From: Flavobacterium sp.
Lineage (GTDB): Bacteria; Bacteroidota; Bacteroidia; Flavobacteriales; Flavobacteriaceae
Assembly: GCF_039916025.1 (NCBI RefSeq)
Contig: NZ_JBDSMB010000065.1
Coordinates: 2,135-66,134, forward strand
Length of the DNA stretch: 64,000 nt
Direction of reading: 5' to 3'
The notes below the pieces were generated by a model. That model did no database searches. It saw only the letters and a list, made by a program, of their open reading frames with translations, and had not been told where the DNA came from. Below are positions 1 to 64,000 of the stretch, in pieces (positions within the stretch are counted from its first letter, which is position 1; every line of letters begins with the position of its first letter). Both the position numbers and the translations under genes were made by a program.

Positions 1-1188
1 GCTGGAACTTGGAGTTCCTGTGATACTAATGACTGCCGTATTTCCTGGACATATTGTTCTATTCCCTGTAATATTAGCTACAGGTAAAGGATTTACAGTA
101 ACAGTGAGTGATCTTGTAACTGTACATGCGCCAATTGTAGAAGAAGCAGTATAGACAGTTGTACCTGCCGGAGATACTGTTGGGTTAGGAATATTAGGTG
201 TTGTTAAACTTGGATCTGCCGGAGCAGCTGTCCATGTATATGGATTGGGACTTCCTGTAACAGAAAGTGTGGTTGAACTTCCTGCACAAACAGGAACATT
301 GCCGCTTGTTGTTAAAAAAGGGCCAACAACAACATTTCCTATCGTTGCCGTGGCAGCAGTCGGAAGTGCGCTATCTGTAACAGAAACGGTATATATTCCG
401 GGAGGCACTCCGACAAAAACACCAGTAGCATTATTCAGAGTTACCGGACCGGTAATATTATAATTTATATAAGGCAATGTACCTCCAATACCACTAACAG
501 TTATTGAACCGTCACTAGCTGTAGCACATAATGCATTAGTAACATTATAGGTAACCATAAGGTCATCAGTAAGCATAAAATCATCTACAGCAAAATCATT
601 TCCGACTGCACTTGTATTTGCATTCCATAATTCAATAGTTGCTGTGGTAGCTGCGGCTGTGAAAGAATAAACGACATGCTTCCATCCTAATGAAGGCAGC
701 GGTGCCAATGTTGTACCTGCCACTAAGGTTAGTCCACTTCCTCCTGTTAACTGTATATTAATATCCGCTTGTGATGCCGGACCTGTAACCAAACTCGAAA
801 CTGATTTAATCCAATAACTAAATCTGTAAGTAGTTCCTATCGTTAACGTTGTGATTCCAGCTCCTGTATTTCCGGCTTTCCAAAACCTGGGATTTCCGGC
901 AGTTGTATTACCATCAATAATCAACATTCTACCATTCCCGGATGTGTGATCCGAACTTGGAATAAAATTAGCGGTATTTATGATGTTGGGGTTTGTGGTG
1001 AACGCAAAGTTTCCTGTTGTAGTTGTGCCGGAATAAGGACTGTTTAAAAGCGTGTATCCAGCGCCATTGGTAACAAAACCAATCCCGGATCCTCCGAGTT
1101 CAAAGCCTGGATTAACAATTAAATTTTGTGAAAACAGAGAATTTGCAAATAAAAAAACAAGTAGTAGTAGTGTTGATTTTTTTTTCAT
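1..1188 (-). CDS. N-terminal part of a large secreted adhesin-like protein (SprB-like repeat, Ig-like segments); runs off the window edge, absent from ORF track
   Basis: Frame read manually from ATG at 1188: MKKKSTLLLLVFLFANSLFSQNLIVNPGFE...; signal peptide; VTNALCATASDGSITVSGIGGTLPY resembles a SprB repeat; Thr/Gly/Pro-rich CAGSSTTLSVTG modules. Confidence 0.8.
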   Translation of the reverse strand, partial: MKKKSTLLLLVFLFANSLFSQNLIVNPGFELGGSGIGFVTNGAGYTLLNSPYSGTTTTGNFAFTTNPNIINTANFIPSSDHTSGNGRMLIIDGNTTAGNPRFWKAGNTGAGITTLTIGTTYRFSYWIKSVSSLVTGPASQADINIQLTGGSGLTLVAGTTLAPLPSLGWKHVVYSFTAAATTATIELWNANTSAVGNDFAVDDFMLTDDLMVTYNVTNALCATASDGSITVSGIGGTLPYINYNITGPVTLNNATGVFVGVPPGIYTVSVTDSALPTAATATIGNVVVGPFLTTSGNVPVCAGSSTTLSVTGSPNPYTWTAAPADPSLTTPNIPNPTVSPAGTTVYTASSTIGACTVTRSLTVTVNPLPVANITGNRTICPGNTAVISITGTPSSS

Positions 1189-1305
1189 ATTTGGGAACAA
1201 TTTTTTTTAGCAGCGAAATTTAAGTAATTTTAAGAAATAATTATCTTAAAATTTCTAAAATTTTTAATTAACAAAACTATTCCCAACAGATTAATTATAA
1301 TTATT

Positions 1306-1313
1306 TATCTTTG
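1306..1313 (+). promoter_or_regulatory. Bacteroidota -7 promoter element for folE
   Basis: TATCTTTG matches TAnnTTTG about 35 nt before the start. Confidence 0.5.
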
Positions 1314-1348
1314 TGTTTTAAATTTCAAAACCCGAATTAACAAAGAAT

Positions 1349-2023
1349 TTGATGATAGATAGTGACCAATTTAATGAAGAATTAGGCGAAAATCATATTG
1401 CAACAAGTGCACAGAATCCTGTAAGAAATGATGCGTTTACTTTATCCGATGAACAAAAAATTGAACAAATAAAAAAAGATGTTGAAAATATCCTGCACAC
1501 ACTGGGAATGGATTTAACAGATGATAGCATAAAAGGAACACCAAATCGTGTTGCTAAAATGTTTGTCAAAGAAATTTTCGGAGGATTAAATCCAAATAAA
1601 AAACCAAAAGCTTCCACTTTTGCCAATAACTACAAATATGGTGAAATGCTGGTCGAAAAAAACATCACCCTCTACTCTACTTGTGAGCATCATTTATTAC
1701 CAATAATCGGTAGAGCGCACGTTGCCTATATCTCTAACGGAACGGTTGTAGGACTTTCTAAAATGAACAGAATTGTAGATTATTACGCCAAAAGACCTCA
1801 GGTTCAGGAGCGTTTAACGATGCAAATTGTTCAGGAATTACAACAAGTTTTAGGAACTGAAGATGTGGCTTGCGTCATTGATGCCAAACACCTTTGCGTA
1901 AATTCACGCGGAATTCGTGATGTTGAAAGCAGCACGGTGACTTCTGAATATGGAGGAAAATTCAATGACGAACAAACCCGCAGAGAATTCCTGGATTACA
2001 TCAAATTAGACACCGAATTTTAA
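1349..2023 (+). CDS. folE: GTP cyclohydrolase I
   Basis: [35 protein letters not shown] and HLCVNSRG motifs. Confidence 0.97.
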
Positions 2024-2124
2024 TAGCCCAGATTGACGCGACATCCTTTATTTTTAGGATTGGCCTTTGTGCCAACAAAGGCCAATCCTAAAAATAAAGA
2101 TATAGCAGAAAGCTGGAAATAGCT
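2024..2124. repeat. Intergenic REP-like element with a perfect 25-bp inner hairpin
   Basis: Stem 2046-2070/2075-2099 with 4-nt loop; flanks TAGCCCAGAT..ATCCTTT and AAAGAT..AGCTGGAAATAGCT are homologous to the reverse complement of 52927-53003. Confidence 0.8.
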
Positions 2125-2133
2125 CCTAATAAA

Positions 2134-3612
2134 ATGCAATTATATAAAAACCATCAACTAAAAATATACAACTCTCTTTCGGGAGAAAAAGAAGTTTTCA
2201 AACCTGTGCATGCAGGAAATATTGGCATGTATGTGTGCGGACCAACCGTGTACAGCAACGTGCACCTTGGAAATGTTCGGACTTTCATGTCGTTTGATAT
2301 GATTTTCAGATACTTTTTACATTTAGAATACAAAGTCCGCTACGTGAGAAACATCACCGATGTTGGCCATATTGTGGATGATGTGGATGATGGCGAAGAT
2401 AAAATTGCCAAAAAAGCACGTGTCGAGCAACTCGAACCAATGGAAATTGTACAGCGTTATACTGTCGATTTTCACGATGTTCTGAATCAGTTTAATTTTC
2501 TTCCGCCAAGTATTGAACCAACCGCAACCGGGCATATCATTGAGCAGATTGAAATCGTAAATCAGATTATTGAAAAAGGATTTGGTTACGAAAAGAATGG
2601 CTCTGTTTATTTTGATGTGGTGAAGTTTAACATAAACAATCATTACGGAAAACTAAGTGGCAGAAACATTGACGATATGCTTGCCAATACCCGCGACACC
2701 GACGGTCAAAGCGACAAGAAAAACCCACAGGATTTTGCGCTTTGGAAAAGAGCCGAACCGGAACATATCATGCGTTGGCCTTCGCCCTGGGGCGTTGGTT
2801 TTCCTGGCTGGCATCTAGAATGTACTGCTATGAGCACCAAATACCTTGGTGAAACTTTTGATATTCACGGTGGCGGAATGGATTTGAAATTCCCGCATCA
2901 CGAATGTGAAATTGCTCAGAATGAAGCCTGCACAGGACATAGTCCGGTGAATTATTGGATGCACGCCAACATGCTGAATCTGAATGGTAAAAAAATGTCA
3001 AAATCGACAGGGAACAATCTGCTCCCTGGTGAAATATATTCGGGTGGAAGTCCGTTTTTGAGCAAGCCTTTTTCTGCTAATGTGGCTCGTTTCTTTATGA
3101 TGCAGGCACATTACCGAAGCATTCTCGACTTTACTAACGACGGAATTGTAGCTGCCGAAAAAGGATTTAACCGATTGATAGAAGGCATTGATATTCTGAA
3201 AGAATTAGAGCCAAGCGCTGCTTCTACTCTTGATATTGCTGCCTGGAAACAGAATTGCTATGAAGCAATGAATGACGATTTCAATACGCCAATTTTGATT
3301 GCAAACTTATTTGAAGGAATTCGATTTGTCAATTTGATAAACGATGGAAAAGAAACTCTTAATGCAGCCGATTTAAAAACACTTTCGGAAACCTTAAATA
3401 CGTTCACTTTTGATGTTATCGGAATCAGAGATGAAAAATGTGCTGCCGATAATTCAGAAAAATTAGATGGTGTTGTTGAAATGCTGATTGGTATGAGAAA
3501 TGAAGCCAGAGCGAATAAAAACTTTGCGTTGTCTGACCAGATTCGTGACCAGTTGTTAGTACTTGGAATCCAGTTAAAAGACGGAAAAGACGGTACAACT
3601 TTTACAGCTTAA
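2134..3612 (+). CDS. cysS: Cysteine--tRNA ligase
   Basis: [41 protein letters not shown] and KMSKS motifs. Confidence 0.98.
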
Positions 3613-3620
3613 TATCAAAT

Positions 3621-3863
3621 ATGTTGAAGAAAATTGCCATAGCGCCATTACTTGTACTTATTTATTTTTACAAAATTGTATTGTCTCCGTTATTGCCCTC
3701 AAGTTGTCGATTTCAGCCAACATGCTCTACATATTTTATCGAAGCGTTAAAAATTCATGGTCCATTTAGAGGAACTTATTTGGGCATTAAAAGAATTGCA
3801 AGCTGTCACCCTTGGGGAAAAAGCGGCTATGATCCAGTTCCTGAAAAAAAATGTGCGCATTAA
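3621..3863 (+). CDS. yidD: Membrane protein insertion efficiency factor
   Basis: [10 protein letters not shown] and [17 protein letters not shown] motifs. Confidence 0.93.
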
Positions 3864-3933
3864 AGTTTCCTTAATTTGATAGACTTTTTAGAACAAATTA
3901 CTATTTTTACATCCACACCTAACCCAAAATAAC

Positions 3934-4839
3934 ATGATCTGGAATCCATCAGAAGGAATTAATATTGGTTTTTTTACTATCCGTTTTTACAGCTTAATGT
4001 TTGTCATTGCATTTGGGCTTGGATGGTACATAATGAAACATATTTTTATTAGAGAAAAAGAGTCGCTTGAAAAATTAGACACGCTTTTTATTTGGACCGT
4101 TATTGCCACTTTACTTGGTGCACGTTTGGGTCACGTTTTTTTCTACGATTGGGAATATTACAGAAATAATCTATTAGAAATTTTACTTCCGTTTAGATTT
4201 AATCCACAGTTTGAATTTACCGGTTTTCAAGGTTTAGCAAGTCATGGAGCTGCAGCTGCCATTATTATTTTTATGTATTACTATAGCAAAAAAGTAATAA
4301 AAAGACCTTTGCTTTGGGTTTTGGACAGAGTAGTAATTCCTGTAGCTTGTGGTGCTATTTTTGTTCGGATTGGAAATTTCTTCAACTCCGAAATTGTTGG
4401 TAAAATAACTAATTCTCCATTTGGTGTTCGCTTTATAAGAGATTATTATTCTCCGAAAGAAGTGGTTAACTTCACTAAAATTTCAAATGTAAACGATGCC
4501 TATCACGCGCTTGTAAACGATCCAAAATATGCCGCACTTTTAGAAAAAGTTCCGGCAAAACATCCTGCACAATTGTATGAAGCTTTTGCTTATGTATTTG
4601 TATTTTTTATTCTCTTTTTCTTGTATTGGAAAACCAAAACAGCCGAAAAGCATGGTTTATTGTTTGGTTATTTCCTAATCCTACTTTGGTCAGTTCGATT
4701 TGTAGTTGAATATGTAAAAGAAAGCCAAGGTGGAATTGAAGAAACTTTCGGATTGCTTTCAACCGGGCAATGGCTGAGTATTCCTTTTATTTTAGTCGGA
4801 ATCTATTACTTATTCGTTGCCGAAAAACCAGTAGAATAA
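3934..4839 (+). CDS. lgt: Prolipoprotein diacylglyceryl transferase
   Basis: GARLGHVFFY, GLASHG, RIGNFFNSE, HPAQLYE and RFVVEYVK motifs; multiple TM helices. Confidence 0.95.
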   Translation: MIWNPSEGINIGFFTIRFYSLMFVIAFGLGWYIMKHIFIREKESLEKLDTLFIWTVIATLLGARLGHVFFYDWEYYRNNLLEILLPFRFNPQFEFTGFQGLASHGAAAAIIIFMYYYSKKVIKRPLLWVLDRVVIPVACGAIFVRIGNFFNSEIVGKITNSPFGVRFIRDYYSPKEVVNFTKISNVNDAYHALVNDPKYAALLEKVPAKHPAQLYEAFAYVFVFFILFFLYWKTKTAEKHGLLFGYFLILLWSVRFVVEYVKESQGGIEETFGLLSTGQWLSIPFILVGIYYLFVAEKPVE

Positions 4840-4913
4840 TTTGTCGTAATTTTCTTTTTAAATTAAAATATAATATTACTTTAGCCCACTCAATAAAAAC
4901 CTAAAATACTATT

Positions 4914-5342
4914 ATGAAAAAAAGAATCTCTATTACTGCTTTGTTATTATCGATGACAATTGTATTAAATAGCTGTGGTGTAATGTTTGGCGGAAGCAAA
5001 TACCAAGGAACTATCATCGCAAAAGACCATCCTAATGCTGAAATCTATGCAAATGGAAAAAAATTAGGAAACGGACAGGCAACTGCACTTTTTCCAAGAG
5101 ATAAAGAATTGACAGTTGAAATAAAAGAACCAGGCTGCGAAACAAAAACACAAACATTTGCTAAAGCATTCCGTACCGGAAACTTTATCTTAAGTGTTGT
5201 AAGCTGGGGATTACTAGGCTTAGCTGTTGACTTAGGAACTGGAGCGTCATACAAACCAGATCATAAACACAATCCTGCAATTCAAAAAGTTACTGATAAA
5301 GAATATACTTTTACTGTAGATGCTCCGGCCTGTAATAAATAA
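4914..5342 (+). CDS. Hypothetical lipoprotein (PEGA-like domain)
   Basis: Lipobox LNSC; NAEIYANGKKLG segment. Confidence 0.7.
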   Translation: MKKRISITALLLSMTIVLNSCGVMFGGSKYQGTIIAKDHPNAEIYANGKKLGNGQATALFPRDKELTVEIKEPGCETKTQTFAKAFRTGNFILSVVSWGLLGLAVDLGTGASYKPDHKHNPAIQKVTDKEYTFTVDAPACNK

Positions 5343-5359
5343 TTCTATTTATATTCAAT

Positions 5360-5388
5360 AAAAAGCCCTGATTTTATCAGGGCTTTTT
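5360..5388. terminator. Bidirectional intrinsic terminator
   Basis: AAAAAGCCCTGAT-TTT-ATCAGGGCTTTTT between convergent genes. Confidence 0.85.
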
Positions 5389-6429
5389 TTATTCTTCTTC
5401 GTTTGCATTTGACTTAGCGTAATTGCGCCATTTCTCGATACAATCTGTCATATCTTGTGGCAATTCGGTGTCAAACCGCATAAATTCTTTGGTAACAGGA
5501 TGTACAAATCCCAATGTTTTTGCATGTAATGCCTGTCTTGGCAACGTCTTAAAACAATTGTCTATAAACTGTTTGTATTTGGTAAAAGTGGTTCCTTTCA
5601 AAATCAAATCACCGCCATAACGTTCGTCATTGAATAAAGTATGCCCAATATATTTCATGTGCACACGAATCTGATGCGTTCTTCCGGTTTCCAATTTGCA
5701 GGAAACCAACGTAACATAACCAAAACGCTCCAAAACTTTATAATGTGTAACTGCATGTTTTCCAATATCGCCTTCAGGAAAAACAGCCATTTGCATTCTG
5801 TCTTTCACGTGACGCGCAATATTGCCTTCTACGGTTCCTGACTCTTGTTTTACATTTCCCCAGACCAACGCAATATATTCACGTTCCGAAGTTTTGTCTT
5901 CGAATTGTTTTGCCAGATGCGTCATCGCCTGCTCTGTTTTGGCAACGACCATAAGTCCGGAAGTGTTTTTGTCAATTCGGTGAACCAATCCTGGTCTGTC
6001 GCTTGAATTCTTTGGCAGGTTTTCAAAATGAAAAGCCAGAGCGTTTACTAATGTTCCTGTATAATTTCCGTGTCCGGGATGAACAACCAATCCTGGTGGT
6101 TTATTGATAACCAAAAGCGATTCATCTTCATAAACAATATCAAGTGGAATATTTTCGGGAAGTATCAGGTTTTCAAATGGCGGATGTGACAACATCACAC
6201 GCACCACATCAAAAGGCTTAACGCGATAATTTGACTTTACCGGAATATCGTTCACCCAAATGTTTCCATCTTCGGCAGCTTTCTGAATTTTATTTCGGGT
6301 TGAATTAGCAACCAATTGCATCAGGAATTTATCGACACGCAACAACGATTGTCCTTTGTCAGCAACATGTCGGTGGTGTTCAAATAATTCCTCTTCTTCT
6401 AATTCAGGCGTATCGTTATTATTGAGCAT
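5389..6429 (-). CDS. rluD: RluA-family pseudouridine synthase (RluD-like)
   Basis: N-terminal S4 domain (RVDKFL), PGLVHRIDKNTSGL and LETGRTHQIRVH motifs. Confidence 0.92.
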   Translation of the reverse strand: MLNNNDTPELEEEELFEHHRHVADKGQSLLRVDKFLMQLVANSTRNKIQKAAEDGNIWVNDIPVKSNYRVKPFDVVRVMLSHPPFENLILPENIPLDIVYEDESLLVINKPPGLVVHPGHGNYTGTLVNALAFHFENLPKNSSDRPGLVHRIDKNTSGLMVVAKTEQAMTHLAKQFEDKTSEREYIALVWGNVKQESGTVEGNIARHVKDRMQMAVFPEGDIGKHAVTHYKVLERFGYVTLVSCKLETGRTHQIRVHMKYIGHTLFNDERYGGDLILKGTTFTKYKQFIDNCFKTLPRQALHAKTLGFVHPVTKEFMRFDTELPQDMTDCIEKWRNYAKSNANEEE

Positions 6430-7036
6430 CTACTTCGGGCATTTTTGTGGTATCAACTTCGGTAGTATCAACAGTTTCTTCATAAGTGATTTTTCCATCA
6501 CCAAGAACCAAGTCAATTTTGGATGATTTCAGGATTTTATCACCAGCTTTTAGTTTCTTTCCGTTCTGGCGCAATTCAAGAACCATATCTTTTCCTAAAT
6601 AAGGCTTATAGGTAATCTCTCCTTCTAACAAACCTACAGCTTCAAGTGTTGGAACTGCCTGACGATAGGTTTTCTCAATCAAATCAGGTAAGCTGACCAT
6701 CGTATATTTTGAAGCGTTTATTTTGATATAAATCTTTCTTCCTTCTTTTACTTTTGCACCAGCTTTTGGCTCTTGATCAACTATAGTCAACTTTGGAAAA
6801 TCAGGTCTGAAATCAACAGTGTCAAGGATTATATAATCTAAATCGATAGCGCTTAATTTTTCTTCAGCCTGTTCTGCAGAAAGTCGGGCCAAATCAGGAA
6901 CTGTAATTTCCTGTCCGTGATGTGTGGTATAAGTTATCCAATGAAAAAATAAATATGCGATAGCGGCAAAAATTGCCATAGCGGCAAGAATTTGGGCAAA
7001 AAAAACTCGACTTGTTAAATACGCACGTAAACTCAT
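6419..7036 (-). CDS. PASTA-domain membrane protein
   Basis: One TM helix then VPDL/LPDL PASTA repeats; start set at ATG 7036 because TATCTTTG (-7) lies on the minus strand at 7055-7062. Confidence 0.85.
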   Translation of the reverse strand: MSLRAYLTSRVFFAQILAAMAIFAAIAYLFFHWITYTTHHGQEITVPDLARLSAEQAEEKLSAIDLDYIILDTVDFRPDFPKLTIVDQEPKAGAKVKEGRKIYIKINASKYTMVSLPDLIEKTYRQAVPTLEAVGLLEGEITYKPYLGKDMVLELRQNGKKLKAGDKILKSSKIDLVLGDGKITYEETVDTTEVDTTKMPEVDAQ

Positions 7037-7099
7037 AAAGAAATTTAATTTGCACAAAGATATAAAAAACATAAAGGTATTTGGTTTCAAAAAAATTGA

Positions 7100-7107
7100 T
7101 AATTTTG
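7100..7107 (+). promoter_or_regulatory. -7 promoter element for ddl
   Basis: TAATTTTG matches TAnnTTTG. Confidence 0.45.
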
Positions 7108-7128
7108 TTTAAACTAAAACTTACCTAA

Positions 7129-8115
7129 ATGAACGTAGCAGTAGTAATGGGTGGATATTCAGATGAATCTGTAATATCATTACGAAGTGGTCAATTAATC
7201 CTAAATCATCTTGACAAAACAAAATACCAACCTTTTGAAGTCCACGTACTTAAAGACGAATGGTATTGCGTAATCGATTCGGTAAAATATCCTGTCAACA
7301 AAGGTGATTTTACTTTTACCAAAGACAATCAGACCGTAAAATTTGACGTTGCCGTAAATACCGTTCACGGAACTCCGGGCGAAGACGGGCATTTACAAGC
7401 TTATTGGGAACTTATTGATTTGCCTTATTCGGGTTGCAATTACTATCAATCGAGTTTGACTTTTAATAAAAGAGATACACTTTCTGTGTTATCAAAATTT
7501 AATATACCAAAAGCAAAATCCATTTATATAACCAAAGGCGAAGCCATTGACGGAAAGAAAATTGAAGCCGAATTAGGTTTGCCATTCTTTGTTAAACCCA
7601 ATCAATCCGGAAGCAGTTTGGGTGTTTCGATGGTCAGCACTTTAGAAGATTTACCTAAAGCTTTAGATTTTGCTTTCGCGGAAGACAATGATATTCTGAT
7701 TGAATCCTATCTAAACGGAACCGAAGTTTCTGTCGGAGTTTTGAATTATAAAGGAGAAACCACAGTTTTGGGCATTACCGAAATTCTTTCTCAAAACGCA
7801 TTCTTTGATTATGAAGCTAAATATTTAGGAAAATCAGAAGAAATTACGCCAGCCAGAATATCAGCAGAATTAGAAAAATTGGTCGTAGAAACCGCCAAAA
7901 AAGTATATGAAGCCTTAGGAATGAGTGGTTTTTCAAGAACTGATTTCATCATCATGAATGGCATTCCACATTTTATCGAAATCAATACCAATCCTGGTTT
8001 GTCGCCACAAAGTATTTTTCCGCAACAGGCAGCGTATGCAAATATTCCATTCAGCGATTTGTTGGATAACGAAATTAAATTAGCTTTACAAAGGAAACCT
8101 ATCTGGAAAAAGTAA
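7129..8115 (+). CDS. ddl: D-alanine--D-alanine ligase
   Basis: GGYSDE, HGTPGEDG, FVKPNQSGSSLG, FFDYEAKY and EINTNPG motifs. Confidence 0.97.
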   Translation: MNVAVVMGGYSDESVISLRSGQLILNHLDKTKYQPFEVHVLKDEWYCVIDSVKYPVNKGDFTFTKDNQTVKFDVAVNTVHGTPGEDGHLQAYWELIDLPYSGCNYYQSSLTFNKRDTLSVLSKFNIPKAKSIYITKGEAIDGKKIEAELGLPFFVKPNQSGSSLGVSMVSTLEDLPKALDFAFAEDNDILIESYLNGTEVSVGVLNYKGETTVLGITEILSQNAFFDYEAKYLGKSEEITPARISAELEKLVVETAKKVYEALGMSGFSRTDFIIMNGIPHFIEINTNPGLSPQSIFPQQAAYANIPFSDLLDNEIKLALQRKPIWKK

Positions 8116-8118
8116 AAT

Positions 8119-8730
8119 ATGTTCTTCTACGGCGTAAAATCAAAATCACTAAAAAAAGGAATGTTAACCAGCATTCATTGTGATTATTGCGATGAAGACA
8201 GCGAAATGGAATATAATTTTCTTCAGAAATATTTCCATTTGTATTGGATTCCGCTTTTCCCTTTAAAAAAGAAAACAGAAGTTAGCTGTGAAAATTGTGG
8301 CCACCTATTTCAAAATAAGGAAATTACAAAAGACATCACTCAAAAATTAAATCGGGTAAAAGACCGCTACCCTACCCGAACTCCGGTTTGGGCATTCTCG
8401 GGAATAATCATTTTAGTATTATTCTTCACTTGGGCATTTTGGCAATCCGGAAGACACGAGGTTGTTGAAGGCGATTACATTAAAAATCCAAAAAAAGGCG
8501 ATATCTATTTTTTAAATTTTACACCAGGTAATTACACGACGCTGCGGATTGATAAAGTAGATAAAACCAATGTTTACTACACACTGAATGATACTTCGGT
8601 TTATAAATACACCAAAGTCTTTTTTATAGAAGATGATAAATATTACACCAACAAAAAAGGGATTTATACACGTCAAAAAATTGAGGATTTTTACAAAAAA
8701 GACAGCATCATTTCGATAAAACGAAAATAA
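8119..8730 (+). CDS. Zinc-ribbon domain membrane protein
   Basis: CDYC...FHLYWIPLFP...CENC, followed by one TM helix. Confidence 0.75.
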   Translation: MFFYGVKSKSLKKGMLTSIHCDYCDEDSEMEYNFLQKYFHLYWIPLFPLKKKTEVSCENCGHLFQNKEITKDITQKLNRVKDRYPTRTPVWAFSGIIILVLFFTWAFWQSGRHEVVEGDYIKNPKKGDIYFLNFTPGNYTTLRIDKVDKTNVYYTLNDTSVYKYTKVFFIEDDKYYTNKKGIYTRQKIEDFYKKDSIISIKRK

Positions 8731-8740
8731 GAGTAACGGA

Positions 8741-8818
8741 AATATTGCGTTCAGCGATTTGCCTGATAACAAAATAACCTTAGCTTTACAAAGGAAACCA
8801 ATTTGGAAGAAATAAAAT
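8741..8818 (+). pseudogene. Diverged duplicate of the ddl 3' end
   Basis: 65/78 nt identical, ungapped, to 8041-8118; reads NIAFSDLPDNKITLALQRKPIWKK* versus ddl NIPFSDLLDNEIKLALQRKPIWKK*. Confidence 0.9.
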
Positions 8819-8820
8819 TG

Positions 8821-8884
8821 CTGTCAGTTCTCAGTTTTCTGTAAAACTGACAACAGATAACTCACAACAGATAACTGAAAACTA
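8821..8884. repeat. Short-unit inverted repeat element (CAGTT / AACTG, ACAACAGATAACT)
   Basis: ctgtcagttctcagttttc followed by aaaactgacaacagataactcacaacagataactgaaaact. Confidence 0.6.
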
Positions 8885-8886
8885 CA

Positions 8887-9345
8887 ATGAAAAAAGCAGT
8901 ATTCCCAGGTTCGTTTGACCCAATAACCAATGGTCATTATGATATTATTAAAAGAGGCGTTTCGCTTTTTGACGAAGTGATTGTTGCGATTGGAATCAAT
9001 GCCGATAAAAAATACATGTTTTCGCTTGAAGACAGAAAAAGATTCATCGAGGAAACTTTTAAAAATGAACCAAAAGTAAAAGTGATTACTTATGAAGGCC
9101 TGACGATTGATTTGTGCCGAAAAATGGAAGCTAAGTTTATTCTCCGTGGTTTGCGGAATCCGGCCGATTTTGAATTTGAAAAAGCCATCGCTCATACCAA
9201 TAGAAAATTGTCCAAAATTGAGACGGTGTTTCTGTTGACTGCTTCAAATACTTCTTATATTTCCTCAAGTATTGTTCGTGATGTAATCAGGAATAATGGC
9301 GATTACACGGTTTTGGTTCCGGAAAGTGTTATAGTTAAGAAATGA
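8887..9345 (+). CDS. coaD: Pantetheine-phosphate adenylyltransferase
   Basis: FPGSFDPITNGH, RGLRNPADFEFE and ISSSIVR motifs. Confidence 0.97.
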   Translation: MKKAVFPGSFDPITNGHYDIIKRGVSLFDEVIVAIGINADKKYMFSLEDRKRFIEETFKNEPKVKVITYEGLTIDLCRKMEAKFILRGLRNPADFEFEKAIAHTNRKLSKIETVFLLTASNTSYISSSIVRDVIRNNGDYTVLVPESVIVKK

Positions 9346-9830
9346 AAATTTTAGACATCTTTAAACCAAAAAGAATAGTTAAAACTGTTACTGTTTATAT
9401 TTCAAATAAACATTCCGAGATAATAATAGCTCCTATTTCAACAGAAAAAAATAGACCTGGATATTATTTTGAACAAGAGACTTGTGAAGTAATTGATTTA
9501 AAAAGTTCGCCTGAAATTATTGGTGAAGCTATAAAACGTAATTTCAACAAGTTTCGCATTGCCAAAAATAACAATTCGGGAAAGGTAACTGATTGGCCAG
9601 GTTTAAAAACAAGCAAAGAAAAAACTAAAGTTGGTTTTGAAAAAAATTATACTAGAATATCAGTTACAGGTTGTAACGAATACAATATCAGTTTTGAAAT
9701 CGAAACAATATTAAATTATCAATCAGAAATTGATTTGATTACTACAATTTCAGCATATGGTGATAACTCCAAATTAGGAACCAGAATCTTGAAAATTTAC
9801 AATTCAGATATTTGTGAGCGAAAATTTTAA
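9342..9830 (+). CDS. Hypothetical protein, weak resemblance to CdiI-type immunity proteins
   Basis: AT-rich 162-aa ORF coupled to coaD by an ATGA overlap; family resemblance by eye only. Confidence 0.6.
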   Translation: MKILDIFKPKRIVKTVTVYISNKHSEIIIAPISTEKNRPGYYFEQETCEVIDLKSSPEIIGEAIKRNFNKFRIAKNNNSGKVTDWPGLKTSKEKTKVGFEKNYTRISVTGCNEYNISFEIETILNYQSEIDLITTISAYGDNSKLGTRILKIYNSDICERKF

Positions 9831-9838
9831 ACTGAACA

Positions 9839-11188
9839 CTACTCCTCCACTTTCTTAATCACTTTACGCGCAACTTCAATCTTGAATTTCTTGCCTTTCA
9901 TTTTTTCGTCCCTAATGGCATTTAGTAAATCTTTTACTTTTTTGGATTTTACTGCTGCAAACGAAATGAAATCTTTGACTTCAATCAAACCCAAATCACC
10001 TTTTTCAAGTTTCCCTTTTTGCGAAAAGAAACCAACGATGTCAATCTTGTTTAGTTTATTCTTCTTTCCACCGCTGATATAAATTGTTTGGAATTCCGGT
10101 GGTTTTGGCAATGAATTGGAATTGTCAACATTTAAAACTTTCATGCCGTAGTTGATATAATCCATTTTTTTCTCACTTTCGTGATTAATGATATAAGCCG
10201 TTCCTGTTGTTAACATTCTCGCGGTTCTTCCGTTTCGATGCGTGAATTCATCTTCTTTTGATGGCAGATGATAATGAATTACATGTTTCATTTCAGGAAT
10301 ATCCAAACCACGTGCGGCCAAATCGGTGGTAACCAAATAACTCACACTTCAATTTCTAAACTGGATTAAAGCGCGCTCTCTTTCATCCTGATCCATTCCG
10401 CCGTGATAATACGTAGCATAAATTCCTTTTTCGTTTAACGTATCGCTAATGCGTTCGGCAGCATCACGATGATTACAGAATATAATCGCTGATTCTGATT
10501 TCAATGAACAAATCAAATTGAAAAGCGAATTGATTTTGTCTTTATCTTTAGAAACAACCATCTTCATATCCAGATTGCTGTTCTCTTCATTATTCGGAAT
10601 AAAATCCAAAACGGTCGGATTGACAACTTTGGTATATCTCGGAATTTCAACATCCGAAGTTGCCGAAACCAAAATACGTTTGTTGACTTTGGTCAATCTC
10701 GAAATGATAAACGACATCTGTTCGTGAAAACCAAGCTGTAATGATTTATCAAATTCATCCAAAACCAAGGTTTCGATATAATCCGTTTTGAAAGTTCCTC
10801 TGTCGATATGATCCATAATCCTTCCCGGCGTTCCAATTAAAACCGCTGGTGGATTTGACAGATTCTTGATTTCTGTTTCGATAGAATGTCCGCCATAACA
10901 AACATTTACTTTGTAATTAGTTCCCATTTTTTTCCAAACCTGCTCAATCTGCAATCCCAATTCGCGTGACGGAACCAAAATCAGGCATTGAACCCTGGTG
11001 TTGATATCTTCGTTCAGCATTTCAAAAATTGGAAGTAAAAAAGCAAGCGTTTTTCCCGAACCTGTTGGCGAAAGCAATAAAACATTAGCATCATTCAGAA
11101 TGGCTTCCGAAGCTGTTTCCTGCATTTCGTTTAGCCTTTCAATACCTAAATTCAGAAGTAAATTGTTGGAATGTGGATTTTTATACAT
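9839..11188 (-). pseudogene. DEAD-box RNA helicase with DbpA-type C-terminal domain, interrupted by one in-frame TGA at 10349-10351
   Basis: SPTGSGKT, VPSREL, GTPGRI, DEFD, SAT, TTDLAARGLD and HRNGRTAR motifs; ...IQFRN*SVSYLV... stays in frame, giving 449 codons overall. Confidence 0.9.
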
Positions 11189-11204
11189 GCAGCAAAGGTA
11201 AAGC

Positions 11205-11232
11205 CAATTACGAATTATGAATTATGAATTAC
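11205..11232. repeat. Heptamer tandem array AATTA(C/T)G x4
   Basis: caattacgaattatgaattatgaattac. Confidence 0.8.
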
Positions 11233-11294
11233 AAAATAAAATTTGAAATCTCGCCAAACGCCTCTTGTTTGAATGTATTATATAATTTATTTAC

Positions 11295-11861
11295 TTAGCA
11301 ACCGTCTTTGCTAGGTGGCCTTTTATAAATCATTTTACTATCTCGTTCTACATAATCGCCCGACACTATTGGATATAAATACTTGGGCGCGTGCGATACG
11401 CTATGGCTTTTTATAATTATTTTGTTGTTAACTTTCAGGCTATGCAATTGCTCAAATTCATTGTTAAAATTCAAAATATTCTTTCCAGAATTTTCTGTAC
11501 CAAAAGCAAGAATATAATCGTCACCATTAATCCTTACCATTACTCCGAAACCTAACCTTGAGCCTGGCGGAAGAGAAAGAGAGGTTATAACAGCCTCCAT
11601 ATTGGTATAATCTTTAATGTGATTGCTTATTTTAGCTTCAGCGGCATGCACTTTTTTACCTGCGGGAGACGCTTCCCATTTTTTGTAAATTATACCATCA
11701 GGAGTAGCCTCCCATTTTTTCAGTTCGGCTTCTCTTTCAGCAGCAGAAAATGGCTTTAAGGTTAACCTTTTAGAAGTTTCATTTTTAATTTCGCTATTAG
11801 CAAATACCAGTCCGCTTACCACAACCAGCGATAAGATCAGCACATAAATAACTTTTTTCAT
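11295..11861 (-). CDS. Hypothetical secreted protein
   Basis: Signal peptide; divergent from the wHTH gene. Confidence 0.75.
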   Translation of the reverse strand: MKKVIYVLILSLVVVSGLVFANSEIKNETSKRLTLKPFSAAEREAELKKWEATPDGIIYKKWEASPAGKKVHAAEAKISNHIKDYTNMEAVITSLSLPPGSRLGFGVMVRINGDDYILAFGTENSGKNILNFNNEFEQLHSLKVNNKIIIKSHSVSHAPKYLYPIVSGDYVERDSKMIYKRPPSKDGC

Positions 11862-12038
11862 AATTTTTGGGTTTATTAAATAACATAAAGATTCTTTTGA
11901 TTAATCAGATTACATAGAAATTTTTTTATTTTTCATATCCTTTCAAATTGATTCAACAAAATTACTTTGATATCTTAAGACATAAAGTATTTGGATTGTA
12001 AATAAAAATGTAAACTTTGTAAATAATAACTTGACACT

Positions 12039-12947
12039 ATGCATCTTATTCAAAATTTCATCTCAGGAAAACGCAAATACCTGTTTGGGTTGATATTCCT
12101 TTCGTTTGTGTGTATGATCTGTGCGGCTTTCACTATGGAAGATAGTGACGGATTTGACTTTGCCAAAAGGGAAGTTTTAATCCGCAGCATCGGACACGAA
12201 CTACTTTTACAGTCGGGCGATAGCACATCAAGAGTGCTTCCGGTAAAAAAGATTGCAGCCAATGAATATCAAATCAGCTTTGAGAATGAGCTTACTTTTC
12301 AACCGAAATTGCTAATGAATACAACAAGGCGTTTGTTGTCCAAAGACCCGCTCGCACGAGATTATGTTGTTAACGTTCTGAACTGTGATGACTCAAGTAT
12401 AGCCTATGGATATGCCGTATCCAAAAATAAAAAAGATGATGTTGTAACCTGTATAGGAAGAAGACAACCCAAAGCCTGTTACATAATTAACATTAAATTC
12501 AAACCGACAGGAACAACTACAGCAAAAAATGGATATCTTTTGGGCAGCCTCTCATTTTTAGCATTTGCCGGTTTTATTTTTTTGAGATCTGCTAAGCCGC
12601 GAAAAACTTTACCTGACGGTCAACATACTAATATGTTCACTTGGGGATCGGTGTTGTTTGATGCGAAGAATCGTAAACTCATCATAAATGGAGAGACAAT
12701 AGACCTGACCGGAACAGAAGCACGTGTATTGCTCATTTTCGCATTGTCTCCCAATGTTACCATAGAGAGAAGCCGACTGCAAAAAGAGATTTGGGAAGAT
12801 GAGGGTGTTATTGTGGGACGAAGTCTGGATATGTTCATATCTAAACTTAGAAAAAAATTAGAAGTAAATCCCAATATCAAAATTGTTGTGATACGCGGAA
12901 AAGGATACAAACTTGAAATTACACCCGTACAGGCAATTACGAATTAA
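12039..12947 (+). CDS. Membrane-anchored regulator with C-terminal OmpR/PhoB-type winged helix
   Basis: Two hydrophobic segments flank a soluble domain; C-terminal RSLDMFISKLRKKL..IVVIRGKGYKL. Confidence 0.85.
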   Translation: MHLIQNFISGKRKYLFGLIFLSFVCMICAAFTMEDSDGFDFAKREVLIRSIGHELLLQSGDSTSRVLPVKKIAANEYQISFENELTFQPKLLMNTTRRLLSKDPLARDYVVNVLNCDDSSIAYGYAVSKNKKDDVVTCIGRRQPKACYIINIKFKPTGTTTAKNGYLLGSLSFLAFAGFIFLRSAKPRKTLPDGQHTNMFTWGSVLFDAKNRKLIINGETIDLTGTEARVLLIFALSPNVTIERSRLQKEIWEDEGVIVGRSLDMFISKLRKKLEVNPNIKIVVIRGKGYKLEITPVQAITN

Positions 12948-12975
12948 AAATTACGAATTACGAATTAGGAATTAA
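12934..12975. repeat. Heptamer tandem array AATTACG x6 (degenerate)
   Basis: caattacgaattaaaaattacgaattacgaattaggaattaa; same orientation as 11205-11232. Confidence 0.8.
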
Positions 12976-12976
12976 A

Positions 12977-12998
12977 TTGAAAACGCTGTTAGTAGATT
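12977..12998. repeat. Remnant end of an attC-like cassette element (site D)
   Basis: ttgaaaacgctGTTagtag matches ttgaaaccgctGTTagcgg at 16089-16107; GTT starts 18 nt from the stop codon of 13006-13479. Confidence 0.6.
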
Positions 12999-13005
12999 GG
13001 CTTTT

Positions 13006-13479
13006 TTATGCTTCTATTTCAAAAATTTTTATAAAATCATTTTCAAGTTTCTTTTTTTTCCACTTTACAGAAAAATGTAGAAATAGCGCCAAACCAGCTA
13101 TAATTGAGTTCATTATTAAAACTATTTCAAAAGATTCCGATACACTATAAAAAGTCAAATTAAACATAACAAAAGCAATCAGCGGAAAGTATTTGAGCCA
13201 ATAATAGCCGAATCCAATTGGTTTTAGTTCGTAATTTATTTCTGTTTGGTTATTTTTTTTTGATTTGAATTCTCCTGAAATTATAAATGGAGTCGCATAA
13301 ATAATAGTATTTTTAGTTAATTCAAATTTTGTTTTATTGTATGTGCCAAAGAATATTTTCTCAGACTCTCCAAACGCATAAAAGACAGAAAATGGAGTTC
13401 CTAATATCCTTGGACTTCCATACTTGGTGTTTTTATTTAAACGTTCGCTAAATTCTGCAGGGTTTATTTTTGAAATCAT
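13006..13479 (-). CDS. Hypothetical membrane protein (cassette-like)
   Basis: Two C-terminal TM helices; low GC. Confidence 0.7.
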   Translation of the reverse strand: MISKINPAEFSERLNKNTKYGSPRILGTPFSVFYAFGESEKIFFGTYNKTKFELTKNTIIYATPFIISGEFKSKKNNQTEINYELKPIGFGYYWLKYFPLIAFVMFNLTFYSVSESFEIVLIMNSIIAGLALFLHFSVKWKKKKLENDFIKIFEIEA

Positions 13480-14126
13480 TTCTGGTTTTTACTATCAGGA
13501 AACAATTCCTGCGTACGTTTTTCCATTTCACAGGCAATTATTTCTCCGTCGCCACCTTGTTCTGTAAGTTTTGCTTTGATGTTTTTGTAGCTTTCGGCAT
13601 CTCTGTCCTGACTCAATTTAAAAACATGTTCTAATGATGTTACTTCGATTTCAAATGCGACAATCAACTTCATGAGTTTTTGTTTAAACGCTTCATCAAC
13701 ATTGTCAAAATAGGTAGATGATTGTTTGTTATAGCCTTCAAAATGAAGCGTGGTTTTTCTAAGTATGTCAATCAGCGCTTCATCATCTAAAAACTTGATT
13801 AAACCTTTGGCGTGGACCGACATATAATTCCATGTAGAAGCCATATGTGGATTGCTGTACCAGGTCGCGCTGACATAAGTATGATGTCCGGTAAAAACCA
13901 CCAATACATTAGGATTGTGCAAAAACGTCAAATGGTGATCGGTGTTTTTCATGATATGTCCACGCAATATTTTCTTTCCGTTTTCTTCTTCAATAAATAC
14001 CGGAATTTGTGTAGCAATTGGTTTGTTGTCTTTATCGCAACCTGAAATAAACGCAAACGGATTATCGTTTATAAACTGTTTGATTACTTCATCGTTTTTT
14101 TCTTTATAGTCTGGAAGATCGTACAT
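13476..14126 (-). CDS. FMN-binding negative transcriptional regulator (PaiB family)
   Basis: FINDNPFAFI, GHHTYVSATWY, STWNYMSVH and FKLSQDR motifs; start set at MYDLP (14126). Confidence 0.88.
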   Translation of the reverse strand: MYDLPDYKEKNDEVIKQFINDNPFAFISGCDKDNKPIATQIPVFIEEENGKKILRGHIMKNTDHHLTFLHNPNVLVVFTGHHTYVSATWYSNPHMASTWNYMSVHAKGLIKFLDDEALIDILRKTTLHFEGYNKQSSTYFDNVDEAFKQKLMKLIVAFEIEVTSLEHVFKLSQDRDAESYKNIKAKLTEQGGDGEIIACEMEKRTQELFPDSKNQK

Positions 14127-14163
14127 GGTGATTTTTGTTACGAGTAAAAATTGTAATGAGTTA

Positions 14164-14185
14164 TTGGACAAACTGCTGTTGTGCT
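14164..14185. repeat. Remnant end of an attC-like cassette element (site C)
   Basis: ttggacaaactgctGTTgtgc fits the AAACnGCY-GTT end of elements A and B. Confidence 0.55.
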
Positions 14186-14213
14186 TTGGCTTTGTGTGTT
14201 TTAAATTTCTAAC

Positions 14214-14639
14214 TTATGTTATTTTTATGTTATTGTTGATTTCCAATATTTTATTTATAAAAATGTCATTCGTTTCTGGACTAATATAAATTACTTCAAA
14301 TTTTCTATATTTTAAAATTAATCCATTTCTTGCAGTTGCTGGTTTTAAACCTGACCAAAGGGTTTTGGCTTTCATGATTTCTGTAATTTCTTCGATTTTT
14401 ATTTTCCCTCTTATTGGACCACTTTTATATTTTAATTCTGTTTCAGACAATTCATATTCAGTTCCGAAATACAACCAAAATAATAGACCAATCAACATTA
14501 CCATTAAAATAGCTGTGAATATAAATTCAAATTTTTCTCTTTGAAAAAATATTTGAATTAGAATAATTGCGATAAACAATCCACTTAGTCCTAATACAAA
14601 AAATTTAAAAAAATTATCTTTTCTACTTTTGAATTTCAT
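14214..14639 (-). CDS. Bacterial PH-domain membrane protein (cassette)
   Basis: MKFKSRKD start, two TM helices, TEYELSETELKYKSG..KIKIEEI..GLKPATARNGL..IYISP. Confidence 0.8.
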   Translation of the reverse strand: MKFKSRKDNFFKFFVLGLSGLFIAIILIQIFFQREKFEFIFTAILMVMLIGLLFWLYFGTEYELSETELKYKSGPIRGKIKIEEITEIMKAKTLWSGLKPATARNGLILKYRKFEVIYISPETNDIFINKILEINNNIKIT

Positions 14640-14652
14640 CTCTATTTTTTTA

Positions 14653-14794
14653 GGTTGCACACAACGTTCAAGCGCTTGGCAAGGTTGCAAATTTCGGAAC
14701 AAATTATTTTCTGTTAAAGATAAAAAATCTTGATAAACGTGACGTGAACTTACCGCAAAATTCGCATTCTTGCCAAACGGCCGTTGGTGGCAGT
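14653..14794. repeat. Complete attC-like element A
   Basis: AAC(14663-65), 117 nt, GTT(14783-85); inner stem TTGGCAAG/CTTGCCAA; homologous to element B. Confidence 0.8.
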
Positions 14795-14797
14795 TTT

Positions 14798-15910
14798 TTA
14801 TTGTATTGCTTTAATGAATTTTTTCATTTCGTCCATTTTACCAACTGTAATCCTTGTCCATTTACCTTGCTCTTCATAAATTCTTCCCCCTTGAATAGTA
14901 TTGTTTTCTAATTGCTTGAAATAGTCCTTGCTATATTTTGCAAGTGAAAAATAGATAAAATTTGTATTAGAAGAAATGCACTCACAATTTAATTTTTTGA
15001 GTTCGCTGATAGTATATTGTCTTACATTTTCATTTAGCAAGTAGCAATTTGAAACAAATTTATCATCTTTCAACGAAGCTATGGCAGCAAGTTTTGATAA
15101 TACACTAACGCTATTATTTGTATTGGATTGCAAATTTGCCAAATTATCAATTATTGTTTTGTTCGCAATTGCATACCCAATCCGTGCTCCAGCCAAACCA
15201 TATATTTTGGAAAATGTTTTGGCGATAATAATATTTTTGTGGTCATTTACGATATTGCTAAGGGATTGCTGTTTAGTAAAGTCCAAATATGCCTCATCAA
15301 TTAATACAATTGTATTTTGTGAAATCTTGGTTACAAATTCTACCAATGCTTCTCTTTCACAAATTGTTCCTGTTGGGTTATTTGGATTACAGATATAAAC
15401 AAGTTTTGTATCTTGGTTTACAACTTCCAACATAGCTTGCAAATTAATTTTCTTGTCTGCAGTAAGTGGTACATTATTTTTCTTTAAACCTAAATTATCT
15501 AATGTAACTGTCCAATAATCATAGCTTGGGTCTGCGATTACATAATTTCCTTTGTCAAGTGATACAAATTTTGCAACCAAATCTAAAATTTCAGTTGAAC
15601 CAGCTCCCAACAATATGTTTTCATCTTTAACACTATTTCTTTTTGCAAGGTCAGAAATCAGTTGTGTCGCAACATCCCAATTATATCGGTTACTAATATT
15701 CGCATTGTCTACAAATGCTTTCCTTGCTAATGGAGATGGACCATAGGGGTTTTCATTTGAGCGTAAAAAAATTAAGTTATCATGATTTTCTAAATTCTCA
15801 AAAAAGTCTTCTGAGATAACAGGAGATGCATAAGATTTTACATTTGTCAATCCAATGCCTGCAATTCCTAATCCAATTTGTTTTAACCAAAGTCTTCTGC
15901 TATTTTCCAT
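14798..15910 (-). CDS. PLP-dependent aminotransferase class I/II (HisC-like) with a Tat-like signal (cassette)
   Basis: SNENPYGPSP, YICNPNNPTG, IDEAY and KTFSKIYGLAGARIGY motifs; N-terminal SRRLWLK. Confidence 0.88.
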   Translation of the reverse strand: MENSRRLWLKQIGLGIAGIGLTNVKSYASPVISEDFFENLENHDNLIFLRSNENPYGPSPLARKAFVDNANISNRYNWDVATQLISDLAKRNSVKDENILLGAGSTEILDLVAKFVSLDKGNYVIADPSYDYWTVTLDNLGLKKNNVPLTADKKINLQAMLEVVNQDTKLVYICNPNNPTGTICEREALVEFVTKISQNTIVLIDEAYLDFTKQQSLSNIVNDHKNIIIAKTFSKIYGLAGARIGYAIANKTIIDNLANLQSNTNNSVSVLSKLAAIASLKDDKFVSNCYLLNENVRQYTISELKKLNCECISSNTNFIYFSLAKYSKDYFKQLENNTIQGGRIYEEQGKWTRITVGKMDEMKKFIKAIQ

Positions 15911-15970
15911 ATTTCCTTTTTTTTAATTTGACTTTAAAAAAATAGTTTGTTACAACCGCAGAGTGTTAAA

Positions 15971-16114
15971 ATTGCCACCAACGTTCCGACGCTACAAGAA
16001 GTGGCGAACTTCGGAACTGCATATTTTCCACTAAGATAATTTTTCTTGCGAAAGAAAAATATGAATTTAGCAGATTTCTCGCCATTTCTTGAAACCGCTG
16101 TTAGCGGTTCGTGC
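15971..16114. repeat. Complete attC-like element B
   Basis: AAC(15980-82), 117 nt, GTT(16100-02); inner stem CAAGAAgTGGCGA/TCGCCAtTTCTTG. Confidence 0.8.
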
Positions 16115-16116
16115 TT

Positions 16117-17445
16117 TTATTGTTTATTTTTCATTACAATTTCTTTCACGCCTCCTTTTGTCAAAATTATAGAATTGTAGATGCCTGATTTATCCTTTAT
16201 AAGTTCTATTGTTCTGTCATTATTGTTGGCTTTAAAAAATTTCGTTTGTGATTCGGGCAAAAGTTCTGTTTCTGAATTGTTATAATATAGTTTTTCTCCA
16301 ATTTTGATTATTTCAATTTCTCCATACTTGCCTATGTATTTATCATAAATTGAATTGTCTATTTTAGTTTGATAATGTTTGTATGGAAGTTCTATCGGCA
16401 TTTGTAAGGCAATTGCAGAAAGCCCATAAGCAATTATGTACGAAAATGATTCATTGTTAGAAAGTACTGTTACAAAAAGACTATCATCTGTAAATCGGTT
16501 GAGTGAAGTCATTGCTCCAAAAAAACCACCGTCATGAGAAATAAGTTGATGCCCATGATTATAAAATGGATTAATAATAAAACCATATCCCCAATTTTCT
16601 TTGCTATAAGGCGTAAACATTAGTTTTTTCATTTTCTCTGACAAAATTGTTGTTCCATAAAGTGCTTTATCCCATAGGGCTAAATCTTCAACGGTAGAAT
16701 AAACTCCATCATGTCCAATATTGATTTTCCAATTTATATAAGGGTTGTTTGTGTATTTATTATCTTCTAAAATATAATTTTTAGCCTTTTTAGGAATCAA
16801 GATTTCGTTGGTAATCACTCCAGAGTTTTTCATTCCCACTTTTTCAAATATATGTTTGTTTAAATAATCGGCGTATTTTTCTCCTGAAACTTTTTCTATA
16901 ATTTTTGCTAATAAATAATAACCAATATTGCTGTATGCCGTTTTTGTGCCAGGCGAAAATTCATAAGGCATTTTTTTAATTTCATTGTATGCAGAATCTG
17001 CAGACATACTACTTGTTGCTATTTCTTTAAAACCCATTGCAAGGCCTGAAGAATGAGATAATAACATGTGAATTGTGACGCTATCTGCTTTAGGATAATC
17101 TGGGAAGAACTGACTAAGTTTATCATTAAGCGAGAGTTTTCCTTTTTCTACTAATTGAAGAATTGCAGCCGCTGTAAATTGTTTAGTGACCGAAGCCAAT
17201 TGATATTTTGTATCAATTGTATTTTTAATATTCCATTCATAATCTGCTAAACCATAAGCTTTTTTTAGTAAAATTGAACCGTTTTTTGTAACAATAACTG
17301 TTCCGCTGAAATTATTTATTTCGACTTGAGCTTGCATATATTTTGCAAGATTAGTTGATATGTTTTTTTGTCCAAAAATTATTGTTGGAAGAAGAATTAA
17401 AATTAAAGCGATTCCTAATTTTGCGGTTTTACGTATTTTTTTCAT
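16117..17445 (-). CDS. Serine hydrolase, beta-lactamase/PBP-like family (cassette)
   Basis: Signal peptide; SxxK (ASVTK), YxN (YSN) and HDG motifs. Confidence 0.88.
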   Translation of the reverse strand: MKKIRKTAKLGIALILILLPTIIFGQKNISTNLAKYMQAQVEINNFSGTVIVTKNGSILLKKAYGLADYEWNIKNTIDTKYQLASVTKQFTAAAILQLVEKGKLSLNDKLSQFFPDYPKADSVTIHMLLSHSSGLAMGFKEIATSSMSADSAYNEIKKMPYEFSPGTKTAYSNIGYYLLAKIIEKVSGEKYADYLNKHIFEKVGMKNSGVITNEILIPKKAKNYILEDNKYTNNPYINWKINIGHDGVYSTVEDLALWDKALYGTTILSEKMKKLMFTPYSKENWGYGFIINPFYNHGHQLISHDGGFFGAMTSLNRFTDDSLFVTVLSNNESFSYIIAYGLSAIALQMPIELPYKHYQTKIDNSIYDKYIGKYGEIEIIKIGEKLYYNNSETELLPESQTKFFKANNNDRTIELIKDKSGIYNSIILTKGGVKEIVMKNKQ

Positions 17446-17598
17446 TAAAGTTTGAAATTATTTTAGTTAGTATTTTGTCAATTAATTCAACTCATTTTCT
17501 AATAATCTTTTAAGAATTGCATGTTTTTTATGTTTATGATAAGAGTTAATAATTCAATTGCTTTTTGAAGTACAAAGTTTAGAAGTGACTAAAATTTT

Positions 17599-18633
17599 CT
17601 ACAATTGTGATTCTAATTTTAAAATGCGTGCTTTAATTTCATCAGCAGTTAATTCCATTTTAGTATTTGTTTTCAATAAATTTTCAAGTGCAATAATTTG
17701 AGCTTTTATTAACGCTTTTTCAGAACTTATTTTTATATCAGTATCAATACCGATATGTTCCCAATTAGTATTTGTGATTGAGCTTTTTTCAATTGAAACT
17801 GGTATAAATAAATGATATTTGTTGCCAATAAAAAACACTTTTACTGGATTTGCCGCACCATATGTTTTATCTCCAATTATTTTTGCAATTTTATTTTGTT
17901 GTAAATCATATGCTAAAGCTTCAGCAGCAGAAATAGTTTTGTTATTTACCAGAATAAATACGGGTTTACCTATATACTTTTGACCGTTCACTTTTTTCGC
18001 CGTGTAAGCTTTTGTGGTTTTATGATTATACCTTGTATAAGCCTCGCTTAATTTTATTTTATTTTCAAAAAAGTAACTTAAAAAAAGTCTTACCATTTTG
18101 CTATCTCCACCTCGATTGTTTCTTAAATCTATAATCAAAGCGTTTGTATTTGAAACAAAATTCATTGTAGCATCTAAAATTTGTTGAGCAGGTTTATTTC
18201 CTTCGGGAAATCCGGTATATTCAATGTAACCAATATTCCCATCTAATCTCATTACTTTTTCAAAGCCATAATTCCATTGTTTATTAATAGCATCATATTC
18301 TTTTAGCATTTCCTTTTCATTAACTACTTTTTCTTCTTCTTCATTTGGACGGTATAACACATTGAAATGCAAATCATTTCCGTTTTTGGTTAAATAGTTG
18401 GAAAGCGATTTTGCAAATTCTTTATCAGTAAGATTATCAAAAGTTTTAAGTTCTATTTCTGATTTTAATTTTTTAGAAAGTTGATTTGCCACATCTTCGA
18501 AAATGTAGTATTCATTAATGTTATCGGCTATTTCAATTATTTGTTTATTTCGTTCAGTCAAATCCTGAGCATTTGTTTTTAAGTAGAAACTGCTAACAAG
18601 GCTAAGTAATAATAGATTAAATACTATTTTCAT
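17599..18633 (-). CDS. S41-family peptidase
   Basis: GNIGYI, LIIDLRNNRGG, TISAAE, IIGDKTYGAAN and WEHIGI motifs. Confidence 0.9.
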   Translation of the reverse strand: MKIVFNLLLLSLVSSFYLKTNAQDLTERNKQIIEIADNINEYYIFEDVANQLSKKLKSEIELKTFDNLTDKEFAKSLSNYLTKNGNDLHFNVLYRPNEEEEKVVNEKEMLKEYDAINKQWNYGFEKVMRLDGNIGYIEYTGFPEGNKPAQQILDATMNFVSNTNALIIDLRNNRGGDSKMVRLFLSYFFENKIKLSEAYTRYNHKTTKAYTAKKVNGQKYIGKPVFILVNNKTISAAEALAYDLQQNKIAKIIGDKTYGAANPVKVFFIGNKYHLFIPVSIEKSSITNTNWEHIGIDTDIKISSEKALIKAQIIALENLLKTNTKMELTADEIKARILKLESQL

Positions 18634-18637
18634 TTTT

Positions 18638-19075
18638 TTAGATTTTACAATTAGTAATTATTTTATTTAAAGTTTTATTGAGTAAATCAATTTCTTCCAA
18701 TGACAACCCATTTAGTGCTGTTTTTCTGTTTGTTTGGATAATTGGCGACAATAATTCAATTGTTTTTTGTCCTTTTTCTGTGATTTCAAGGTTAAATTTT
18801 CTTCTGTCTAATTCGTTTATTTTTCTTGTCAGATACTCTTTTTTCACCATTAGTTCAATAATTCTAGTAATTGAAGTATTGTCTTTAAAAATCAATTCAG
18901 CTATTTCCTTTTGAGAATAATTAGGATTTTTATTAAGCACAATTAATAATAGACATTGGTCAACTGTTATATCATTTACAATTCTCCCTATGTTTTTCTG
19001 TGAAATTTTTCTATACTCTTTTATTGTTTGTTCAATTGTATAGAGGACTGTTCCTGTTGGATTGCTTTTTTTCAT
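18638..19075 (-). CDS. MarR-family transcriptional regulator
   Basis: ITVDQCLLL, SQKEIAELIFKD and DRRKFNLEITEKG motifs. Confidence 0.9.
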   Translation of the reverse strand: MKKSNPTGTVLYTIEQTIKEYRKISQKNIGRIVNDITVDQCLLLIVLNKNPNYSQKEIAELIFKDNTSITRIIELMVKKEYLTRKINELDRRKFNLEITEKGQKTIELLSPIIQTNRKTALNGLSLEEIDLLNKTLNKIITNCKI

Positions 19076-19082
19076 ATTAAAT

Positions 19083-19130
19083 TAGTTGATGTAAATATAA
19101 TTGATGCAAATATAGTTGTTGTATCAACTA
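19083..19130 (-). promoter_or_regulatory. Putative MarR operator array overlapping the -7 element
   Basis: Three 15-nt-period repeats (gttgatgtaaatata, attgatgcaaatata, gttgttgtatcaact); palindrome TAGTTG..CAACTA; minus-strand TATATTTG at 19107-19114. Confidence 0.65.
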
Positions 19131-19206
19131 AATAAAAATAATTTAACAAATTATTTTTATTTTTTAAAAAAATTGTAGTTTTTTAAATGAGATTTCTGGT
19201 GAGGTA

Positions 19207-19220
19207 GCATGACCGCTAAC
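19207..19220. repeat. Cassette boundary core site (site E)
   Basis: ACCGCTAAC (19212-20) is the exact reverse complement of GTTAGCGGT (16100-08). Confidence 0.7.
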
Positions 19221-19369
19221 ATTATATATGCGCTATTAATTTGTTTCTTCTCTTTCAAATATAATCATTAACTATTACACACGAGCAAAGCGACTGCCGA
19301 AGGAAATCATCAAACAGTTTTGTGTGAAAAATTTTTAAAAATCAAAACTCACACACAAATAAGTTGGCA

Positions 19370-19458
19370 CTTCGACAGGCTCAGTGTGACAGTTAAGTGC
19401 GATTGTGTTTTCCAGTATTACAATTAAAAAGATAAATGTCAGTCTGAGCCTGTCGAAG
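19370..19458. repeat. REP-like inverted repeat element
   Basis: CTTCGACAGGCTCAGTGTGACA / TGTCAGTCTGAGCCTGTCGAAG, 20/22 complementary, 45-nt spacer. Confidence 0.85.
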
Positions 19459-19482
19459 ACTTTCTTTAATAAAAAGAAACTA

Positions 19483-20085
19483 CTATTTCAGCAGCCTTTC
19501 TTCTTCAAATAATAATTTGATATTTTCATACGAGTTTTTCAACGCTTCTTTTATTTGCTCGGGGTTGAGCCAAACCGCTTTTTCTATGCCTTCATTCGCC
19601 TGCGGAAATGGAATCCCATCAAATTTAGTCTGCATTTCAAACCAATGCGTGACTTTCAGTTTATACTTTCCGTTGCGTTTAAAAACATGGTAGGTTTTTT
19701 GAAGTTTTCGGGTAATGGCTAATTTGTCGACACCTGTTTCCTCTTCCACTTCGCGCATAGCAGTATCTTCAATTTCTTCTCCTCTTTCGATTCCGCCTTT
19801 TGGTAAATCCCATTTTCCGTTTCTGAAAATGAACAAAACTTCGCCTTTTTTATTAAAAACCAATCCACCTCCGGCTTTGCAAACCGGAATTTTTTCTTTC
19901 AGTTTTTTCAGAATCGCTTTTTCATCGGGATAATACAAATAAGCTTTCTGAATTTTGTTCTGAAACATTTTGATGATGACTTGCTCAAAATCAATGCTTT
20001 CCAACAAAAACAACTGAAAATCGGTCTCTTTGGCGATCTCGTTGGTTAAAAAAAGTGGTTTATCGTTGACAAAAACTTTATACAT
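19483..20085 (-). CDS. NUDIX hydrolase
   Basis: Nudix box GGIERGEEIEDTAMREVEEETG. Confidence 0.93.
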   Translation of the reverse strand: MYKVFVNDKPLFLTNEIAKETDFQLFLLESIDFEQVIIKMFQNKIQKAYLYYPDEKAILKKLKEKIPVCKAGGGLVFNKKGEVLFIFRNGKWDLPKGGIERGEEIEDTAMREVEEETGVDKLAITRKLQKTYHVFKRNGKYKLKVTHWFEMQTKFDGIPFPQANEGIEKAVWLNPEQIKEALKNSYENIKLLFEEERLLK

Positions 20086-20088
20086 TTG
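20081..20088 (+). promoter_or_regulatory. Candidate -7 element for pyrE
   Basis: TACATTTG ends 5 nt before the pyrE ATG and overlaps the NUDIX start codon. Confidence 0.45.
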
Positions 20089-20093
20089 TACTT

Positions 20094-20735
20094 ATGATTA
20101 TTAATAAAGACACAGCCGAAAAAACAGCCGAATTGCTTTTACAAATAAATGCAATTAAATTGAATCCAAAAAATCCTTTTACGTGGGCATCGGGTTGGAA
20201 TTCTCCAATTTACTGCGACAACCGACTCATACTGTCTTTCCCGGCGATAAGAAATTTTGTACGCGAAGAATTTTCTAAACGTATTGAGAAAGAATTTGGA
20301 AAACCCGACGTTATAGCAGGCGTTGCAACTGGAGCAATTGGCATCGGAATGCTCGTTGCCGAATACATGGGATTGCCTTTTGTATATGTTCGCCCGGAAC
20401 CAAAAAAACATGGTAGACAAAACCAGGTGGAAGGCTTTTTGCAAAAAGGGCAAAACGTAGTTGTTGTCGAAGATTTAATCAGTACCGGAAACAGTAGTCT
20501 GATAGCTGTTGAAGCCCTGAAAGAAGCCGGAGCACATGTTAAAGGAATGGTAGCGATTTTTACTTATGGCTTTGATGTTGCTATAGAGAATTTCAAAAAA
20601 GCGAATGTTGATTTGCATACATTAGCCGATTACAATAATTTATTAGAATTGGCTGTTGCCAAAAATTACATTACTGAAAAAGAACTCAAAACATTGCAGG
20701 AATGGCGTGAAAGTCCATCGACATGGAGTGTGTAA
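20094..20735 (+). CDS. pyrE: Orotate phosphoribosyltransferase
   Basis: SPIYCDNR, GVATGAI, RPEPKKHG and VVVVEDLISTG motifs. Confidence 0.97.
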   Translation: MIINKDTAEKTAELLLQINAIKLNPKNPFTWASGWNSPIYCDNRLILSFPAIRNFVREEFSKRIEKEFGKPDVIAGVATGAIGIGMLVAEYMGLPFVYVRPEPKKHGRQNQVEGFLQKGQNVVVVEDLISTGNSSLIAVEALKEAGAHVKGMVAIFTYGFDVAIENFKKANVDLHTLADYNNLLELAVAKNYITEKELKTLQEWRESPSTWSV

Positions 20736-20739
20736 AAAA

Positions 20740-20828
20740 AGAACATAGAATATAGAACAAAGAACATAGAAGAAAAAGTAAGTATTAATAACTTATCTAT
20801 TTTCTATATTCTATTCTCTATTTTCTCT
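20740..20828. repeat. Heptamer inverted-arm element (AGAACAT family)
   Basis: Left arm AGAACAT AGAATAT AGAACAA AGAACAT; right arm tctattttctatattctattctctattttct. Confidence 0.85.
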
Positions 20829-20840
20829 AAAACAAAAACT

Positions 20841-21233
20841 ATGAATTTAGAAAGCCCGAAAGTTACCATAGAAAAATCAGCACAACACATCTTTGATTCA
20901 TTGTCTGATGTAAAAAACTTTGAAAAACTAATGCCTGAGAATATTGCCAAATTTGAAGTTTTGGGTGATGATATTTTCAACTTTGGTTTAAAAGGAATGC
21001 CGGAAATCAAATTGAAGATGAAAGACAAAACTCCAAATTCCAAAGTGGTTTTAGCTGCTGCAAGCGATAAATTACCATTTACTTTAACAGCAAACATTGA
21101 TTCAGTTTCTGATTCGTCAAGCGCAGTGCAATTGCATTTTGAAGGCGATTTCAATCCAATGATGGCAATGATGATAAAAGGGCCAATCTCAAAATTCATA
21201 GAGACGTTGGCGGAGAATATGCATAAGTTGTAA
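20841..21233 (+). CDS. SRPBCC/START-like protein
   Basis: IFDSLSDVKNFEKLMP; size and pattern fit the family. Confidence 0.75.
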   Translation: MNLESPKVTIEKSAQHIFDSLSDVKNFEKLMPENIAKFEVLGDDIFNFGLKGMPEIKLKMKDKTPNSKVVLAAASDKLPFTLTANIDSVSDSSSAVQLHFEGDFNPMMAMMIKGPISKFIETLAENMHKL

Positions 21234-21252
21234 AATTCGTAATTCGTAATTA
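21234..21252. repeat. AATTACG heptamer array, reverse orientation
   Basis: aattcgtaattcgtaatta. Confidence 0.65.
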
Positions 21253-21290
21253 TAAATAAAAAAGCTACTGAGAAGTAGCTTTTTTATTTA
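21253..21290. terminator. Bidirectional terminator
   Basis: Perfect 17-bp stem TAAATAAAAAAGCTACT with GAGA loop. Confidence 0.85.
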
Positions 21291-23213
21291 TTTAACGGTC
21301 GTCAATCGCTTGTCAATAACGCGTTCCATATAATCCTGGACAAACGCTTTGCAGCGTAACTCAAGTGAATTCATTTCTGCGTTTCGTTGTGAAATTAGAT
21401 TATGCTCCATTCCTTTATCATCTGCAGCATAAAACCCAATTGCTTTCTTCCCATCAAAAGTGCAGATATAATTGCCGCTCATAAACTGGTACATATTAGA
21501 ACCATATTTTATCACAAATGGCGCTACTTTCTTTTCGCTAATTAAGCTTCTACCCCAACTTCTGAAAGGCTTTTGATACCCAATCATATCCAAAAGCGTT
21601 GGGAAAATATCGATTTGTTGTGCCCAGTCATTGTTAACACCAACATATTTTTCATCAGGAGAAAAGAACAGAATGGGCACTGTGTTTTTATTGAATTCCT
21701 TTTTGTATTCATCATAAGCAATTGTGTTTCCGTGATCTGCTACGAGAACAAAAATGGTGTTTTTGTACCAAGGTTCTTTTTTGGCTGCAGCGAAAAATTT
21801 CTTCAGCGCCATATCTGTGTAACCTATGCATTGATTGATATTGACTTTGCCTTTTGGAAATTTGCCTTCATACTTCTCCGGAACTTTATACGGCTCGTGA
21901 GATGAAACCGTGAATATCGTTCCCATAAAAGGTTGCTTTTTCTGTGACAACGTTTTATTGAAAAACTGGAAGAAAGGTTCATCCCAAATTCCCCAAACGC
22001 CATCAAAATCAGCATCGTTACTATACTCTGTTTTGCCATAATAATGGTCGTAACCCAATATATTTCCGAACCCTAAAAATCCCATCGAACCATTTGGCGC
22101 ACCATGAAAAAACGAAGTGTCATAACCTTCACTTTTTAAAGTAGAAACCAGCGATTCTATTTTTTGCTTTGGATATGGTGAAGAAGTAAACGCATTCTGA
22201 AACGACGGAATTCCGGCAATAACAGACGACATTCCGTGAATCGATTTCCAGCCATTGGCATACGCATTGGTAAAAATTAAACTTTGCTGCGCCAACGAAT
22301 CTACGAATGGTGTATAGCCTTCATAATCCGGAATTTTTGTTCCTTTATTAAAAGCACCGCTATATTCTCTGGCAAAGCTTTCTATAATAAAAATGACAAT
22401 ATTTGGTTTAGTTGGCGGATTGTTTTTGTATTGTTTTATCGGCATCAATAAACTATCAACCTGCGCTTTGGAAACAAGATTTACTTTCTTAAATGTATTG
22501 GTATTCCAGGTTCTGATTATCGCAAATGGTGTGTTCAAAACCACATCGGCCTGACCGGAACTTTTAGTATAACGGCTGGCATCTAAAATATTAATTGGCC
22601 GTGTACTTTTCTTAAAATCACCTCGAATTCCTCCAATGCAAAGAGTTGTAATCAACAGGAAACTTACCACCGAAAAGAAGAAATATTTAATGCTCGGTCT
22701 TTCTGTATTATCAACTATTTTAATCTTTTTATAAATCCAAATCCAAAGTAATGCCAACACAAAAAACAGCAAAAACACGTGCCAATAGTTTTTCAAAAAA
22801 TCAAAAAACAAAAGCGCTTTATTGCTCTCATTTTCAAGTGTATCAAGCGAGGCTCTTGTACTTCTGCTAAAAGTATATCGATAATAAATAAAGTCAATGA
22901 AATTAGCTGAGTAAGCCAAGAAATTGGTAACAAAATAGATGTAGAATAATACCTTTTGATATGCCTTTTTTGTATTGACAACTGCAGGAAAAATGGAAAC
23001 TAAAATGAATAAGCTGTTTACATACAAGATGGTTGTGGTGTCGAAAACCAATCCGTGATAAGACAATTTCAGAAAATCAATGAGGCCGTCAACTTTAATC
23101 AAAGAACTGTTATAAACATAAAATAAAACTCGGGCTATGGAGTAAAAAACGTAAGCTAATAAAATTCTAAAAACGAGTATTTTGTATTCGTCAAAACGCG
23201 GGTATCTTTTCAT
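21288..23213 (-). CDS. LTA synthase family (sulfatase-fold) membrane protein
   Basis: N-terminal TM helices; PNIVIFIIESF, SSHEPY and VADHG motifs; start set at MKRYPRF. Confidence 0.88.
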   Translation of the reverse strand: MKRYPRFDEYKILVFRILLAYVFYSIARVLFYVYNSSLIKVDGLIDFLKLSYHGLVFDTTTILYVNSLFILVSIFPAVVNTKKAYQKVLFYIYFVTNFLAYSANFIDFIYYRYTFSRSTRASLDTLENESNKALLFFDFLKNYWHVFLLFFVLALLWIWIYKKIKIVDNTERPSIKYFFFSVVSFLLITTLCIGGIRGDFKKSTRPINILDASRYTKSSGQADVVLNTPFAIIRTWNTNTFKKVNLVSKAQVDSLLMPIKQYKNNPPTKPNIVIFIIESFAREYSGAFNKGTKIPDYEGYTPFVDSLAQQSLIFTNAYANGWKSIHGMSSVIAGIPSFQNAFTSSPYPKQKIESLVSTLKSEGYDTSFFHGAPNGSMGFLGFGNILGYDHYYGKTEYSNDADFDGVWGIWDEPFFQFFNKTLSQKKQPFMGTIFTVSSHEPYKVPEKYEGKFPKGKVNINQCIGYTDMALKKFFAAAKKEPWYKNTIFVLVADHGNTIAYDEYKKEFNKNTVPILFFSPDEKYVGVNNDWAQQIDIFPTLLDMIGYQKPFRSWGRSLISEKKVAPFVIKYGSNMYQFMSGNYICTFDGKKAIGFYAADDKGMEHNLISQRNAEMNSLELRCKAFVQDYMERVIDKRLTTVK

Positions 23214-23331
23214 AAATAGTAAAAAAAGGAACAGAGCAAAACTACATATTTCAGTGGTAAATGCTGCATATTTTAAATTAATATTGTGCATCACGCTACT
23301 TTTATTTAATTTGCACTAAAATATCAGCATA

Positions 23332-25110
23332 ATGACTCAAATCTCAAGACTTTTTGACTTCCCATACCATCAGCTTGAAAAGTATAATCTTCAGGACGCA
23401 TTAGTTACAAAACAAAACGGACAATGGATTAAAACTTCAACAAAGGAATATCTTGAAAAAGCCAACACGATTTCGAGAGCATTATTGGGAATGGGAATTC
23501 AGAAAAATGACAAGATTGCCATCATTTCTTCCAACAACAGAACCGAGTGGCATATCATGGATATTGGCGTTTTGCAGACCGGTGCGCAGACAGTGCCAAT
23601 CTATCCAACCATTTCAGAAATCGATTATGAATATATTTTAAATCATTCTGAAGCGATGTATTGCATCGTATCTGACGAAGAAGTTTTGGGGAAAGTGAAT
23701 CAGATTAAAGCCAATGTTCCAAAACTTAAAGAAGTGTATTCATTCAATGAAATTCCAGGTTGTAAAAACTGGTCTGAATTACTGGAATTGGGAAAAGACG
23801 AAAGCAATCAGAATGAAGTTGAAGAACGAAAAAATAACGTTAAGCCACTTGAATTAGCAACGATAATTTATACTTCGGGAACAACCGGAAGACCAAAAGG
23901 CGTAATGCTTTCGCACAACAATATTGTTTCAAATGTTTTGGACAGTGCCGACAGAATTCCGTTTAATCCAGGTGAGAGTCGTGCGTTGAGCTTCCTTCCT
24001 ATTTGCCATATTTATGAACGGATGGTAACTTATATATATCAGTTTTATGGTTGTTCGATTTACTTTGGAGAATCCATTGAAAAGATTTCAGATAATATAA
24101 AAGAAGTCAATCCAACCGTAATGACGGGCGTTCCAAGGCTTATTGAAAAAGTTTACGAAAAGATTATTGCCAAAGGTTCTGAACTTACCGGAATAAAAAA
24201 GAAGTTGTTTTTCTGGGCGATTGATATCGGATTGAAATATGAGCCTTATGGAGCCAATGGTTTTTGGTATGAATTACAGTTAAAAGTTGCCCAAAAACTT
24301 ATTTTCAGCAAATGGAAAGCTGGTTTGGGCGGAAGATTAGATTTGATTGTAAACGGAAGTGCAGCATTACAGCCACGCTTAGCTCGAATATTTGCGGCTG
24401 CAGAAATCTATGTTATGGAAGGTTATGGTTTATCTGAAACTTCACCTGTAATATCTGTAAACGACATGCGAAACAGAGGTTTCAGAATTGGAACTGCCGG
24501 AAGAATTATCAATAATGTAGAAGTTAAAATCGCTGCCGATGGTGAAATACTTTGTAAAGGTCCAAATGTGATGATGGGTTATTACAAAGACGAAGCGCTG
24601 ACCAAAGAAGCAATCGTTGACGGTTATTTTCATACAGGCGATATTGGTGAAATTGATGCCGATGGTTTCCTCAAAATTACCGACCGGAAAAAAGAAATGT
24701 TCAAAACATCAGGCGGAAAATACATTGCGCCACAGTTATTGGAAAATGCTATGAAGCAATCTCGTTTTATTGAGCAGATTATGGTTATTGGCGACGGACA
24801 GAAAATGCCTGCTGCCTTCATTCAGCCCAATTTCGAATTTGTAAAAGAATGGGCAAAGTTGCATAAAATAAATATTGGAACAACCAACGAAGAAATTATA
24901 CAAAATCCTGAAGTCATCAAACGCATCCTCCAGGAAGTTGACACGGTGAATGAGAAATTCGGTAACTGGGAAAAAATCAAAAAGTTTGAATTAACTCCGG
25001 ATTTGTGGACAGTTCCAGCCGGACATTTAACGCCGACAATGAAACTAAAACGCAAAATTGTAATGGAAAAATACATTAATCTGTTTCACAAAATTTACGA
25101 TTCCAACTAA
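23332..25110 (+). CDS. fadD: Long-chain fatty acid--CoA ligase
   Basis: YTSGTTGRPKG, EGYGLSET and YFHTGDIG..ITDRKK motifs. Confidence 0.9.
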   Translation: MTQISRLFDFPYHQLEKYNLQDALVTKQNGQWIKTSTKEYLEKANTISRALLGMGIQKNDKIAIISSNNRTEWHIMDIGVLQTGAQTVPIYPTISEIDYEYILNHSEAMYCIVSDEEVLGKVNQIKANVPKLKEVYSFNEIPGCKNWSELLELGKDESNQNEVEERKNNVKPLELATIIYTSGTTGRPKGVMLSHNNIVSNVLDSADRIPFNPGESRALSFLPICHIYERMVTYIYQFYGCSIYFGESIEKISDNIKEVNPTVMTGVPRLIEKVYEKIIAKGSELTGIKKKLFFWAIDIGLKYEPYGANGFWYELQLKVAQKLIFSKWKAGLGGRLDLIVNGSAALQPRLARIFAAAEIYVMEGYGLSETSPVISVNDMRNRGFRIGTAGRIINNVEVKIAADGEILCKGPNVMMGYYKDEALTKEAIVDGYFHTGDIGEIDADGFLKITDRKKEMFKTSGGKYIAPQLLENAMKQSRFIEQIMVIGDGQKMPAAFIQPNFEFVKEWAKLHKINIGTTNEEIIQNPEVIKRILQEVDTVNEKFGNWEKIKKFELTPDLWTVPAGHLTPTMKLKRKIVMEKYINLFHKIYDSN

Positions 25111-25128
25111 CCTTTAACTCTTTAAACT

Positions 25129-26208
25129 ATGAAAATAAAACAAATTCTAATCACATTGATAACGGTAACTTTATTTTCTGGCTGCAAAGAAAATAAATCG
25201 GAAACTACTAAAGCACAAAATTCTACAAGTGACAGCATAAAAGCCAACTATTTGGATTACTCTAAAAGTGATGATCAGGCAACTGGCGGCATCAAAATGA
25301 TTCCGATCAAAACTCCAAAAGGCACTTTTAATGTCTGGACAAAACGGGTCGGAAACAATCCTACTATAAAAGTCCTTTTATTGCATGGTGGCCCTGGCGG
25401 AACTCATGAGTTTTTTGAGAGCTATGACGGTTATTTCCCAAATGAAAGTATTGAGTACATTTACTATGACCAGCTGGGTTCTTATTATAGTGACCAGCCA
25501 AGTGATAAAAGCTTGTGGACTATTGACCGTTTTGTTGAAGAAGTGGAACAAGTCCGCATAGCTTTAAAATTGGACAATTCTAATTTCTATTTATTAGGTC
25601 AGTCCTGGGGCGGCATATTGGCTATGGAATATGCTTTGAAATATCAAAAAAATTTAAAAGGATTGGTCATTTCAAATATGATGGCGAGTGCGCCAGCGTA
25701 TAACAAATATGCTGAAGATGTTCTTGGTCCGAAACTTCCAAAAGAAGTTTTTAATCAAATAAAGGAATTTGAAAAAAACAAAGACTATCAGAATCCAAAA
25801 TATGCTGAATTGCTATTCAAATATTATTATACGGAACATATACTTAGAATGCCAATCGATAAATGGCCTGAGTCAATCAACAGAGCCTTCAAGCATTTGA
25901 ATCCTGAGGTGTATATTTATATGCAAGGGCCAAGTGAATTCGGAATTACGGGCGATGCCACTTTAAAAAACTGGGATATCACTTCAAAGTTAAAAACACT
26001 TACGATTCCGACACTCGTAATTGGCTCACAATATGACACTATGGATCCAAAACATATGGAATGGATTTCCAAAGAAGTCCAAAACGGACGGTTTTTATAT
26101 TGTCCAAACGGAAGTCATTGTTCTCAATTTGATGATCAGGAACATTATTTTCCTGGTGTAATTAAGTTTTTAAGAGATGTTGAGGCCGGTAATTTTAAAA
26201 AGTCTTAA
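25129..26208 (+). CDS. Proline iminopeptidase-family hydrolase (lipoprotein)
   Basis: Lipobox FSGC; LLHGGPGG, GQSWGG and GSHC motifs. Confidence 0.88.
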   Translation: MKIKQILITLITVTLFSGCKENKSETTKAQNSTSDSIKANYLDYSKSDDQATGGIKMIPIKTPKGTFNVWTKRVGNNPTIKVLLLHGGPGGTHEFFESYDGYFPNESIEYIYYDQLGSYYSDQPSDKSLWTIDRFVEEVEQVRIALKLDNSNFYLLGQSWGGILAMEYALKYQKNLKGLVISNMMASAPAYNKYAEDVLGPKLPKEVFNQIKEFEKNKDYQNPKYAELLFKYYYTEHILRMPIDKWPESINRAFKHLNPEVYIYMQGPSEFGITGDATLKNWDITSKLKTLTIPTLVIGSQYDTMDPKHMEWISKEVQNGRFLYCPNGSHCSQFDDQEHYFPGVIKFLRDVEAGNFKKS

Positions 26209-26231
26209 CCATCAATAATCCCATTCAGAGT

Positions 26232-26259
26232 AAAGCTTCTTAAAAAATTAAGAAGCTTT
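26232..26259 (+). terminator. Intrinsic terminator
   Basis: AAAGCTTCTTAA-AAAA-TTAAGAAGCTTT followed by a T tract. Confidence 0.8.
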
Positions 26260-26414
26260 TTTTACATCAAATCCATAACGATAATTCATAATGTTTTGTC
26301 ATTTAGGTTATTAACATTATTGATTTTTAAATAGTTAATAATTAATTATGTTAATTTTTAACAATAGTTCAATTATCAATACTTTTATTCTACTAACCAT
26401 TTAATTTTTTAATT

Positions 26415-26810
26415 ATGAATGTAAAAAACTTTTTAATCGGTGGAATTGTTGGAGGAATTGTTGACTTCTTATTAGGATGGCTTGTTTATGGCATGCTATT
26501 GAAAAACATGATGCCTCCACCAGAAGGTTCTGGACCAGAAAATATGTTGTACATTTTCCTAGGCTGCATGTCTTTTGGTTTTTTAATTTCCTGGGTATTT
26601 GCACAAGGAGAAGGAATTTCTAACGTTACTGCCGGAATTAAAATGGCAATCGGTATATCGATATTTATGTCGCTATGCACTCATTTCTTCCAAAACATGT
26701 ATAGTGACAGTGTAGATGTTAAGATGGTTGCTATTGATATTGTAGCAGGATTGGTTTTGGCTACTGGTGTCGGAGCTGTCGTTGCAATGGTCAATGGCAA
26801 GATGAAATAA
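26415..26810 (+). CDS. Hypothetical four-TM membrane protein
   Basis: GGIVDFLLGWLVYG; four hydrophobic segments. Confidence 0.75.
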   Translation: MNVKNFLIGGIVGGIVDFLLGWLVYGMLLKNMMPPPEGSGPENMLYIFLGCMSFGFLISWVFAQGEGISNVTAGIKMAIGISIFMSLCTHFFQNMYSDSVDVKMVAIDIVAGLVLATGVGAVVAMVNGKMK

Positions 26811-26831
26811 AGTATTACAATTTTCATAGTG

Positions 26832-26865
26832 AAAAGCGCCTGGGGATTCGTTTCTGGGCGCTTTT
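26832..26865 (+). terminator. Intrinsic terminator
   Basis: AAAAGCGCC..GGCGCTTTT. Confidence 0.75.
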
Positions 26866-27030
26866 GTTATTTAGCATAACTTCCTTAGCGCCAATAATGT
26901 GAATTATGCAATTTTAAAGAATTATTTTGTAAGGCATATAACAAAACAAAGAACCAACTTTGTTCAACCAATAAATGGAAAAACAAAACAAATCCTAAAA
27001 GTTGGCTTATCAACCTAAAAAATAAAAATT

Positions 27031-27225
27031 ATGAATTTAAAAAGAATCTTCGGAGCTGTACTAACCGTTTTAGGAATTGCCAGTTTAATATATGCTGCGC
27101 AAATGTTCCTTAGCGGAAACGATGGAAATAGACAAATCAGAGAGCTTATAGTATTTACTGTTCTCGGGTTAATTTTTTTCGTGACCGGAATCAGTTTGGT
27201 CCGAACTACAAAAGACGAAGCATAA
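27031..27225 (+). CDS. Small two-TM membrane protein
   Basis: 64 aa, two hydrophobic helices, A-rich translation initiation region. Confidence 0.75.
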   Translation: MNLKRIFGAVLTVLGIASLIYAAQMFLSGNDGNRQIRELIVFTVLGLIFFVTGISLVRTTKDEA

Positions 27226-27263
27226 ATGAAATAAATATACACTAACATTTAAAATTAATAATT

Positions 27264-27581
27264 ATGAAAACAATCACAAAACTCAGAATGTTGATGATTA
27301 TCTTATCATTAGCCATAACTGCTCCAGCGTTTGCTACAATTGACCCGGCAACGGAAGCAGCCGTTAATAATGCAACGACTGATAAAGCTAAAACCGAAAT
27401 TTTCGAAAACAGGATTAAAGAAATCAGAGATATGGATAGAACTGATATGACCCGTGCTGAAAGAAAAGAACTTAGAAAAGAAGTTAAAGAAATAAAAACT
27501 TCGATGAAAGCTCTTAGTGGTGGTGTTTATATTTCAGTAGGAGCCATTATCATCATTTTGTTATTGATTTTAATATTATAA
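27264..27581 (+). CDS. Hypothetical exported protein with C-terminal membrane anchor
   Basis: Signal peptide, charged helical core, GGVYISVGAIIIILLLILIL tail. Confidence 0.75.
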   Translation: MKTITKLRMLMIILSLAITAPAFATIDPATEAAVNNATTDKAKTEIFENRIKEIRDMDRTDMTRAERKELRKEVKEIKTSMKALSGGVYISVGAIIIILLLILIL

Positions 27582-27717
27582 TCTAAAGAAAGTATTTATA
27601 CTTACTCTTTTACGTCCTATACCCTAAATTCTCTGGAATTTCTTTCAGGGAATTTTAGTTAACTCTAGTTTCATCAACAGAAATTTCTATTCACTCTTAT
27701 TATTAAGCTATTGATAT

Positions 27718-28476
27718 ATGATTACTGCTATAAAGAATATGTTTACCAATACTGGAGATATTTCCTTATTTACCGCAAGGTTTTTTAAAGAAGCATTTCT
27801 ACCTCCGTTTCAAATCAATGAATTTTTCAGACAATGTTATACTGTTGGCTGTAAATCATTGCCTTTGGTGTCATTAACTGGCTTTATTATGGGTGTAGTG
27901 CTCACGATACAATCCCGCCCAACAATGGTGAAGTTTGGTGCAGAAACCTGGCTGCCAAGTATGGTGTCACTTTCACTTATCAGAGAAATTGCACCGGTAA
28001 TAACCGCTTTAATATGTGCCGGAAAAATAGCATCGAGCATGGGAGCCGAGTTAGGTTCGATGAAAGTAACTGAACAGATAGATGCTATGGAAGTATCAGC
28101 TATAAATCCATTTAAATATTTGGTGGTTACCCGTGTTTTAGCCACTACTTTAATGATTCCGCTTTTAGTTCTTTATGCTGATTTCATTGGTATTGCTGGA
28201 GGTTATATCGGATATAACATTCATGGTTCTATGAGTTTACAACGTTATCTTGCTGGTGTTTTTGATCATTTGGAATTTATGGATATTGTTCCGGCAACCA
28301 TTAAAACTTTTTTCTTTGGATTCTTTATCGGGATGATAGGTTGTTATAAAGGCTTTACCGCTTCCAATGGAACTGCCAGTGTGGGAGTAGCGGCAAATTC
28401 AGCCGTTGTAACTGCTTCGCTATCCATTTTTATCATTGACATGTTGGCTGTTCAATTAACCGATTTATTTCTTTAA
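27718..28476 (+). CDS. mlaE: MlaE-family ABC permease
   Basis: REIAPVITAL..AGKIASSMGAELGSMKVTEQIDAMEV. Confidence 0.92.
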   Translation: MITAIKNMFTNTGDISLFTARFFKEAFLPPFQINEFFRQCYTVGCKSLPLVSLTGFIMGVVLTIQSRPTMVKFGAETWLPSMVSLSLIREIAPVITALICAGKIASSMGAELGSMKVTEQIDAMEVSAINPFKYLVVTRVLATTLMIPLLVLYADFIGIAGGYIGYNIHGSMSLQRYLAGVFDHLEFMDIVPATIKTFFFGFFIGMIGCYKGFTASNGTASVGVAANSAVVTASLSIFIIDMLAVQLTDLFL

Positions 28477-28479
28477 CCC

Positions 28480-29217
28480 ATGGAAAAAAATACGCCAGCA
28501 ATAGAAATCAAAAATCTTCATAAAACTTTTGGAGATAAAACTGTACTTGATGGGATTGATGTTACAGTAAATAAAGGCGAAGATGTTGTCATTCTGGGGC
28601 GTTCGGGTGCCGGAAAATCAGTAACCATTAAATGCATAGTTGGATTAGTGAAGCCAGATAAAGGTGCAGTAAAAGTTTTCGGGACAGATGTAACCAAATT
28701 AAACGCCAAAGAACTTAACGAAATCAGAACCCGAATTGGATTTATGTTTCAAAATGGTGCTCTTTATGATTCTATGTCGGTCAGACAAAATCTCGCGTTT
28801 ACTTTAAAACATCATAATAAGAATATTAGTAAAGAAGAAACTGAAGAAAAAATAACCGAAGCGCTTGACAATGTAGGGTTACTGGAGGCCATAGACAAAA
28901 TGCCTTCAGAACTTTCAGGAGGTATGCAAAAACGAATTGGGATGGCGCGGACATTAATCGTTAAACCCGAAATAATTTTGTATGACGAACCTACTTCGGG
29001 ACTTGATACCATAACATCGCGCGAAATAAGCGAATTAATGGTGGCCATACAAAAAAAGAATAAAACAGCGTCTATAATTATTACTCATGACTTGGCTTGC
29101 GCCAAATTAACCGCTGATAGAATTATAGTTTTACAAGACGGAGTTATAGCCGAAGAAGGTACCTATGCACAACTCGAAAAAAGCAAAAATCCTTCAGTAC
29201 AAGCATTTTTTAAATAA
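28480..29217 (+). CDS. mlaF: MlaF-family ABC ATP-binding protein
   Basis: GRSGAGKS, LSGGMQKR and YDEPTSGLD motifs. Confidence 0.9.
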   Translation: MEKNTPAIEIKNLHKTFGDKTVLDGIDVTVNKGEDVVILGRSGAGKSVTIKCIVGLVKPDKGAVKVFGTDVTKLNAKELNEIRTRIGFMFQNGALYDSMSVRQNLAFTLKHHNKNISKEETEEKITEALDNVGLLEAIDKMPSELSGGMQKRIGMARTLIVKPEIILYDEPTSGLDTITSREISELMVAIQKKNKTASIIITHDLACAKLTADRIIVLQDGVIAEEGTYAQLEKSKNPSVQAFFK

Positions 29218-29234
29218 TTAAAAAAACAAAAACC

Positions 29235-29981
29235 ATGGTAAAAAATACAGGAAATATATGGAAATTAGGGGCGTTTGTAATCTTAGGAATCTTACTCTTT
29301 ATGGTAGCTGTTTATCTGATTGGGCAAAACAAAAATTTGTTTACTGAAACCTTTCAGGTAAAAGCCACTTTCAGCAATGTGAGCGGACTGACACCAGGGA
29401 ATAATGTCCGGTTTGGAGGTATCAACATTGGAACAGTAAAGACCATTGAGTTTGTATCTGATAGTTCCGTGGTAGTAACAGCGGTAATTAAGGAAGAGGT
29501 ACACAAATACATTAAAAGTGATGCGATGGCAAGTATTGGCTCAGACGGCTTAATGGGAGATAAAGTATTAACCATTTCGCCCGGAACAAATTCAAAACAA
29601 ATGGTAAAAAACGACGGATTTATTGCATCTAACAAAGCAGTAGAACTGGAAGATATTATGGGAAGCCTCAAAGTAAGTGTAGACAATGCCCAATACATTA
29701 CTTATGAGTTGGCTGAGTTCACCGCAAAAATGAATAACAAAAATACGTTACTGTCAAGACTGGTAAGCGATGAAAAATTAGGAGAATCAGTAGAAAAAAG
29801 TCTCAATAATCTTCAGGGTGCTACCAAAGGTTTGAACGAAAATATGGAAGCAGCCAAACATAATTTCCTTTTGCGCGGTTATTTCAAGAAAAAGGAAAAA
29901 GCCGAAGAAAAAAAGAAAAAAGAATTAGAAGAACAAAAGAAAGAAGCGCTGAAAAAAGCTGAAGATGAAAAGAAAAAATAA
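29235..29981 (+). CDS. mlaD: MCE/MlaD-family protein
   Basis: VSGLTPGNNVRFGGINIGTV and GSDGLMGDK motifs. Confidence 0.9.
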   Translation: MVKNTGNIWKLGAFVILGILLFMVAVYLIGQNKNLFTETFQVKATFSNVSGLTPGNNVRFGGINIGTVKTIEFVSDSSVVVTAVIKEEVHKYIKSDAMASIGSDGLMGDKVLTISPGTNSKQMVKNDGFIASNKAVELEDIMGSLKVSVDNAQYITYELAEFTAKMNNKNTLLSRLVSDEKLGESVEKSLNNLQGATKGLNENMEAAKHNFLLRGYFKKKEKAEEKKKKELEEQKKEALKKAEDEKKK

Positions 29982-30086
29982 CAGAATGAAATTCTGAAAC
30001 ATTCTTCAAATATTCTGTAACGCTATAAGCCGTGCGATTTAGCAACTTTGTAATATAATTTTTTAATAACCTATAAATATTGCTAA

Positions 30087-30848
30087 ATGAAAAAATTAAT
30101 TTTAATGCTGAGCATTGTGGCTGGAGTTTCAATGTTCTCTTCTTGTAGTAATGATAATTCCACAGGTAGTGGAGATTATGCATACAAAGTTCGTATGACC
30201 GATGCCCCTGGTCCTTATGATTCAGTGAATATCGATTTACAAGGGGTAGAAGTTACCGGAAACAACGGTGAAACTGTAATGCTTAATACTACTGAAGGCA
30301 TGTACAACTTACTGGATTACTCAAATGGTACCAGTGTGTTAATTGCAAACAGCAATCTCGTAGATGCTGATGTACAACAAATCAGATTGATATTGGGATC
30401 TAACAGTACAGTTGTTGTTGATGGGGTAACCTATCCTTTAAGCACACCTAGTGCTGAACAAAGCGGATTGAAAATAAACGTAAATCAAACACTAAGTGCA
30501 GATGTTGATAACGAAATCCTGCTCGATTTTGATGCAGGTGCTTCAATTATTCAAACCGGTAATGGAACCTATAAATTAAAACCAGTTTTACGAACAGTTG
30601 TTGCAACATCTGGTACTATTAGAGGTTCTATAACACCAATAGGTAATGCGATGGTAACGGCAACCTCAGCTACATCTGTAGAATATACAAGTAGTACAAA
30701 CGATGCCGGTCAATTCCAGATTTCAGGATTACCAGCTGGTACTTACACGCTTACCATAACTCCTGAATTACCTTTACTTCCTATCATCCAAACAGATGTA
30801 GTAGTAACGACGGGAGTTGTAACCAATGTAGGTATTATAACATTCTAG
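30087..30848 (+). CDS. DUF4382-like lipoprotein with a carboxypeptidase-regulatory-like C-terminus
   Basis: Lipobox FSSC; VRMTDAP, LLDFDA and YKLKPVLR motifs. Confidence 0.8.
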   Translation: MKKLILMLSIVAGVSMFSSCSNDNSTGSGDYAYKVRMTDAPGPYDSVNIDLQGVEVTGNNGETVMLNTTEGMYNLLDYSNGTSVLIANSNLVDADVQQIRLILGSNSTVVVDGVTYPLSTPSAEQSGLKINVNQTLSADVDNEILLDFDAGASIIQTGNGTYKLKPVLRTVVATSGTIRGSITPIGNAMVTATSATSVEYTSSTNDAGQFQISGLPAGTYTLTITPELPLLPIIQTDVVVTTGVVTNVGIITF

Positions 30849-30960
30849 AAACAACAAACTAATTATAAACGTGAAAAAGCGCTTCAGGGATGGAGGGCTT
30901 TTTTTTATGCAAAATAGTTTCCGTTGATTGCTTTCAACTCCTTGTTATTTGATCAATAAA

Positions 30961-30994
30961 AAAAAGGCCGTAAACTATTGTTTACGACCTTTTT
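30961..30994 (-). terminator. Intrinsic terminator
   Basis: AAAAAGGCCGTAAAC-TATT-GTTTACGACCTTTTT. Confidence 0.7.
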
Positions 30995-31012
30995 AATTTT
31001 TAATCTAAAAGT

Positions 31013-31390
31013 CTAATTGAAATGCTTTGCAATAAAAACAGCAAAGTTTTCATCGCTCATTTTATTGGAAGTACTTTCACTGGATACCGCGTTTTTATAC
31101 TGTGGTGTTTCAGCCAGAAATTTCATAAACTGTTCCTGGCTTTGTCCAGTTCCGGTTATGTGTATTTCATCAATATTGGGCATTTTACTAGCAATTTCTT
31201 TAAAGAACTTATGAGTTAACCCAATCTCCTGATTATTTGTTGTTTTTTCATTTGAATGATGATCTGGGCCTGCATTAGATACATGGCCAAGAATAATAAA
31301 TTCTCCTTCATTAACATTCTCTTTTCCTACGATTATTGCGTTGTGTGAATCCATCCAAACACCGAACTGTTTTTTGTTTTTATCTGACAT
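31013..31390 (-). CDS. Hypothetical protein (possibly release-factor-like fold)
   Basis: GVWMDSHNAII..IHITGTGQSQEQF; family not certain. Confidence 0.65.
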   Translation of the reverse strand: MSDKNKKQFGVWMDSHNAIIVGKENVNEGEFIILGHVSNAGPDHHSNEKTTNNQEIGLTHKFFKEIASKMPNIDEIHITGTGQSQEQFMKFLAETPQYKNAVSSESTSNKMSDENFAVFIAKHFN

Positions 31391-31620
31391 TTTTTTATTT
31401 TTCTTAAAGGTAAGCCTTTTGAAAAGTAAATACTGTTTTTTGTGTTAACATTGTGACGCTTCATAAAAAAGTACAGAAAGAACAAGAAGAAAATCGAATA
31501 AAGCATCATCATCAGTTATATAATTTACGAATGGATATATTATAAACCCTATGTGGAATTATATAAACCTACTTCTCCACCAAAAAAGGTAACCCATCAT
31601 AAATAAAAATTTAACATAAA

Positions 31621-31656
31621 TACTATGCGTGCATAATAAAAATTTTGTATCTTTGA
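31621..31656 (+). promoter_or_regulatory. Putative MarR operator and -7 element of the beta-oxidation operon
   Basis: Palindrome TATGC-GT-GCATA (31624-35); TATCTTTG (31649-56). Confidence 0.6.
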
Positions 31657-31674
31657 ACTTCTTATAGTAAAGAT

Positions 31675-32106
31675 ATGAAAGATAAAACTATAGATTATAT
31701 ACTCCGCGCTACCTGGCAGGCAGTGTCCAGAATGTACAACGAAGAAGCGTCCAAATTTGAAGGTTCAATGGCAATTGGTTTTGCATTGTTAAGCATCGAT
31801 CGTGAAGAAGGAACGCCTTCAACAGCCATAAGCATGAGAATGGGAATGGAACCTACAAGTCTCACACGAACATTAAAAACTCTGGAAGAAAAAGGGTTAA
31901 TATACCGCAAAAAGAATCCCGATGATGGTCGTGGCGTCCTAATATACCTCACCGATTTGGGTAAACAAATGAGGGAACAGTCTAAAATTACCGTTTTGAA
32001 ATTCAACGAAATTGTAAGGCAAAATATCTCCGATGAAAAGTTACAACACTTTATCGAGGTTTCCGAGATTATTAATGAATTGATTACGGAGAAGAAGATT
32101 TTTTAA
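31675..32106 (+). CDS. MarR-family regulator heading the beta-oxidation operon
   Basis: EPTSLTRTLKTLEEKG..DGRGVLIYLT. Confidence 0.9.
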   Translation: MKDKTIDYILRATWQAVSRMYNEEASKFEGSMAIGFALLSIDREEGTPSTAISMRMGMEPTSLTRTLKTLEEKGLIYRKKNPDDGRGVLIYLTDLGKQMREQSKITVLKFNEIVRQNISDEKLQHFIEVSEIINELITEKKIF

Positions 32107-32111
32107 AGGCT

Positions 32112-32223
32112 ATTTTAAATTTTTAATTATAAATTTTAAATGATTTTATAATTAAAATAGAAAGACTTACTAACAACACACGACTAATTTAAAATTCAAA
32201 ATTTATAATTTAAAATAATTTAA
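32112..32223. repeat. Heptamer inverted-arm element, empty (TTATAAA/TTTTAAA family)
   Basis: Left arm attttaaatttttaattataaattttaaat; right arm atttaaaattcaaaatttataatttaaaat. Confidence 0.75.
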
Positions 32224-34614
32224 ATGAAGAGGATAATTAAAAAAGTGGCAGTAGTTGGCTCAGGAATTATGGGCTCAGGAATTGCTTGTCATTTTGCTAA
32301 CATTGGCTTGGAAGTTTTGCTTTTGGATATCGTTCCAAATGAACTTACTGAAATTGAAACCAAAAAAGAATTGACATTAGAAAGTAAAGCCGTTCGCAAC
32401 CGATTGGTAAACGACCATTTAGCCAATGCTTTAAAATCTAACCCATCTCCTATTTACAGCCAGAAGTTTGCCTCCAGAATCACAACTGGAAACACAACCG
32501 ATGATATGGCTAAGATTACCAACTACGATTGGATTATCGAAGTCGTGGTGGAACGCTTAGATATCAAGAAATTGGTTTTCGAACAAATTGACAAATTCAG
32601 AAAACCGGGAACTTTAGTCACTTCAAATACTTCCGGGATTCCAATTCATTTTATGAGCGAAGGACGAAGTGAAGATTTCCAGAAGCATTTCTGCGGAACC
32701 CATTTCTTTAATCCAGCACGTTATTTAAAATTATTCGAAATCATTCCAGGGCCACAAACTTCCCAGGAAGTTTTGGATTTCCTGTTTGATTATGGTTCAA
32801 AATATTTAGGCAAAACTTCGGTCATTGCCAAAGACACTCCGGCTTTTATCGGAAACAGAATCGGAATTTTCGGAATCCAGAGTTTATTCCATTTGGTAAA
32901 AGAAATGGGACTAACAATCGAGGAAGTTGATAAGTTAACCGGACCAGTTATTGGCCGTCCAAAATCGGCTACGTTCAGAACCGTTGATGTTGTTGGTCTG
33001 GATACTTTAGTTCATGTAGCCAATGGTTTATATGAAGGTGTGCCAAATGACGAAGCGCATGACTTATTTAAACTTCCGGATTTCATCAATAAAATGTTGG
33101 AAAACAAATGGCTGGGAAGCAAAACGGGACAAGGTTTCTACAAAAAAGTAGACAAAGACATCTTGTCTTTAGATTTGGATACGATGGAATATCGTCCGGC
33201 AAAGAAAGCTTCTTTCGCTACTTTGGAATTGACAAAAACCATTGATAAACCTATTGACCGATTCAGGGTTTTAGTAAAAGGAAAAGACAAAGCGGGTGAT
33301 TTCTACAGAAAAAATTTCTCTGCGATGTTTGCTTATGTTTCGAATCGTGTTCCCGAAATCACAGATGATTTCTATAAAATCGACGATGCGATGAAAGCTG
33401 GTTTTGGATGGGAAAACGGACCATTTGAAATTTGGGATGCCATTGGAGTTCAGAAAGGTATCGAATTGATGGAAGCAGAAGGTTTAAAACCGGCAGCATG
33501 GGTTCGTGAAATGATAGCTTCAGATACAACCAGTTTCTATAGTATAAAAGAAGGAAATACCTATTATTATAATATTCCAACAAAATCACAAGTTAAAGTT
33601 CCGGGACAAGACAGTTTCATCATCCTGAACAACATCCGCGAAAGCAAAAAAGTTTGGAGCAACAGTGGTGTCATCATTGAAGATTTGGGTGACGGAATCT
33701 TAAACTTAGAATTCCAATCCAAAATGAACACGATTGGTGGTGATGTTTTAGTCGGAATCAATAAAGCAATCGACCTTGCCGAAAAAGAATACAACGGACT
33801 GGTAATCGGAAATCAGGGAGCGAATTTCTCTGTCGGTGCCAATATCGGAATGATATTTATGATGGCAGTCGAACAGGAATATGAAGAACTGAATATGGCA
33901 ATCAAAATGTTTCAGGATACAATGATGCGCGTTCGTTATTCATCAATTCCTGTTATTGTTGCGCCTCACGGAATGACATTAGGTGGTGGTTGTGAAATGA
34001 CACTTCACGCAGATAAAGTTGTGGCTGCAGCCGAAAGTTATATTGGTTTAGTTGAGTTTGGTGTCGGAGTAATTCCGGGCGGCGGTGGTTCTAAAGAAAT
34101 GGCATTACGTGCTTCTGATTTGTTCCGTAAAAATGATGTGGAATTAAATGTACTGCAGGAATATTTCTTAGCTGTAGCAATGGCAAAAGTATCAACATCT
34201 GCTTATGAAGCTTTCGATACCGGAATTCTGCAAAAAGGGAAAGATATCATTGTAGTAAATAAAGACAGGCAAATCGCGGAAGCAAAAAAACATGCCTTAT
34301 TAATGGCAGAAGTCGGATACACACAACCAATCAAAAGAACTGATGTAAAAGTCTTGGGAAAACAGGCATTGGGAATGTTCTTAGTCGGAACCGACCAAAT
34401 GGTAGCGGGAAAATACATTTCGGAACACGACCAAAAAATAGCCAACAAACTGGCATACGTAATGGCTGGCGGCGATTTATCAGAACCAACATTCGTATCA
34501 GAACAATACTTGTTAGATCTTGAAAGAGAAGCGTTCCTTTCATTATGTACTGAAAGAAAAACGTTAGAAAGAATACAGTTTATGTTAACTAAAGGGAAAC
34601 CGCTTAGAAATTAG
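32224..34614 (+). CDS. 3-hydroxyacyl-CoA dehydrogenase/enoyl-CoA hydratase (FadN-like)
   Basis: GSGIMGSGIA, EVVVERLDIK, SNTSG, HFFNP and LGGGCE motifs. Confidence 0.93.
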   Translation: MKRIIKKVAVVGSGIMGSGIACHFANIGLEVLLLDIVPNELTEIETKKELTLESKAVRNRLVNDHLANALKSNPSPIYSQKFASRITTGNTTDDMAKITNYDWIIEVVVERLDIKKLVFEQIDKFRKPGTLVTSNTSGIPIHFMSEGRSEDFQKHFCGTHFFNPARYLKLFEIIPGPQTSQEVLDFLFDYGSKYLGKTSVIAKDTPAFIGNRIGIFGIQSLFHLVKEMGLTIEEVDKLTGPVIGRPKSATFRTVDVVGLDTLVHVANGLYEGVPNDEAHDLFKLPDFINKMLENKWLGSKTGQGFYKKVDKDILSLDLDTMEYRPAKKASFATLELTKTIDKPIDRFRVLVKGKDKAGDFYRKNFSAMFAYVSNRVPEITDDFYKIDDAMKAGFGWENGPFEIWDAIGVQKGIELMEAEGLKPAAWVREMIASDTTSFYSIKEGNTYYYNIPTKSQVKVPGQDSFIILNNIRESKKVWSNSGVIIEDLGDGILNLEFQSKMNTIGGDVLVGINKAIDLAEKEYNGLVIGNQGANFSVGANIGMIFMMAVEQEYEELNMAIKMFQDTMMRVRYSSIPVIVAPHGMTLGGGCEMTLHADKVVAAAESYIGLVEFGVGVIPGGGGSKEMALRASDLFRKNDVELNVLQEYFLAVAMAKVSTSAYEAFDTGILQKGKDIIVVNKDRQIAEAKKHALLMAEVGYTQPIKRTDVKVLGKQALGMFLVGTDQMVAGKYISEHDQKIANKLAYVMAGGDLSEPTFVSEQYLLDLEREAFLSLCTERKTLERIQFMLTKGKPLRN

Positions 34615-34698
34615 AAATTAGAAAATAGAACATAGAAAAAAGAATATAGACTCGCAACTGCAAAAAGTCTATTCTCTATATTCTATTTTCTATACTCT
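34604..34698. repeat. Heptamer inverted-arm element (AGAACAT family)
   Basis: TTAGAAA x3, ATAGAAC ATAGAAA AAAGAAT ATAGACT, 13-nt loop, AGTCTATTCTCTATATTCTATTTTCTA. Confidence 0.85.
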
Positions 34699-34712
34699 TA
34701 AAAAATAAAAAG

Positions 34713-35894
34713 ATGAAAACAGCATATATAGTAAAAGCATACAGAACAGCCGTCGGAAAAGCACCAAAAGGAGTTTTTCGTTTCAAACGTCCCGACGAAT
34801 TGGCTGCAGAAACCATACAGTTCATGATGAGTGAATTGCCTGATTTCGATAAAACCCGAATCGACGATGTGATGGTTGGAAATGCTATGCCCGAAGCCGA
34901 ACAAGGTTTAAACGTTGCGCGTTTGATTTCGCTAATGGGATTAAAAGTTACCGATGTTCCTGGTGTAACTGTAAATAGATATTGCGCCTCCGGATTGGAA
35001 ACTATTGCAATGGCAACTGCAAAAATCCAAAACGGAATGGCAGATTGCATTATCGCTGGTGGTGCCGAAAGCATGTCTTTCATTCCGATGGGCGGTTACA
35101 AACCAACTCCTGATTACGCCGTCGCGGCCGAAGGTCACGAAGATTACTATTGGGGAATGGGTTTAACTGCAGAAGCGGTCGCCAAACAGTTCAACGTTTC
35201 CCGCGAAGATCAGGATGCATTTGCATTGAATTCGCATCTAAAAGCAATTAAAGCTCAGGCTGAAGGTAAATTTGACAAACAGATTGTCCCGATTACGATT
35301 GAGCAAATTTTTGTCAATGAAAATGGTAAAAAAGAAACCAAATCATATACCGTAACCAAAGATGAAGGTCCAAGAGCTGATACTAACGCTGCGGCTTTAG
35401 CAAAACTAAAACCAGTTTTCGCCGCCGATGGCAGTGTAACTGCTGGGAGCTCTTCACAAATGAGCGATGGTGCTGCTTTTGTTTTAGTCATGAGTGAAGA
35501 CATGGTCAAAGAATTAAACCTCACTCCTATTGCCCGCATGGTCAGCTATGCTGCAGCAGGTGTGGAACCAAGAATCATGGGAATTGGTCCGGTAAAAGCA
35601 ATTCCGAAAGCGTTGGCTCAGGCTGGTTTAAAACTGAATGATATCAACTTAATTGAGCTAAACGAAGCTTTTGCTTCTCAGGCTTTAGCCGTTACAAGAG
35701 AATTGGGATTGAATCCGGATATCGTTAATGTTAATGGTGGCGCAATTGCACTCGGACATCCATTAGGCTGCACCGGAGCAAAACTATCCGTACAGTTATT
35801 TGACGAAATGAAACGCCGTGGCGATAAATATGGGATTGTTTCAATGTGCGTCGGAACAGGACAAGGTGCGGCGGGAATCTATGAGTTATTATAA
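34713..35894 (+). CDS. fadA: Acetyl-CoA C-acyltransferase (thiolase)
   Basis: NRYCASG, NEAFASQ, GGAIALGHPLG and CVGTGQG motifs. Confidence 0.95.
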   Translation: MKTAYIVKAYRTAVGKAPKGVFRFKRPDELAAETIQFMMSELPDFDKTRIDDVMVGNAMPEAEQGLNVARLISLMGLKVTDVPGVTVNRYCASGLETIAMATAKIQNGMADCIIAGGAESMSFIPMGGYKPTPDYAVAAEGHEDYYWGMGLTAEAVAKQFNVSREDQDAFALNSHLKAIKAQAEGKFDKQIVPITIEQIFVNENGKKETKSYTVTKDEGPRADTNAAALAKLKPVFAADGSVTAGSSSQMSDGAAFVLVMSEDMVKELNLTPIARMVSYAAAGVEPRIMGIGPVKAIPKALAQAGLKLNDINLIELNEAFASQALAVTRELGLNPDIVNVNGGAIALGHPLGCTGAKLSVQLFDEMKRRGDKYGIVSMCVGTGQGAAGIYELL

Positions 35895-35915
35895 ATTTTG
35901 AATTATAAATTATAA
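35889..35915. repeat. Left heptamer arm of the four-helix-bundle module
   Basis: TTATAAA TTTTGAA TTATAAA TTATAA directly abuts the ATG. Confidence 0.75.
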
Positions 35916-36263
35916 ATGAAAGACAATCTGATAGCAATAAAAACATTTGATTTTTCTTTGATGATAATCGGATTGTTCATTCAATTAAAAAAGGAAAACG
36001 AGTTTATTGTATCTAAACAATTACTAAGATGTGGGACAAGTATCGGTGCGAATGTAGAAGAAGCCATTGCTGCACAATCAAAAAAAGATTTTATAAATAA
36101 ACTTTCAATAGCTAATAAAGAAGCGAGAGAAACTAAATACTGGTTAAGATTATTGGATAAATCTGAATTGACAAAAATTGGATTAGAGAATTATCTAATA
36201 GAAATAGAACACATAATAAACATCATTACCAAGATTATTAAAACATCACAAGAATCAAAATAA
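35916..36263 (+). CDS. Four helix bundle protein (23S rRNA IVP/Avd-like family)
   Basis: KQLLRCGTSIGANVEEA..SKKDFINKLSIANKEARETKYWLRLL. Confidence 0.92.
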   Translation: MKDNLIAIKTFDFSLMIIGLFIQLKKENEFIVSKQLLRCGTSIGANVEEAIAAQSKKDFINKLSIANKEARETKYWLRLLDKSELTKIGLENYLIEIEHIINIITKIIKTSQESK

Positions 36264-36292
36264 TTTAAAAATTATAATTCAAAATTTAAAAT
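36262..36292. repeat. Right heptamer arm of the four-helix-bundle module
   Basis: aatttaaaaattataattcaaaatttaaaat; inverted relative to the left arm. Confidence 0.75.
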
Positions 36293-36301
36293 AACAATAC
36301 A

Positions 36302-38092
36302 ATGGAAGATATAACAAGAGGTGGACAGTTTTTGGTAAAGGAAACCAAATGTGAAAATGTATTCACTCCGGAAGACTTTAGCGAAGAGCAAATCATGATG
36401 CGCGATTCTGTAAAAGAATTCGTTGACAAAGAAATCTGGCCAAACAAAAATCGGTTTGAAGCCAAAGATTACGCTTTCACAGAAGAAGTAATGAAGAAAG
36501 CCGGAGACATGGGATTCCTTAGCGTTGGTGTTCCTGAAGCTTATGGCGGAATGGGAATGGGATTCGTCGATACGTGTTTGGTTTGCGATTATATTTCAGG
36601 TGCAACCGGTTCGTTTTCTACCGCTTTTGGCGCTCATACCGGAATTGGGACGATGCCTATTACGTTATACGGAACCGAAGAACAAAAACAAAAATATGTG
36701 CCAAAATTAGCTACCGGCGAATGGTTTGGTGCCTATTGCTTAACCGAACCGGGTGCAGGTTCTGATGCCAACTCAGGAAAAACCAAAGCAGTTTTGTCTG
36801 CAGATGGGAAATATTATAGCATTACAGGAGGAAAAATGTGGATTTCAAACGCAGGTTTCTGTTCCTTATTTATCGTGTTTGCCCGAATCGAAGATGATAA
36901 AAACATTACAGGTTTTATTGTAGAAAATGATCCAGCTAATGGAATCACAATGAATGAAGAAGAGCATAAATTGGGAATCCGTGCTTCCTCTACACGTCAG
37001 GTTTTCTTTAATGATACAAAAGTTCCGGTTGAAAATATGCTTGCCGGTCGTGGCGAAGGTTTCAAAATTGCCATGAATGCTTTGAATGTTGGCCGTATCA
37101 AACTGGCTGCGGCTTGTCTTGATGCACAACGTCGTGTGACTACAAATGCTGTTCATTATGCAAACGAAAGAATCCAGTTTAATGTCCCAATTTCAAGCTT
37201 TGGTGCGATTCGTTACAAACTGGCGGAAATGGCAACTTCAGCGTATGCCGGAGAAAGCGCAACCTATCGCGCTGCTAAAGACATTGAAACGCGTATTAAA
37301 CTTCGTGAAGCAGAAGGCGCCTCACATCAGGAAGCTGAATTAAAAGGTGTCGAAGAATTCGCTATCGAATGTTCAATTCTAAAAGTAGCAGTTTCTGAAG
37401 ATGTTCAAAATGCTGCCGATGAAGGAATACAAATCTATGGCGGAATGGGATTCTCTGAAGATACTCCGATGGAAAGCGCCTGGCGTGATGCCCGTATTGC
37501 CCGTATTTATGAAGGAACGAACGAAATCAACAGAATGCTATCGGTTGGAATGCTAATCAAAAAAGCGATGAAAGGTCATATTGATTTACTTGGCCCGGCA
37601 TCAAAAGTTCAGGAAGAATTAATGGGAATTCCATCATTCGATACTCCGGATTATTCTGAATTATTTTCGGAAGAAAAAGAACTAATTGGCAAACTGAAAA
37701 AAGCATTCTTAATGGTTGCTGGTGGTGCCGTTCAAAAATATGGACCGGATTTAGACGCACATCAGCAATTATTAACAGCTGCAGCCGATATTTTAATTGA
37801 AATATACATGGCTGAAAGCACTCTTCTACGTACTGAGAAATTAGCCAAAAAAGCTGGAGAAGATAATGTTAAAGAGCAAATCGCTATGGCGAAATTATAC
37901 TTATACAAAGCAGTAGATGTAGTAACCCAAAAAGGAAAAGAAAGTATTATTTCTTTTGCCGAAGGCGATGAACAACGCATGATGCTTATGGGATTGCGTC
38001 GTTTTACAAAATACACCAACATGCCTAATATTGTGGGATTGAGAGAAACAATCACAACAAAATTAGTTGCGAAAAATAGTTATTGTTTTTAG
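36302..38092 (+). CDS. Acyl-CoA dehydrogenase
   Basis: YCLTEPGAGSDA, GGKMWISN, QIYGGMGF and RIYEGTNEINR motifs. Confidence 0.95.
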   Translation: MEDITRGGQFLVKETKCENVFTPEDFSEEQIMMRDSVKEFVDKEIWPNKNRFEAKDYAFTEEVMKKAGDMGFLSVGVPEAYGGMGMGFVDTCLVCDYISGATGSFSTAFGAHTGIGTMPITLYGTEEQKQKYVPKLATGEWFGAYCLTEPGAGSDANSGKTKAVLSADGKYYSITGGKMWISNAGFCSLFIVFARIEDDKNITGFIVENDPANGITMNEEEHKLGIRASSTRQVFFNDTKVPVENMLAGRGEGFKIAMNALNVGRIKLAAACLDAQRRVTTNAVHYANERIQFNVPISSFGAIRYKLAEMATSAYAGESATYRAAKDIETRIKLREAEGASHQEAELKGVEEFAIECSILKVAVSEDVQNAADEGIQIYGGMGFSEDTPMESAWRDARIARIYEGTNEINRMLSVGMLIKKAMKGHIDLLGPASKVQEELMGIPSFDTPDYSELFSEEKELIGKLKKAFLMVAGGAVQKYGPDLDAHQQLLTAAADILIEIYMAESTLLRTEKLAKKAGEDNVKEQIAMAKLYLYKAVDVVTQKGKESIISFAEGDEQRMMLMGLRRFTKYTNMPNIVGLRETITTKLVAKNSYCF

Positions 38093-38115
38093 TTTAAATT
38101 AAGTTAATTGTTTGG

Positions 38116-38143
38116 AAAAGCTGCTCTGAAAAGAGTGGCTTTT
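38116..38143. terminator. Bidirectional terminator
   Basis: AAAAGCTGCTCT-GAAA-AGAGTGGCTTTT. Confidence 0.75.
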
Positions 38144-38144
38144 T

Positions 38145-39788
38145 TTATTGTTTAAGAACTTTAAAATGTGAAATTTTCGTATCGCTTTGCGCGTTTATTA
38201 AATACATTCCCGAAGCCTGACTGCTTAAATCAATAGTTTCATGCAATAAATTCGAATAGCGATTGCTGTAAATTTTATTTCCTAAAACGTCATAAACACT
38301 AATTTCAACATCTGTTAAAGCATTGTTTCCAACAGCATCAATATTCAAAATTCCGTTAGAAGGATTAGGATACAAAACCAAATCGTTTCCATATTGATTT
38401 TGATTAACACCTAAAACGCCACCTGCAAATTGATACAAATAAGCAAAAGCCTGAAAGTATTGATTGGCAATATTCAAATCGTGAACAATTAAAATATTCT
38501 CGTCATTTTTATTTTCTGCCGAAGAACTCCAATTGTGTGAACCAACTAAAACCAAAGGATCTGAAGCACTGTTATAGTTATCCACCACCATGAATTTATG
38601 ATGCATTATACCACTTCCCGAATATACAACAGCATGATTGGCAGCCAAACCAGATTGAATCGTACTTATTTGATTTCCAGATGGATTCTGGCTATCAACA
38701 ACGATATTGGTATTTGTCAATCCACCGTTATATTTATTAATTAAAGCACTGGCAACATCACTTCTTGTTACTACCATTGTGGCGACATCAATATCAGTAT
38801 TAGCTGAATTTATAGAGGAAATAATTTTGGAATTAGTCCCATCACTCGGACTAAAATAGCTGTTCACAACCTTACCGCCAATATTATAGGCATGTGGTGT
38901 ATTATTAGTTTTATCGGGACCGAATTTCGACAAGGCGGCATTTGGCGTCATAGTACTTGAACCCCACATTTCTTCAAACTCAATTCTGTATCCTAAAGCT
39001 AATGTCTGGTCTTGTATAACAATGGCACTATTCCTGTCTGGTCCATCTATTTGAACCGTTGTCCAATTGGTTGAACCTGTCCAAACGAAAGGTTTATTTG
39101 CATCGGCAACATTGGCATCGAATATCACAAACTTATTATGCATAATGCCATAAGCTGCATCGTTCGGACTTGCTAATCTTGGTATTGCAGCATTTAATAA
39201 AGGTATCATTACACTACTTGTACTGCCATCATAAATAACCCGCACTTGTACACCTCGCGTATAGGCGGCATTTATAGCACCCGCAATTCCTGTAGTTGCA
39301 CTAGGCGAATACGAATTATAAATAGTAATATCCATTGTAGTCGTACAGGCATTGATATAAGTAATCAACATATCATCCAGCGTGTTGCCCAAGTTAACAG
39401 CGCTTTGAATTTGAGCATAACTTGTATCAACCTGATGATTAAAATAAACGTTTATCGTACCCGTAGAAAGTGACGAATTAGCAATAAAACCGCGGTGAAT
39501 ATTGGATACTTCATTACCAAAAATGTATTCAAGCTGAACTATTTCAGATGGATATAAATTATTTAAAGTATAGGTTTTGGAAGTTCTTGAAAAATCGACA
39601 TTGCTGTGAGTTACAACATCAACAGCACTTAACAGCACTGGCGTGTCTTTGTTCTCATCAAATTGAATGGTAATGGTTGAATTTCCATAAACAATTGTAT
39701 AATCTTCTTCTTTAGATTGCTGGCTATAGCAAGCTGATAATTGCAGCAGCGTTAAAAGTATAACGCATGATATTCTTTTAATAAACAT
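38145..39788 (-). CDS. Phospholipase D/nuclease-superfamily protein with T9SS type A sorting domain
   Basis: Two HKD motifs (HNKFVIFD, HHKFMVVD); C-terminal LYPNPSNG..GMYLI. Confidence 0.88.
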   Translation of the reverse strand: MFIKRISCVILLTLLQLSACYSQQSKEEDYTIVYGNSTITIQFDENKDTPVLLSAVDVVTHSNVDFSRTSKTYTLNNLYPSEIVQLEYIFGNEVSNIHRGFIANSSLSTGTINVYFNHQVDTSYAQIQSAVNLGNTLDDMLITYINACTTTMDITIYNSYSPSATTGIAGAINAAYTRGVQVRVIYDGSTSSVMIPLLNAAIPRLASPNDAAYGIMHNKFVIFDANVADANKPFVWTGSTNWTTVQIDGPDRNSAIVIQDQTLALGYRIEFEEMWGSSTMTPNAALSKFGPDKTNNTPHAYNIGGKVVNSYFSPSDGTNSKIISSINSANTDIDVATMVVTRSDVASALINKYNGGLTNTNIVVDSQNPSGNQISTIQSGLAANHAVVYSGSGIMHHKFMVVDNYNSASDPLVLVGSHNWSSSAENKNDENILIVHDLNIANQYFQAFAYLYQFAGGVLGVNQNQYGNDLVLYPNPSNGILNIDAVGNNALTDVEISVYDVLGNKIYSNRYSNLLHETIDLSSQASGMYLINAQSDTKISHFKVLKQ

Positions 39789-40085
39789 TGTGGTAGTTTT
39801 TCCAAAAGTATCAAATGGAAATTAAAATTGCATGAAGACGGTTTATTCAAAAATGGCCGACAAGAAGCCATTTCTCTTTAATTTAAAAATGAAAAAACCT
39901 TTCAGCTACTGCCATCTCTGGTATTTCTATTTATCAGAATTGTATTGAGAATCTGTTAACAGCCATTTTTCTCGATTACTTTAATTTCATTTTTCTGCAT
40001 TAAGTAAGGTTTTTTGTAGATTTATTTTGGATTTCATCCTTACATAAGATTTTAATTTCCGATAAATTCATAATCTGTAAATGGC

Positions 40086-40093
40086 TATATTTG
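40086..40093 (+). promoter_or_regulatory. -7 promoter element for sdaA
   Basis: TATATTTG. Confidence 0.5.
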
Positions 40094-40116
40094 CCTAACT
40101 AAATCGATATAGTACA

Positions 40117-41544
40117 ATGGAAGAATGCATCTCCGTTTTTGATATGCTCAAAATTGGTGTTGGACCATCAAGTTCACACACTCTTGGACCTTGGCGTGCA
40201 GCCGAACGCTTTTTAACCGAATTACAAACAGAAAACATACTCGAAAAAGTAACCCGCGTCAAAGTTGATTTGTATGGTTCGCTTTCACTAACAGGAAAAG
40301 GACACGCAACAGATTTGGCAATAATGCTAGGACTAAGCGGTCAAGATCCAGAATATATCCCGGTGCAGGACATTGCCGGAATTGTAAAGAAGATTGAAGA
40401 CAAAAACGAAATCAATTTAGCAAACAAAATCGTTATCCCATTCTATTTCCTGCAGGACATTATATTCAATAAAAACTTTCTTCCTTTTCATGCTAATGGA
40501 TTAACTTTTACAGCTTCTTTGCTTGATGAAAGTGAATATGTTTCTACCTTCTACTCTATTGGTGGCGGTTTTGTGGTCAAAGAAGAACGCGTAAATGCCA
40601 AGAAGAAATTAGAAATAAAATGTGCCTTTCCATTTCCAATTCAAAACGCAGAGGAATTACTTCAATATACAATTACTGAAAACAAAATGATCTCTGAAAT
40701 CGTTTACGAGAATGAAAAAGCAATGCGTACCGAAGCAGAAATTCACCACGAATTAATGCGTATTTGGAACACCATGCTCGAATGCATGTACATTGGTTGT
40801 CATTCAGAAGGTGTTCTTCCCGGTGGTTTAAATGTGCGTCGACGCGCTTTTGATATGCATCAGGGATTAATTGGTTTAGCTAATTATTCTAATCCACAGG
40901 AATGGATGCAAAGCATTCGCAAAACCGAAGTAAAGTTTCGTCAAATACTTAAATGGGTTTCTTGCTTTGCCTTAGCGGTAAATGAAGTAAACGCCGCTTT
41001 AGGAAGAGTTGTAACTGCTCCTACCAACGGAAGTGCCGGCGTAATTCCAGCAGTTTTAATGTACTATTTGACAATCGAAAACCACGAAGCAGGCGAAAAA
41101 GAAATCAAACAATTCCTAATGGTAGCCGGAGAAATAGGTAGCATCTTCAAAAAAGGCTCTACTATTTCAGCAGCGATGGGCGGTTGCCAGGCAGAAATCG
41201 GAGTTTCATCATCTATGGCAGCAGCAGCTTTATGTGAAGTGATGGGCGGAACACCTGACCAGGTTTTAATGGCAGCCGAAATTGCAATGGAGCATCATCT
41301 AGGTATGACATGTGACCCAATTGGTGGTTTGGTTCAGATTCCGTGTATTGAACGCAATACCATGGGTGCCATAAAAGCAATAAATGCTGCAGAACTTGCG
41401 ATGGAAACTGATGCCAAAAATGCTAAAGTGCCTTTGGACAAAGTTATAGAAACGATGTGGAAAACTGCTAAAGACATGAATTCAAAATACAAAGAAACTT
41501 CCGAAGGTGGCTTGGCTGTTGCCGTAAACATGGCTGACTGTTAG
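40117..41544 (+). CDS. sdaA: L-serine ammonia-lyase (Fe-S dependent)
   Basis: [28 protein letters not shown] and [17 protein letters not shown] motifs. Confidence 0.96.
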
Positions 41545-41676
41545 AAATTTTGTAACTTTTTATATTAATTATATAAAGGTTTTACGTAATAAAATTTCCA
41601 TCTTTGAAGTAAATAAAGCGTAAAACAAGAAATCATTCCCAACTTGTTTTTTGAATTAAAATTTTAATTTTTTGAT

Positions 41677-44600
41677 TTGAAAAAGTACTTCACAAAAGGA
41701 TTACGGATTATCCTTTGGATAATGCTGTCATTGATAGGGTTATTCCTGTTACTTGTTATTGCGCTTCAAATTCCTGCCGTACAACAATTCGCAAAAGACA
41801 AAGTCGTTACCTATCTCGAAAATAAAATCAAGACTAAAGTTGTCATCAACAAAGTTAAAATTGGTTTTCCAAAAGACTTAGTTCTGGAAGGTGTTTATTT
41901 TCAAGACAAAAAAAAGGATACGCTTTTGGCAGGTAAAAAAATTACAGCAAACCTTGATATGTATGGATTATTCCACAACAGAGTAGAAATCAATTCGCTT
42001 GAATTAGAAAGTGTTGTTGTACATATAAACAGAGATAAAACAAACAAATTCAATTTTGATTATATCGTAGAGGCATTCAAATCACCTGAAAAACAAAATG
42101 ACAATTCAGCTCCAATGGAGTTTTCTCTCGACAAAATCAATCTGAATAATGTCAGACTCCGCTTTAATGATGTGTATAACAATAATGATTTGAAACTCGA
42201 TGTGGGCAAAATGAAGGCCAAGATTAAAACCTTCGACTTAAAGCAAATGAATTTTGAAGTTCCTGAACTGACAGTTGACGGAATCAAGTTTTATTATAAA
42301 CAAGGATTAGTCAATACTGAAATTGCCAATACAAAAAATCTAAAAAGCCCCGATTTAAAACTAAAGTTAGGAACGCTCGATTTGTCAAAAATAAAGATTG
42401 ATTACCAAAATGATAACTCTAAGTTGGTCATGAATCTTATTTCGGATAAACTTTTCGCTAAAGTCAAGGTGTTTGATTTAGAAAACAATCAAATCGATTT
42501 GACTCAAATTGGAATATCAGATGCAAACTTTGCGTTGAATATTGGTAAGACCGAAAAAGAAAAAAACAGTAATTCTTCTTCCAAATCAACAGACTGGAAA
42601 GTAAAAGTTAATGATGTTGCGTTTAAAAAAGTAAACTTCATTTATAACGATGACAACTCCGCGTCAATTCCAAGAGGCATGGATTACAAACATTTAAACA
42701 TCCAAAACCTCGATCTTGATGCAGACTATATTGCGTTTAATTCTCCAACAGTTTGGGGAAAAATCAACGCGATGAAAGCGGAAGAAAAAAACGGGTTAAT
42801 AGTAGAATCTTTAAAAACAACTTTTTACTATGGTGAGAAATCAGCCTATGCGAAAGATTTGTACCTGAAAACGCCACAAACAACATTGCGAAACGAAATC
42901 ATTGTTGGTTATCCATCTATTGAATCGCTTTCTAAAAATCCAGGCGAGCTTATTATCAAAGCCAAACTAAATCAAAGCAAAATTGCATTCAGAGATTTAT
43001 TGCTGATTGTACCGCAACTCTACGATATTTATCCGTTTAAGGACAATCAAAATGTGGTTTTGTCAGCCAACACAACGCTTTCAGGAAAACTGAATAATTT
43101 GAAATTTCCTTATCTACAGGTTAGTGGCATTGGAAACACCAAAGTAAATGTCAGTGGTTCGATTGTTGGGCTGCCGGATTCAGATAAAGCTTATTACGAT
43201 TTTAATATCAAAAACCTGGAATCCGGCGCAAAAGACGCTTATACTATTTTGCCGAAAAATACGATTCCTACTACTATCCAATTACCTGAACAGTTTACTG
43301 CTAAAGGCACTTTTAAAGGAACTATGAAAAGTTTCAACACCAATATGTATTTCACAAGTAGTTCCGGAAACGGCAAAATAAAAGGTGCATTAGACCGAAG
43401 AGTTAAAGACCGGGAAAAATACAATTTTGATGCAACGTTTGATAATTTTGATTTGGGCAGAATGTTGAAAAACGATTCCATTGGAAGAATTACACTCAAA
43501 ACAGATATAAAAGGAACTGGTTTTAATCCAAAAACTGCAAATGCTATTGGCAAGGCAGTAATAGTTAAAGCAAATTACAATCACTATACTTATCAAAATG
43601 TGGTGATTGATGGAAAAATAAACAACAGCCTTTTTGATGTAAAAGCTTTTACAAATGATCCAAATCTAAAGTTTGATTTGGTTTCAAGCGGAAGTTTTAA
43701 AGACAAATATCCAAAAGGAACGCTGCATCTGAATGTTGATATTGCCGATTTGGACAAACTCAATCTGCATGCCGGACCATTAAAATTGAAAGGTGTTTTA
43801 GATGCAGATATTGAATCCGCAAATTTGGATTATCTGAATGGAACTGCGAGCGTGCATCATTTGATTATTGCTACTGACAAAGAACAATTCGCAACCGATT
43901 CCATAAATGTAGCAGCAGTTTCTACGGCAGAGAAAAATTCAATTGTATTGAGTTCTAAGTTTATGGATGCAGAATTCATTGGGAAATACAGATTGTCAAC
44001 CTTGGCAAACTCTGTTAAACAAAGCGTTTCAAATTACTATAATTTAAAAACAACCTCGAAAAATGTTCCTTATGGCGATCAACAATTAGCATTTAAAGTC
44101 AATGTAAAGCCTACTCCTATTTTGTTAAAATTGGTTCCAAATCTAATAAACATCGAACCAATTTCACTCACCGGAAGATATAATTCAGTGAATGATACTA
44201 TCATTGTTAATGGTTCTATTCCAAAATTGGTTTATGGCACAAATATTATTTCAAATGCTGTTCTCAAAATTGATAAAAAAGACAATGCTTTGCTTTACAG
44301 TTTTAGCGTTGATGAAATCAGGGATAATGAATTTCAGCTTCATCGAACAAGCATTGTCGGTAAAGCTGAAAATGATGTTGTTGATTACACTTTATTGGTT
44401 AAAGACTTTAAAAATAAAGACCGCTATGTGATTGCCGGGAATTTAAAATCTACAAATGACGGGCATGAAATTTCATTTGATCCTGCAAAATTGTTATTGA
44501 ATTATGATTCCTGGGTGATTTCTGAAGATAATAAAATTCGTTTTGCCAACAACTCAATTTATTTTGACAATTTCGTATTGAGTAACGACAAAAGCAGTAT

Positions 44601-46686
44601 TAGTCTTCAATCAGTTTCAAATGGATCCAATCCACCTTTGGCTGTTGAGTTTAAAGATTTTAAAATACAAACCATTACCAATATAGTTCAGATGAAAAAT
44701 ATTGAAATGGACGGAAATATCAATGGAAAAGCTGAGTTTAAAGACCTGATGTCAAAAGTGCTTTTTACAGCTGATGCTACAATTGATCACTTTACTTTCA
44801 AAAAGGAAGAAGTTGGAACGATTTATATAAATGTCGATAACTTTACTGCCAATACTTATACCGCCAAAATTGAACTTACCGAACAGGACAACCAAATGAA
44901 TCTTGAGGGAACTTACAAAGCAAGCGATGATGCGCTGAATATGGATTTGGATATTCAAAAGCTGAATCTGAAAAGCATTCAGGGTTTTTCTATGGAGAAT
45001 ATAAAAGAAGGAACCGGCTATTTCACCGGGAAATTCAAAGTAACAGGCAACACAACCAATCCGAAATTAATTGGCGATTTAAAGTTTAACGGAATCGGAT
45101 TTAAAGCCACAAAACTGAATGCGAAATTCAAATCGATGAACGACACGATGGTCTTTACCGATAACGCTATCGTTCTTGATAATTTCACTATTTATGATGA
45201 AAAGAAAAATGATTTGATTATCAATGGAAAAATCAATAATCAGAATTATGCCAACTTAGGTTTTGATTTGACTGTTGATGCCGATAATTTCAAAGCTGTA
45301 AATTCTTCTGCAAAAGATAACGATACTTTTTATGGCCAATTGGTTTTAGACAATCATCTGAAAGTTAAAGGAACTTACAACAATCCATATGTTGAAGGAA
45401 CTATCAAAATCGACAAAAACACGAAATTTACAATTGTGTTACCGCAGGACGATCCATACATTGCCGACAGAGAAGGAATAGTTGAATTCATTGATCAGGA
45501 TCAACCACCATTATTCACAAAACTTGCTGATGAAAATCTTAGCGAAACCGAAGTAAAAGGTATCAATGCTTTTGTAGATATTGAAATTGATAAAGATGCC
45601 GAAATATCAATGGTTATTGATAAAGGAAATGGCGACTTTTTAAGATTAAAAGGTGAAGCCCAACTTACAGGTGCCATGGATCCTTCGGGGAAAACCACAT
45701 TAACAGGACGTTATGAACTGGAAGAAGGAAGTTATGAAATGAATTTTAATCTGGTTAAAAGAAAATTTGACATCAAAAAGGGAAGCTACATACTTTGGAC
45801 AGGAGAACCAACTAAAGCCGATATCAATATCACAGCCATTTATAAAGTCAACGCTTCGCCAATCGATTTGTTAGATAACCAATTATCATCGTTTTCGCCT
45901 GAAGAACGAAACACCTTCAAACAAAAAATCCCTTTTGAAACCGAACTGAAAATGAAAGGGGAATTATTGAAGCCAAGCATTACTTTCGACATTGTGCTGC
46001 CTGAAGGAAACAACAATGTTTCAGGCGATATAATTACTAGAACTGAAGCTAAATTGGCTCAATTACGACAAGAGCCGGATGATTTGAACAAACAGGTATT
46101 TGCATTGCTTCTGTTAAAAAGATTCATCGGAGATAATCCGTTTTCGAGTGAAAATGGTGGCATTACTGCTTCATCATTCGCAAGAGAAAGTGTTAGTAAA
46201 ATATTATCACAACAGCTTAATAACTTTGCCAGCGATTTTGTAAAAGGATTTGAAGTTGATTTTGATTTGGATTCTTCTGACGATTATACAACAGGTCAAA
46301 AAGAAAACAAAACCGATTTGAATGTAGGGCTTTCCAAAAAATTATTGAATGACAGATTGAAAGTTACCGTTGGAAGTACTTTTGGGATTGAAGGTCCGGA
46401 ACAGCCAAACAAAGAAACCAATACAATTGGAGGAGATCTTTCAGCCGAATACCAACTCTCCAAAGACGGACGATACAAACTTCGCGCCTATCGAAAAAAC
46501 CTGTATCAGGTAGCGTTGCAGGGACAGGTTATCGAAACAGGACTGGGATTCATCATCACGATGGATTATAACAAATTCAAAGAATTATTTCATTCCAGAA
46601 AAGAAGTTAAAAAAACAAAAAAAGCTATTAAAGCCGAGAAAAAAGCCGAAGAAGTTGAAAAAGCCAAAGAAAAATCAGATGATTAA
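41677..46686 (+). CDS. tamB: Translocation/assembly module TamB-domain protein
   Basis: N-terminal TM anchor, long beta-rich body, C-terminal LLLLKRF..SAEYQLSKDGRYKLRAY; TTG start. Confidence 0.85.
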   Translation: MKKYFTKGLRIILWIMLSLIGLFLLLVIALQIPAVQQFAKDKVVTYLENKIKTKVVINKVKIGFPKDLVLEGVYFQDKKKDTLLAGKKITANLDMYGLFHNRVEINSLELESVVVHINRDKTNKFNFDYIVEAFKSPEKQNDNSAPMEFSLDKINLNNVRLRFNDVYNNNDLKLDVGKMKAKIKTFDLKQMNFEVPELTVDGIKFYYKQGLVNTEIANTKNLKSPDLKLKLGTLDLSKIKIDYQNDNSKLVMNLISDKLFAKVKVFDLENNQIDLTQIGISDANFALNIGKTEKEKNSNSSSKSTDWKVKVNDVAFKKVNFIYNDDNSASIPRGMDYKHLNIQNLDLDADYIAFNSPTVWGKINAMKAEEKNGLIVESLKTTFYYGEKSAYAKDLYLKTPQTTLRNEIIVGYPSIESLSKNPGELIIKAKLNQSKIAFRDLLLIVPQLYDIYPFKDNQNVVLSANTTLSGKLNNLKFPYLQVSGIGNTKVNVSGSIVGLPDSDKAYYDFNIKNLESGAKDAYTILPKNTIPTTIQLPEQFTAKGTFKGTMKSFNTNMYFTSSSGNGKIKGALDRRVKDREKYNFDATFDNFDLGRMLKNDSIGRITLKTDIKGTGFNPKTANAIGKAVIVKANYNHYTYQNVVIDGKINNSLFDVKAFTNDPNLKFDLVSSGSFKDKYPKGTLHLNVDIADLDKLNLHAGPLKLKGVLDADIESANLDYLNGTASVHHLIIATDKEQFATDSINVAAVSTAEKNSIVLSSKFMDAEFIGKYRLSTLANSVKQSVSNYYNLKTTSKNVPYGDQQLAFKVNVKPTPILLKLVPNLINIEPISLTGRYNSVNDTIIVNGSIPKLVYGTNIISNAVLKIDKKDNALLYSFSVDEIRDNEFQLHRTSIVGKAENDVVDYTLLVKDFKNKDRYVIAGNLKSTNDGHEISFDPAKLLLNYDSWVISEDNKIRFANNSIYFDNFVLSNDKSSISLQSVSNGSNPPLAVEFKDFKIQTITNIVQMKNIEMDGNINGKAEFKDLMSKVLFTADATIDHFTFKKEEVGTIYINVDNFTANTYTAKIELTEQDNQMNLEGTYKASDDALNMDLDIQKLNLKSIQGFSMENIKEGTGYFTGKFKVTGNTTNPKLIGDLKFNGIGFKATKLNAKFKSMNDTMVFTDNAIVLDNFTIYDEKKNDLIINGKINNQNYANLGFDLTVDADNFKAVNSSAKDNDTFYGQLVLDNHLKVKGTYNNPYVEGTIKIDKNTKFTIVLPQDDPYIADREGIVEFIDQDQPPLFTKLADENLSETEVKGINAFVDIEIDKDAEISMVIDKGNGDFLRLKGEAQLTGAMDPSGKTTLTGRYELEEGSYEMNFNLVKRKFDIKKGSYILWTGEPTKADINITAIYKVNASPIDLLDNQLSSFSPEERNTFKQKIPFETELKMKGELLKPSITFDIVLPEGNNNVSGDIITRTEAKLAQLRQEPDDLNKQVFALLLLKRFIGDNPFSSENGGITASSFARESVSKILSQQLNNFASDFVKGFEVDFDLDSSDDYTTGQKENKTDLNVGLSKKLLNDRLKVTVGSTFGIEGPEQPNKETNTIGGDLSAEYQLSKDGRYKLRAYRKNLYQVALQGQVIETGLGFIITMDYNKFKELFHSRKEVKKTKKAIKAEKKAEEVEKAKEKSDD

Positions 46687-48958
46687 GAACGCATTATATA
46701 TCGCCATTCTTGTATTATTTGCAGCAGCCTGCAGCGGTACTCATAATTTGCCCGAAGGTGAACTGCTGTATACCGGCGGAACAATAAAGGTTGTAAAAGA
46801 CAGCACAATTTCCGGGAAACAGCGTCATGAATTGCAGAAAAAAATGAAAGATGTAATTCGTCCTATTCCAAACAAAAAGTTTTTGGGCATGCGTCCGAAA
46901 TTATTCTTCTACAATCTGGCAGGAGATGCAAAAAAAGAAAAAGGCTTTCGTCATTGGTTAAAAACTACACTCGGTGAAGCACCTGTTTTATTTAGCGAAG
47001 TCGATCTGGAATACAATAGAAGTCTGTTGCAAAACTTCTCTGAAAACAATGGCTATTTCAACACCCGGACAAGTGCCGATTCAACCAGACATGGTAAACG
47101 CGCCACAGCCGAATATAAAGTGACTACCGGAAGACAATACAAAATCAAATCAGTGCAATTTCCAAACGATTCTTCTGATGTTGGAAAAGCGGTAGCAAGA
47201 ACACAAAGAAGAAGTTTGCTACAGGTTGGAAAAGCTTATAACCTTGAAGTGATAAAAGCCGAAAGAGAACGAATCGACACGCGATTGAAACAAAGAGGTT
47301 TTTATTATTTTAATGAAGATTACATAAAAGTACAGGTGGACAGCACTGTTGGCAAGTATGAAGTTGATTTGATTGTGAAAGTAAAAGACGAAGCGCCAAA
47401 AATTGCTAAAACGGTTTATAAAATCAATAAAATTGTCATTTATCCAAATTTTGCTCTGAATCAGGATTCATTAACTGTAGCCGAAAAATACAACGATTAT
47501 ACCATCATTGGAAATGACGGTTTGTTCAGACCGCGAATTTGGGACCGCACCTTATATTTCAAGAAAAATGATTTATACAATCGTACTGATCATAGTTTAA
47601 CACTGAACAGATTGGTGAATCTGGGAACATTCAAATTTGTAAAAAATCAGTTCAAACCTTCTGATACCATTGGAAATTATTTAGATGCCTATTATTATTT
47701 GACACCGCTTCCACGAAAATCAATCCGTGTTGAAGTATTGGCAAAAACCAATTCTGCGAATTATACCGGTAGTGAATTAAAAGTAAACTGGAGCAATCGC
47801 AACACTTTTCACGGAGCAGAATTACTTGCTCTTTCGGCTTTTGGCGGAATTGAAGTCCAGCTAGGTGGAAAGAACAATGGTTTTAATGTGTATCGATTTG
47901 GTGGTGAAGCAAGCCTTACATGGCCAAGATTTATTGCGCCATTCAAAATAAAATCATCGAGCGGATTTGTACCAAGGACAAACACAACTATTGGTTATGA
48001 ATATCAAAACAGGCAGAAACTATATTCATTGCAAACTTTCAAAGCTTCATTTGGATATGGATGGAAAGAAAACGCACGCAAGGAACATCAGTTGAACATA
48101 ACCGAAATAACCTATGCGAGTCCCGAAAATGTAACCGATTTGTATCGCGACCAAATTATTTTGAATCCGTCATTAAAATATGTGATTGATAAACAACTCA
48201 TCTTTGGACCAACTTATTCTTATACGTACAACACTGAAATGCGGCAAAGAAGAAAAAATTTGTTCTATTATAAGGGTGGTATTGATTTATCAGGAAATTT
48301 AGCCGGAGTGATTACAGGTGCCGATATCAAAGCCGGAGATACCATCAAAGTTTTTGATATTCCGTTCAGCCAGTTTGCCAAAATTCAGAATGAGTTCAAG
48401 CACACTTATAAATTTGGCAAAAACTCTATGATCAAAAGCCGAATCATCGCGGGAGTAGCATATCCTTATGGCAACTCCGATAAGATTCCGTTTGTCAAAC
48501 AATTTTTCATAGGTGGAACCAACAGTTTACGTGCATTCCGTTCACGGTCGCTTGGTCCGGGAACTTACAATGCCCAAACGGAAGTAGGTGTATTTATTCC
48601 GGATCAATCGGGTGACCTAAAATTAGAATTCAACACCGAGTTCCGAAGCAATATTTACAAATTCATAAACGGAGCTGTATTTATGGATGCAGGAAATATT
48701 TGGCTTTTGAACGATGATCCAAATAAACCAGGTGCCAAATTTTCCAAAGATTTCATGAAAGAAATTGCCGTTGGTCTTGGTGCGGGATTGCGTTTTGATT
48801 TCAGCTTCTTAGTGCTTAGAACCGATTTGGCATTCCCAATCCGAAAACCTTATTTACCCGACGGGCAACGATGGGTAATTGACGAGGTTAATTTCCTTAA
48901 CGGTCCGTGGCGAAGTGAAAACCTGCTTTTTAATTTGGCAATTGGATATCCGTTTTAA
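46679..48958 (+). CDS. Lipidated Omp85/TamA-like outer membrane protein (TamL type)
   Basis: Lipobox AAAC, POTRA-like GFYY/NGYF segments, FFIGGTNSLRAF, C-terminal IGYPF; start set at MIKNA. Confidence 0.85.
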   Translation: MIKNALYIAILVLFAAACSGTHNLPEGELLYTGGTIKVVKDSTISGKQRHELQKKMKDVIRPIPNKKFLGMRPKLFFYNLAGDAKKEKGFRHWLKTTLGEAPVLFSEVDLEYNRSLLQNFSENNGYFNTRTSADSTRHGKRATAEYKVTTGRQYKIKSVQFPNDSSDVGKAVARTQRRSLLQVGKAYNLEVIKAERERIDTRLKQRGFYYFNEDYIKVQVDSTVGKYEVDLIVKVKDEAPKIAKTVYKINKIVIYPNFALNQDSLTVAEKYNDYTIIGNDGLFRPRIWDRTLYFKKNDLYNRTDHSLTLNRLVNLGTFKFVKNQFKPSDTIGNYLDAYYYLTPLPRKSIRVEVLAKTNSANYTGSELKVNWSNRNTFHGAELLALSAFGGIEVQLGGKNNGFNVYRFGGEASLTWPRFIAPFKIKSSSGFVPRTNTTIGYEYQNRQKLYSLQTFKASFGYGWKENARKEHQLNITEITYASPENVTDLYRDQIILNPSLKYVIDKQLIFGPTYSYTYNTEMRQRRKNLFYYKGGIDLSGNLAGVITGADIKAGDTIKVFDIPFSQFAKIQNEFKHTYKFGKNSMIKSRIIAGVAYPYGNSDKIPFVKQFFIGGTNSLRAFRSRSLGPGTYNAQTEVGVFIPDQSGDLKLEFNTEFRSNIYKFINGAVFMDAGNIWLLNDDPNKPGAKFSKDFMKEIAVGLGAGLRFDFSFLVLRTDLAFPIRKPYLPDGQRWVIDEVNFLNGPWRSENLLFNLAIGYPF

Positions 48959-48963
48959 ATTTT

Positions 48964-50682
48964 TTAGACCATTCCCAATTTGAAGTAAAAAGTACTTCCC
49001 AATCCCAATTGGCTCTCTACACCAATTGTTCCGTTCTGTGCTTCAATAAATTCTTTGCTTATCGCCAAACCTAAACCTGTACCCGATTTATTACTTCCGG
49101 GGATTTGAAAATATTTGTCAAAGATTTTGGTCTGATATCGACTATCAATACCTTGACCCTTATCAATAACCTGAAATACAAGTTGATCATTTTCAGTTTT
49201 CAAATTAACTTTTATTATACTATTATCAGGTGAATACCTAATAGCATTGGTGAGGAAATTAATCAAAACCCATGCTGTTTTTTCAGAATCGGCTTTTACT
49301 TCAGATAGATTTTTTTCGGATTGAACGATGAACTCAATATGCTTTTGTTCAGCTTGTGTTTTTACCGCTTCAATGGCATAATTTACAATTTCATGAGCCT
49401 TACTTTTCTCAATATTCAACTGAATATTACCCGTTTCTAACTGTGATAATTCTAATAATTCTCCGGTAATTTTAAGTAATCGCTGACTGTCTTCTTTAAT
49501 ACTTTCTATCAAGTGTTTTTGGTCATCATTTATAGTTCCTATTTCTTTTTTTTCAAGTAATTGCAAACTCATTTTAATAGATGAAATAGGTGTTTTTAAT
49601 TCATGTGAAACTGTTGCAATAAAATTAGTTTTGGCAAAATCCAATTCTTTGAAAATGGTGATATTCCGCAAAATAATCACATTACCAATATCAATTAATT
49701 TGTCTTCACCTGTTGGCTTTATAGTGATATTTACAGTTTCCTTTTCGAAATAACTTTCTTTTCCGTTGGCAAAAATAGTCATCGGATGTGCTTTGGCACT
49801 TTCCAATTCATTTATTATTAAAGATTTTAACAAATCGTTACTTAAAGCCAAGGTTGATGCTAATTTTCCAATAACTTCTTCCGATTTAAGGCCCATAATT
49901 TTTAATGCTTCATCATTAACGAACAAAAGTATTCCTTCGTTATCAAGACCGATAATTGGGTCATTCATATTGTTAATCAATGTTTCCAAACGCTTCTTTT
50001 CAAAAGTTAATTTATGCAGGTTACTACTGCTGTATTCTTCCAACTTTTTTGCCATGATATTAAATGATTTTGCTAAATCACCATATTCATTATGATTCAT
50101 AAAATGAACACGCTCCTTGTAATTCCCATTGGCAATTTCTTTGATGCTCGTTGTTAATTCTTTAATGGGATTGGCAATATTATTTGGCAAATTCATCAAT
50201 AAGTTAAACGCTATCAAAAAACACAAAGTACCTAGAATGGCTATCGAAAAATTGGCTGTTTCTGCTGTTTTTTTGGCAACATCGCTCTTTTGTTTAATGG
50301 CAATCATATTGAGTTCCATTATTTCGAAAATATCTTGTCTGATTTTATTTTTTAACTTCTCATCATCACGATTTTTTTCTAAGGTTTTGAAGCTTTCTTG
50401 AAGATTATTAGTCACAGCTTCTTCACCGTTTTCTGTAACATTGGCGATTTGAAGCTTTAAATTGGTTTCAAAAATTGTTATAGCTTTATTTTCATCAGAA
50501 GCAATATTCTCCAATGACAGCAACATGTTTCTGGAATATTCCAATGTGTTATAATTGGCTTTCAGGATGTTTTGAGTGTCCTTTTTTATTGAAAAGATAC
50601 AATAGGCACTTACAAGCGAAAGGATAATTATCAGAAAGAATAATAATCCTACTCCGAGATTTAATTTAGTTTTAGTTTTCAT
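48964..50682 (-). CDS. Sensor histidine kinase (HAMP-PAS-HisKA-HATPase) of the kdp locus
   Basis: SHELKTP, NFLTNAIRY, DKGQG and GTGLGL motifs. Confidence 0.92.
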   Translation of the reverse strand: MKTKTKLNLGVGLLFFLIIILSLVSAYCIFSIKKDTQNILKANYNTLEYSRNMLLSLENIASDENKAITIFETNLKLQIANVTENGEEAVTNNLQESFKTLEKNRDDEKLKNKIRQDIFEIMELNMIAIKQKSDVAKKTAETANFSIAILGTLCFLIAFNLLMNLPNNIANPIKELTTSIKEIANGNYKERVHFMNHNEYGDLAKSFNIMAKKLEEYSSSNLHKLTFEKKRLETLINNMNDPIIGLDNEGILLFVNDEALKIMGLKSEEVIGKLASTLALSNDLLKSLIINELESAKAHPMTIFANGKESYFEKETVNITIKPTGEDKLIDIGNVIILRNITIFKELDFAKTNFIATVSHELKTPISSIKMSLQLLEKKEIGTINDDQKHLIESIKEDSQRLLKITGELLELSQLETGNIQLNIEKSKAHEIVNYAIEAVKTQAEQKHIEFIVQSEKNLSEVKADSEKTAWVLINFLTNAIRYSPDNSIIKVNLKTENDQLVFQVIDKGQGIDSRYQTKIFDKYFQIPGSNKSGTGLGLAISKEFIEAQNGTIGVESQLGLGSTFYFKLGMV

Positions 50683-50683
50683 C

Positions 50684-51811
50684 TTATGATAATATTACAA
50701 GATCAACATTTGATTCAGAAAGATTGTTTAATAATCTTCTAAAAATGGTTGTTGACAAAATTACTTTAAATAAATTGAAATGCGGTTTTCCAATGCAAAG
50801 GGTTGTAATGTCTTTTTCTTCCACAATTTTCAGCATTGCATCGGTTATATTTGAAGCTTCAATTTTAATTACTTCGGCTCCGAGTTGTGTGGCCAATTTG
50901 AAATTATTAATCAAATGACGTTGTTTGTCCAAGGCAATTTTATCCGGACTTTCTTTAGGAGTTTCTACATACAAAACATACCAAATTCCGTTATAGTAAC
51001 TTGCCAATCGTGCTGCTTTCCGAATAACAATCTTAGCCGTTCTGTCATTGCTGCTGATACACGCCAATAGTTTTTCATGTTTTATTCCGGTATTTTTTGG
51101 GACTTCATTTTCAACTTTTCGAACCACTTGACTTGCTACTTCTTTCAATGCCAATTCACGCAATTGCAGAATTTGATCTGATTTAAAAAAATTAGTCAGT
51201 GCAGTTTGAATTTTATCTTCAGTATAAATTTTGCCTTCCTTCAAACGAGAAATCAAGTCTTCAGCCGTCAAATCAATATTTACAACTTCATCTGCCAAAC
51301 GCAACACATTATCAGGAACACGTTCCAAAACATCAATGTTTGTGATGCGCTTTACATCTTCATTCAGACTTTCTATATGCTGAATATTCACAGCTGAAAT
51401 CACATTAATTCCGGCTTCCAGAATTTCCAAAACATCCTGCCAACGCTTTTCGTTTTTGCTTCCTTCTACGTTAGTATGTGCCAATTCATCAACAATCACA
51501 ACTTCAGGACGCAAATTAATAATGGCTTGAACGTCCATTTCTTCGAGTTGTTTTCCTTTATAGAAAATTGTTCTTCTCGGAATAACTGGTAAACCATCAA
51601 GCAATTCATGTGTTTCTTTACGCAAATGTGTTTCGATATAACCAATTTTCACATCAATCCCATTCTTCAACAATGAATGTGCTTCCTGCAGCATACGATA
51701 GGTTTTGCCCACACCGGCACTCATACCAATGTAAATTTTAAACTTTCCTTTACGCGATTTCTGAATTAAATCGAGAAAGTGTTGGGCATTATTTTCCTTT
51801 TCGTCGTGCAT
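50684..51811 (-). CDS. kdpD: Stand-alone KdpD N-terminal domain plus USP domain
   Basis: KIYIGMSAGVGKTYRML, VDELAHTN, NIQHIESL and LRELAL motifs; no TM or kinase domain. Confidence 0.9.
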   Translation of the reverse strand: MHDEKENNAQHFLDLIQKSRKGKFKIYIGMSAGVGKTYRMLQEAHSLLKNGIDVKIGYIETHLRKETHELLDGLPVIPRRTIFYKGKQLEEMDVQAIINLRPEVVIVDELAHTNVEGSKNEKRWQDVLEILEAGINVISAVNIQHIESLNEDVKRITNIDVLERVPDNVLRLADEVVNIDLTAEDLISRLKEGKIYTEDKIQTALTNFFKSDQILQLRELALKEVASQVVRKVENEVPKNTGIKHEKLLACISSNDRTAKIVIRKAARLASYYNGIWYVLYVETPKESPDKIALDKQRHLINNFKLATQLGAEVIKIEASNITDAMLKIVEEKDITTLCIGKPHFNLFKVILSTTIFRRLLNNLSESNVDLVILS

Positions 51812-51828
51812 TTATTTTATTCTAAAAA

Positions 51829-52908
51829 TTAAAAAGATATTGCTAATGCTGTAGTCAAAAAAGTATTCTGATTCGTTGGATTTCCGTTTTTCAAAAATAT
51901 ATCATCCTTGCTGTTTAAATTTCTGGCTTCAATTCTAAACATAATATTATCAGCAATTAAGTAATCAAAATTAGCTGAAACTCCAAAAGTTTTAAATCCG
52001 TTTTCAGTTCCTGTTGCAATAATTACACCTTGTTTATCTTGATAATATTCCCCTCTTAACCCCAATTGTACTTTAGCAATTGGTTTATATTGTGCAATAA
52101 ATACTGGCGAATACCATACGTCATAATTACTACTTCCTGTTACCGTTTGTTGTGCACCAATATCAAATCCAGCTGTCAAACTCGTTTTTTCTGAAACTTT
52201 AAATTGTCCGTAAAAATTATTGAAATAACGCCATTTACGAATTGAATCAGGTTGCTCATTTCCAATATAAGTACTCCAATTCAACGTTGCTTTAGCTGTT
52301 TTATAAGTGATTTGAGTTCCAAAAGCCGGAGTTTGATTGCCGTCAATTTTCTGAATGCGTTGCCAACCGTTCAAATACATCGCAGCCAAATACCATTTTT
52401 CTGATTTAGAAGTGTATCCAATTTTAACTCCAGCTTCATAATAAGGCGAGTTATCAGCCAAAATACTTCGAGTTAAATTCACACAATCCTTTCCAATCGC
52501 ACTTTCAAAACCAATGTGCGAAGGCATAATTCCGGCATCAACCCAAAGGTTAGCGGTTTTAGAAATTTTCACACCAACATTCGCTTCAAAAACATTTTTC
52601 AGTAAATCCTGCTCGCCAGCCAGATTGTATTCCGGATAAGTTCCGGCCATTAAGGCAAAATTTCCTCGCAGATTATCTTTGGTGTAATTGGCTTTTACAA
52701 AACCTAAATTCAGATTCAATTCGTTGTGTTTATTATGACTGTACACAAAGCTCGGACGCAAATGATTGTCTGGGTTTCCAAAATCATAACTGTAATACGT
52801 TTCTAAATATCCCGAAAACGTAAATGGGCTTTTTGCTGTCGCTGTTTCCTGCGCGTTTATTGTTGTAAATCCGAAAGCTAGTAAAGCTGTAACTAATATT
52901 TTTTTCAT
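51829..52908 (-). CDS. Outer membrane beta-barrel porin of the kdp locus
   Basis: Signal MKKILVTA; FSGYLETYYSYDF; GIMPSHIGFES; terminal Phe. Confidence 0.8.
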   Translation of the reverse strand: MKKILVTALLAFGFTTINAQETATAKSPFTFSGYLETYYSYDFGNPDNHLRPSFVYSHNKHNELNLNLGFVKANYTKDNLRGNFALMAGTYPEYNLAGEQDLLKNVFEANVGVKISKTANLWVDAGIMPSHIGFESAIGKDCVNLTRSILADNSPYYEAGVKIGYTSKSEKWYLAAMYLNGWQRIQKIDGNQTPAFGTQITYKTAKATLNWSTYIGNEQPDSIRKWRYFNNFYGQFKVSEKTSLTAGFDIGAQQTVTGSSNYDVWYSPVFIAQYKPIAKVQLGLRGEYYQDKQGVIIATGTENGFKTFGVSANFDYLIADNIMFRIEARNLNSKDDIFLKNGNPTNQNTFLTTALAISF

Positions 52909-52926
52909 TTTGTTGTTTTTATTTGA

Positions 52927-53003
52927 AGCTAATCCGGCTGTTCGTTGCAATCTTTTCTTTTTTAAAGAAAAAAAGAAAAGGATTTCCACTGCCATCCGGG
53001 CTA
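52927..53003. repeat. Intergenic REP-like element, same family as 2024-2124
   Basis: Reverse complement reads TAGCCCGGATGGCAGTGGAAATCCTTTT..AAAAGATTGCAACGAACAGCCGGATTAGCT. Confidence 0.75.
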
Positions 53004-53023
53004 GGGCACTCTATTTTAAATTG

Positions 53024-53587
53024 CTATTTTGTTATATTATCCAATGTAATATTCAATTGCAGCACGTTAATTTTTTCTGTTCCCAAACATCCTAAAAGTG
53101 GTGAAACAGTATTTTCTTTAATTAAAGTCAACACTTTTTCTTCTGAAATATTTCTGGCTTTTGCTACTCTGTTAGCTTGTACTTTCGCACCCTGAACCGA
53201 AATGTTTGGATCCAATCCACTTCCTGAAGCAGTAACCAATTCTGATGGAACTTCGTTGCGTTTCACTGTTGGATTTTTAAGTAAAAAAGTATCTATCCTG
53301 GTTTTAACTTCTGCCAAATATTCTGGATTTGTGGTTCCTTTATTGCTTCCACCAGAACCCGCAGCATTATAATTAACCGCAGAAGGACGAGACCAAAAGT
53401 ATTTGTCTTTCGTAAATTTCTGTGCCACATTAATGTGATGGTTTTTTCCATTTACCATCACGATTTCACCTTTTCCCTGATTAGGAGCAAACTGCGCAAT
53501 TCCGTAAATACTCAACGTATAAAACCCTGCGAAAAACAACGCACAAAATAAGGTCAATCGAACTGCGGGAATGATATTTTCTTTCAT
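53024..53587 (-). CDS. kdpC: K+-transporting ATPase subunit C
   Basis: YFWSRPSA, SGGSN, LVTASGSGLDPNIS and INVLQLN motifs. Confidence 0.95.
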   Translation of the reverse strand: MKENIIPAVRLTLFCALFFAGFYTLSIYGIAQFAPNQGKGEIVMVNGKNHHINVAQKFTKDKYFWSRPSAVNYNAAGSGGSNKGTTNPEYLAEVKTRIDTFLLKNPTVKRNEVPSELVTASGSGLDPNISVQGAKVQANRVAKARNISEEKVLTLIKENTVSPLLGCLGTEKINVLQLNITLDNITK

Positions 53588-53646
53588 AATTTCTATTATT
53601 TTTAATCTGAACTTATTTCAGGTTCTTTTATTAATATTCTATTTTT

Positions 53647-53684
53647 CTAATTACTAATTACTAGTCACTAATTACTAGTCACTA
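53647..53684. repeat. Heptamer tandem array (single arm)
   Basis: CTAATTA CTAATTA CTAGTCA CTAATTA CTAGTCA CTA. Confidence 0.8.
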
Positions 53685-53688
53685 TTTT

Positions 53689-55707
53689 TTACACAAACAA
53701 TGCTACTGCCAAATCAATCAATTTTATCCCAATAAACGGAATGATAATTCCACCGATTCCGTAGATGAATAAATTTCTACGCAACAACGCCGATGCACCA
53801 ATTGGTTTGTAAGCAACACCTCGCAACGCAAGTGGAATAAGGAACGGAATAATAATCGCATTAAAAATTACCGCTGATAAAATCGCACTTTGTGGACTGT
53901 GCAAATGCATAATATTCAAACCTTGCAAAGCTGGAATTGCGGTAATAAATAGCGCTGGAATAATAGCAAAATACTTCGCCACATCATTCGCAATAGAAAA
54001 CGTTGTTAACGTTCCTCTGGTCATCAAAAGTTGTTTCCCAATTTCTACAATTTCGATTAATTTGGTTGGATCATTATCTAAATCGACCATGTTCCCGGCT
54101 TCTTTTGCGGCTTGAGTTCCGCTGTTCATGGCGACACCTACATTGGCTTGAGCCAGAGCTGGCGCATCATTTGTTCCGTCACCCATCATTGCAACCAATC
54201 GTCCTTCGGCTTGTTCTTTTTTGATATAATTCATTTTATCTTCTGGTTTGGCTTCGGCAATAAAATCATCAACACCAGCTTTTTCAGCGATAAATTTGGC
54301 AGTCAATGGATTGTCTCCAGTTACCATTACCGTTTTGATTCCCATTCTGCGTAATCTTTCAAAACGTTCTTTCATACCGGTTTTGATAATGTCCTGCAAC
54401 TCAATCACACCTTGAACCTGATTGTTTTTGATTACTACTAAAGGAGTTCCGCCGTTTGAAGCAATATCAATTACCTTTTGAGCTGTATCTTCAGGAAAAG
54501 GATTTCCTGCTTGTTGTGCGATGTTTTTCGCGGCATCTTGCGCACCTTTTCGAATGTTGGTTCCATCTTTCAAAACCACACCAGATGTTCTGGTTTCCGC
54601 AGTAAATTTGATTAAAGTCGCACCTTCAATTGATAATTTATTCGCTACATCAGCTCCAGCTAATTCAACAATACTTTTACCTTCGGGCGTATCATCTGCC
54701 AAAGAACTCAAAACGGCAGACTGAATAAATTCTTGTTCCGAAATTCCTTTTGTTGGATAAAAACTGGTAGCTTTTCTATTTCCGATAGTTATTGTACCCG
54801 TTTTATCTAAGAGTAAAACATCAATATCTCCAGCTGTTTCCACCGCTTTTCCTGATTTGGTAATGACATTTGCACGCAACGCTCTATCCATTCCGGCAAT
54901 TCCGATGGCTGATAATAAGCCGCCAATTGTGGTTGGAATCAAACACACAAACAAAGCAATAAATGATGCGATTGTGATTGGGGCATTCGCATATTTTGCA
55001 AATGGTGCTAACGTAACGGTTACGATGATAAAGACCAATGTAAATCCGGCTAACAAAATTGTCAATGCAATTTCGTTTGGTGTTTTTTGACGGCTTGCAC
55101 CTTCCACCAAAGCAATCATTTTATCCAAGAAACTTTCTCCTGGTTCTGACGTTACCTGCACTTTTATTTTATCGGATAAGACTTTTGTTCCGCCCGTTAC
55201 TGATGATTTATCGCCACCTGCTTCTCTAATAACCGGAGCACTTTCTCCAGTAATGGCACTTTCATCAATAGTTGCTAAACCTTCGATGATTTCTCCATCG
55301 GTGGCAATAATATCGCCAGCTTCACATACAAATACATCGCCTTTTTTTAATTGAGCAGATGAAATGAATTGACCATTTTCTAATCTTGCGGGAGTTTCTT
55401 CACGGGTTTTTCGCAAACTATTGGCTTGTGCTTTTCCTCTTGCTTCTGCTATTGCTTCGGCGAAATTCGCAAACAATAACGTAATTAACAATACTAAAAA
55501 AACGATGAAGTTATAAATAAAACTTCCTTGTGATGCTTCTCCGGATAAAATCCAAAGACACACAAAAAACATTACGATTGTTCCGATTTCTACTGTAAAC
55601 ATTACAGGATTACGGAACATTATTTTGGGATTCAATTTCACAAAAGATTGTTTGAAGGCTTCGTTAACCAATTCTTTTTGAAATAAATTATTTTGAGATT
55701 TACTCAT
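53689..55707 (-). CDS. kdpB: K+-transporting ATPase subunit B
   Basis: TGES, DKTGT and [12 protein letters not shown] motifs. Confidence 0.98.
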
Positions 55708-55716
55708 GATTTTTAA

Positions 55717-57417
55717 TTATTTAGAGGTAAAAAATTCGGCAATTGGTCCTAAGGTCAAAGCTGGGAAAAAGGATAATGCGGCTACAATTACGATGACGGC
55801 AAAAACCATCAATCCGAAAGTGGAAGTATCGGTTTTTAAAGTTCCGTTACTTTCTGGCACATAACTTTTGCTGGCTAAGATTCCGGCAATTGCAACGGGT
55901 CCGATGATGGGTAAGTATCTGGCGAATAGCATTACAATTCCGGTTGCAATATTCCAAAACGGCGTATTATCGCCCAAACCTTCAAATCCGCTACCGTTAT
56001 TGGCTGATGCAGATGTGAACTCGTATAGCATTTCACTAAATCCGTGATAACCGGGATTCGCTAACCAACCAGATAAAGCTTCTGGATTTTCCGCATACAA
56101 ATGACTTGCTAAAGCAGTTCCAACCAATATTAAAAATGGATGTAATAAAGCAATCATCATGGCGATTTTCATTTCTTTGGCTTCGATTTTCTTTCCGAGG
56201 AATTCGGGTGTTCTTCCAACCATCAATCCGCTGATGAAAACACCGAGAATGATGAAGATGTAAAAGTTCAAGAATCCGACACCAACGCCCCCATAAAAGC
56301 AGTTGATCATCATTCCGAGTAGTGTTGTGATTCCGGTTATCGGTGTCATACTGTCGTGCATCGCATTTACAGAACCGTTACTGGTGCAAGTCGTATAAGT
56401 TGCCCAATTCGCAGAAGCGGCAGCTCCGAAACGAACTTCTTTTCCTTCCATGCTTCCCATATTTTGGGCAATTCCGAGTTGGTGAATGTTGGTGCTTCCG
56501 TTCATTTCGCTTATGACTGCTGGAATGAGCAAACTCAAAAATCCGATAGTCATTACAGCATAAATGGTCCAAGATAATTTTCGACGTTTCAATACAAATC
56601 CGAGTGCAAAAACCATCGCAATTGGAATTAAGAAAATACAAATCGTTTCAACAATATTGGTCAAATAGTTAGGATTTTCCATTGGGTTGGCTGAATTCGG
56701 ACCATAAAATCCACCGCCATTCGTTCCTAGTTGTTTAATCGCTACGAAAGCGGCAACCGGACCGCGACTTACATATTGCGTTTGACCTTCTAAAGTGGTG
56801 ATGGTATCTTTTCCTTCAAAAGTCATTGGTGTTCCGTTGAACAATAAAATGATTGCTACAATAAATGATAATGGCAATAAAATTCTGGTGCAAGAACGAA
56901 CGAAGAAACTGTAGAAATTCCCAATAGTATCGGATGTTTTTTCTTTCATCGCCATAAAAACAGCAGCACAAATTGCCATTCCGCAACCAGCACTGATGAA
57001 TTGCCAAAGCATTAAGGTTAATTGTCCCAAATAAGACAAACCGCTTTCGCCTGAATAGTGTTGCAAATTGGTATTTGTAATGAAGCTAACAGTGGTATTA
57101 AATGCTAAGTCTCCAGTCATGGAAGGGTTTCCATCAGGATTTAAAGGCAACCAAACCATATTGGTCAACACTAACATTGATATGATAAACCAAACCACAT
57201 TGATTGACAATAAAGCAACCAAATGCTGTTTCCAGTTCATTTGTTTGTTGGGATCAATGCCGCCAACTTTATAAAATAAGGCATCGATTGGATTGAAGAT
57301 TTTATCCAGCCAAGTGCTTTCGTAATTGAATATTTTTCCGATGTAACGTCCTAATGGAATTGCCAGCAGCAAAACCAACCCATAGGTTACGATAATTCCG
57401 AGGATTTCTGAGTTCAT
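55717..57417 (-). CDS. kdpA: K+-transporting ATPase subunit A
   Basis: NTNLQHYSGE, KQLGTNGGG, SNGSVNAMHDS and SANNGSGF motifs. Confidence 0.98.
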   Translation of the reverse strand: MNSEILGIIVTYGLVLLLAIPLGRYIGKIFNYESTWLDKIFNPIDALFYKVGGIDPNKQMNWKQHLVALLSINVVWFIISMLVLTNMVWLPLNPDGNPSMTGDLAFNTTVSFITNTNLQHYSGESGLSYLGQLTLMLWQFISAGCGMAICAAVFMAMKEKTSDTIGNFYSFFVRSCTRILLPLSFIVAIILLFNGTPMTFEGKDTITTLEGQTQYVSRGPVAAFVAIKQLGTNGGGFYGPNSANPMENPNYLTNIVETICIFLIPIAMVFALGFVLKRRKLSWTIYAVMTIGFLSLLIPAVISEMNGSTNIHQLGIAQNMGSMEGKEVRFGAAASANWATYTTCTSNGSVNAMHDSMTPITGITTLLGMMINCFYGGVGVGFLNFYIFIILGVFISGLMVGRTPEFLGKKIEAKEMKIAMMIALLHPFLILVGTALASHLYAENPEALSGWLANPGYHGFSEMLYEFTSASANNGSGFEGLGDNTPFWNIATGIVMLFARYLPIIGPVAIAGILASKSYVPESNGTLKTDTSTFGLMVFAVIVIVAALSFFPALTLGPIAEFFTSK

Positions 57418-57419
57418 TT

Positions 57420-57497
57420 TTAGAATTTTTCTGGTTTTACTAATACATAGCAGATGTAAATAAATACGGCTATGGCGATGATGAAAAGTGCTGTCAT
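57420..57497 (-). CDS. kdpF: K+-transporting ATPase subunit F (25 aa, not in ORF track)
   Basis: MTALFIIAIAVFIYICYVLVKPEKF*; stop 2 nt before the kdpA start. Confidence 0.9.
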   Translation of the reverse strand: MTALFIIAIAVFIYICYVLVKPEKF

Positions 57498-57500
57498 AAT

Positions 57501-57584
57501 TTAGATTTTTTCAAAAACGGTTATCATTTTAAAGAATAGCGCGAATAATAGTAATCCGCTTGCGATGAGAATTAGTGTAATCAT
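57501..57584 (-). CDS. Small hydrophobic peptide upstream of kdpF (27 aa, not in ORF track)
   Basis: MITLILIASGLLLFALFFKMITVFEKI*; 3 nt gap to the kdpF ATG. Confidence 0.7.
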   Translation of the reverse strand: MITLILIASGLLLFALFFKMITVFEKI

Positions 57585-57704
57585 ACTCCGAAAGTGTTTA
57601 TGTGTTTCTGCGCTTATGCCAAAAAACAGTCCAAAAAAATAAGATTAGTGTAAAGTGCTGTAGTTATTAAGATTAGAGAATTTGTGCCAAAAAAAGGCAT
57701 AAAA

Positions 57705-57731
57705 AAAACCCTATCATTTTGATAAGGTTTT
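57705..57731. promoter_or_regulatory. Palindrome upstream of the kdp operon: activator site or terminator of the regulator gene
   Basis: AAAACCCTATCA-TTT-TGATAAGGTTTT; minus-strand T tract follows. Confidence 0.5.
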
Positions 57732-57756
57732 CTCATTATAATACGATGAATTTTGT

Positions 57757-59097
57757 TTATTGAATATTGTATTCGTCTAGTTTCCGGTATAAAGTGGCTA
57801 TACCGATTTCTAATAATCTTGCGGTTTCTGCTTTGTTGCCTTTGGTATAATTCAGTACTTTTTGAATGTGCAGTTTCTCAATACTTTGCATCGAAAATGC
57901 TGACATCGATTTGTTAGTTTTATCTTCCTGATGTTGGATTTCATAAGGTAAAAGCTCAGAAGTTAAAGTATCTCCGTTACATAAAATTACAGAGCGTTCG
58001 ATTATGTTTTTTAATTCTCTAACGTTTCCTGACCAATAATAACTTTCTAGTTTTTGAAGAAAATCAGGAGCAATTTCTAATGTTTTACGATTGATTTTTT
58101 CAGAAAATTGTTTTACGAAATACACTGTTAACGGTGCTATATCTTTCACGCGTTCGCGTAATGGTGGAATGTTGATTTGAAAAATATTTAATCGGAAATA
58201 CAAATCTGAACGAAAACGATTGGCTTCGCTTTCGGACTTTAAATCTCTGTTAGTTGCAGCAATCAATCGGAAATTTGATTTTTTCGGAGTTGAATCCCCA
58301 ACAGGAATATATTCATTGGTTTCTAAAACACGGAGTAATTTGGCTTGCAGTTCTAGTGGCATTTCGCCGATTTCGTCTAAAAATAAAGTGCCACCATTTG
58401 CTTCTTCAATAAAACCTTTTTTATCTTTTATTGCTCCTGTAAAAGCCCCTTGCTTATGCCCAAATAATTCGCTTTCAAGGATTTCTTTGCTGAATGTGCT
58501 GCAGTTTAAAGCTACTAATGACTTTACAACCCGATTACTGTTTTCATGAATGGCTTGTGCAAAAACTTCTTTTCCTGTTCCTGTTTCACCTATTAATAAA
58601 ACTGTTGAATCGGTTTTTGCTACTTTTTTGGCTAAATCAATAACCTGTTCTAAAGCTTTCGATTTTCCTATAATTGTATCAAAAGAATATTTATCAAAAA
58701 TGCGTTTTTCGAGTTGTTGCACTTTCTTTTGAAGTTGCACTTTTTCTAATGCTTTGTGCAAAAGTGGAATAATTTTATCGTTATCGTCACCTTTTACAAT
58801 ATAATCAAAAGCTCCATTTTTCATGGCTTGAACGCCGTCAGCAATATTCCCATAAGCAGTTAAAAGGATAACTTCTGTTAGTGGAAAATTACTTTTTATC
58901 TTTTGAAGGAAATCAACACCGTTGCCGTCTGGAAGTTTAACATCACAAAGTATAACATCAATATCATTTTGTTCCAGTTTTTTTAATCCAGATTTTAAAT
59001 TCGATGCTTCCAGAATATCAAAACCTTCCGATTTTACAATTCTGGCTAACAATCCGCGAAGTTTTTCTTCGTCGTCTATGATTAAAATAGTTTTCAA
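57757..59097 (-). CDS. NtrC-family sigma54-dependent response regulator
   Basis: Receiver domain, GETGTGKE, GAFTGA, FLDEIGE, C-terminal HTH. Confidence 0.95.
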   Translation of the reverse strand: MKTILIIDDEEKLRGLLARIVKSEGFDILEASNLKSGLKKLEQNDIDVILCDVKLPDGNGVDFLQKIKSNFPLTEVILLTAYGNIADGVQAMKNGAFDYIVKGDDNDKIIPLLHKALEKVQLQKKVQQLEKRIFDKYSFDTIIGKSKALEQVIDLAKKVAKTDSTVLLIGETGTGKEVFAQAIHENSNRVVKSLVALNCSTFSKEILESELFGHKQGAFTGAIKDKKGFIEEANGGTLFLDEIGEMPLELQAKLLRVLETNEYIPVGDSTPKKSNFRLIAATNRDLKSESEANRFRSDLYFRLNIFQINIPPLRERVKDIAPLTVYFVKQFSEKINRKTLEIAPDFLQKLESYYWSGNVRELKNIIERSVILCNGDTLTSELLPYEIQHQEDKTNKSMSAFSMQSIEKLHIQKVLNYTKGNKAETARLLEIGIATLYRKLDEYNIQ

Positions 59098-59154
59098 ATT
59101 TGGAATATTTGATACAAAATTAGATTTATTTAATTTGATATTTATTAATTCACA

Positions 59155-60459
59155 TTAATATCTCAACCACTTAATCAGTTCTCTCCAAGTTGGTTTTTTA
59201 CCATACATTAAAATTCCGACGCGGTAAATTTTGGCAGCAAACCAAACCACTCCAAGGAAGCTTCCAAACAAGATTACCATAGAAACAATAATCTGCCACA
59301 TTGGAACGCCAAAAGGAATCCGCATCATCATCACAATTGGTGATGTTAACGGAATCATTGAAAAAACTGTTGCAACAGTTCCGTTCGGATCGTTCATAAC
59401 GGTAAAAAATCCAATATAAACTCCCAATATCAAAGGCATAATGATTGGCAATAAGAATTGTTGTGAATCGGTTTCATTATCAACAGCGGCTCCAATTGAG
59501 GCGTAAAACGAACTGTATAAAAAGTAGCCGCCGATGAAATAAATAATAAAAGAAATCAGGATAGTTGCGATTGGAAGATTCCACAATTCCTTTATATACA
59601 TTTGAATTTGACTACCCGAAGCCTGCTGTGCCACCTGCATTGCCTGAGTTTCCGCACCGCCTGATGCTCCCATGTGGACTCCTAACATACTTGATACAAC
59701 AAACATTGCGGTCAAACCTAAAAGTGCCCAAATCAGAAACTGCAAAATTCCGGCTAATGAGGTTCCGATGATTTTCCCCATCATCAATTCGAATGGTTTT
59801 ACAGAGGAAATAATCACTTCGATAATTCTAGAAGTTTTTTCTTCGATAACGCTTCGCATTACCATGTTTCCATACAAAATGATAAACATCATAATCAGAT
59901 AACCAAAAGCGCCACCAATGATGATTTTGATTTCGTTTAATCCTTTGAGTGCTTCTTCACCGGATGCTTTTTCTAAATTGATTGATACATCTGCCTTGGC
60001 ATTTTTAATCGCCAACGTATCCAAGCCAGCTTTCTGGAAATTTTCTGCGGTGATTTTTTTGGCAATAACATCTTCTAAATCTTCAGTAAAAGAAACACTC
60101 GGACTGTCATTGGAAACATACTGAATTCCTTTTTGAAGTTTGGCGTTATCTTCCGTTTTGGGAATAATTAAAAGTCCTTCGTAGCTTTCGCTTACAATAC
60201 TGTCTTTAAGAACTTTTAAATCAACAGTAGATAAATCAACATATTTATATTCTTCATCGCTTTTAAACTCATTTACAAACTGACCAGTTCCATCATGGAT
60301 GGCGATGGTTTTCAATTCCGCTTTCATTGTGCTCAGATAGCCAACAAAAATGCCAATTCCAACAAACAATAACGGACTTAAAAAAGTCATTACGATAAAT
60401 GATTTATTACGCACTTTGGCAATAAACTCTCTTTTTATGATAAGTACTAATTTGCTCAT
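59155..60459 (-). CDS. ABC-2 type permease (NatB-like)
   Basis: IIKREFIAKVR, VIEEKTSRIIEVIISSVKP and LMMGKIIG motifs. Confidence 0.9.
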   Translation of the reverse strand: MSKLVLIIKREFIAKVRNKSFIVMTFLSPLLFVGIGIFVGYLSTMKAELKTIAIHDGTGQFVNEFKSDEEYKYVDLSTVDLKVLKDSIVSESYEGLLIIPKTEDNAKLQKGIQYVSNDSPSVSFTEDLEDVIAKKITAENFQKAGLDTLAIKNAKADVSINLEKASGEEALKGLNEIKIIIGGAFGYLIMMFIILYGNMVMRSVIEEKTSRIIEVIISSVKPFELMMGKIIGTSLAGILQFLIWALLGLTAMFVVSSMLGVHMGASGGAETQAMQVAQQASGSQIQMYIKELWNLPIATILISFIIYFIGGYFLYSSFYASIGAAVDNETDSQQFLLPIIMPLILGVYIGFFTVMNDPNGTVATVFSMIPLTSPIVMMMRIPFGVPMWQIIVSMVILFGSFLGVVWFAAKIYRVGILMYGKKPTWRELIKWLRY

Positions 60460-60462
60460 TTT

Positions 60463-60583
60463 TTAGACTGCTTAGATTTTTAGATTGCTTAGATTAATTA
60501 GATTATTGGGTTTCTTAGAATATTCTTTTAGAAATTTATATCTAACGTTCTAAGAAGTCTAAATGGTCTAAGTTGTCTAATCT
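60463..60583. repeat. Inverted-arm element with 8-9 nt period (TTAGA/TCTAA)
   Basis: TTAG at 60463, 60472, 60480, 60489, 60498; five TCTAA units at 60541-60583. Confidence 0.8.
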
Positions 60584-61497
60584 GTTACTGTTTTAATAAA
60601 AATATCATTCATACTCGGGATTTTTTCCACAAAATGAGTTACTTGACCTCTTTGAACTAAAGTATTCAATAAATCATTTGGCGCAGCATTGCCCAGATTG
60701 ATTTCCAGTTTCAATTCATCATTCAATGATTTAAAATCAGTTTGAGACAAGGTGAATTTTTGTGACAAATCATACATCAGACCTTCAATGTTATCGCTCA
60801 GAATTCCGACTTCATAGCTGTTCGTTCTGAACTTCTTTTTGACATCAGAAAGTTTTCCTTCAATCAGTTTATTTGATTTGTGAATTAGGGCAATGTAATC
60901 ACACATTTCTTCAACGCTTTCCATTCGGTGTGTAGAAAAGATAACAGAAGTTCCCTGTTTGTTCAATTCGATAATTTCGTCTTTGATTAAATTGGCATTT
61001 ACAGGATCAAAACCAGAAAATGGCTCGTCAAGAATAAGCAATTTTGGTTTGTGTAAAACGGTAACCACGAATTGGATTTTTTGTGCCATTCCTTTGGAGA
61101 GTTCCTGAATTTTCTTGTTCCACCAACCCTGAATTTCCAAACGGTCAAACCAGTAGTCTAATTGTTGTTTGGCATCTTGCTTTGATAAACCTTTGAGTTG
61201 CGCTAAATACAAACACTGCTCGCCTACTTTCATGGTTTTATACAAACCTCTTTCCTCGGGCATATAACCAATAACGGCAACGTGTTCTGGCTTTAGTTTT
61301 TCACCATCAAGAATTATTTCACCATGATCGGGCAAAGTAATTTGGTTGATGATTCGGATAAGGGAAGTTTTTCCGGCGCCATTTGGACCCAGAAGTCCAT
61401 AAATACTACCTTTGGGAACTGTTAAAGAAACTTCGTTAAGCGCAGTATAATTACCATATTGCTTAACGACTTTGTTTACTTCAAGAATATTGCTCAT
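60577..61497 (-). CDS. ABC transporter ATP-binding protein (NatA-like)
   Basis: GPNGAGKT, LSKGMAQK and LDEPFSGFDP motifs. Confidence 0.93.
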   Translation of the reverse strand: MSNILEVNKVVKQYGNYTALNEVSLTVPKGSIYGLLGPNGAGKTSLIRIINQITLPDHGEIILDGEKLKPEHVAVIGYMPEERGLYKTMKVGEQCLYLAQLKGLSKQDAKQQLDYWFDRLEIQGWWNKKIQELSKGMAQKIQFVVTVLHKPKLLILDEPFSGFDPVNANLIKDEIIELNKQGTSVIFSTHRMESVEEMCDYIALIHKSNKLIEGKLSDVKKKFRTNSYEVGILSDNIEGLMYDLSQKFTLSQTDFKSLNDELKLEINLGNAAPNDLLNTLVQRGQVTHFVEKIPSMNDIFIKTVTD

Positions 61498-61502
61498 ATT
61501 TT

Positions 61503-61602
61503 AAATTTCAATGTCAAATTTCAAATTTCAAATTTCAATATCAAAAATCAAAGTCAATAGTTTTTATTTTTATTGATTTTTGAGATTGCAATTGTTATTG
61601 AA
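61503..61602. repeat. Inverted-arm element with 6-7 nt period (AAATTTC/TTGA)
   Basis: aaatttc x3 plus variants; opposing arm tattgatttttgagattg. Confidence 0.7.
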
Positions 61603-61750
61603 TCTTGTAAAAGTAAGCAATAAGTAATAAAACAGAATAGTTTGTTACAAAAAAACCCACCCTAATTTTTACAAAAGGATGGGAAAAATTGCTATGAAAA
61701 AGAAGTTACCTGTTTCCAAGTAACAATCAAATATAAAAATATTTTTTAAA

Positions 61751-62875
61751 CTACGAAAACATATCCTTTACTTTTTCAAAAAAAGATTTATCGCCTTTTT
61801 CAGGTTGTGGAATAAAGTTCACATCAGTCAAAGATTTTTCAAAAAATTGACGTTGCTCTTTACTTAGGTTTTTTGGAGTCCACACATTAATATGCACTAG
61901 TAAATCTCCATTGCTATAACTATTCAGACTTGGAATTCCTTTGCCTTTTAGTCTTAAAATTTTTCCGGATTGAATTCCGTCTTCTAGTTTAATTCTTACT
62001 TTACCGTTAACAGCTTCAATATCTTTTGATACGCCAAGGGCAGCTTCAGCAAAACTGATATATAAGTCATAATGAAGATTTTCGCCTTCGCGTTTTAAAA
62101 ATTCATGTTCCAGTTCTTCTATCGCAACAATTAAATCTCCCGCAACTCCATTTCCCGGAGCATCATTTCCTTTACCTGAAACCTTTAATTGCATTCCGTC
62201 AACTACTCCAGCTGGGATTTTGATAGAAACGGTTTCGTCTTCTAAAATCATTCCGTGTGCATCTGCATTGCTAGGTTTACTTTCGATAGTCTGACCTGAA
62301 CCGCCACAAACATGACAGGTTGTAGCAGATTGCATTCTGCCTAAAATGGTATTGGTAACTCTCAAAACCTGACCTTGTCCGTTACAGGTTGTACAGGTTT
62401 TATATTTTACGCCAGCAGCCTGGACTTTACGTTTTACTTTTACTTTTTTCTCAACACCATTTGCAATTTCTTCTAATGTCAATTTTACTTTGATACGAAG
62501 ATTGCTTCCTTTCACTCTGCGTTGTCCTCCAGAATTTCCTCCGAATCCACCAAATCCACTTCCGCCAAATGCACCACCAAAAATATCTCCAAACTGACTG
62601 AAGATATCATCCATGTTCATATGATGTCCGCCACCATAACCACTTGAAGCATCAAAAGCAGCATGACCATATTGATCATATTTTGCTTTTTTGTCAGCAT
62701 CACCTAGTACTTCATAAGCCTCGGCAGCTGTTTTGAAATTGTCTTCGGCTTCTTTATTTCCCGGGTTTTTATCAGGATGGAATTCAATCGCTTTCTTGCG
62801 GTATGCTTTCTTAATTTCTTCGGGAGTTGCGTTTTTTGAAACACCTAATATTTCGTAAAAATCCTTTTTGCTCAT
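61751..62875 (-). CDS. dnaJ: Chaperone DnaJ
   Basis: J domain with HPD, G/F-rich region, CxxCxGxG zinc-finger repeats. Confidence 0.98.
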
Positions 62876-62933
62876 AATGTTTTATAAAATTTAAACGCGG
62901 TAAATGGCGTTTCTAATCCGTTGTTAATTAAAA

Positions 62934-63503
62934 TTAATTTCCAATAACAACCTTTGGAAAACGAATTATTTTATCTCCTAGTTTGTATCCTTTTTCAATT
63001 ACGTCAACAATTTTTCCTTTCAAATCATTTGATGGTGCAGGAATCTGAGTAATCGCTTCAGCATAATCTGCATTGAATGCATCGCCTGCTCTCACTTCAA
63101 CTATTTCTAATCCTTTTGAAACCAAAGTACTTTTTAATTTCTCGTGAATTAATTCAACTCCTTTTAACAAAACATCATCTTCTGATTTAGAAATTTCAAT
63201 CATTGCTCTGTCGAAATCATCCAACACTGGCAATATGGCTTGTAAAACATCCTGATTGGCAGTCTTAAATAAATCTATTCTTTCTTTTGCGGTTCTTCTT
63301 TTGAAGTTTTCAAATTCAGCAAAAAGACGAAGAAATTTATCTTTTTCATTGGCTAAATCTTCCTGTAACTTTTCCTCAACAGTTAATTCGGTAGCTGATT
63401 CAATTTCATTTACAATGTTTTCCGATGTATTTTCATCTACAATTGGTTCTTTTTCTGTATTTCCAGTATTCATTGAATTTTTATTTTTAAAAATATTTTT
63501 CAT
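62934..63503 (-). CDS. grpE: Nucleotide exchange factor GrpE (alternative start at 63473)
   Basis: LRLFAEFENFKRR, LPVLDDF and EKGYKLGDKIIRFPKVVIG motifs. Confidence 0.96.
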   Translation of the reverse strand: MKNIFKNKNSMNTGNTEKEPIVDENTSENIVNEIESATELTVEEKLQEDLANEKDKFLRLFAEFENFKRRTAKERIDLFKTANQDVLQAILPVLDDFDRAMIEISKSEDDVLLKGVELIHEKLKSTLVSKGLEIVEVRAGDAFNADYAEAITQIPAPSNDLKGKIVDVIEKGYKLGDKIIRFPKVVIGN

Positions 63504-63566
63504 ATTTGTTTTTTTCCGCTACGCTCCAAACAGTTCGGCTACGCCTCGGATGATGTTTTTTTGGTT

Positions 63567-63582
63567 TGCAAAAGTACTGCCA
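63567..63582 (-). promoter_or_regulatory. sigma54-type -24/-12 promoter for grpE-dnaJ
   Basis: TGGCAGTACTTTTGCA: GG-N10-GC spacing, one mismatch to TGGCAC-N5-TTGCW. Confidence 0.65.
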
Positions 63583-63793
63583 TTTCTTTAAAAATGTCAA
63601 ATTGTCACCTATTTTTTGTTTGACTTAAAAATTCTTAAACCATACATAAAAGTGAAACTTTAATAAAACTTTAATAAAATTTTAAGACTATAACGATTTC
63701 GTTTAGATTAAATTTGTTTCTCTAATATAAACATATATTCAATTCAGGTTAGCTTATCGCTTTAAAAATTATTAATTCAAGAATCTTTATAGT

Positions 63794-63827
63794 AAAAAAA
63801 GTGCTGTTAAACAACAGCACTTTTTTT
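63794..63827. terminator. Intrinsic terminator, bidirectional shape
   Basis: A7-GTGCTGTT-AAAC-AACAGCAC-T7. Confidence 0.85.
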
Positions 63828-63999
63828 ATGAATATAAATCAGCAACAGCTTCCTTTATTTCGGGGAATTGAAATTGAAAGCCAGCTTTAATAATCTTATC
63901 TGAACTTATATTTTTACTGGAAAAAAGCAGATAGCTCATTTCGCCTAGGAGCAGCTTCATTAAAAACTGTGGAATATTGGGTAGAAAAAGTGGTTTTTT
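63826..63999 (-). CDS. C-terminal end of a TIGR01777/YfcH-like NAD-dependent epimerase (partial)
   Basis: KKPLFLPNIPQFLMKLLLGEMSYLLFSSKNISSDKIIKAGFQFQFPEI..*. Confidence 0.8.
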   Translation of the reverse strand, partial: KKPLFLPNIPQFLMKLLLGEMSYLLFSSKNISSDKIIKAGFQFQFPEIKEAVADLYS

Positions 64000-64000
64000 C

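Follow-up and report, generated by a model that had tools for sequence, protein, structure and literature searches.

The locus lies within a 64,000-nt stretch of Flavobacterium sp. DNA (the window, analysed throughout) and forms an island with a GC content of 0.25-0.31 between flanks of 0.35-0.39. It carries seven genes assigned with Pfam, all on the minus strand as the first-pass annotation of this DNA had described: an unknown ORF, FMN_bind_2, bPH_4, an aminotransferase, a beta-lactamase-fold protein, a peptidase S41 and a MarR regulator. The immediate left neighbour is an OmpR-type regulator, with the helicase previously taken as the edge of the interval lying further left. The window retains an attI-like site, three cassettes, two truncated attC halves and a possible recombinase 3'-end remnant; no recombinase homologue was found anywhere in the 64 kb, in line with the first-pass remark that no integrase was in view. 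A search of the window for tRNA genes as a possible integration target returned none, and Rfam holds no family for the repeated element described below, its sole matches in the window being two Flavo-1 RNAs elsewhere. From array head to tail, the features are:

19304-19314, minus strand: possible recombinase-gene 3'-end remnant TTTGATGATTT, encoding ..FDDL (11-mer identity with relatives)
19255-19265, minus strand: promoter-like TAnnTTTG box ATTATATTTGA, directed into the cassettes and aligning with the TATnTTTG box of relatives
19218-19245, minus strand: attI-like site at the array head, reading AATAGCGCATATATAAT followed directly by GTT (19220-19218), which opens cassette 1
16100-19220, minus strand: cassette 1, three genes (Pfam), bounded by GTTAGCGGT and ACCGCTAAC
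18638-19075, 17599-18633 and 16117-17445, minus strand: cassette 1 genes for MarR, peptidase S41 and a beta-lactamase-fold serine hydrolase, respectively (Pfam)
15971-16111, minus strand: attC-like element B, with R'' box, 118-nt hairpin body and R' box (covariance model R1)
14783-15982, minus strand: cassette 2, class I/II aminotransferase (14798-15910), boxes GTTGGTGGCA/TGCCACCAAC matching at 10/10
14654-14794, minus strand: attC-like element A (covariance model R1)
14178-14665, minus strand: cassette 3, membrane protein with a bacterial PH domain (Pfam bPH_4; probable ATG 14639, stop 14214)
14169-14189, minus strand: truncated attC 5' half CCAAAGCACAAC-AGCAGTTTG (AAC-AGCAG-TTTG at 14169-14183), remainder deleted (match to AAACNGCNGTT)
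13006-14126, minus strand: two genes of low GC, FMN_bind_2 (13476-14126) and an unknown ORF (13006-13479) (Pfam)
12979-12998, minus strand: apparent second truncated attC 5' half AATCTACTAAC-AGCGTTTTC at the array tail end (read from sequence)

The limits of cassette 1 are GTTAGCGGT, at the attI-like junction, and ACCGCTAAC, at the R'' box of element B; with three genes over 3.1 kb, this cassette is atypically long. Cassette 3 runs from the R' box of element A to the truncated half at 14169-14189, the third and only other AAACNGCNGTT match in the window, which lies in an intergenic gap in a fitting orientation; the full-length covariance model gave no match there. Three of the four blocks that had been proposed to end at GTT/AAC cores remain delimited as cassettes, and the fourth (13006-14126) shows eroded attC halves only. 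Its two genes are co-oriented with the array and flanked on both sides by truncated or eroded attC halves, and are probably former cassette content fixed in place by attC erosion. The half at 12979-12998, one base short of the family consensus ..CTAAC-AGGCG-TTT, appears to mark the array tail and was not detected by the covariance model.

Elements A and B share homology and form imperfect hairpins of 142 nt on the same strand, lying 1.2 kb apart as the only two intact copies called by our own covariance model in a window that lacks a recombinase. Model R1 scores A at 128.9 bits (E 6e-26) and B at 116.1 bits (E 4e-23), with folding z-scores of -2.9 and -4.0, respectively, and the helices of B hold compensatory changes of their own. 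In integrons, it is the folded bottom strand of attC that recombines, its extrahelical bases being read by IntI; the hairpins predicted here contain bulges and an asymmetric internal loop (1 nt versus GGAAC). The predicted fold energy of element A falls from -24.1 to -31.9 kcal/mol once the cassette's own R' box is joined to it. Imperfect inverted repeats (R''-L''...L'-R'), AAC/GTT cores and R''-R' complementarity across the cassette, the features that define the attC sites of integrons, are all present.

A and B belong to a single family, of which 91 diverse copies have a mean column identity of 85%. RNAalifold returned only a partial consensus on this alignment, and the helices were therefore written by hand and their pairs counted: 82.6% of cells pair, a share that falls to 28-39% once the partner has been slid; none of 500 shuffles reached the observed covariation. 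A covariance-model scan for further copies, as had been proposed, yielded 353 matches in 100 loci, and a pattern scan placed it in over 120 stretches of genome, nearly all from Flavobacterium, Chryseobacterium and related genera and frequently in dense arrays. Three pattern matches fall outside Bacteroidota (Gemmata, Pseudohoeflea and Spirulina), consistent with a rough estimate of ~4 chance matches for the pattern, and none of the three is among the best 300 of the 353 covariance-model matches. With five matches in viral contigs, none in phage records and one in plasmids, the element is essentially chromosomal. All 142-nt sites within an array are directly oriented, and their bodies are conserved in sequence across genera and families. 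The core consensus is GTT-R-K-N-N-G rather than GTTRRRY/RYYYAAC: GTTR fits 336 of 341 R' boxes and GTTRRRY only 24 (7%), bearing out the earlier remark that the cores depart from the canonical form.

Investigation of the core flanks revealed pairing that spans the gene, with 10-12 nt at each AAC/GTT core complementary to the far end of the same block and not to the element's other arm, as the first-pass annotation had claimed. GTTGGTGGCAGT (14783) is the reverse complement of ATTGCCACCAAC (15971) at 11/12 positions, GTTAGCGGT (16100) matches ACCGCTAAC (19212) at 9/9 and GTTGTG (14178) matches CACAAC (14660) at 6/6; all six of these previously quoted strings occur where they had been placed. 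The reverse complements of both long boxes occur once each in the 64-kb window. Across the family, 147 of 192 adjacent pairs (77%) show agreement at 9/10 or better between the R' box of one attC and the R'' box of the following one, a share that reaches 95% in cassettes shorter than 700 nt; control comparisons average 6.1/10 within one attC and 6.2/10 when one cassette is skipped. Set against that 6.2/10, the aminotransferase block, at 10/10 over its first ten positions, is clearly significant. The other two block matches fared less well: that of the MarR block (9/10) is convincing only jointly with the adjoining attI-like site, and that of the PH block, once extended, drops to the background level of 6/10, its end being supported by the truncated attC 5' half instead. 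A further claim, that stop codons lie within 3 nt of the extended flanks, holds at 14798 (3 nt) and fails at 16117 (8 nt).

Cassettes of relatives have a median length of 688 nt, are 90% coding and carry ORFs that are co-oriented in 114 cases against 11, with ~16 nt between the stop codon and AAC. They are short, mostly single-ORF, co-oriented units with an attC just past the stop, as expected of integron cassettes.

Short, structured, strongly conserved, multi-copy intergenic elements are also what transposition would spread as MITE- or REP-type repeats, and many cMITEs are listed for Flavobacterium in a large survey of MITEs (PMC11602168). The flank matches would then be incidental, a reading that we consider scarcely probable given that the complementarity spans the gene and not the element. 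The target-site duplication that flanks the terminal inverted repeats of a MITE is absent from the 7 nt beside the copies (direct identity 2.18 of 7 versus 2.28 for shuffled partners), each array keeps a single orientation with its copies ~16 nt past stop codons, and arrays begin at a recombinase and an attI-like site.

Cassettes recur in different company. Cassette 2 shares 88.9% identity over 1202 nt with a Flavobacterium soli segment (L069:5408-6608), the homology ending exactly at GTT and AAC, and in lake, river and soil metagenomes it is present without its neighbours, the contigs breaking at 14785 and 15983. Two pairs of loci (L065/L093 and L081/L088) each have a cassette in common amid unrelated neighbours. 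Gene order is thus not fixed among relatives, the breakpoints coincide with the cores and further copies exist; none of the three outcomes named at first pass as refuting was observed, which supports the shuffled, integron-type cassette system postulated there. Two subtypes are joined in some chimeric attC copies. Arrays are therefore reshuffled by homologous recombination between bodies as well, and this route could underlie part of the cassette exchange. Neither a recombination event nor a circle nor an empty site was observed, and contigs from the source sample cover the array at uniform depth. One contig joint (12964 to 19369), which would delete the whole island, was set aside because its 24-nt support lies inside the dispersed AATTACGAATT repeat.

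Strong hairpins directly past stop codons could also be terminators, insulators or small-RNA genes, a role that could coexist with recombination. As the sole explanation, expression control without mobility is barely credible and is already contradicted by the box pairing and the cassette exchange: it leaves unexplained the boxes that match across cassettes, the GTT/AAC-bounded exchange and the link to a recombinase and an attI-like site, and the hairpins have neither an Rfam family nor a T-run behind them.

In relatives, arrays open with a co-oriented recombinase and an attI-like site, CATATAAACAA followed by GTT. The conserved form of this site, CATATAAAC[AG]A before GTT, lies 100-125 nt past the recombinase stop codon in 10 relatives. 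The window's site aligns with it and is close to that of locus L096, AATAGCGCATATAAACGA before GTT. At the window's site, the box formed by GTT and the next 7 nt matches the first downstream R'' box at 9/10, and 11 other sites in relatives do likewise; judged from sequence, these 12 are candidate attI sites of the kind that adjoins an integron recombinase and receives the first cassette at G|TT. Just past the recombinase stop, relatives conserve a TATnTTTG box; the TAnnTTTG motif is one that we take to be a Bacteroidetes -7 promoter box. The 11-mer TTTGATGATTT is identical to the last recombinase codons of five loci (L032, L041, L051, L053 and L079), and the order of 11-mer, promoter box and attI-like site in the window is the same as in relatives. 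The reading of the 11-mer as a remnant is only suggestive because each match is short. The weak points of the window are that only two elements are intact, that the PH box match is at background and that the possible recombinase remnant spans 11 nt.

The array-head enzyme, a tyrosine recombinase such as the first-pass annotation had suggested looking for beside the arrays, is a 347-aa Xer-type, XerA/IntI-like protein. It was found in 12 of 120 8-kb chunks, 11 of which have it upstream of the elements and on their strand. The archaeal XerA is both its best match and its closest solved relative. The integron integrase family TIGR02249, the second-best NCBIfam match, aligns in two pieces at 189-214 bits, below the cut-off of 265. 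Residues 250-271 stand opposite residues 179-242 of VchIntIA (2A3V), so that the ~40 residues of the IntI-specific domain are missing, and an AF2 model shows no extra helix at this position; the protein has an extra N-terminal domain of ~70 aa. The array-linked recombinases of relatives thus lack the additional domain (patch III, I2 helix) by which integron integrases are recognized. NCBI names the family 'site-specific tyrosine recombinase/integron integrase'.

Recombinase decay recurs across arrays. Within the 8-kb chunk, the gene is absent upstream of the attI-like site in four loci (L014, L020, L040 and L107), and it is a pseudogene in two others (L001 and L026). The source metagenome matched a relative's recombinase gene only in short conserved-box fragments at low depth.

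The I2-containing additional domain is described as necessary for IntI activity where PMC9668308 cites Messier & Roy 2001, and it is credited with single-strand recombination (PMC7790495). As the recombinase lacks it, a folded single-strand mechanism is therefore not to be assumed, and the conserved attC body, unlike most attC sites, could point to a double-stranded, sequence-specific reaction.

Could A and B be ordinary attC sites of a canonical integron remnant (CALIN, a cluster of two or more attC sites without an integrase nearby), with a true IntI acting on them from another place in the genome? Integron cassettes have the same architecture and hybrid R''/R' signature, and both the NCBI family name and the TIGR02249 match lean the same way. 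The subthreshold score, the skipped VchIntIA residues and the small share of GTTRRRY cores make this reading very improbable. IntegronFinder surveys in Bacteroidetes report only In0 and one Salinibacter integron (PMC9024848), and a 2024 preprint places Bacteroidota among clades in which no integrons had previously been found (bioRxiv 10.1101/2024.07.02.601686).

The XerA-like enzyme and a conserved body that would suit sequence-specific double-strand binding also bring to mind Xer/dif-type modules such as Acinetobacter pdif, on which housekeeping XerC/XerD would act at double-stranded dif-like sites at the element ends. Like the arrays studied here, pdif modules are discrete gene units bounded by Xer-family recombination sites and found in varied contexts. 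They differ in having 28-bp double-stranded plasmid sites of alternating orientation (XerC-spacer-XerD) and no dedicated recombinase or attI, whereas the present sites are chromosomal 142-nt direct hairpins with a single plasmid match, and the array head pairs a distinct attI-like site with a dedicated recombinase bearing an extra N-terminal domain. The 7-nt boxes, variable yet complementary, argue for base pairing and not for sequence reading by a protein. We regard the Xer/dif explanation as highly unlikely.

The interval 12979-19245 (minus strand) is therefore very probably a decayed, recombinase-less array of an integron-like cassette system widespread in Flavobacteriaceae and Weeksellaceae, a system that is a variant of the integron kind and not a canonical integron. 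In intact relatives, the array runs from the recombinase through ~20 nt to the TAnnTTTG box and through a further ~100 nt to the attI-like site, followed by co-oriented cassettes. Each cassette has GTT plus 7 variable nt at its start and the complementary 7 nt plus AAC at its end, followed by the 118-nt hairpin body. The family's own recombinase would be the catalyst, presumably cutting and rejoining at or beside the invariant GTT. A cassette would be excised as a circle whose hairpin is closed by the two 10-nt boxes, and would be reinserted either at the attI-like site or at a different attC. The window would have lost its recombinase gene, with three cassettes still delimited (MarR-S41-hydrolase, aminotransferase and PH-domain protein) and two further genes immobilized by the truncation of their attC sites. 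The retained attI-like head, the recombinase without an IntI domain, the cross-genus attC conservation and the partial erosion of the array go beyond the first-pass annotation.

Sedentary chromosomal integrons of the Vibrio cholerae VCR type likewise have a recombinase and attI at the head of long co-oriented arrays of short, mostly promoterless cassettes. Their attC sites are imperfect hairpins of ~120-140 nt with AAC/GTT cores, similar within an array, and a cassette's R'' pairs with the R' at its own start; degraded integrase-less arrays (CALIN) occur there too. The Flavobacterium arrays differ in a recombinase that lacks the I2 domain and has ~70 additional N-terminal aa, in GTTRKNNG instead of GTTRRRY cores, in paired boxes of 10 instead of 7 nt, in attC bodies conserved across genera and families and not merely within one array, and in a recombinase co-oriented with the cassettes. 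Co-directional integrase and cassettes characterize the chromosomal 'inverted integrase' integrons of non-proteobacterial phyla (Treponema denticola, other Spirochaetota, Chlorobi and others), as here; those integrases, which IntegronFinder detects, have the IntI-specific domain, whereas the Flavobacterium recombinases lack the domain. CTX-phi integrates at dif as a hairpin folded from its ssDNA, through a Xer enzyme without an I2 helix, which shows that a folded single strand can be recombined without I2. CTX-phi differs in using host XerC/XerD at a single site, with no cassette arrays, attI or dedicated recombinase.

Surveys place integrons mostly in Proteobacteria, with almost none in Bacteroidota (PMC9024848; bioRxiv 10.1101/2024.07.02.601686), and the origin of the integron integrase is ascribed to acquisition of the I2 helix, by which a Xer-like recombinase of double strands is believed to have become one of single strands (PMC7790495). 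The literature searched contained no account of such arrays from Flavobacterium or Bacteroidota. On balance, we lean towards an undescribed, genus-wide integron analogue in Flavobacteriaceae/Weeksellaceae, with cross-genus attC conservation and a XerA/IntI-like recombinase that carries an N-terminal domain and either never gained I2 or lost it. A recombinase without the IntI-defining domain probably explains the near-absence of integrons from standard surveys of the phylum, which would then be a detection artefact, and annotation pipelines would have to include another attC model and another integrase profile.

Integrons are the textbook example of gene capture and shuffling, and a widespread, full integron layout with a recombinase that lacks the I2 domain offers a natural test of the integrase-origin scenario. 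If the system is active, either hairpin (single-strand) recombination works without I2 or a complete cassette system uses double-stranded sites; the arrays would represent a natural outgroup to, or an independent invention of, integrons. They also open up a large and unexplored reservoir of mobile cassettes among the Flavobacteria of soil, freshwater and fish, with a beta-lactamase-fold hydrolase, a peptidase and an aminotransferase among the window's cargo, although the window's own locus looks inactive, an eroded array whose genes would have been acquired as cassettes. A search of other assemblies for the NUDIX protein returned only one 4.3-kb contig, with the same arrangement. Among the loci, the sole NUDIX homologue is in L083, where the neighbouring element is oppositely oriented in the 1.5 kb of available sequence.

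The window locus is an eroded member of a cassette system and lacks a recombinase gene. GC content falls to 25-31% at 12.8-19.4 kb, compared with 35-39% in the flanks, and seven genes are found in this array, all on the minus strand, as the first-pass annotation had claimed; the coordinates and complementarity of its six quoted sequence strings also hold.

Genes of the window array
13006-13479, minus strand, unknown ORF
13476-14126, minus strand, FMN_bind_2 protein
14214-14639, minus strand, bPH_4 membrane protein (PH cassette)
14798-15910, minus strand, class I/II aminotransferase
16117-17445, minus strand, beta-lactamase-fold serine hydrolase
17599-18633, minus strand, peptidase S41
18638-19075, minus strand, MarR regulator

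Two attC-like elements, A (14654-14794) and B (15971-16111), lie between these genes. They are mutually homologous and form long imperfect hairpins, with minus-strand folding z-scores of -2.9 and -4.0, respectively, against shuffled sequence. Each comprises an R'' box (the AAC side, closing a cassette), a body and an R' box (the GTT side, opening the next).

A pattern derived from the 3' arms of A and B, scanned over a species-representative genome collection, matches at least 120 genome stretches, many of which carry several element copies inside a few kb. Among the matches listed, nearly all are Flavobacterium, with others from Chryseobacterium, Halpernia, Epilithonimonas and unnamed Bacteroidota MAGs. 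Alignment of 91 non-redundant copies (144 columns, mean identity 85%) reveals invariant AAC and GTT separated by 118-119 nt and compensatory substitutions in both outer body helices, which occur as GGCG/CGCC, GCCG/CGGC and CACG/CGTG and as GGC/GCC versus CTCG/CGAG. When the secondary structure is written by hand and pairing counted per alignment cell, 82.6% of cells are paired, versus 28-39% with the partner column slid, and none of 500 shuffles reaches the observed covariation. With a covariance model built from this alignment, the window yields two full copies and no more (128.9 and 116.1 bits) and the first 100 loci yield 353; an nhmmer profile finds 390 over all loci. F. difficile contig 8 (NZ_JAAJBT010000008.1) alone carries 15 or more copies downstream of a single recombinase gene.

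Every element contains TTGCGAA once and its complement TTCGCAA twice, a set of heptamers that permits two alternative hairpins (columns 28-34, 60-66 and 106-112 of the element alignment A2; about 14762-14768, 14727-14733 and 14684-14690 in element A). Chimeric copies are also present in A2 (e.g., L007:487-629, L007:5736-5877 and L031:5144-5285, in two relatives' loci), with the 5' arm of one subtype (e.g., GCCG-TTTCTCGC) and the 3' arm of another (GCCAAG-CGCC), so that a helix is left unpaired. These chimeras suggest homologous recombination within the conserved attC bodies, on top of site-specific exchange.

The first-pass annotation had noted that boxes match across a block rather than across the spacer, and this signature is present family-wide. 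For adjacent co-oriented elements, the 10 nt from the upstream GTT were compared with the last 10 nt up to and including the downstream AAC, reverse-complemented: across one cassette, 147 of 192 pairs match at 9-10 of 10 positions, and 95% of cassettes shorter than 700 nt match at nine or more. The mean is 6.1/10 between both boxes of one element and 6.2/10 between boxes one cassette further apart. This is the product expected of recombination at a single point beside GTT. Transposition of the element itself is excluded because no target-site duplication was detected around the elements (2.18 of 7 flank positions match, versus 2.28 with shuffled partners). Among the 147 well-delimited cassettes the median length is 688 nt and coding sequence makes up 90%, the stop codon lying about 16 nt ahead of AAC; of 125 cases, 114 have the ORF co-oriented with the array. 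Peptidase S41 genes recur in arrays (L031:6728-7999, L045:4100-5368, L061:128-1396 and L071:5446-6810 in relatives; 17599-18633 in the window), and other array genes encode MORN-repeat proteins, an N6/N4 DNA methylase and an APH-type phosphotransferase.

Individual cassettes are found in different contexts. The window aminotransferase cassette aligns with a Flavobacterium soli locus (L069:5408-6608) at 88.9% identity over 1202 nt, the alignment running from one base ahead of GTT to the C of AAC, with unrelated flanks. Lake, river and soil metagenome contigs cover this cassette at high depth and leave the neighbouring cassettes uncovered, with breaks at window positions 14785 and 15983. Four more full-length homologous cassette pairs exist among the loci, and the neighbours are unrelated in both pairs that allow comparison (2/2).

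Clustering of the ORFs from all loci reveals one family common to 12 different loci, that of a roughly 347-aa tyrosine recombinase (Pfam PF00589 and PF13495); in 11 of these loci the gene is located upstream of the elements and shares their strand. The best NCBIfam model, NF040815 (XerA / 'integron integrase'), gives 212-231 bits (cut-off 220), and the integron-integrase model TIGR02249 gives 189-214 bits in two stretches (cut-off 265). Aligned to VchIntIA (2A3V), residues 80-250 fall on 9-179 and residues 271-347 on 242-318, leaving the IntI-specific additional domain unmatched over about 40 residues; archaeal XerA aligns in a single piece. The AlphaFold model (pLDDT 78.6) contains no extra helix in that interval and predicts an additional N-terminal beta-beta-alpha-beta-beta-alpha domain (residues 1-56), for which the TTGCGAA/TTCGCAA heptamers could be candidate binding sites. 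Foldseek ranks XerA first and IntI4 second, and the catalytic boxes GLR, HWLRHSYATHLLE and LGH...IYTHV are seen in the alignments. The family is abundant, with at least 120 clusters at 79% identity or more, under the database names 'XerD' or 'site-specific tyrosine recombinase/integron integrase'. No homologue is encoded within the window.

In relatives, the recombinase stop codon is followed by a conserved TATnTTTG box and, about 100-125 nt past the stop, by CATATAAAC[AG]A/GTT; in several of them TTCGCA stands immediately ahead of the attI-like core. In 12 cases the GTT+7 box of this attI-like site and the R'' box of the attC that comes first downstream agree at 9-10 of 10 positions, and cassettes are therefore joined to the site in the manner of attI. 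Its core, ATATAAACAA/GTTAGC (e.g., L050:3025-3050 in a relative; window 19218-19245), resembles the class 1 attI1 simple site, CTAAAACAAAG/TTRRRY. The window retains a decayed form of this platform.

Possible platform remnants in the window, and the adjoining repeat
19245-19211, minus strand, sequence across the attI-like junction ...AAATTAATAGCGCATATATAAT/GTTAGCGGTC, resembling that of relative L096
19255-19265, TATATTTG box upstream of the attI-like site, in the expected order
19304-19314, 11-mer TTTGATGATTT, identical to the final codons of five recombinase genes
19370-19459, 90-nt inverted repeat CTTCGACAGGCTCAGACTGACA ... TGTCACACTGAGCCTGTCGAAG, between the NUDIX gene and the attI-like remnant

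At the window attI-like site, 9/10 box positions agree with the R'' box of element B. On its own, the 11-mer is weak evidence for a trace of the recombinase gene. The space expected for that gene is occupied by the inverted repeat and the NUDIX gene; the repeat has the appearance of a REP/MITE-like hairpin of the dispersed kind, and the loss of the gene may be connected with it. Only the first 12-13 nt of attC remain after the PH cassette (14169-14189) and after the last gene pair (12979-12998). Decay of the same kind is found in relatives: no recombinase gene lies upstream of the attI-like site within the chunk read in L014, L020, L040 and L107, and the recombinase is a pseudogene in L001 (852-1891, frameshifted) and L026 (818-1324, without its N-terminal half). 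Strains whose arrays are intact include F. difficile KDG-16, F. terrigena DSM 17934 and F. soli DSM 19725.

By analogy with integrons, strand exchange by the recombinase would take place at, or next to, the GTT that is invariant in attI-like and attC sites. The excised form would be a circle in which the cassette's own two boxes pair as a 10-bp stem closing the hairpin; this stem brings the predicted fold energy for the aminotransferase cassette down from -24 to -32 kcal/mol. A cassette inserted at the attI-like site would come to lie behind the TAnnTTTG box. Complementarity is maintained at the seven variable box positions although these vary from cassette to cassette, and the body helices covary; both observations argue for the importance of base pairing, and hence for a folded substrate. 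The absence of the I2 domain and the conservation of body sequence across genera, including the three heptamer copies, argue for a mode of recognition other than IntI's, one that could be sequence-specific or involve double-stranded DNA. The I2 helix is the innovation credited with single-strand recombination by integrases (PMC7790495).

The first-pass reading of shuffled cassettes is supported, and the element family, recombinase, attI-like site and evidence of decay extend it. In layout the system corresponds to a sedentary chromosomal integron whose attC sites are homogeneous. It differs in two defining respects: the IntI additional domain is absent from its recombinase, and the GTTRRRY core fits only 24 of its 341 cores. 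As a whole it is best regarded as a variant on the integron theme and not as an integron proper. IntegronFinder papers do not count tyrosine recombinases without intI_Cterm as IntI, and their only finds in Bacteroidetes are In0 elements and a single Salinibacter integron (PMC4889954, PMC9024848); Bacteroidota are listed among the clades earlier found without any integrons (2024 preprint, bioRxiv 10.1101/2024.07.02.601686). The literature searched, with most subscription journals outside its reach, holds no description of such Flavobacterium or Bacteroidota arrays.

The sole plasmid record with an element is NZ_CP041688.1:14546-14671 (Chryseobacterium sp. SNU WT5, from rainbow trout; 87% identity), with no annotation beneath the match. 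In the MAG locus L083, a NUDIX gene (3-458) 79% identical to that of the window accompanies a family element (1413-1546) directed towards the gene, not away from it, and the contig stops there. A short AATTACGAATTACGAATT-type repeat, which appears to be dispersed, lies at the array tail (window 12935-12975) and at about 21234; metagenome contigs accumulate and break at the tail copy, and a 6.4-kb 'deletion' joint in such contigs is spurious, produced by this repeat. The DbpA-type DEAD-box helicase gene (9839-11188, minus strand) is split by a single in-frame TGA (10346-10351; ..RALIQFRN*SVSYLVTTD), at a motif V position where Gly (GGA) is usual; nonsense mutation, sequencing error and recoding are possible explanations of the TGA. 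The window is of flavobacterial character, with Flavo-1 RNA genes (Rfam RF01705) at two places, 2021-2123 (plus strand, 61.9 bits) and 52927-53006 (minus strand, 79.7 bits).

Follow-up and report, generated by a model that had tools for sequence, protein, structure and literature searches.

Integrons are regarded as rare in Bacteroidota, and the IntI-specific domain of their integrases serves both to define and to detect them. In the "reverse" integrons of Treponema/Spirochaetes, integrase and cassettes share one direction of transcription and attI lies past the 3' end of the integrase gene; as far as known, these integrases keep the IntI additional domain. IntegronFinder 2.0 listed one complete integron in Bacteroidota, that of Salinibacter ruber (PMC9024848), and integron reviews mention the phylum generically only. 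The extrahelical bases of canonical attC sites are found in the L'' arm of the bottom strand (PMC5027507), and the IntI-specific additional domain lies around patch III according to Messier and Roy (2001), as cited in PMC9668308. A limited search of the literature yielded no description of arrays such as those reported here in Flavobacterium or Bacteroidota.

We have analysed a 64-kb stretch of DNA (the window) that originates from a rhizosphere metagenome and is Flavobacterium-like, with two matches to the Flavo-1 RNA. Its initial annotation had drawn attention to two elements, A and B, with the same AAC-to-GTT distance, common sequence blocks and different stems pairing in one register. Element A (14651..14797, + strand) consists of a 12-nt head, AAC at 14663-14665, a 117-nt body, GTT at 14783-14785 and a 12-nt tail. 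Element B (15968..16114, + strand) carries AAC at 15980-15982 and GTT at 16100-16102. The sequence confirmed the 117-nt distance in both. The two elements could be aligned without gaps at 75% identity, and the alignment contained the blocks GTTC, TTCGGAAC, TATTTTC, GATAA, TCTTG, TGAAnTTA and AAACnGC. The stems, TTGGCAAG/CTTGCCAA in A and CAAGAA/TTCTTG plus TGGCGA/TCGCCA in B, were also present and pair at i+j=122, position 1 being the first base after AAC. The AAC/GTT pair falls at i+j=118, meaning that the annotated 4-nt offset is real, and this register was found family-wide.

When the window was searched with a covariance model of the element family, A scored 116.4 bits (E 8.5e-25; 106.7 bits with nhmmer) and B 127.9 bits (E 1.8e-27), the latter with a DNA fold z of -5.9. 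The next independent match in the 64 kb had 18.7 bits (E 0.04), and thus the window has exactly two full copies, A and B. That weak match, a candidate third copy at 20928-21064, lies inside ORFs and was treated as chance; a 21.1-bit match at 14658-14797 is element A itself on the opposite strand. Rfam, which has no attC family, gave no match for the elements, and neither did a tRNA search or a direct-repeat search. On the gene strand, a -7-like box TATCTTT(G/A) of the Bacteroidetes-type promoter (TAnnTTTG) is present inside the element, with no TTG seen by eye at the right distance.

All genes around A and B are on the minus strand. They encode a NUDIX protein (19483-20085), a MarR regulator (18638-19075), an S41 peptidase (17599-18633), a beta-lactamase-family serine hydrolase (16117-17445), a class I/II aminotransferase (14798-15910; PF00155, 7e-48), a bPH_4 protein (14214-14639; 7e-20), an FMN_bind_2 protein (13476-14171) and a 157-aa product (orf13006, 13006-13479); the MarR, S41, beta-lactamase-family, aminotransferase and bPH_4 assignments are from Pfam. 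From this gene order and the element positions, A and B each come after the stop codon of a gene. Both begin 7-15 nt past the stop codon and form long hairpins, as would be expected if they were hairpins of the REP or terminator type, serving to end or stabilise the upstream gene's mRNA and playing no part in mobility. Against such a role, a search of the minus (gene) strand detected nothing resembling a terminator at either element, neither of them is followed by a T-run there, and the Rfam search was negative.

The initial annotation had also proposed a lineage-specific repeat family, and this proved correct. A 22-nt pattern from the conserved interior, applied to a species-representative genome collection, retrieved more than 119 family loci, many of them multi-copy and nearly all from Flavobacterium, making the family essentially specific to this genus. 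Genomes that carry arrays include those of F. pygoscelis I-SCBP12n, F. difficile KDG-16 and F. limicola DSM 15094. A profile search counted 289 copies in those loci, with up to 11 per 8 kb. Within an array, the copies have a single orientation and a spacing of 0.4-4 kb, with roughly one ORF between them. The longest ORF runs opposite to the model strand in 112/121 units and ends 4-25 nt before the element. The AAC and GTT triplets are kept in 106-107 of 107 copies. When compared with the RYYYAAC/GTTRRRY consensus, GTT is directly followed by a purine in 92% of cases and positions 2-3 are not limited to purines.

A 347-349-aa tyrosine recombinase recurs beside the arrays. In 80 loci encoding it, covariance-model matches opposite to the strand of its gene numbered 183, in 48 of the loci, and all except one (182/183) were located downstream of it. 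This distribution bears on the idea that the elements are MITEs, i.e., miniature non-autonomous transposons that insert themselves in intergenic regions. Their high copy number, the near-identical copies in different species and the terminal AAC/GTT would fit MITEs. However, there are no target-site duplications, the orientation relative to genes is uniform (the 112/121 units above) and the elements occur only in arrays, which follow one recombinase gene on its downstream side. Moreover, the flanks of an element do not match each other, the match running instead across the neighbouring gene. We regard MITEs as the least probable of the explanations considered, with hardly any weight.

We have then investigated the fold of the elements. 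The covariation first seen between A and B holds across 107 diverse copies that are no more than about 86% alike. RNAalifold predicted 16 pairs from these copies, with compensatory changes in 16/16. A 23-pair structure was paired in 90.5% of the cells, compared with 72.4 +/- 0.5% after shuffling and 31-42% when the partners were slid; cells with double changes amounted to 398 (124 +/- 8 in the shuffles), and every one of 20 stem pairs contained some. Column pairs were also ranked by covariation in a set of 233 copies, and the ten strongest of those compatible with Watson-Crick pairing (pair fraction at least 0.84) all fell on one antidiagonal. In the resulting layout, stems of 4, 8 and 7 bp follow one another, the first two separated by a conserved C.A (96%) and the last two by a conserved G.T (95%). 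The 4-nt shift of the AAC/GTT pairing comes from GTTCC in the 5' arm, which stands opposite one T in the 3' arm. This is the only length asymmetry, and it is located between the R box and the first stem, in the R'/L' (5') arm of the bottom strand. In the terminal region, no convincing covarying inner hairpins were detected. Pairing of the bulge GTTCCG with the loop CGGAAC was considered as an alternative helix and rejected, since the changes there were one-sided only, with no compensation.

The stems covary through all four pair types and the conserved G.T wobbles fit one strand only, supporting the earlier proposal that selection acts on a single-stranded fold. The window + strand, the bottom one with respect to the genes, has a stem G.T in 99/107 copies at one position and in 38/107 at another; on the gene strand, the same positions are A.C/C.A mismatches. 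Folding of both strands gave -19.1 vs -18.7 kcal/mol, and element A folds better on the gene strand. The difference is about 0.5 kcal/mol, and hence folding energy does not decide which strand folds. The wobbles also argue against the terminator-like or REP-like hairpins, since being G.T on the antisense strand they would be C.A mismatches in the mRNA. That explanation leaves without account the head/tail complementarity, the linkage to attI and a recombinase and the breakpoints at AAC/GTT described below. We consider it highly improbable.

Neighbouring elements turned out to be related through their ends. Between the tail of one element and the head of the next, 5.67 of 7 positions are complementary, compared with 3.19 for the two ends of the same element and 2.88 for random pairs. 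In 334 distinct units, this complementarity spans 12 nt and nothing pairs beyond 12. Positions 1-6 of the R box are Watson-Crick paired in 85-92% of these units, with all pair types represented, and positions 9-12 are paired in about 80% (78% or more Watson-Crick). At position 8, 82% of the units have G.T and 1% a Watson-Crick pair. The 12-nt tail/head complementarity is the integron cassette-boundary rule, by which an excised circular cassette would rebuild a complete R box. The obligatory G.T in the R box favours the bottom strand as the folded one.

The crossover position was deduced from ten pairs of homologous units found in different places. The element on the stop-codon side was 92-100% identical and the one on the start-codon side 54-66% identical in 6/10 pairs, the reverse pattern was seen in 1/10, and both bodies differed in 3/10. 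The prevalence of pairs keeping the stop-side element suggests that crossover usually takes place at R', the gene-distal end, at its G|TT, which is also the case in integrons. By analogy with PMC5027507, if the enzyme is a tyrosine recombinase cutting 3' of its binding arm, a crossover at R' would imply cleavage of the bottom strand at AA|C.

The recombinase was studied in a set of 80 loci, in which it is 71-100% identical across species; about 10 kb upstream was also searched in most of them. Its domains are Phage_integrase (PF00589, 4e-43) and SAM_4 (PF13495, 5e-16). At 100-103 nt after the stop codon of the co-oriented recombinase gene, we found a conserved site, ..CATATATACAAG|TT, where intact arrays start and which can also be written ..ATATACAAG|TT; its consensus was drawn from 67 loci. 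Its core is preceded by two repeats, each with a hairpin. The site is conserved up to GTT and variable directly after it, with at least eight contigs breaking exactly there. This pattern identifies the conserved site 3' of the recombinase as a predicted attI, with population-level variation in the first cassette. There was no dif-like pair of inverted arms at attI, where conservation is restricted to one side of the crossover. The attC-like reading given in the initial annotation thus gained support from the arrays of co-oriented ORFs, from the integron boundary rule and from an attI beside an IntI-like recombinase.

The recombinase was also compared with IntI. Four full-length recombinases scored 189-214 bits against TIGR02249, and the truncated ORF of locus L001 scored 96.7, the cut-off being 265. 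TIGR02249 and PRK15417 each match the protein in two stretches, with profile positions ~180-254 missing. Recombinase residues 251-270 (~20) stand where IntI4 (VchIntIA) has residues 180-241 (~62), indicating that the IntI-specific domain is absent. In line with this, the AlphaFold model (pLDDT 77) of a database protein 91% identical to the recombinase of a locus has no predicted helix between H242-255 and H273-286, and it shows, at the N-terminus, an additional domain (beta-beta-alpha-beta-beta-alpha, about 60-70 aa). With the same model, Foldseek ranked VchIntIA (PDB 2a3v) first (E 5e-16) and XerA next, so that VchIntIA is the closest solved structure. In sequence, the protein matches VchIntIA on both sides of the catalytic domain, including the C-terminal ..SPF/L motif. 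Its best-scoring model is that of XerA, NF040815 (198-231 bits); XerA_Arch reached 231.5 bits in one recombinase, above the cut-off of 220, and stayed below it in the others, and XerC and XerD were far below. In databases, the protein is named XerD or "site-specific tyrosine recombinase/integron integrase." Without the IntI-specific domain, the canonical recognition of extrahelical bases cannot apply.

These similarities raise the alternative that a Xer-type recombinase acts on the elements as duplex sites, in modules resembling pdif modules or IMEX, with two-strand exchange at the AAC/GTT cores and a palindrome that is incidental or binds accessory proteins. The preference for the XerA model and the lack of the IntI insertion would agree with this, and so would units bounded by inverted 12-15-nt ends and the unrelated bodies found on some genes, as if exchange took place on both sides. 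Yet covariation through all four pair types indicates selection on intrastrand pairing, not base-specific recognition of a duplex, and the non-Watson-Crick positions are kept as G.T on one strand only (99/107 at the stem position, 82% at R-box position 8). The one-sided conservation of attI, with no dif-like inverted arms, and the first rank of VchIntIA in Foldseek also speak against duplex sites. We consider this alternative unlikely, and favour instead attC-kind sites acting through a folded strand.

The cassette organisation could be traced in the window itself. Cassette 2 (14665..15981, - strand) is composed of TTGGTGGC.., the aminotransferase gene, ..GCCACCAAC and the body of A, A being its attC-like site. 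The A tail GGTGGCAGTTTT pairs with the B head AAAATTGCCACC, with a G.T at position 8, and the A end GTTGGTGGC is the reverse complement of the B start GCCACCAAC; the cassette-boundary rule holds here too. Cassette 1 (15982..19219, - strand), delimited by Pfam, sequence and the attI junction alignment, contains three genes (MarR, S41 peptidase and beta-lactamase-family) followed by the body of B, its attC-like site. The head of cassette 1, GACCGCT-AAC (19211-19220), pairs with the B tail AGCGGTT. The window cassettes include a beta-lactamase-family hydrolase and an aminotransferase.

Cassette 1 adjoins a truncated attI (19220..19274, - strand) that reads, in gene orientation, TAGTTAATGATTATATTTGAAAGAGAAGAAA, about 47 missing nt and then CAAATTAATAGCGCATATATAATG|TT, the G of G|TT being 19220. 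This remnant could be aligned with the attI of eight recombinase loci, the equivalent of the recombinase stop codon being 19275-19277. Of the intact site, the TATATTTGA box and the second repeat, ..AATAGCGCATATATAATG|TTAGCGGTCAT, are retained, and the ~47 nt with the first repeat are gone. Its junction is identical at 34/35 positions to that of one recombinase locus (L127). A tblastn search revealed no recombinase gene in the 64-kb window, and no convincing remnant of the recombinase 3' end was found in the window beyond the stop-codon region.

On the other side of the array, two truncated attC remnants were detected. The first (14166..14183, + strand), ..CAAACTGCTGTT plus a tail GTGC.., adjoins the bPH_4 stop codon; the pattern AAACNGCTGTT occurs only there and in B, with 0.23 occurrences expected. 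This remnant and the bPH_4 gene are probably a decayed cassette 3. The second (12978..12993, + strand), GAAAACGCTGTTAGTAG, adjoins the stop codon of orf13006, whose homologue in locus L033 is a cassette gene with an element directly after it, and probably marks the distal end of the array, beyond the FMN_bind_2 gene and orf13006. The GC content is 0.29-0.30 over 14-20 kb and about 0.35 in the flanks. A decaying cassette array explains this 6.3-kb low-GC stretch of the window.

The same cassettes were encountered in other metagenomes. The aminotransferase unit is found in lake, river, soil and groundwater metagenomes at 90-99% identity, with breakpoints at 14785 and 15983, and on contigs from other metagenomes the match sets in at 15980, covers B and reaches the beta-lactamase-family gene. 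Conservation of the unit (G)TTGGTGGCAATTTT..gene..CTGCCACCAAC was seen in 36 metagenome loci; its flanks diverge directly outside, its ends being (G)TTGGTGGC and GCCACCAAC and its breakpoints exactly GTT and AAC. Upstream of the unit there is either the end of another attC (..GGAAC|GTT) or attI (..TATATACAA|GTT), which places this cassette in first position at attI in some metagenomes and behind other attCs in others. On the downstream side, the attC bodies belong to several unrelated families, some of them short (~60-70 nt). The aminotransferase gene was thus associated with at least four unrelated attC bodies, R'' being kept in many of its loci as well as in the three homologous pairs above in which both bodies differed. 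Crossover at R' alone does not explain this replacement of the body behind a conserved R''; we can only speculate that a cassette is occasionally excised through the other strand and then re-inserted normally.

Taken together, these data make it very likely that A and B are attC-type, structure-specific recombination sites, bounding two mobile cassettes in a decayed, integrase-less, chromosomal integron-like array of Flavobacterium. In its intact relatives, a co-oriented IntI/Xer-like tyrosine recombinase is encoded just upstream, and the attI ~100 nt past its stop codon would receive the cassettes. Each cassette would correspond to TT, the 12-nt tail, the gene or genes, the complement of the 12-nt head, AAC, a ~117-nt body and G. 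Upon excision as a circle, pairing of the two 12-nt ends would bring the R box to its full 15 bp. The window + strand, complementary to the genes, may then fold into a hairpin comprising, in this order, the R box, an asymmetric 5x1 loop (GTTCC/T), a ~20 bp stem with the conserved C.A and G.T, and the terminal region. By analogy with integrons, recombination may start with a cut at AA|C, at the 5' end of the folded strand, proceed by exchange with attI or a second attC and end with resolution through replication. The bulge and the wobbles may have a part in strand choice. In the window, the recombinase gene is deleted and attI truncated, leaving A and B as intact-looking sites in a decaying array, presumably mobile only with a recombinase supplied in trans.

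The elements share many traits with integron attC sites, above all with the sequence-homogeneous families of sedentary chromosomal integrons such as the Vibrio VCRs. They are located 3' of co-oriented ORFs in arrays, have 5'-..AAC / GTT..-3' cores and an imperfect hairpin kept by covariation, and with 123 nt including the cores they fall inside the attC size range. Cassette ends that complete an R box, a probable crossover at G|TT and a site that mostly travels with the upstream gene are further common points, and the body is conserved lineage-wide, as in VCR-type attC. Unlike attC, they have no bulged L-box bases, but a 5x1 internal loop beside R', in the 5' arm of the bottom strand, and conserved C.A and G.T positions in the stem. 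Their R box is 15 bp long and has its obligatory G.T at position 8, the RRRY motif is conserved only loosely, and some cassette genes carry unrelated bodies behind a conserved R''.

The recombinase resembles IntI (VchIntIA, PDB 2a3v; TIGR02249), which is its best Foldseek match, and its gene adjoins attI and a cassette array. It differs from IntI in lacking the IntI-specific domain, in scoring below the family cut-off and in its extra N-terminal domain. The gene arrangement is that of the "reverse" Treponema/Spirochaetes integrons, with the integrase co-directional with the cassettes and attI past its 3' end. The similarity of the recombinase to XerA, XerC and XerD and the small gene modules with inverted short sites recall Xer/dif, IMEX and pdif modules, but those systems have 28-bp duplex sites, and here there are ~120-nt covarying hairpins with strand-specific wobbles, organised as one attI plus an array. 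An intI-like gene, an adjacent attI and a cassette array are all present in related loci, and the window has the truncated attI and the array only. The combination of recombinase, attI and attC arrays is an integron-like architecture; the IntI domain, the family cut-off and the L''-side bases set it apart from canonical integrons.

More tentatively, and with somewhat less than even confidence, we propose that Flavobacterium, and probably other Flavobacteriales, harbour a widespread and undescribed class of chromosomal integrons. Its integrase may never have had the IntI-specific domain, or may have lost it, and would possess an N-terminal arm-like domain instead. The choice of strand and orientation would be made by the 5-nt bulge beside the cleavage site together with the obligatory G.T of the R box and the stem, and attC bodies would be swapped behind a conserved R''. 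If true, this would mean that cassette recombination through single-strand hairpins works without the IntI domain, and that standard tools requiring this domain undercount integron-like platforms. An integron-like platform is found in many Flavobacterium species and in metagenomes, although its recombinase has no IntI-specific domain. If active, it would widen the known range of cassette-capture systems, allow the attC features required for strand choice to be tested in a natural setting, and let genes flow within a genus that is abundant in the environment and associated with fish.

The attC body, the sequence enclosed between AAC and GTT, was replaced in several of the compared loci. Five metagenome loci (L201, L207, L208, L213 and L216) shared one aminotransferase cassette gene and one R'' core end (CTGCCACCAAC), which were then followed by unrelated attC bodies of ~60 to 130 nt. 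Both neighbouring bodies were replaced in three of ten homologous unit pairs. This replacement of attC bodies is unexplained by exchange at R', the other core end, alone.

A sub-class of the elements, found as B in the window and in L008, L030, L039 and other loci, carried tails of the type ..GTTCGG/GTTCGT. The final 6-7 nt of the body were here complementary to the tail, generating a small GTT-centred palindrome that in B spans 16093-16109 and reads AACCGCT-GTT-AGCGGTT. With these tails, C.T was present at position 8 of the R box, where the tail pairs with the head of the next element, in 50 of 334 units.

In the loci that have a recombinase gene (L120-L199), attI was located ~100 nt 3' of the recombinase stop codon and contained two imperfect direct repeats, both of which carry a hairpin. 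The hairpin stems varied by species (GTATGAC..GTCATAC, GCGCTAC..GTAGCG and GTCTGAC..GTCAGAC), and the hairpins were followed by a conserved CATAT(A/C)TAC. The attI repeats may be binding sites for the extra N-terminal domain of the recombinase.

The window and the recombinase locus L138 share a block that is 76% identical (window 5411-8116, L138 6129-8814). In L138 the block is placed 1.2 kb upstream of the recombinase, whereas in the window it is found beyond the distal end of the array, in the direction to which the array points. As judged from sequence, this opposite placement suggests an inversion or a rearrangement in connection with which the recombinase gene was lost. The expected position of that gene in the window, flanked by the NUDIX gene on one side and the attI remnant on the other, holds a perfect 15-bp inverted repeat (CTTCGACAGGCTCAG ... 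CTGAGCCTGTCGAAG, 19370-19384 and 19444-19458).

Within cassette 1, the direct-repeat search of the window revealed two repeat pairs around the S41 peptidase segment (17445-17490/18645-18690 and 17527-17567/18729-18769). A groundwater-metagenome contig lacked the segment (window 17397-18725) and had the beta-lactamase-family gene joined to MarR, with 136 nt of different sequence between the two. The segment thus looks like an insertion or a duplication.

One low-depth contig (run X2) joined window position 12964 to 19369, skipping the entire array and the attI remnant. One side of this junction was backed by just 24 nt, with 12932-12974 being a multi-copy simple repeat, and the junction may represent either a variant that lacks the array or an artefact of assembly. 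The direct-repeat search also detected (GAATTAC)n-like repeats in two intergenic regions (11198-11247 and 12927-12990), one copy adjoining the truncated distal attC. Since many unrelated contigs from the study of run X2 matched 12932-12974, this repeat is a dispersed simple-repeat motif. The search also found paired intergenic repeats of families D3 and D13 (AGAACATAGAA.. and TCTATTTTCTATATTCTATT..) at two distant sites of the window, 20740-20845 and 34606-34717. Flavo-1 RNA (RF01705) was matched twice, at 2021-2123 (+) and 52927-53006 (-), with scores of 61.9 and 79.7 bits, respectively.

Members of the element family were also observed in contigs labelled Bdellovibrio sp. (MAG), Halpernia frigidisoli and Chryseobacterium luteum (L054, L073 and L075). 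These copies could reflect a binning error, in the case of the Bdellovibrio sp. MAG, or the spread of the family outside Flavobacterium.

What the first reader, a model, noticed from the sequence alone, without database searches (positions are those of the whole stretch)
32112..36292. Four-helix-bundle gene inside heptamer inverted arms, with an empty copy of the arms in the same operon
Seen: the gene at 35916-36263 is bracketed exactly by inverted 7-nt-period arms; the left arm includes the fadA stop and abuts the ATG, and the right arm begins at its own stop. The reverse complement of the right arm differs at only 2 of 30 nt from the left arm at 32112, where the arms enclose about 44 nt and no gene. 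Known: this protein family includes proteins encoded in 23S rRNA intervening sequences and is related to DGR Avd. Inference: a module that exists in filled and empty forms and may be excised or processed as an mRNA intervening sequence, or be mobile at DNA level.
Basis: partly seen in the sequence, partly recalled or inferred. Interest (0 to 1): 0.7.

Follow-up and report, generated by a model that had tools for sequence, protein, structure and literature searches.

The report
Heptamer-armed four-helix-bundle operon cassette
A small gene of the family known from ribosomal-RNA intervening sequences sits between two fatty-acid genes of a Flavobacterium, bracketed by inverted arrays of 7-base repeats that also occur many times without the gene; the same anatomy recurs in cyanobacteria and in 23S rRNA intervening sequences, which points to an unrecognised class of insertion element in operons.

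Summary
The window is a Flavobacterium marR-fadN-fadA-X-fadE operon. X (35916-36263) is a PF05635/TIGR02436 four-helix-bundle (4HB, "S23p") gene enclosed by 33-nt inverted arms of 7-nt period. A gene-less copy of the arms lies at marR-fadN.

The pattern is general:
- In 160 related loci, about 140 4HB genes sit in the three junctions of this operon, all co-oriented with it.
- 88% have complementary flanks and 76% have heptamer-period flanks. Each protein subfamily has its own heptamer.
- Junctions also occur bare, as gene-less hairpins, or with decayed genes.
- In the source metagenome the arms are 15-40 times single-copy depth, while the gene is single copy.
- Cyanobacterial 4HB genes (inside cas, par and RNR operons), an Azospirillum 23S rRNA intervening sequence (IVS), the published Coxiella IVS and Xanthomonas XCC0516 show the same short-repeat arrays.

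Best reading: an IVS-type cassette living in mRNA operons, whose arms form a stem that RNase III probably cuts. Cutting is shown only for the rRNA relatives. DNA-level spread of gene-less copies and binding of the arrays by the pentameric protein remain open. I found no paper making this link.

The parts
31675..32106 (+). marR-family regulator, first gene of the operon
   Evidence: PF01047 MarR 3.2e-14
32111..32147 (.). Left arm of the gene-less hairpin (TAAATTT-type heptamers: TATTTTA AATTTTT AATTATA AATTTTA AATGATT)
   Evidence: 2 of 30 mismatches to the reverse complement of 36263-36292. Depth about 780 against 19.2 single-copy in run X1.
32148..32184 (.). Loop of the gene-less hairpin; no ORF
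   Evidence: Single-copy depth of 19.2 in X1, so the loop is unique while the arms are repeated.
32185..32221 (.). Right arm of the gene-less hairpin; ends 2 nt before the fadN ATG
   Evidence: Depth about 337 against 19.2 in X1.
32224..34614 (+). fadN-like 3-hydroxyacyl-CoA dehydrogenase / enoyl-CoA hydratase
   Evidence: PF02737, PF00725, PF00378
34605..34698 (.). Gene-less hairpin of a second heptamer type (TAGAAAA... / ...TCTATTT). It starts over the fadN stop and ends 14 nt before the fadA ATG.
   Evidence: RNA fold -23.1 kcal/mol, z -4.5. The arm type is the one that flanks MRHNYKNLKIW-type 4HB genes in other species.
34713..35894 (+). fadA thiolase; its stop codon lies inside the left arm of the cassette
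   Evidence: PF00108/PF02803
35885..35917 (+). Left arm of the filled cassette (GTTATTA TAAATTT TGAATTA TAAATTA TAAATGA). It contains the fadA stop and the 4HB start codon.
35916..36263 (+). Four-helix-bundle (S23p / 23S_rRNA_IVP) gene, 115 aa, carrying the family motif RxxxSxxxNxxE (residues 38-49)
   Evidence: PF05635 9.7e-22 and TIGR02436 1.2e-27. PDB 2RLD 3.6e-25. Motif found. dN/dS 0.04-0.17 against orthologs. Single-copy depth.
36263..36295 (+). Right arm of the filled cassette; ends 6 nt before the fadE ATG. About 90% identical in F. columnare and other species although dS is saturated.
36302..38092 (+). fadE acyl-CoA dehydrogenase
   Evidence: PF02771, PF02770, PF00441, PF21263
20735..20828 (.). 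Another gene-less hairpin of the TAGAA-type, between a phosphoribosyltransferase gene and the next ORF
   Evidence: (z -3.0)

Best explanation
The 4HB gene and its two arms form one unit: an intervening-sequence-type cassette that lives in the spacers between cistrons of an operon instead of in 23S rRNA.

Anatomy (shown): a purine/A-rich array of about 4 heptamers that swallows the upstream stop codon and abuts the ATG, then a 115-aa S23p-family ORF, then the complementary array that ends a few bases before the next start codon.

Expression (inferred): the unit has no room for a promoter of its own here, so it is transcribed with the fad operon.

RNA stem (inferred from the rRNA relatives): in the transcript the two arrays pair into a stem of about 30 bp that closes off the ORF. 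In 23S rRNA intervening sequences with the same ORF and the same heptamer arms, that stem is the RNase III substrate. The likeliest consequence here is RNase III cleavage, which would cut the 4HB segment out of the polycistronic RNA and separate the fadN-fadA and fadE parts.

Gene-less copies (partly shown): these are the same stem with a short loop. They would act as plain processing or stability hairpins at other junctions. They are multi-copy in the same genome, so the arm module multiplies at the DNA level.

Protein (shown to be under selection, function inferred): each 4HB subfamily keeps its own heptamer sequence, conserved well beyond neutral expectation. The arrays are therefore probably read in a sequence-specific way, most simply by the pentameric 4HB protein itself.
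For: Anatomy in the window. The minimum-free-energy fold of 35880-36301 pairs the arms around the ORF.

Generality in Flavobacterium:
- 57 4HB genes lie in the three junctions of this operon in 80 genomes, and none in about 460 kb of flanks.
- 83 of 84 metagenomic relatives lie in the same operon, all co-oriented.
- Own left/right duplex energy has a median of -32 kcal/mol, against -12.5 for shuffled flanks. 88% reach z < -3.
- 76% of flanks have period 7/14/21, against 7% of controls.

Arms track the protein:
- Arm type follows protein subfamily; the nearest arm profile predicts the subfamily in 125 of 126 cases.
- 29 of 46 typed gene-less hairpins match the resident 4HB type, against 12.9 expected by permutation.

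Selection:
- The protein is under purifying selection (dN/dS 0.04-0.17).
- The right arm stays about 90% identical where dS > 1.

States of the junctions: bare, gene-less hairpin, filled and decayed forms all occur.

Copy number: arms are 15-40 times single-copy depth in two samples. At least 5 distinct gene-less copies sit at genome depth, while the ORF is single copy.

Same anatomy in rRNA IVSs:
- Coxiella has a 28-bp terminal stem and 2-3 GACAGAT heptamers before the S23p ATG. RNase III cuts in the stem in vitro, and RACE mapped the excised IVS ends to the middle of that stem (PMC4990558).
- An Azospirillum 23S gene carries an S23p ORF between CAGAGGA/CGGATGA arrays and CTGTCTT/CCGTCTT arrays.

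Other phyla and contexts: cyanobacterial cas6-4HB-cas4, cmr2-4HB-cmr3, parA-4HB-parB and RNR loci, and Gemmatirosa. In Xanthomonas, a 4-unit GGGAATC-type array (GGGAATCGGGAGTGGAGAATCGGGAATC) overlaps the start of XCC0516 (PMC4692102 supplement).
Against: - No RNA data. The source organism has no RNA-seq, and the metatranscriptome contigs were uninformative. Cleavage of the operon transcript is therefore extrapolated from rRNA.
- The AU-only stems of the window copy are weak at 37 C: about -15 kcal/mol for the arm duplex. The gene-less copy at 32104-32226 does not pair its arms in the sense-strand minimum-free-energy fold (z -1.8).
- Arms around genes show no excess of sense-strand G-U pairs over antisense ones. 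Nothing therefore singles out the mRNA strand, and gene-less hairpins even fold better as antisense.
- Cutting an mRNA, unlike an rRNA, leaves fragments that are not held together. A benefit or neutrality for the host is assumed.
- Some relatives have direct or non-complementary arrays (L170, L173). Stem formation is therefore not universal.
Confidence: 0.55

Rival explanations
1. Protein-repeat partnership. The homopentameric 4HB ring binds the tandem heptamers, one subunit per unit, in the way TRAP binds its repeats. The arrays would be its operators on RNA or DNA. The copy next to the gene would give autoregulation, and gene-less copies at other junctions would form a small post-transcriptional regulon. 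The stem would be secondary.
For: - Each subfamily has its own heptamer.
- Arm sequence is conserved where synonymous sites are saturated.
- Within a subfamily, a left arm pairs as well with another species' right arm as with its own: -27.1 against -30.7 kcal/mol, and own beats the median cross-partner in only 18 of 35. The constraint is therefore on sequence, not just on pairing.
- The median array is 3.9 units. The closest solved structures were deposited as 5 chains. S23p of Xanthomonas is a pentameric toroid (PMC4990558 citing Lin 2006).
- One gene goes with many arrays in the window genome. In Xanthomonas, 186 GGGAATC arrays exist and one overlaps the start of XCC0516.
- Direct, non-pairing arrays occur in L170 and L173.
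- The purine-rich array is always upstream on the coding strand.
Against: - There is no binding data at all.
- Subfamily-specific arms are also what simple co-inheritance of a unit would give.
- The proteins are near neutral (median net charge 0 to +4, pI 6.6-9.2), unlike typical nucleic-acid binders.
- The window genome has 3-4 TAGAA-type hairpins, but no matching MRHNY-type ORF was detected at 80% or more nucleotide identity. This test has low sensitivity.
Confidence: 0.3
2. DNA-level mobile element. The arms are terminal inverted repeats of a MITE-like family, and the 4HB-bearing copy is the full-length member. Gene-less copies are internally deleted derivatives spread by transposition or by recombination between arms. 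Any RNA effects are by-products.
For: - Arms are 15-40 times genome depth. At least 5 distinct gene-less copies have different loops and flanks, one of them directly before a probable atpG start.
- Tandem duplicated hairpins occur in L041, L042, L054, L061, L064 and L069.
- Decayed and truncated cassettes occur in L001, L005, L032, L073 and L076.
- Different subfamilies occupy the same junction in species with 95-97% identical FadA.
- The same junctions also attract REP/RAYT and other palindromic elements.
Against: - No transposase or integrase is present in the unit.
- Subfamilies stay at one or two junctions of one operon across genera. This looks like vertical descent plus replacement, not free transposition.
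- No target-site duplication could be recognised in this AT-rich sequence.
- No strain-level insertion or excision was seen. The nearest genomes are only about 80-85% identical in DNA.
- The 4HB gene is under strong purifying selection.
Confidence: 0.3
3. Nothing special. Heptamer arrays are slippage-prone simple repeats and terminator-like hairpins that accumulate in AT-rich spacers, and the 4HB gene is an ordinary small gene that happens to lie between two of them.
For: - Heptamer tracts without any 4HB gene occur elsewhere in the window (11200, 12934, 21234, 53644, 61503) and in flanks of other loci.
- Heptamers are the most over-represented long simple sequence repeat in many bacteria (Mrazek 2007, as cited in PMC4679880 and PMC4692102).
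- Array length varies by slippage (L067, L045, L107).
Against: - 76% of 4HB flanks carry such arrays, against 7% of controls.
- Arm type is subfamily-specific.
- The same anatomy recurs in four phyla and inside 23S rRNA.
- Arm sequence is conserved beyond saturation.
- There were zero chance matches in shuffles.
Confidence: 0.05
4. The gene is the Avd accessory protein of a diversity-generating retroelement (DGR), and the arms are parts of template/variable repeats.
For: The family is homologous to Avd (PMC10053308). There is a weak hit to the Avd model.
Against: - The Avd equivalog model scores 16.3 bits against a cut-off of 80.
- The neighbours are fadA and fadE, not a reverse transcriptase or a target gene.
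- The arms are short periodic arrays, not template/variable (TR/VR) repeats of about 100 nt or more.
Confidence: 0.01

Closest known systems
23S rRNA intervening sequences that carry an S23p ORF (Coxiella burnetii, Leptospira, Brucella, Haemophilus; here also Azospirillum lipoferum plasmid AZO_p2)
   Same: - Same protein family.
- The ORF is enclosed by terminal inverted repeats that form a stem of about 28-33 bp.
- The arm next to the ATG is made of tandem heptamers: GACAGAT in Coxiella, and CAGAGGA/CGGATGA in Azospirillum.
- Copy number of the heptamers varies between strains.
- The ORF is in the sense of the host transcript.
- ORF-less forms exist.
(PMC4990558.)
   Different: - The host RNA here is a polycistronic mRNA (fadA-fadE spacer), not helix 45 or 25 of 23S rRNA.
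- The ORF here is under strong purifying selection, whereas in Coxiella it is decaying and thought untranslated.
- Excision by RNase III is shown there and only inferred here.
- Gene-less copies are dispersed at many junctions of the same genome.
Small palindromic intergenic repeats that are co-transcribed: Neisseria Correia/NEMIS elements (cut by RNase III), REP/BIME, and REPIN-RAYT pairs (from my own knowledge, not checked here)
   Same: - Multi-copy hairpins in operon spacers.
- One protein-coding 'full' copy flanked by the same repeats as many gene-less copies, which is the RAYT/REPIN logic.
- Likely effects on mRNA processing and stability.
   Different: - The arms are internally periodic (7 nt).
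- The associated gene is a 115-aa four-helix bundle with no known catalytic activity, not a tyrosine transposase.
- True RAYT+REP units occur in the same junctions in other species and look quite different.
Unexplained intergenic heptamer repeat families: TAACTGA (Beggiatoaceae, cyanobacteria, some Bacteroidetes; PMC4679880), GGGAATC in Xanthomonas and GGGGA(C/T)T in Nostoc (PMC4692102), and STRR repeats of heterocystous cyanobacteria
   Same: - 2-6 or more tandem heptamers in spacers, ending a few bases before a start codon or overlapping the upstream stop.
- Some occur as inverted pairs.
- Length varies between relatives.
- The taxa are those rich in 4HB paralogs.
- In Xanthomonas campestris one such array overlaps the start of the S23p gene XCC0516.
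   Different: - Those papers treat the arrays alone (as G-quadruplexes, or as sites for S1, Csp or CsrA) and do not mention the 4HB family.
- Most of their arrays are direct, not inverted.
23S_rRNA_IVP genes reported inside cas loci (Zhang and Ye 2014, PMC3936711)
   Same: Same family inserted between cistrons, for example cmr2-IVP-cmr3. I saw cas6-4HB-cas4 and cmr2-4HB-cmr3 with short-repeat arrays on both sides of the gene, inverted in two of the three loci and direct in Pseudanabaena.
   Different: That paper reads them as a CRISPR-linked function. The arms and the non-CRISPR hosts (fad, par, RNR, acc, 23S) suggest a general operon-spacer element instead.
DGR accessory protein Avd
   Same: Homologous four-helix-bundle fold that forms pentamers (PMC10053308).
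   Different: No reverse transcriptase and no template/variable repeats are present. The Avd model scores far below its cut-off.

Membership tests
PF05635 / TIGR02436 four-helix-bundle (S23p, 23S_rRNA_IVP) proteins | Profile match above the curated cut-off | tested here: met
   PF05635 scores 77.6 bits against 33.8. TIGR02436 scores 96.2 bits against 24.
PF05635 / TIGR02436 four-helix-bundle (S23p, 23S_rRNA_IVP) proteins | Conserved motif GxxRxxxSxxxNxxE (PMC3936711) | tested here: met
   RCGTSIGANVEE at residues 38-49.
PF05635 / TIGR02436 four-helix-bundle (S23p, 23S_rRNA_IVP) proteins | Four-helix bundle that assembles into a pentameric ring | not tested
   Sequence match only: 2RLD at 3.6e-25, deposited with 5 chains. 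No model was built.
S23p-bearing intervening sequence (IVS) elements | S23p ORF enclosed by terminal complementary sequences that form a stem | tested here: met
   33-nt arms, 91% complementary. The arms pair in the minimum-free-energy fold of the whole unit.
S23p-bearing intervening sequence (IVS) elements | Tandem heptameric repeats between the 5' end of the element and the ATG | tested here: met
   4.3 copies of period 7 at 35888-35917. Compare Coxiella and Azospirillum.
S23p-bearing intervening sequence (IVS) elements | Located in 23S rRNA (helix 25 or 45) | tested here: not met
   It lies between the fadA and fadE coding genes. There is no rRNA match in 31500-36500.
S23p-bearing intervening sequence (IVS) elements | Excised from the host transcript by RNase III | not testable with these tools
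   No RNA-seq exists for the organism.
MITE/REP-like dispersed palindromic repeats | Many copies of the same inverted arms in spacers of one genome | tested here: met
   Arm depth is 337-780 against 19.2 in X1, and 110-287 against 8.1 in X2. At least 5 distinct gene-less copies lie at genome depth.
MITE/REP-like dispersed palindromic repeats | Target-site duplication and a cognate transposase | tested here: inconclusive
   No transposase is present in the unit. A duplication cannot be judged in AT-only flanks, and the other copies are known only from 30-nt contig ends.
Diversity-generating retroelement (Avd) | Avd equivalog model, plus an adjacent reverse transcriptase and template/variable repeats | tested here: not met
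   NF033474 scores 16.3 bits against 80. The neighbours are thiolase and acyl-CoA dehydrogenase.

The most novel reading that the evidence does not exclude
Four-helix-bundle (S23p) proteins and short-period (mostly heptamer) intergenic repeat arrays are two halves of one widespread system. Each pentameric 4HB paralog would recognise its own heptamer. The gene would travel between a pair of such arrays, and gene-less arrays scattered through operon spacers and rRNA would be its targets. This would give a common explanation for four things: S23p-bearing 23S intervening sequences, cyanobacterial STRR-type repeats, the Xanthomonas GGGAATC and Nostoc GGGGAYT arrays, and the '23S_rRNA_IVP genes in cas loci'.
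Probability: 0.3. Interest if true: 0.9.

Novelty: new variant of a known kind. Interest (0 to 1): 0.8.

Why it matters
The S23p/four-helix-bundle family is very large: about 8000 relatives were scored for this one query, which was the scoring cap. It has solved structures, and it has had no function since the early 1990s. Intergenic heptamer arrays in cyanobacteria, Xanthomonas and sulfur bacteria are likewise a long-standing unexplained feature.

The link found here has three consequences:
- It turns the rRNA intervening sequence from an oddity of ribosomal genes into one habitat of a general operon-spacer element.
- It offers a concrete partner, protein or repeat, for each of the two orphan features.
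- It makes both questions testable with simple experiments: RNA-end mapping with and without RNase III, and binding of a 4HB protein to cognate and non-cognate arrays.

It also matters for annotation. 4HB genes found inside cas, fad, acc, par or RNR operons should not be read as functional members of those pathways. The arms may set the relative expression of the flanking cistrons.

Tried and rejected
- **RNA evidence.** The window sequence occurs only in DNA metagenomes. Metatranscriptome contigs laid on L042 came from mixed strains with other cassettes. They showed only that one RNA contig runs from a right arm into fadE.
- **Strand test for RNA-level selection.** Sense and antisense duplex energies and G-U counts show no difference around genes (p = 0.54). 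The result is opposite to expectation for gene-less hairpins. My first version of this test was biased and is discarded.
- **Compensatory co-evolution of the two arms within a subfamily.** Own and cross pairing are about equal. This argues for sequence conservation rather than covariation.
- **Recombination footprint next to the cassette in the closest genomes.** None is visible. These genomes are only 75-90% identical in DNA, so the test has little power.
- **'Stops in all three frames' as the reason for period 7.** This is true for the TAG/TAA-containing units but not for AAGAAGC, so it is not general.
- **Cognate MRHNY-type gene for the window's TAGAA hairpins.** A search of the source metagenome found none at 80% or more nucleotide identity. 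Sensitivity was too low to conclude.
- **Rfam.** No family matched; there were only sub-threshold miRNA-like hairpin hits.
- **First flank analysis.** Using 70-nt flanks missed arms that lie more than 70 nt from the ATG. It was replaced by whole-junction analysis.

Full report
**What is in the window.**
The region is a Flavobacterium beta-oxidation operon in a 35% G+C genome. The nearest genomes are Flavobacterium MAGs with 97% identical FadA. The genes are:
- marR, 31675-32106
- a fadN-like dehydrogenase/hydratase, 32224-34614
- fadA thiolase, 34713-35894
- a 115-aa ORF, 35916-36263
- fadE acyl-CoA dehydrogenase, 36302-38092

The small ORF is a clear member of PF05635 and TIGR02436. It carries the family motif RxxxSxxxNxxE and matches PDB 2RLD at 3.6e-25. 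It is the only such gene in the 64 kb.

- The arms 35885-35917 and 36263-36295 are 33 nt and 91% complementary.
- The arms 32111-32141 and 32187-32217 are 31 nt and 87% complementary, with a 45-nt loop and no ORF.
- The right arm of the filled copy and the left arm of the empty copy differ at 2 of 30 positions.
- No shuffle of the window gave a single match to the arm.
- All four arms have period 7.
- The fadA stop lies inside the left arm, the ATG overlaps its end, and the right arm begins at the stop of the small ORF.
- The minimum-free-energy fold of the whole unit pairs the two arms around the ORF.
- A third hairpin with a different heptamer (TAGAAAA/TCTATTT) fills the fadN-fadA spacer. 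One more of that type lies at 20735-20828.

**The same operon in 80 Flavobacterium genomes.**
I fetched the operon with FadA as query. The three spacers vary from 3 nt to about 1 kb, in a multimodal way:
- bare junctions, such as taaACTatg;
- gene-less hairpins of 80-190 nt built from heptamer arrays;
- junctions of 430-600 nt that almost always hold one ORF of about 116 aa on the operon strand.

An HMM built from these ORFs finds 57 4HB genes in the three junctions and none in about 460 kb of flanking DNA.

The non-coding left and right parts of the junction are complementary far beyond shuffles. Median duplex energy is -32 against -12.5 kcal/mol, and 52 of 59 reach z < -3. 207 of 272 flanks have a best tandem array of period 7, 14 or 21, against 18 of 272 random chunks. 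The median array is 3.9 units long.

Truncated genes and arm pairs around non-coding remnants also occur (L001, L005, L032, L073, L076).

**Arms go with the protein subfamily.**
- MKDNLIA-type (the window's): TAAATTT/TGAATTT
- MKHNFKNLKIW-type: AAGAAGC
- MRHNYKNLKIW-type: ATAGAAT
- MHNFEKLKIW-type: GTATTAA
- MNYFKELKVW-type: TTGTATA
- FKRHNFK-type: GATAGAC
- further pairs in other genera

The nearest arm profile predicts the subfamily in 125 of 126 cases. Some shared coding flank contributes to that figure. Gene-less hairpins in the same operon are of the resident gene's type in 29 of 46 cases, against 12.9 expected (the sample is not phylogenetically independent).

**The genes are residents, not free transposons.**
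The closest relatives of the window protein, in F. columnare and in Flavobacterium sp. 123, lie at the same fadA-fadE junction with the same arms. F. columnare has the gene-less copy at fadN-fadA instead of marR-fadN. Of 84 metagenomic relatives of the MKHNF type, 83 are again in this operon, all co-oriented. Yet species with 95-97% identical FadA carry different subfamilies at one junction. Cassettes are therefore replaced over time.

**Selection.**
The window-type protein has dN/dS of 0.04-0.17 while dS is saturated. Even so, the right arm TTTAAAATTTATAATTCAAAATTTAAAATAA is about 90% identical across these species. Within a subfamily, a left arm pairs with another species' right arm about as well as with its own. 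The arm sequence, not merely its complementarity, is therefore conserved.

**Copy number in the source genome.**
Two DNA metagenome runs hold the window at single-copy depths of 19.2 and 8.1. On the arms the depth rises to 337-780 and 110-287. The loop and the 4HB ORF stay single copy. At least five other gene-less hairpins, with the same arms but different loops and flanks, are assembled at genome depth in both runs. One of them ends directly at an ATG followed by GCAAACTTAAAGGAAATACG (MANLKEIRNRI). From memory, that is the start of ATP synthase gamma. The result is one gene and many cognate hairpins.

**Beyond Flavobacterium.**
A tblastn search of the plasmid collection found cyanobacterial, alphaproteobacterial and Gemmatimonadota homologs. 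Their flanks are as follows:
- Nostoc edaphicum: (TAGGGAG)x8 on the left and (TCCCTAC)x5 on the right; the gene lies antisense between ribonucleotide-reductase genes.
- Anabaena sp. 90: (CAGGTGA/CAGGGAA)n and (CTGTCAC)x4, between cas6 and cas4.
- Geminocystis: (AAGGGAA)n and (TTCCCTT)n, between parA and parB.
- Picosynechococcus: GGAGATA and TCTCCTA arrays, between cmr2 and cmr3.
- Leptolyngbya and Stanieria: similar inverted arrays.
- Gemmatirosa: the same design with period 8.
- Pseudanabaena: direct heptamer arrays on both sides.
- Nostoc PCC 7120: non-complementary heptamer tracts.
- Azospirillum: the hit lies inside a 23S rRNA gene (Rfam LSU, 1686 bits) and is an IVS. Its S23p ORF lies between CAGAGGA CGGATGA CAGAGGA CGGAGGA and CCGTCCT CTGTCTT CTGTCAT CCGTCTT.

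In every case the purine-rich array is upstream on the coding strand.

**Literature.**
- The Coxiella IVS paper describes a 28-bp terminal stem and two or three tandem GACAGAT heptamers just before the S23p ATG, with strain-to-strain copy variation. RNase III cut the stem in vitro, and RACE mapped the ends of the excised IVS to the middle of that stem (PMC4990558).
- Zhang and Ye found 18 genes of this family inside cas loci (PMC3936711).
- Rehm et al. list 186 GGGAATC arrays in Xanthomonas campestris. Row 15 of their table places a 4-unit array of that family (GGGAATCGGGAGTGGAGAATCGGGAATC) 6 nt after bccP and overlapping the start of XCC0516, the S23p whose structure is 2GSC (PMC4692102 supplement).
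- MacGregor describes TAACTGA arrays ending 1 nt before start codons (PMC4679880).
- None of these papers connects the arrays with the protein family, and my searches found no paper that does. Subscription journals are not covered.

**Interpretation.**

*Shown:*
- The gene plus its arms is a unit.
- The unit has bare, gene-less, filled and decayed states.
- The anatomy equals that of S23p-bearing 23S IVSs.
- Arms are subfamily-specific and conserved.
- Gene-less copies are multi-copy in the genome.

*Inferred:*
- The unit is co-transcribed with the operon. There are only 21 nt and 38 nt of spacer, all of it arm.
- The arms pair in the RNA.
- RNase III cuts the stem, as it does in rRNA.

*Open:*
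- Whether the protein reads the arrays. For: sequence conservation, about 4 units against a pentamer, and one gene to many arrays. Against: near-neutral charge and no binding data.
- How copies spread at the DNA level.

The G-U strand test gave no support for selection on the sense RNA specifically. The AU-only stems of the window copy are weak at 37 C.

**Verdict.**
This is a real feature, confirmed at the stated coordinates. It is best filed as a new variant of the IVS kind of element, living in mRNA operons. There is a plausible further claim, at about 0.3, that 4HB proteins and intergenic heptamer arrays form a general protein-repeat system.

Noticed in passing
L023, L049, L062, L072 (fadN-fadA junction): An IS200-like/RAYT-like Y1 transposase ORF (MANTYSQIYIQIVF...PDHVHIL) is flanked by GC-rich REP-type hairpins (AGCTCCGTAGGAGCGACCTGTT). 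It occupies the same junction that holds 4HB cassettes in other species.
   Followed up: no
L017, L037, L050, L069, L077, and 13 loci at fadA-fadE (e.g. L005, L009, L018, L026, L043): Two other palindromic element families fill these operon junctions. One is GCCCCCTAACCCCCAAAGGGGGAA...TTCCCCCTTCGGGGGTTAGGGGGC. The other is TTTGTCATTCCGACGAAGGAGGAATC...GATTCCTCCTTCGTCGGAATGACAA. The junctions are general landing sites for hairpin elements.
   Followed up: no
window 11200-11242, 12934-12976, 21234-21251, 53644-53679, 61503-61552: Single (unpaired) heptamer tracts of other sequence (AATTATG, AATTACG, AATTCGT, CTAATTA, AAATTTC) lie at gene ends. One overlaps the stop of a response-regulator gene, and one lies in the kdpB-kdpC spacer.
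   Followed up: partly
window 34596-34712, and 41 gene-less hairpins in L001-L080: Gene-less heptamer hairpins fold more stably as antisense RNA than as sense RNA (35 of 41; -31.9 against -23.1 kcal/mol in the window). Arms around 4HB genes show no such bias. This is unexplained, and the sample is not independent.
   Followed up: partly
L025, L031, L035, L041, L053, L057, L058, L136, L141-L146 (between left arm and ATG): Many MKHNF/MRHNY cassettes carry an extra 100 nt or so, with a conserved segment AAAGTAGTAAAAAACTTACTTTTAATTTTTCTTCTTATCTTGCCTCAAAAAAC just before the ATG. It holds a small hairpin and a TAnnTTG-like motif, so it may be the cassette's own promoter.
   Followed up: no
L170, L171 (cas6-4HB-cas4), L177 (cmr2-4HB-cmr3), L174 (parA-4HB-parB), L169 (between RNR genes, antisense): Cyanobacterial 4HB genes sit inside unrelated operons, including CRISPR-Cas operons. 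They had been read in the literature as a CRISPR-linked function.
   Followed up: partly
window 2046-2099 and 19370-19458: There is a perfect 25-nt palindrome with a 4-nt loop after the ORF at 1349-2023. There is also a 26-nt inverted repeat (CTTCGACAGGCTCAGTGTGACAG type) whose relative appears in the marR-fadN spacer of L020.
   Followed up: no
L051 5001-6002; L031 5442-5996: A 333-aa ORF and a 184-aa ORF, neither related to 4HB, occupy the fadN-fadA junction with 2-4-nt spacers and no arms. The 333-aa one looks PDDEXK/DUF1016-like by eye.
   Followed up: no
L020 2672-2891; L047 8151-8261: Very long heptamer arrays lie outside the operon: about 30 units of GGAAGTT/GGAAGAT, and about 16 units of CCAATAC.
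   Followed up: no
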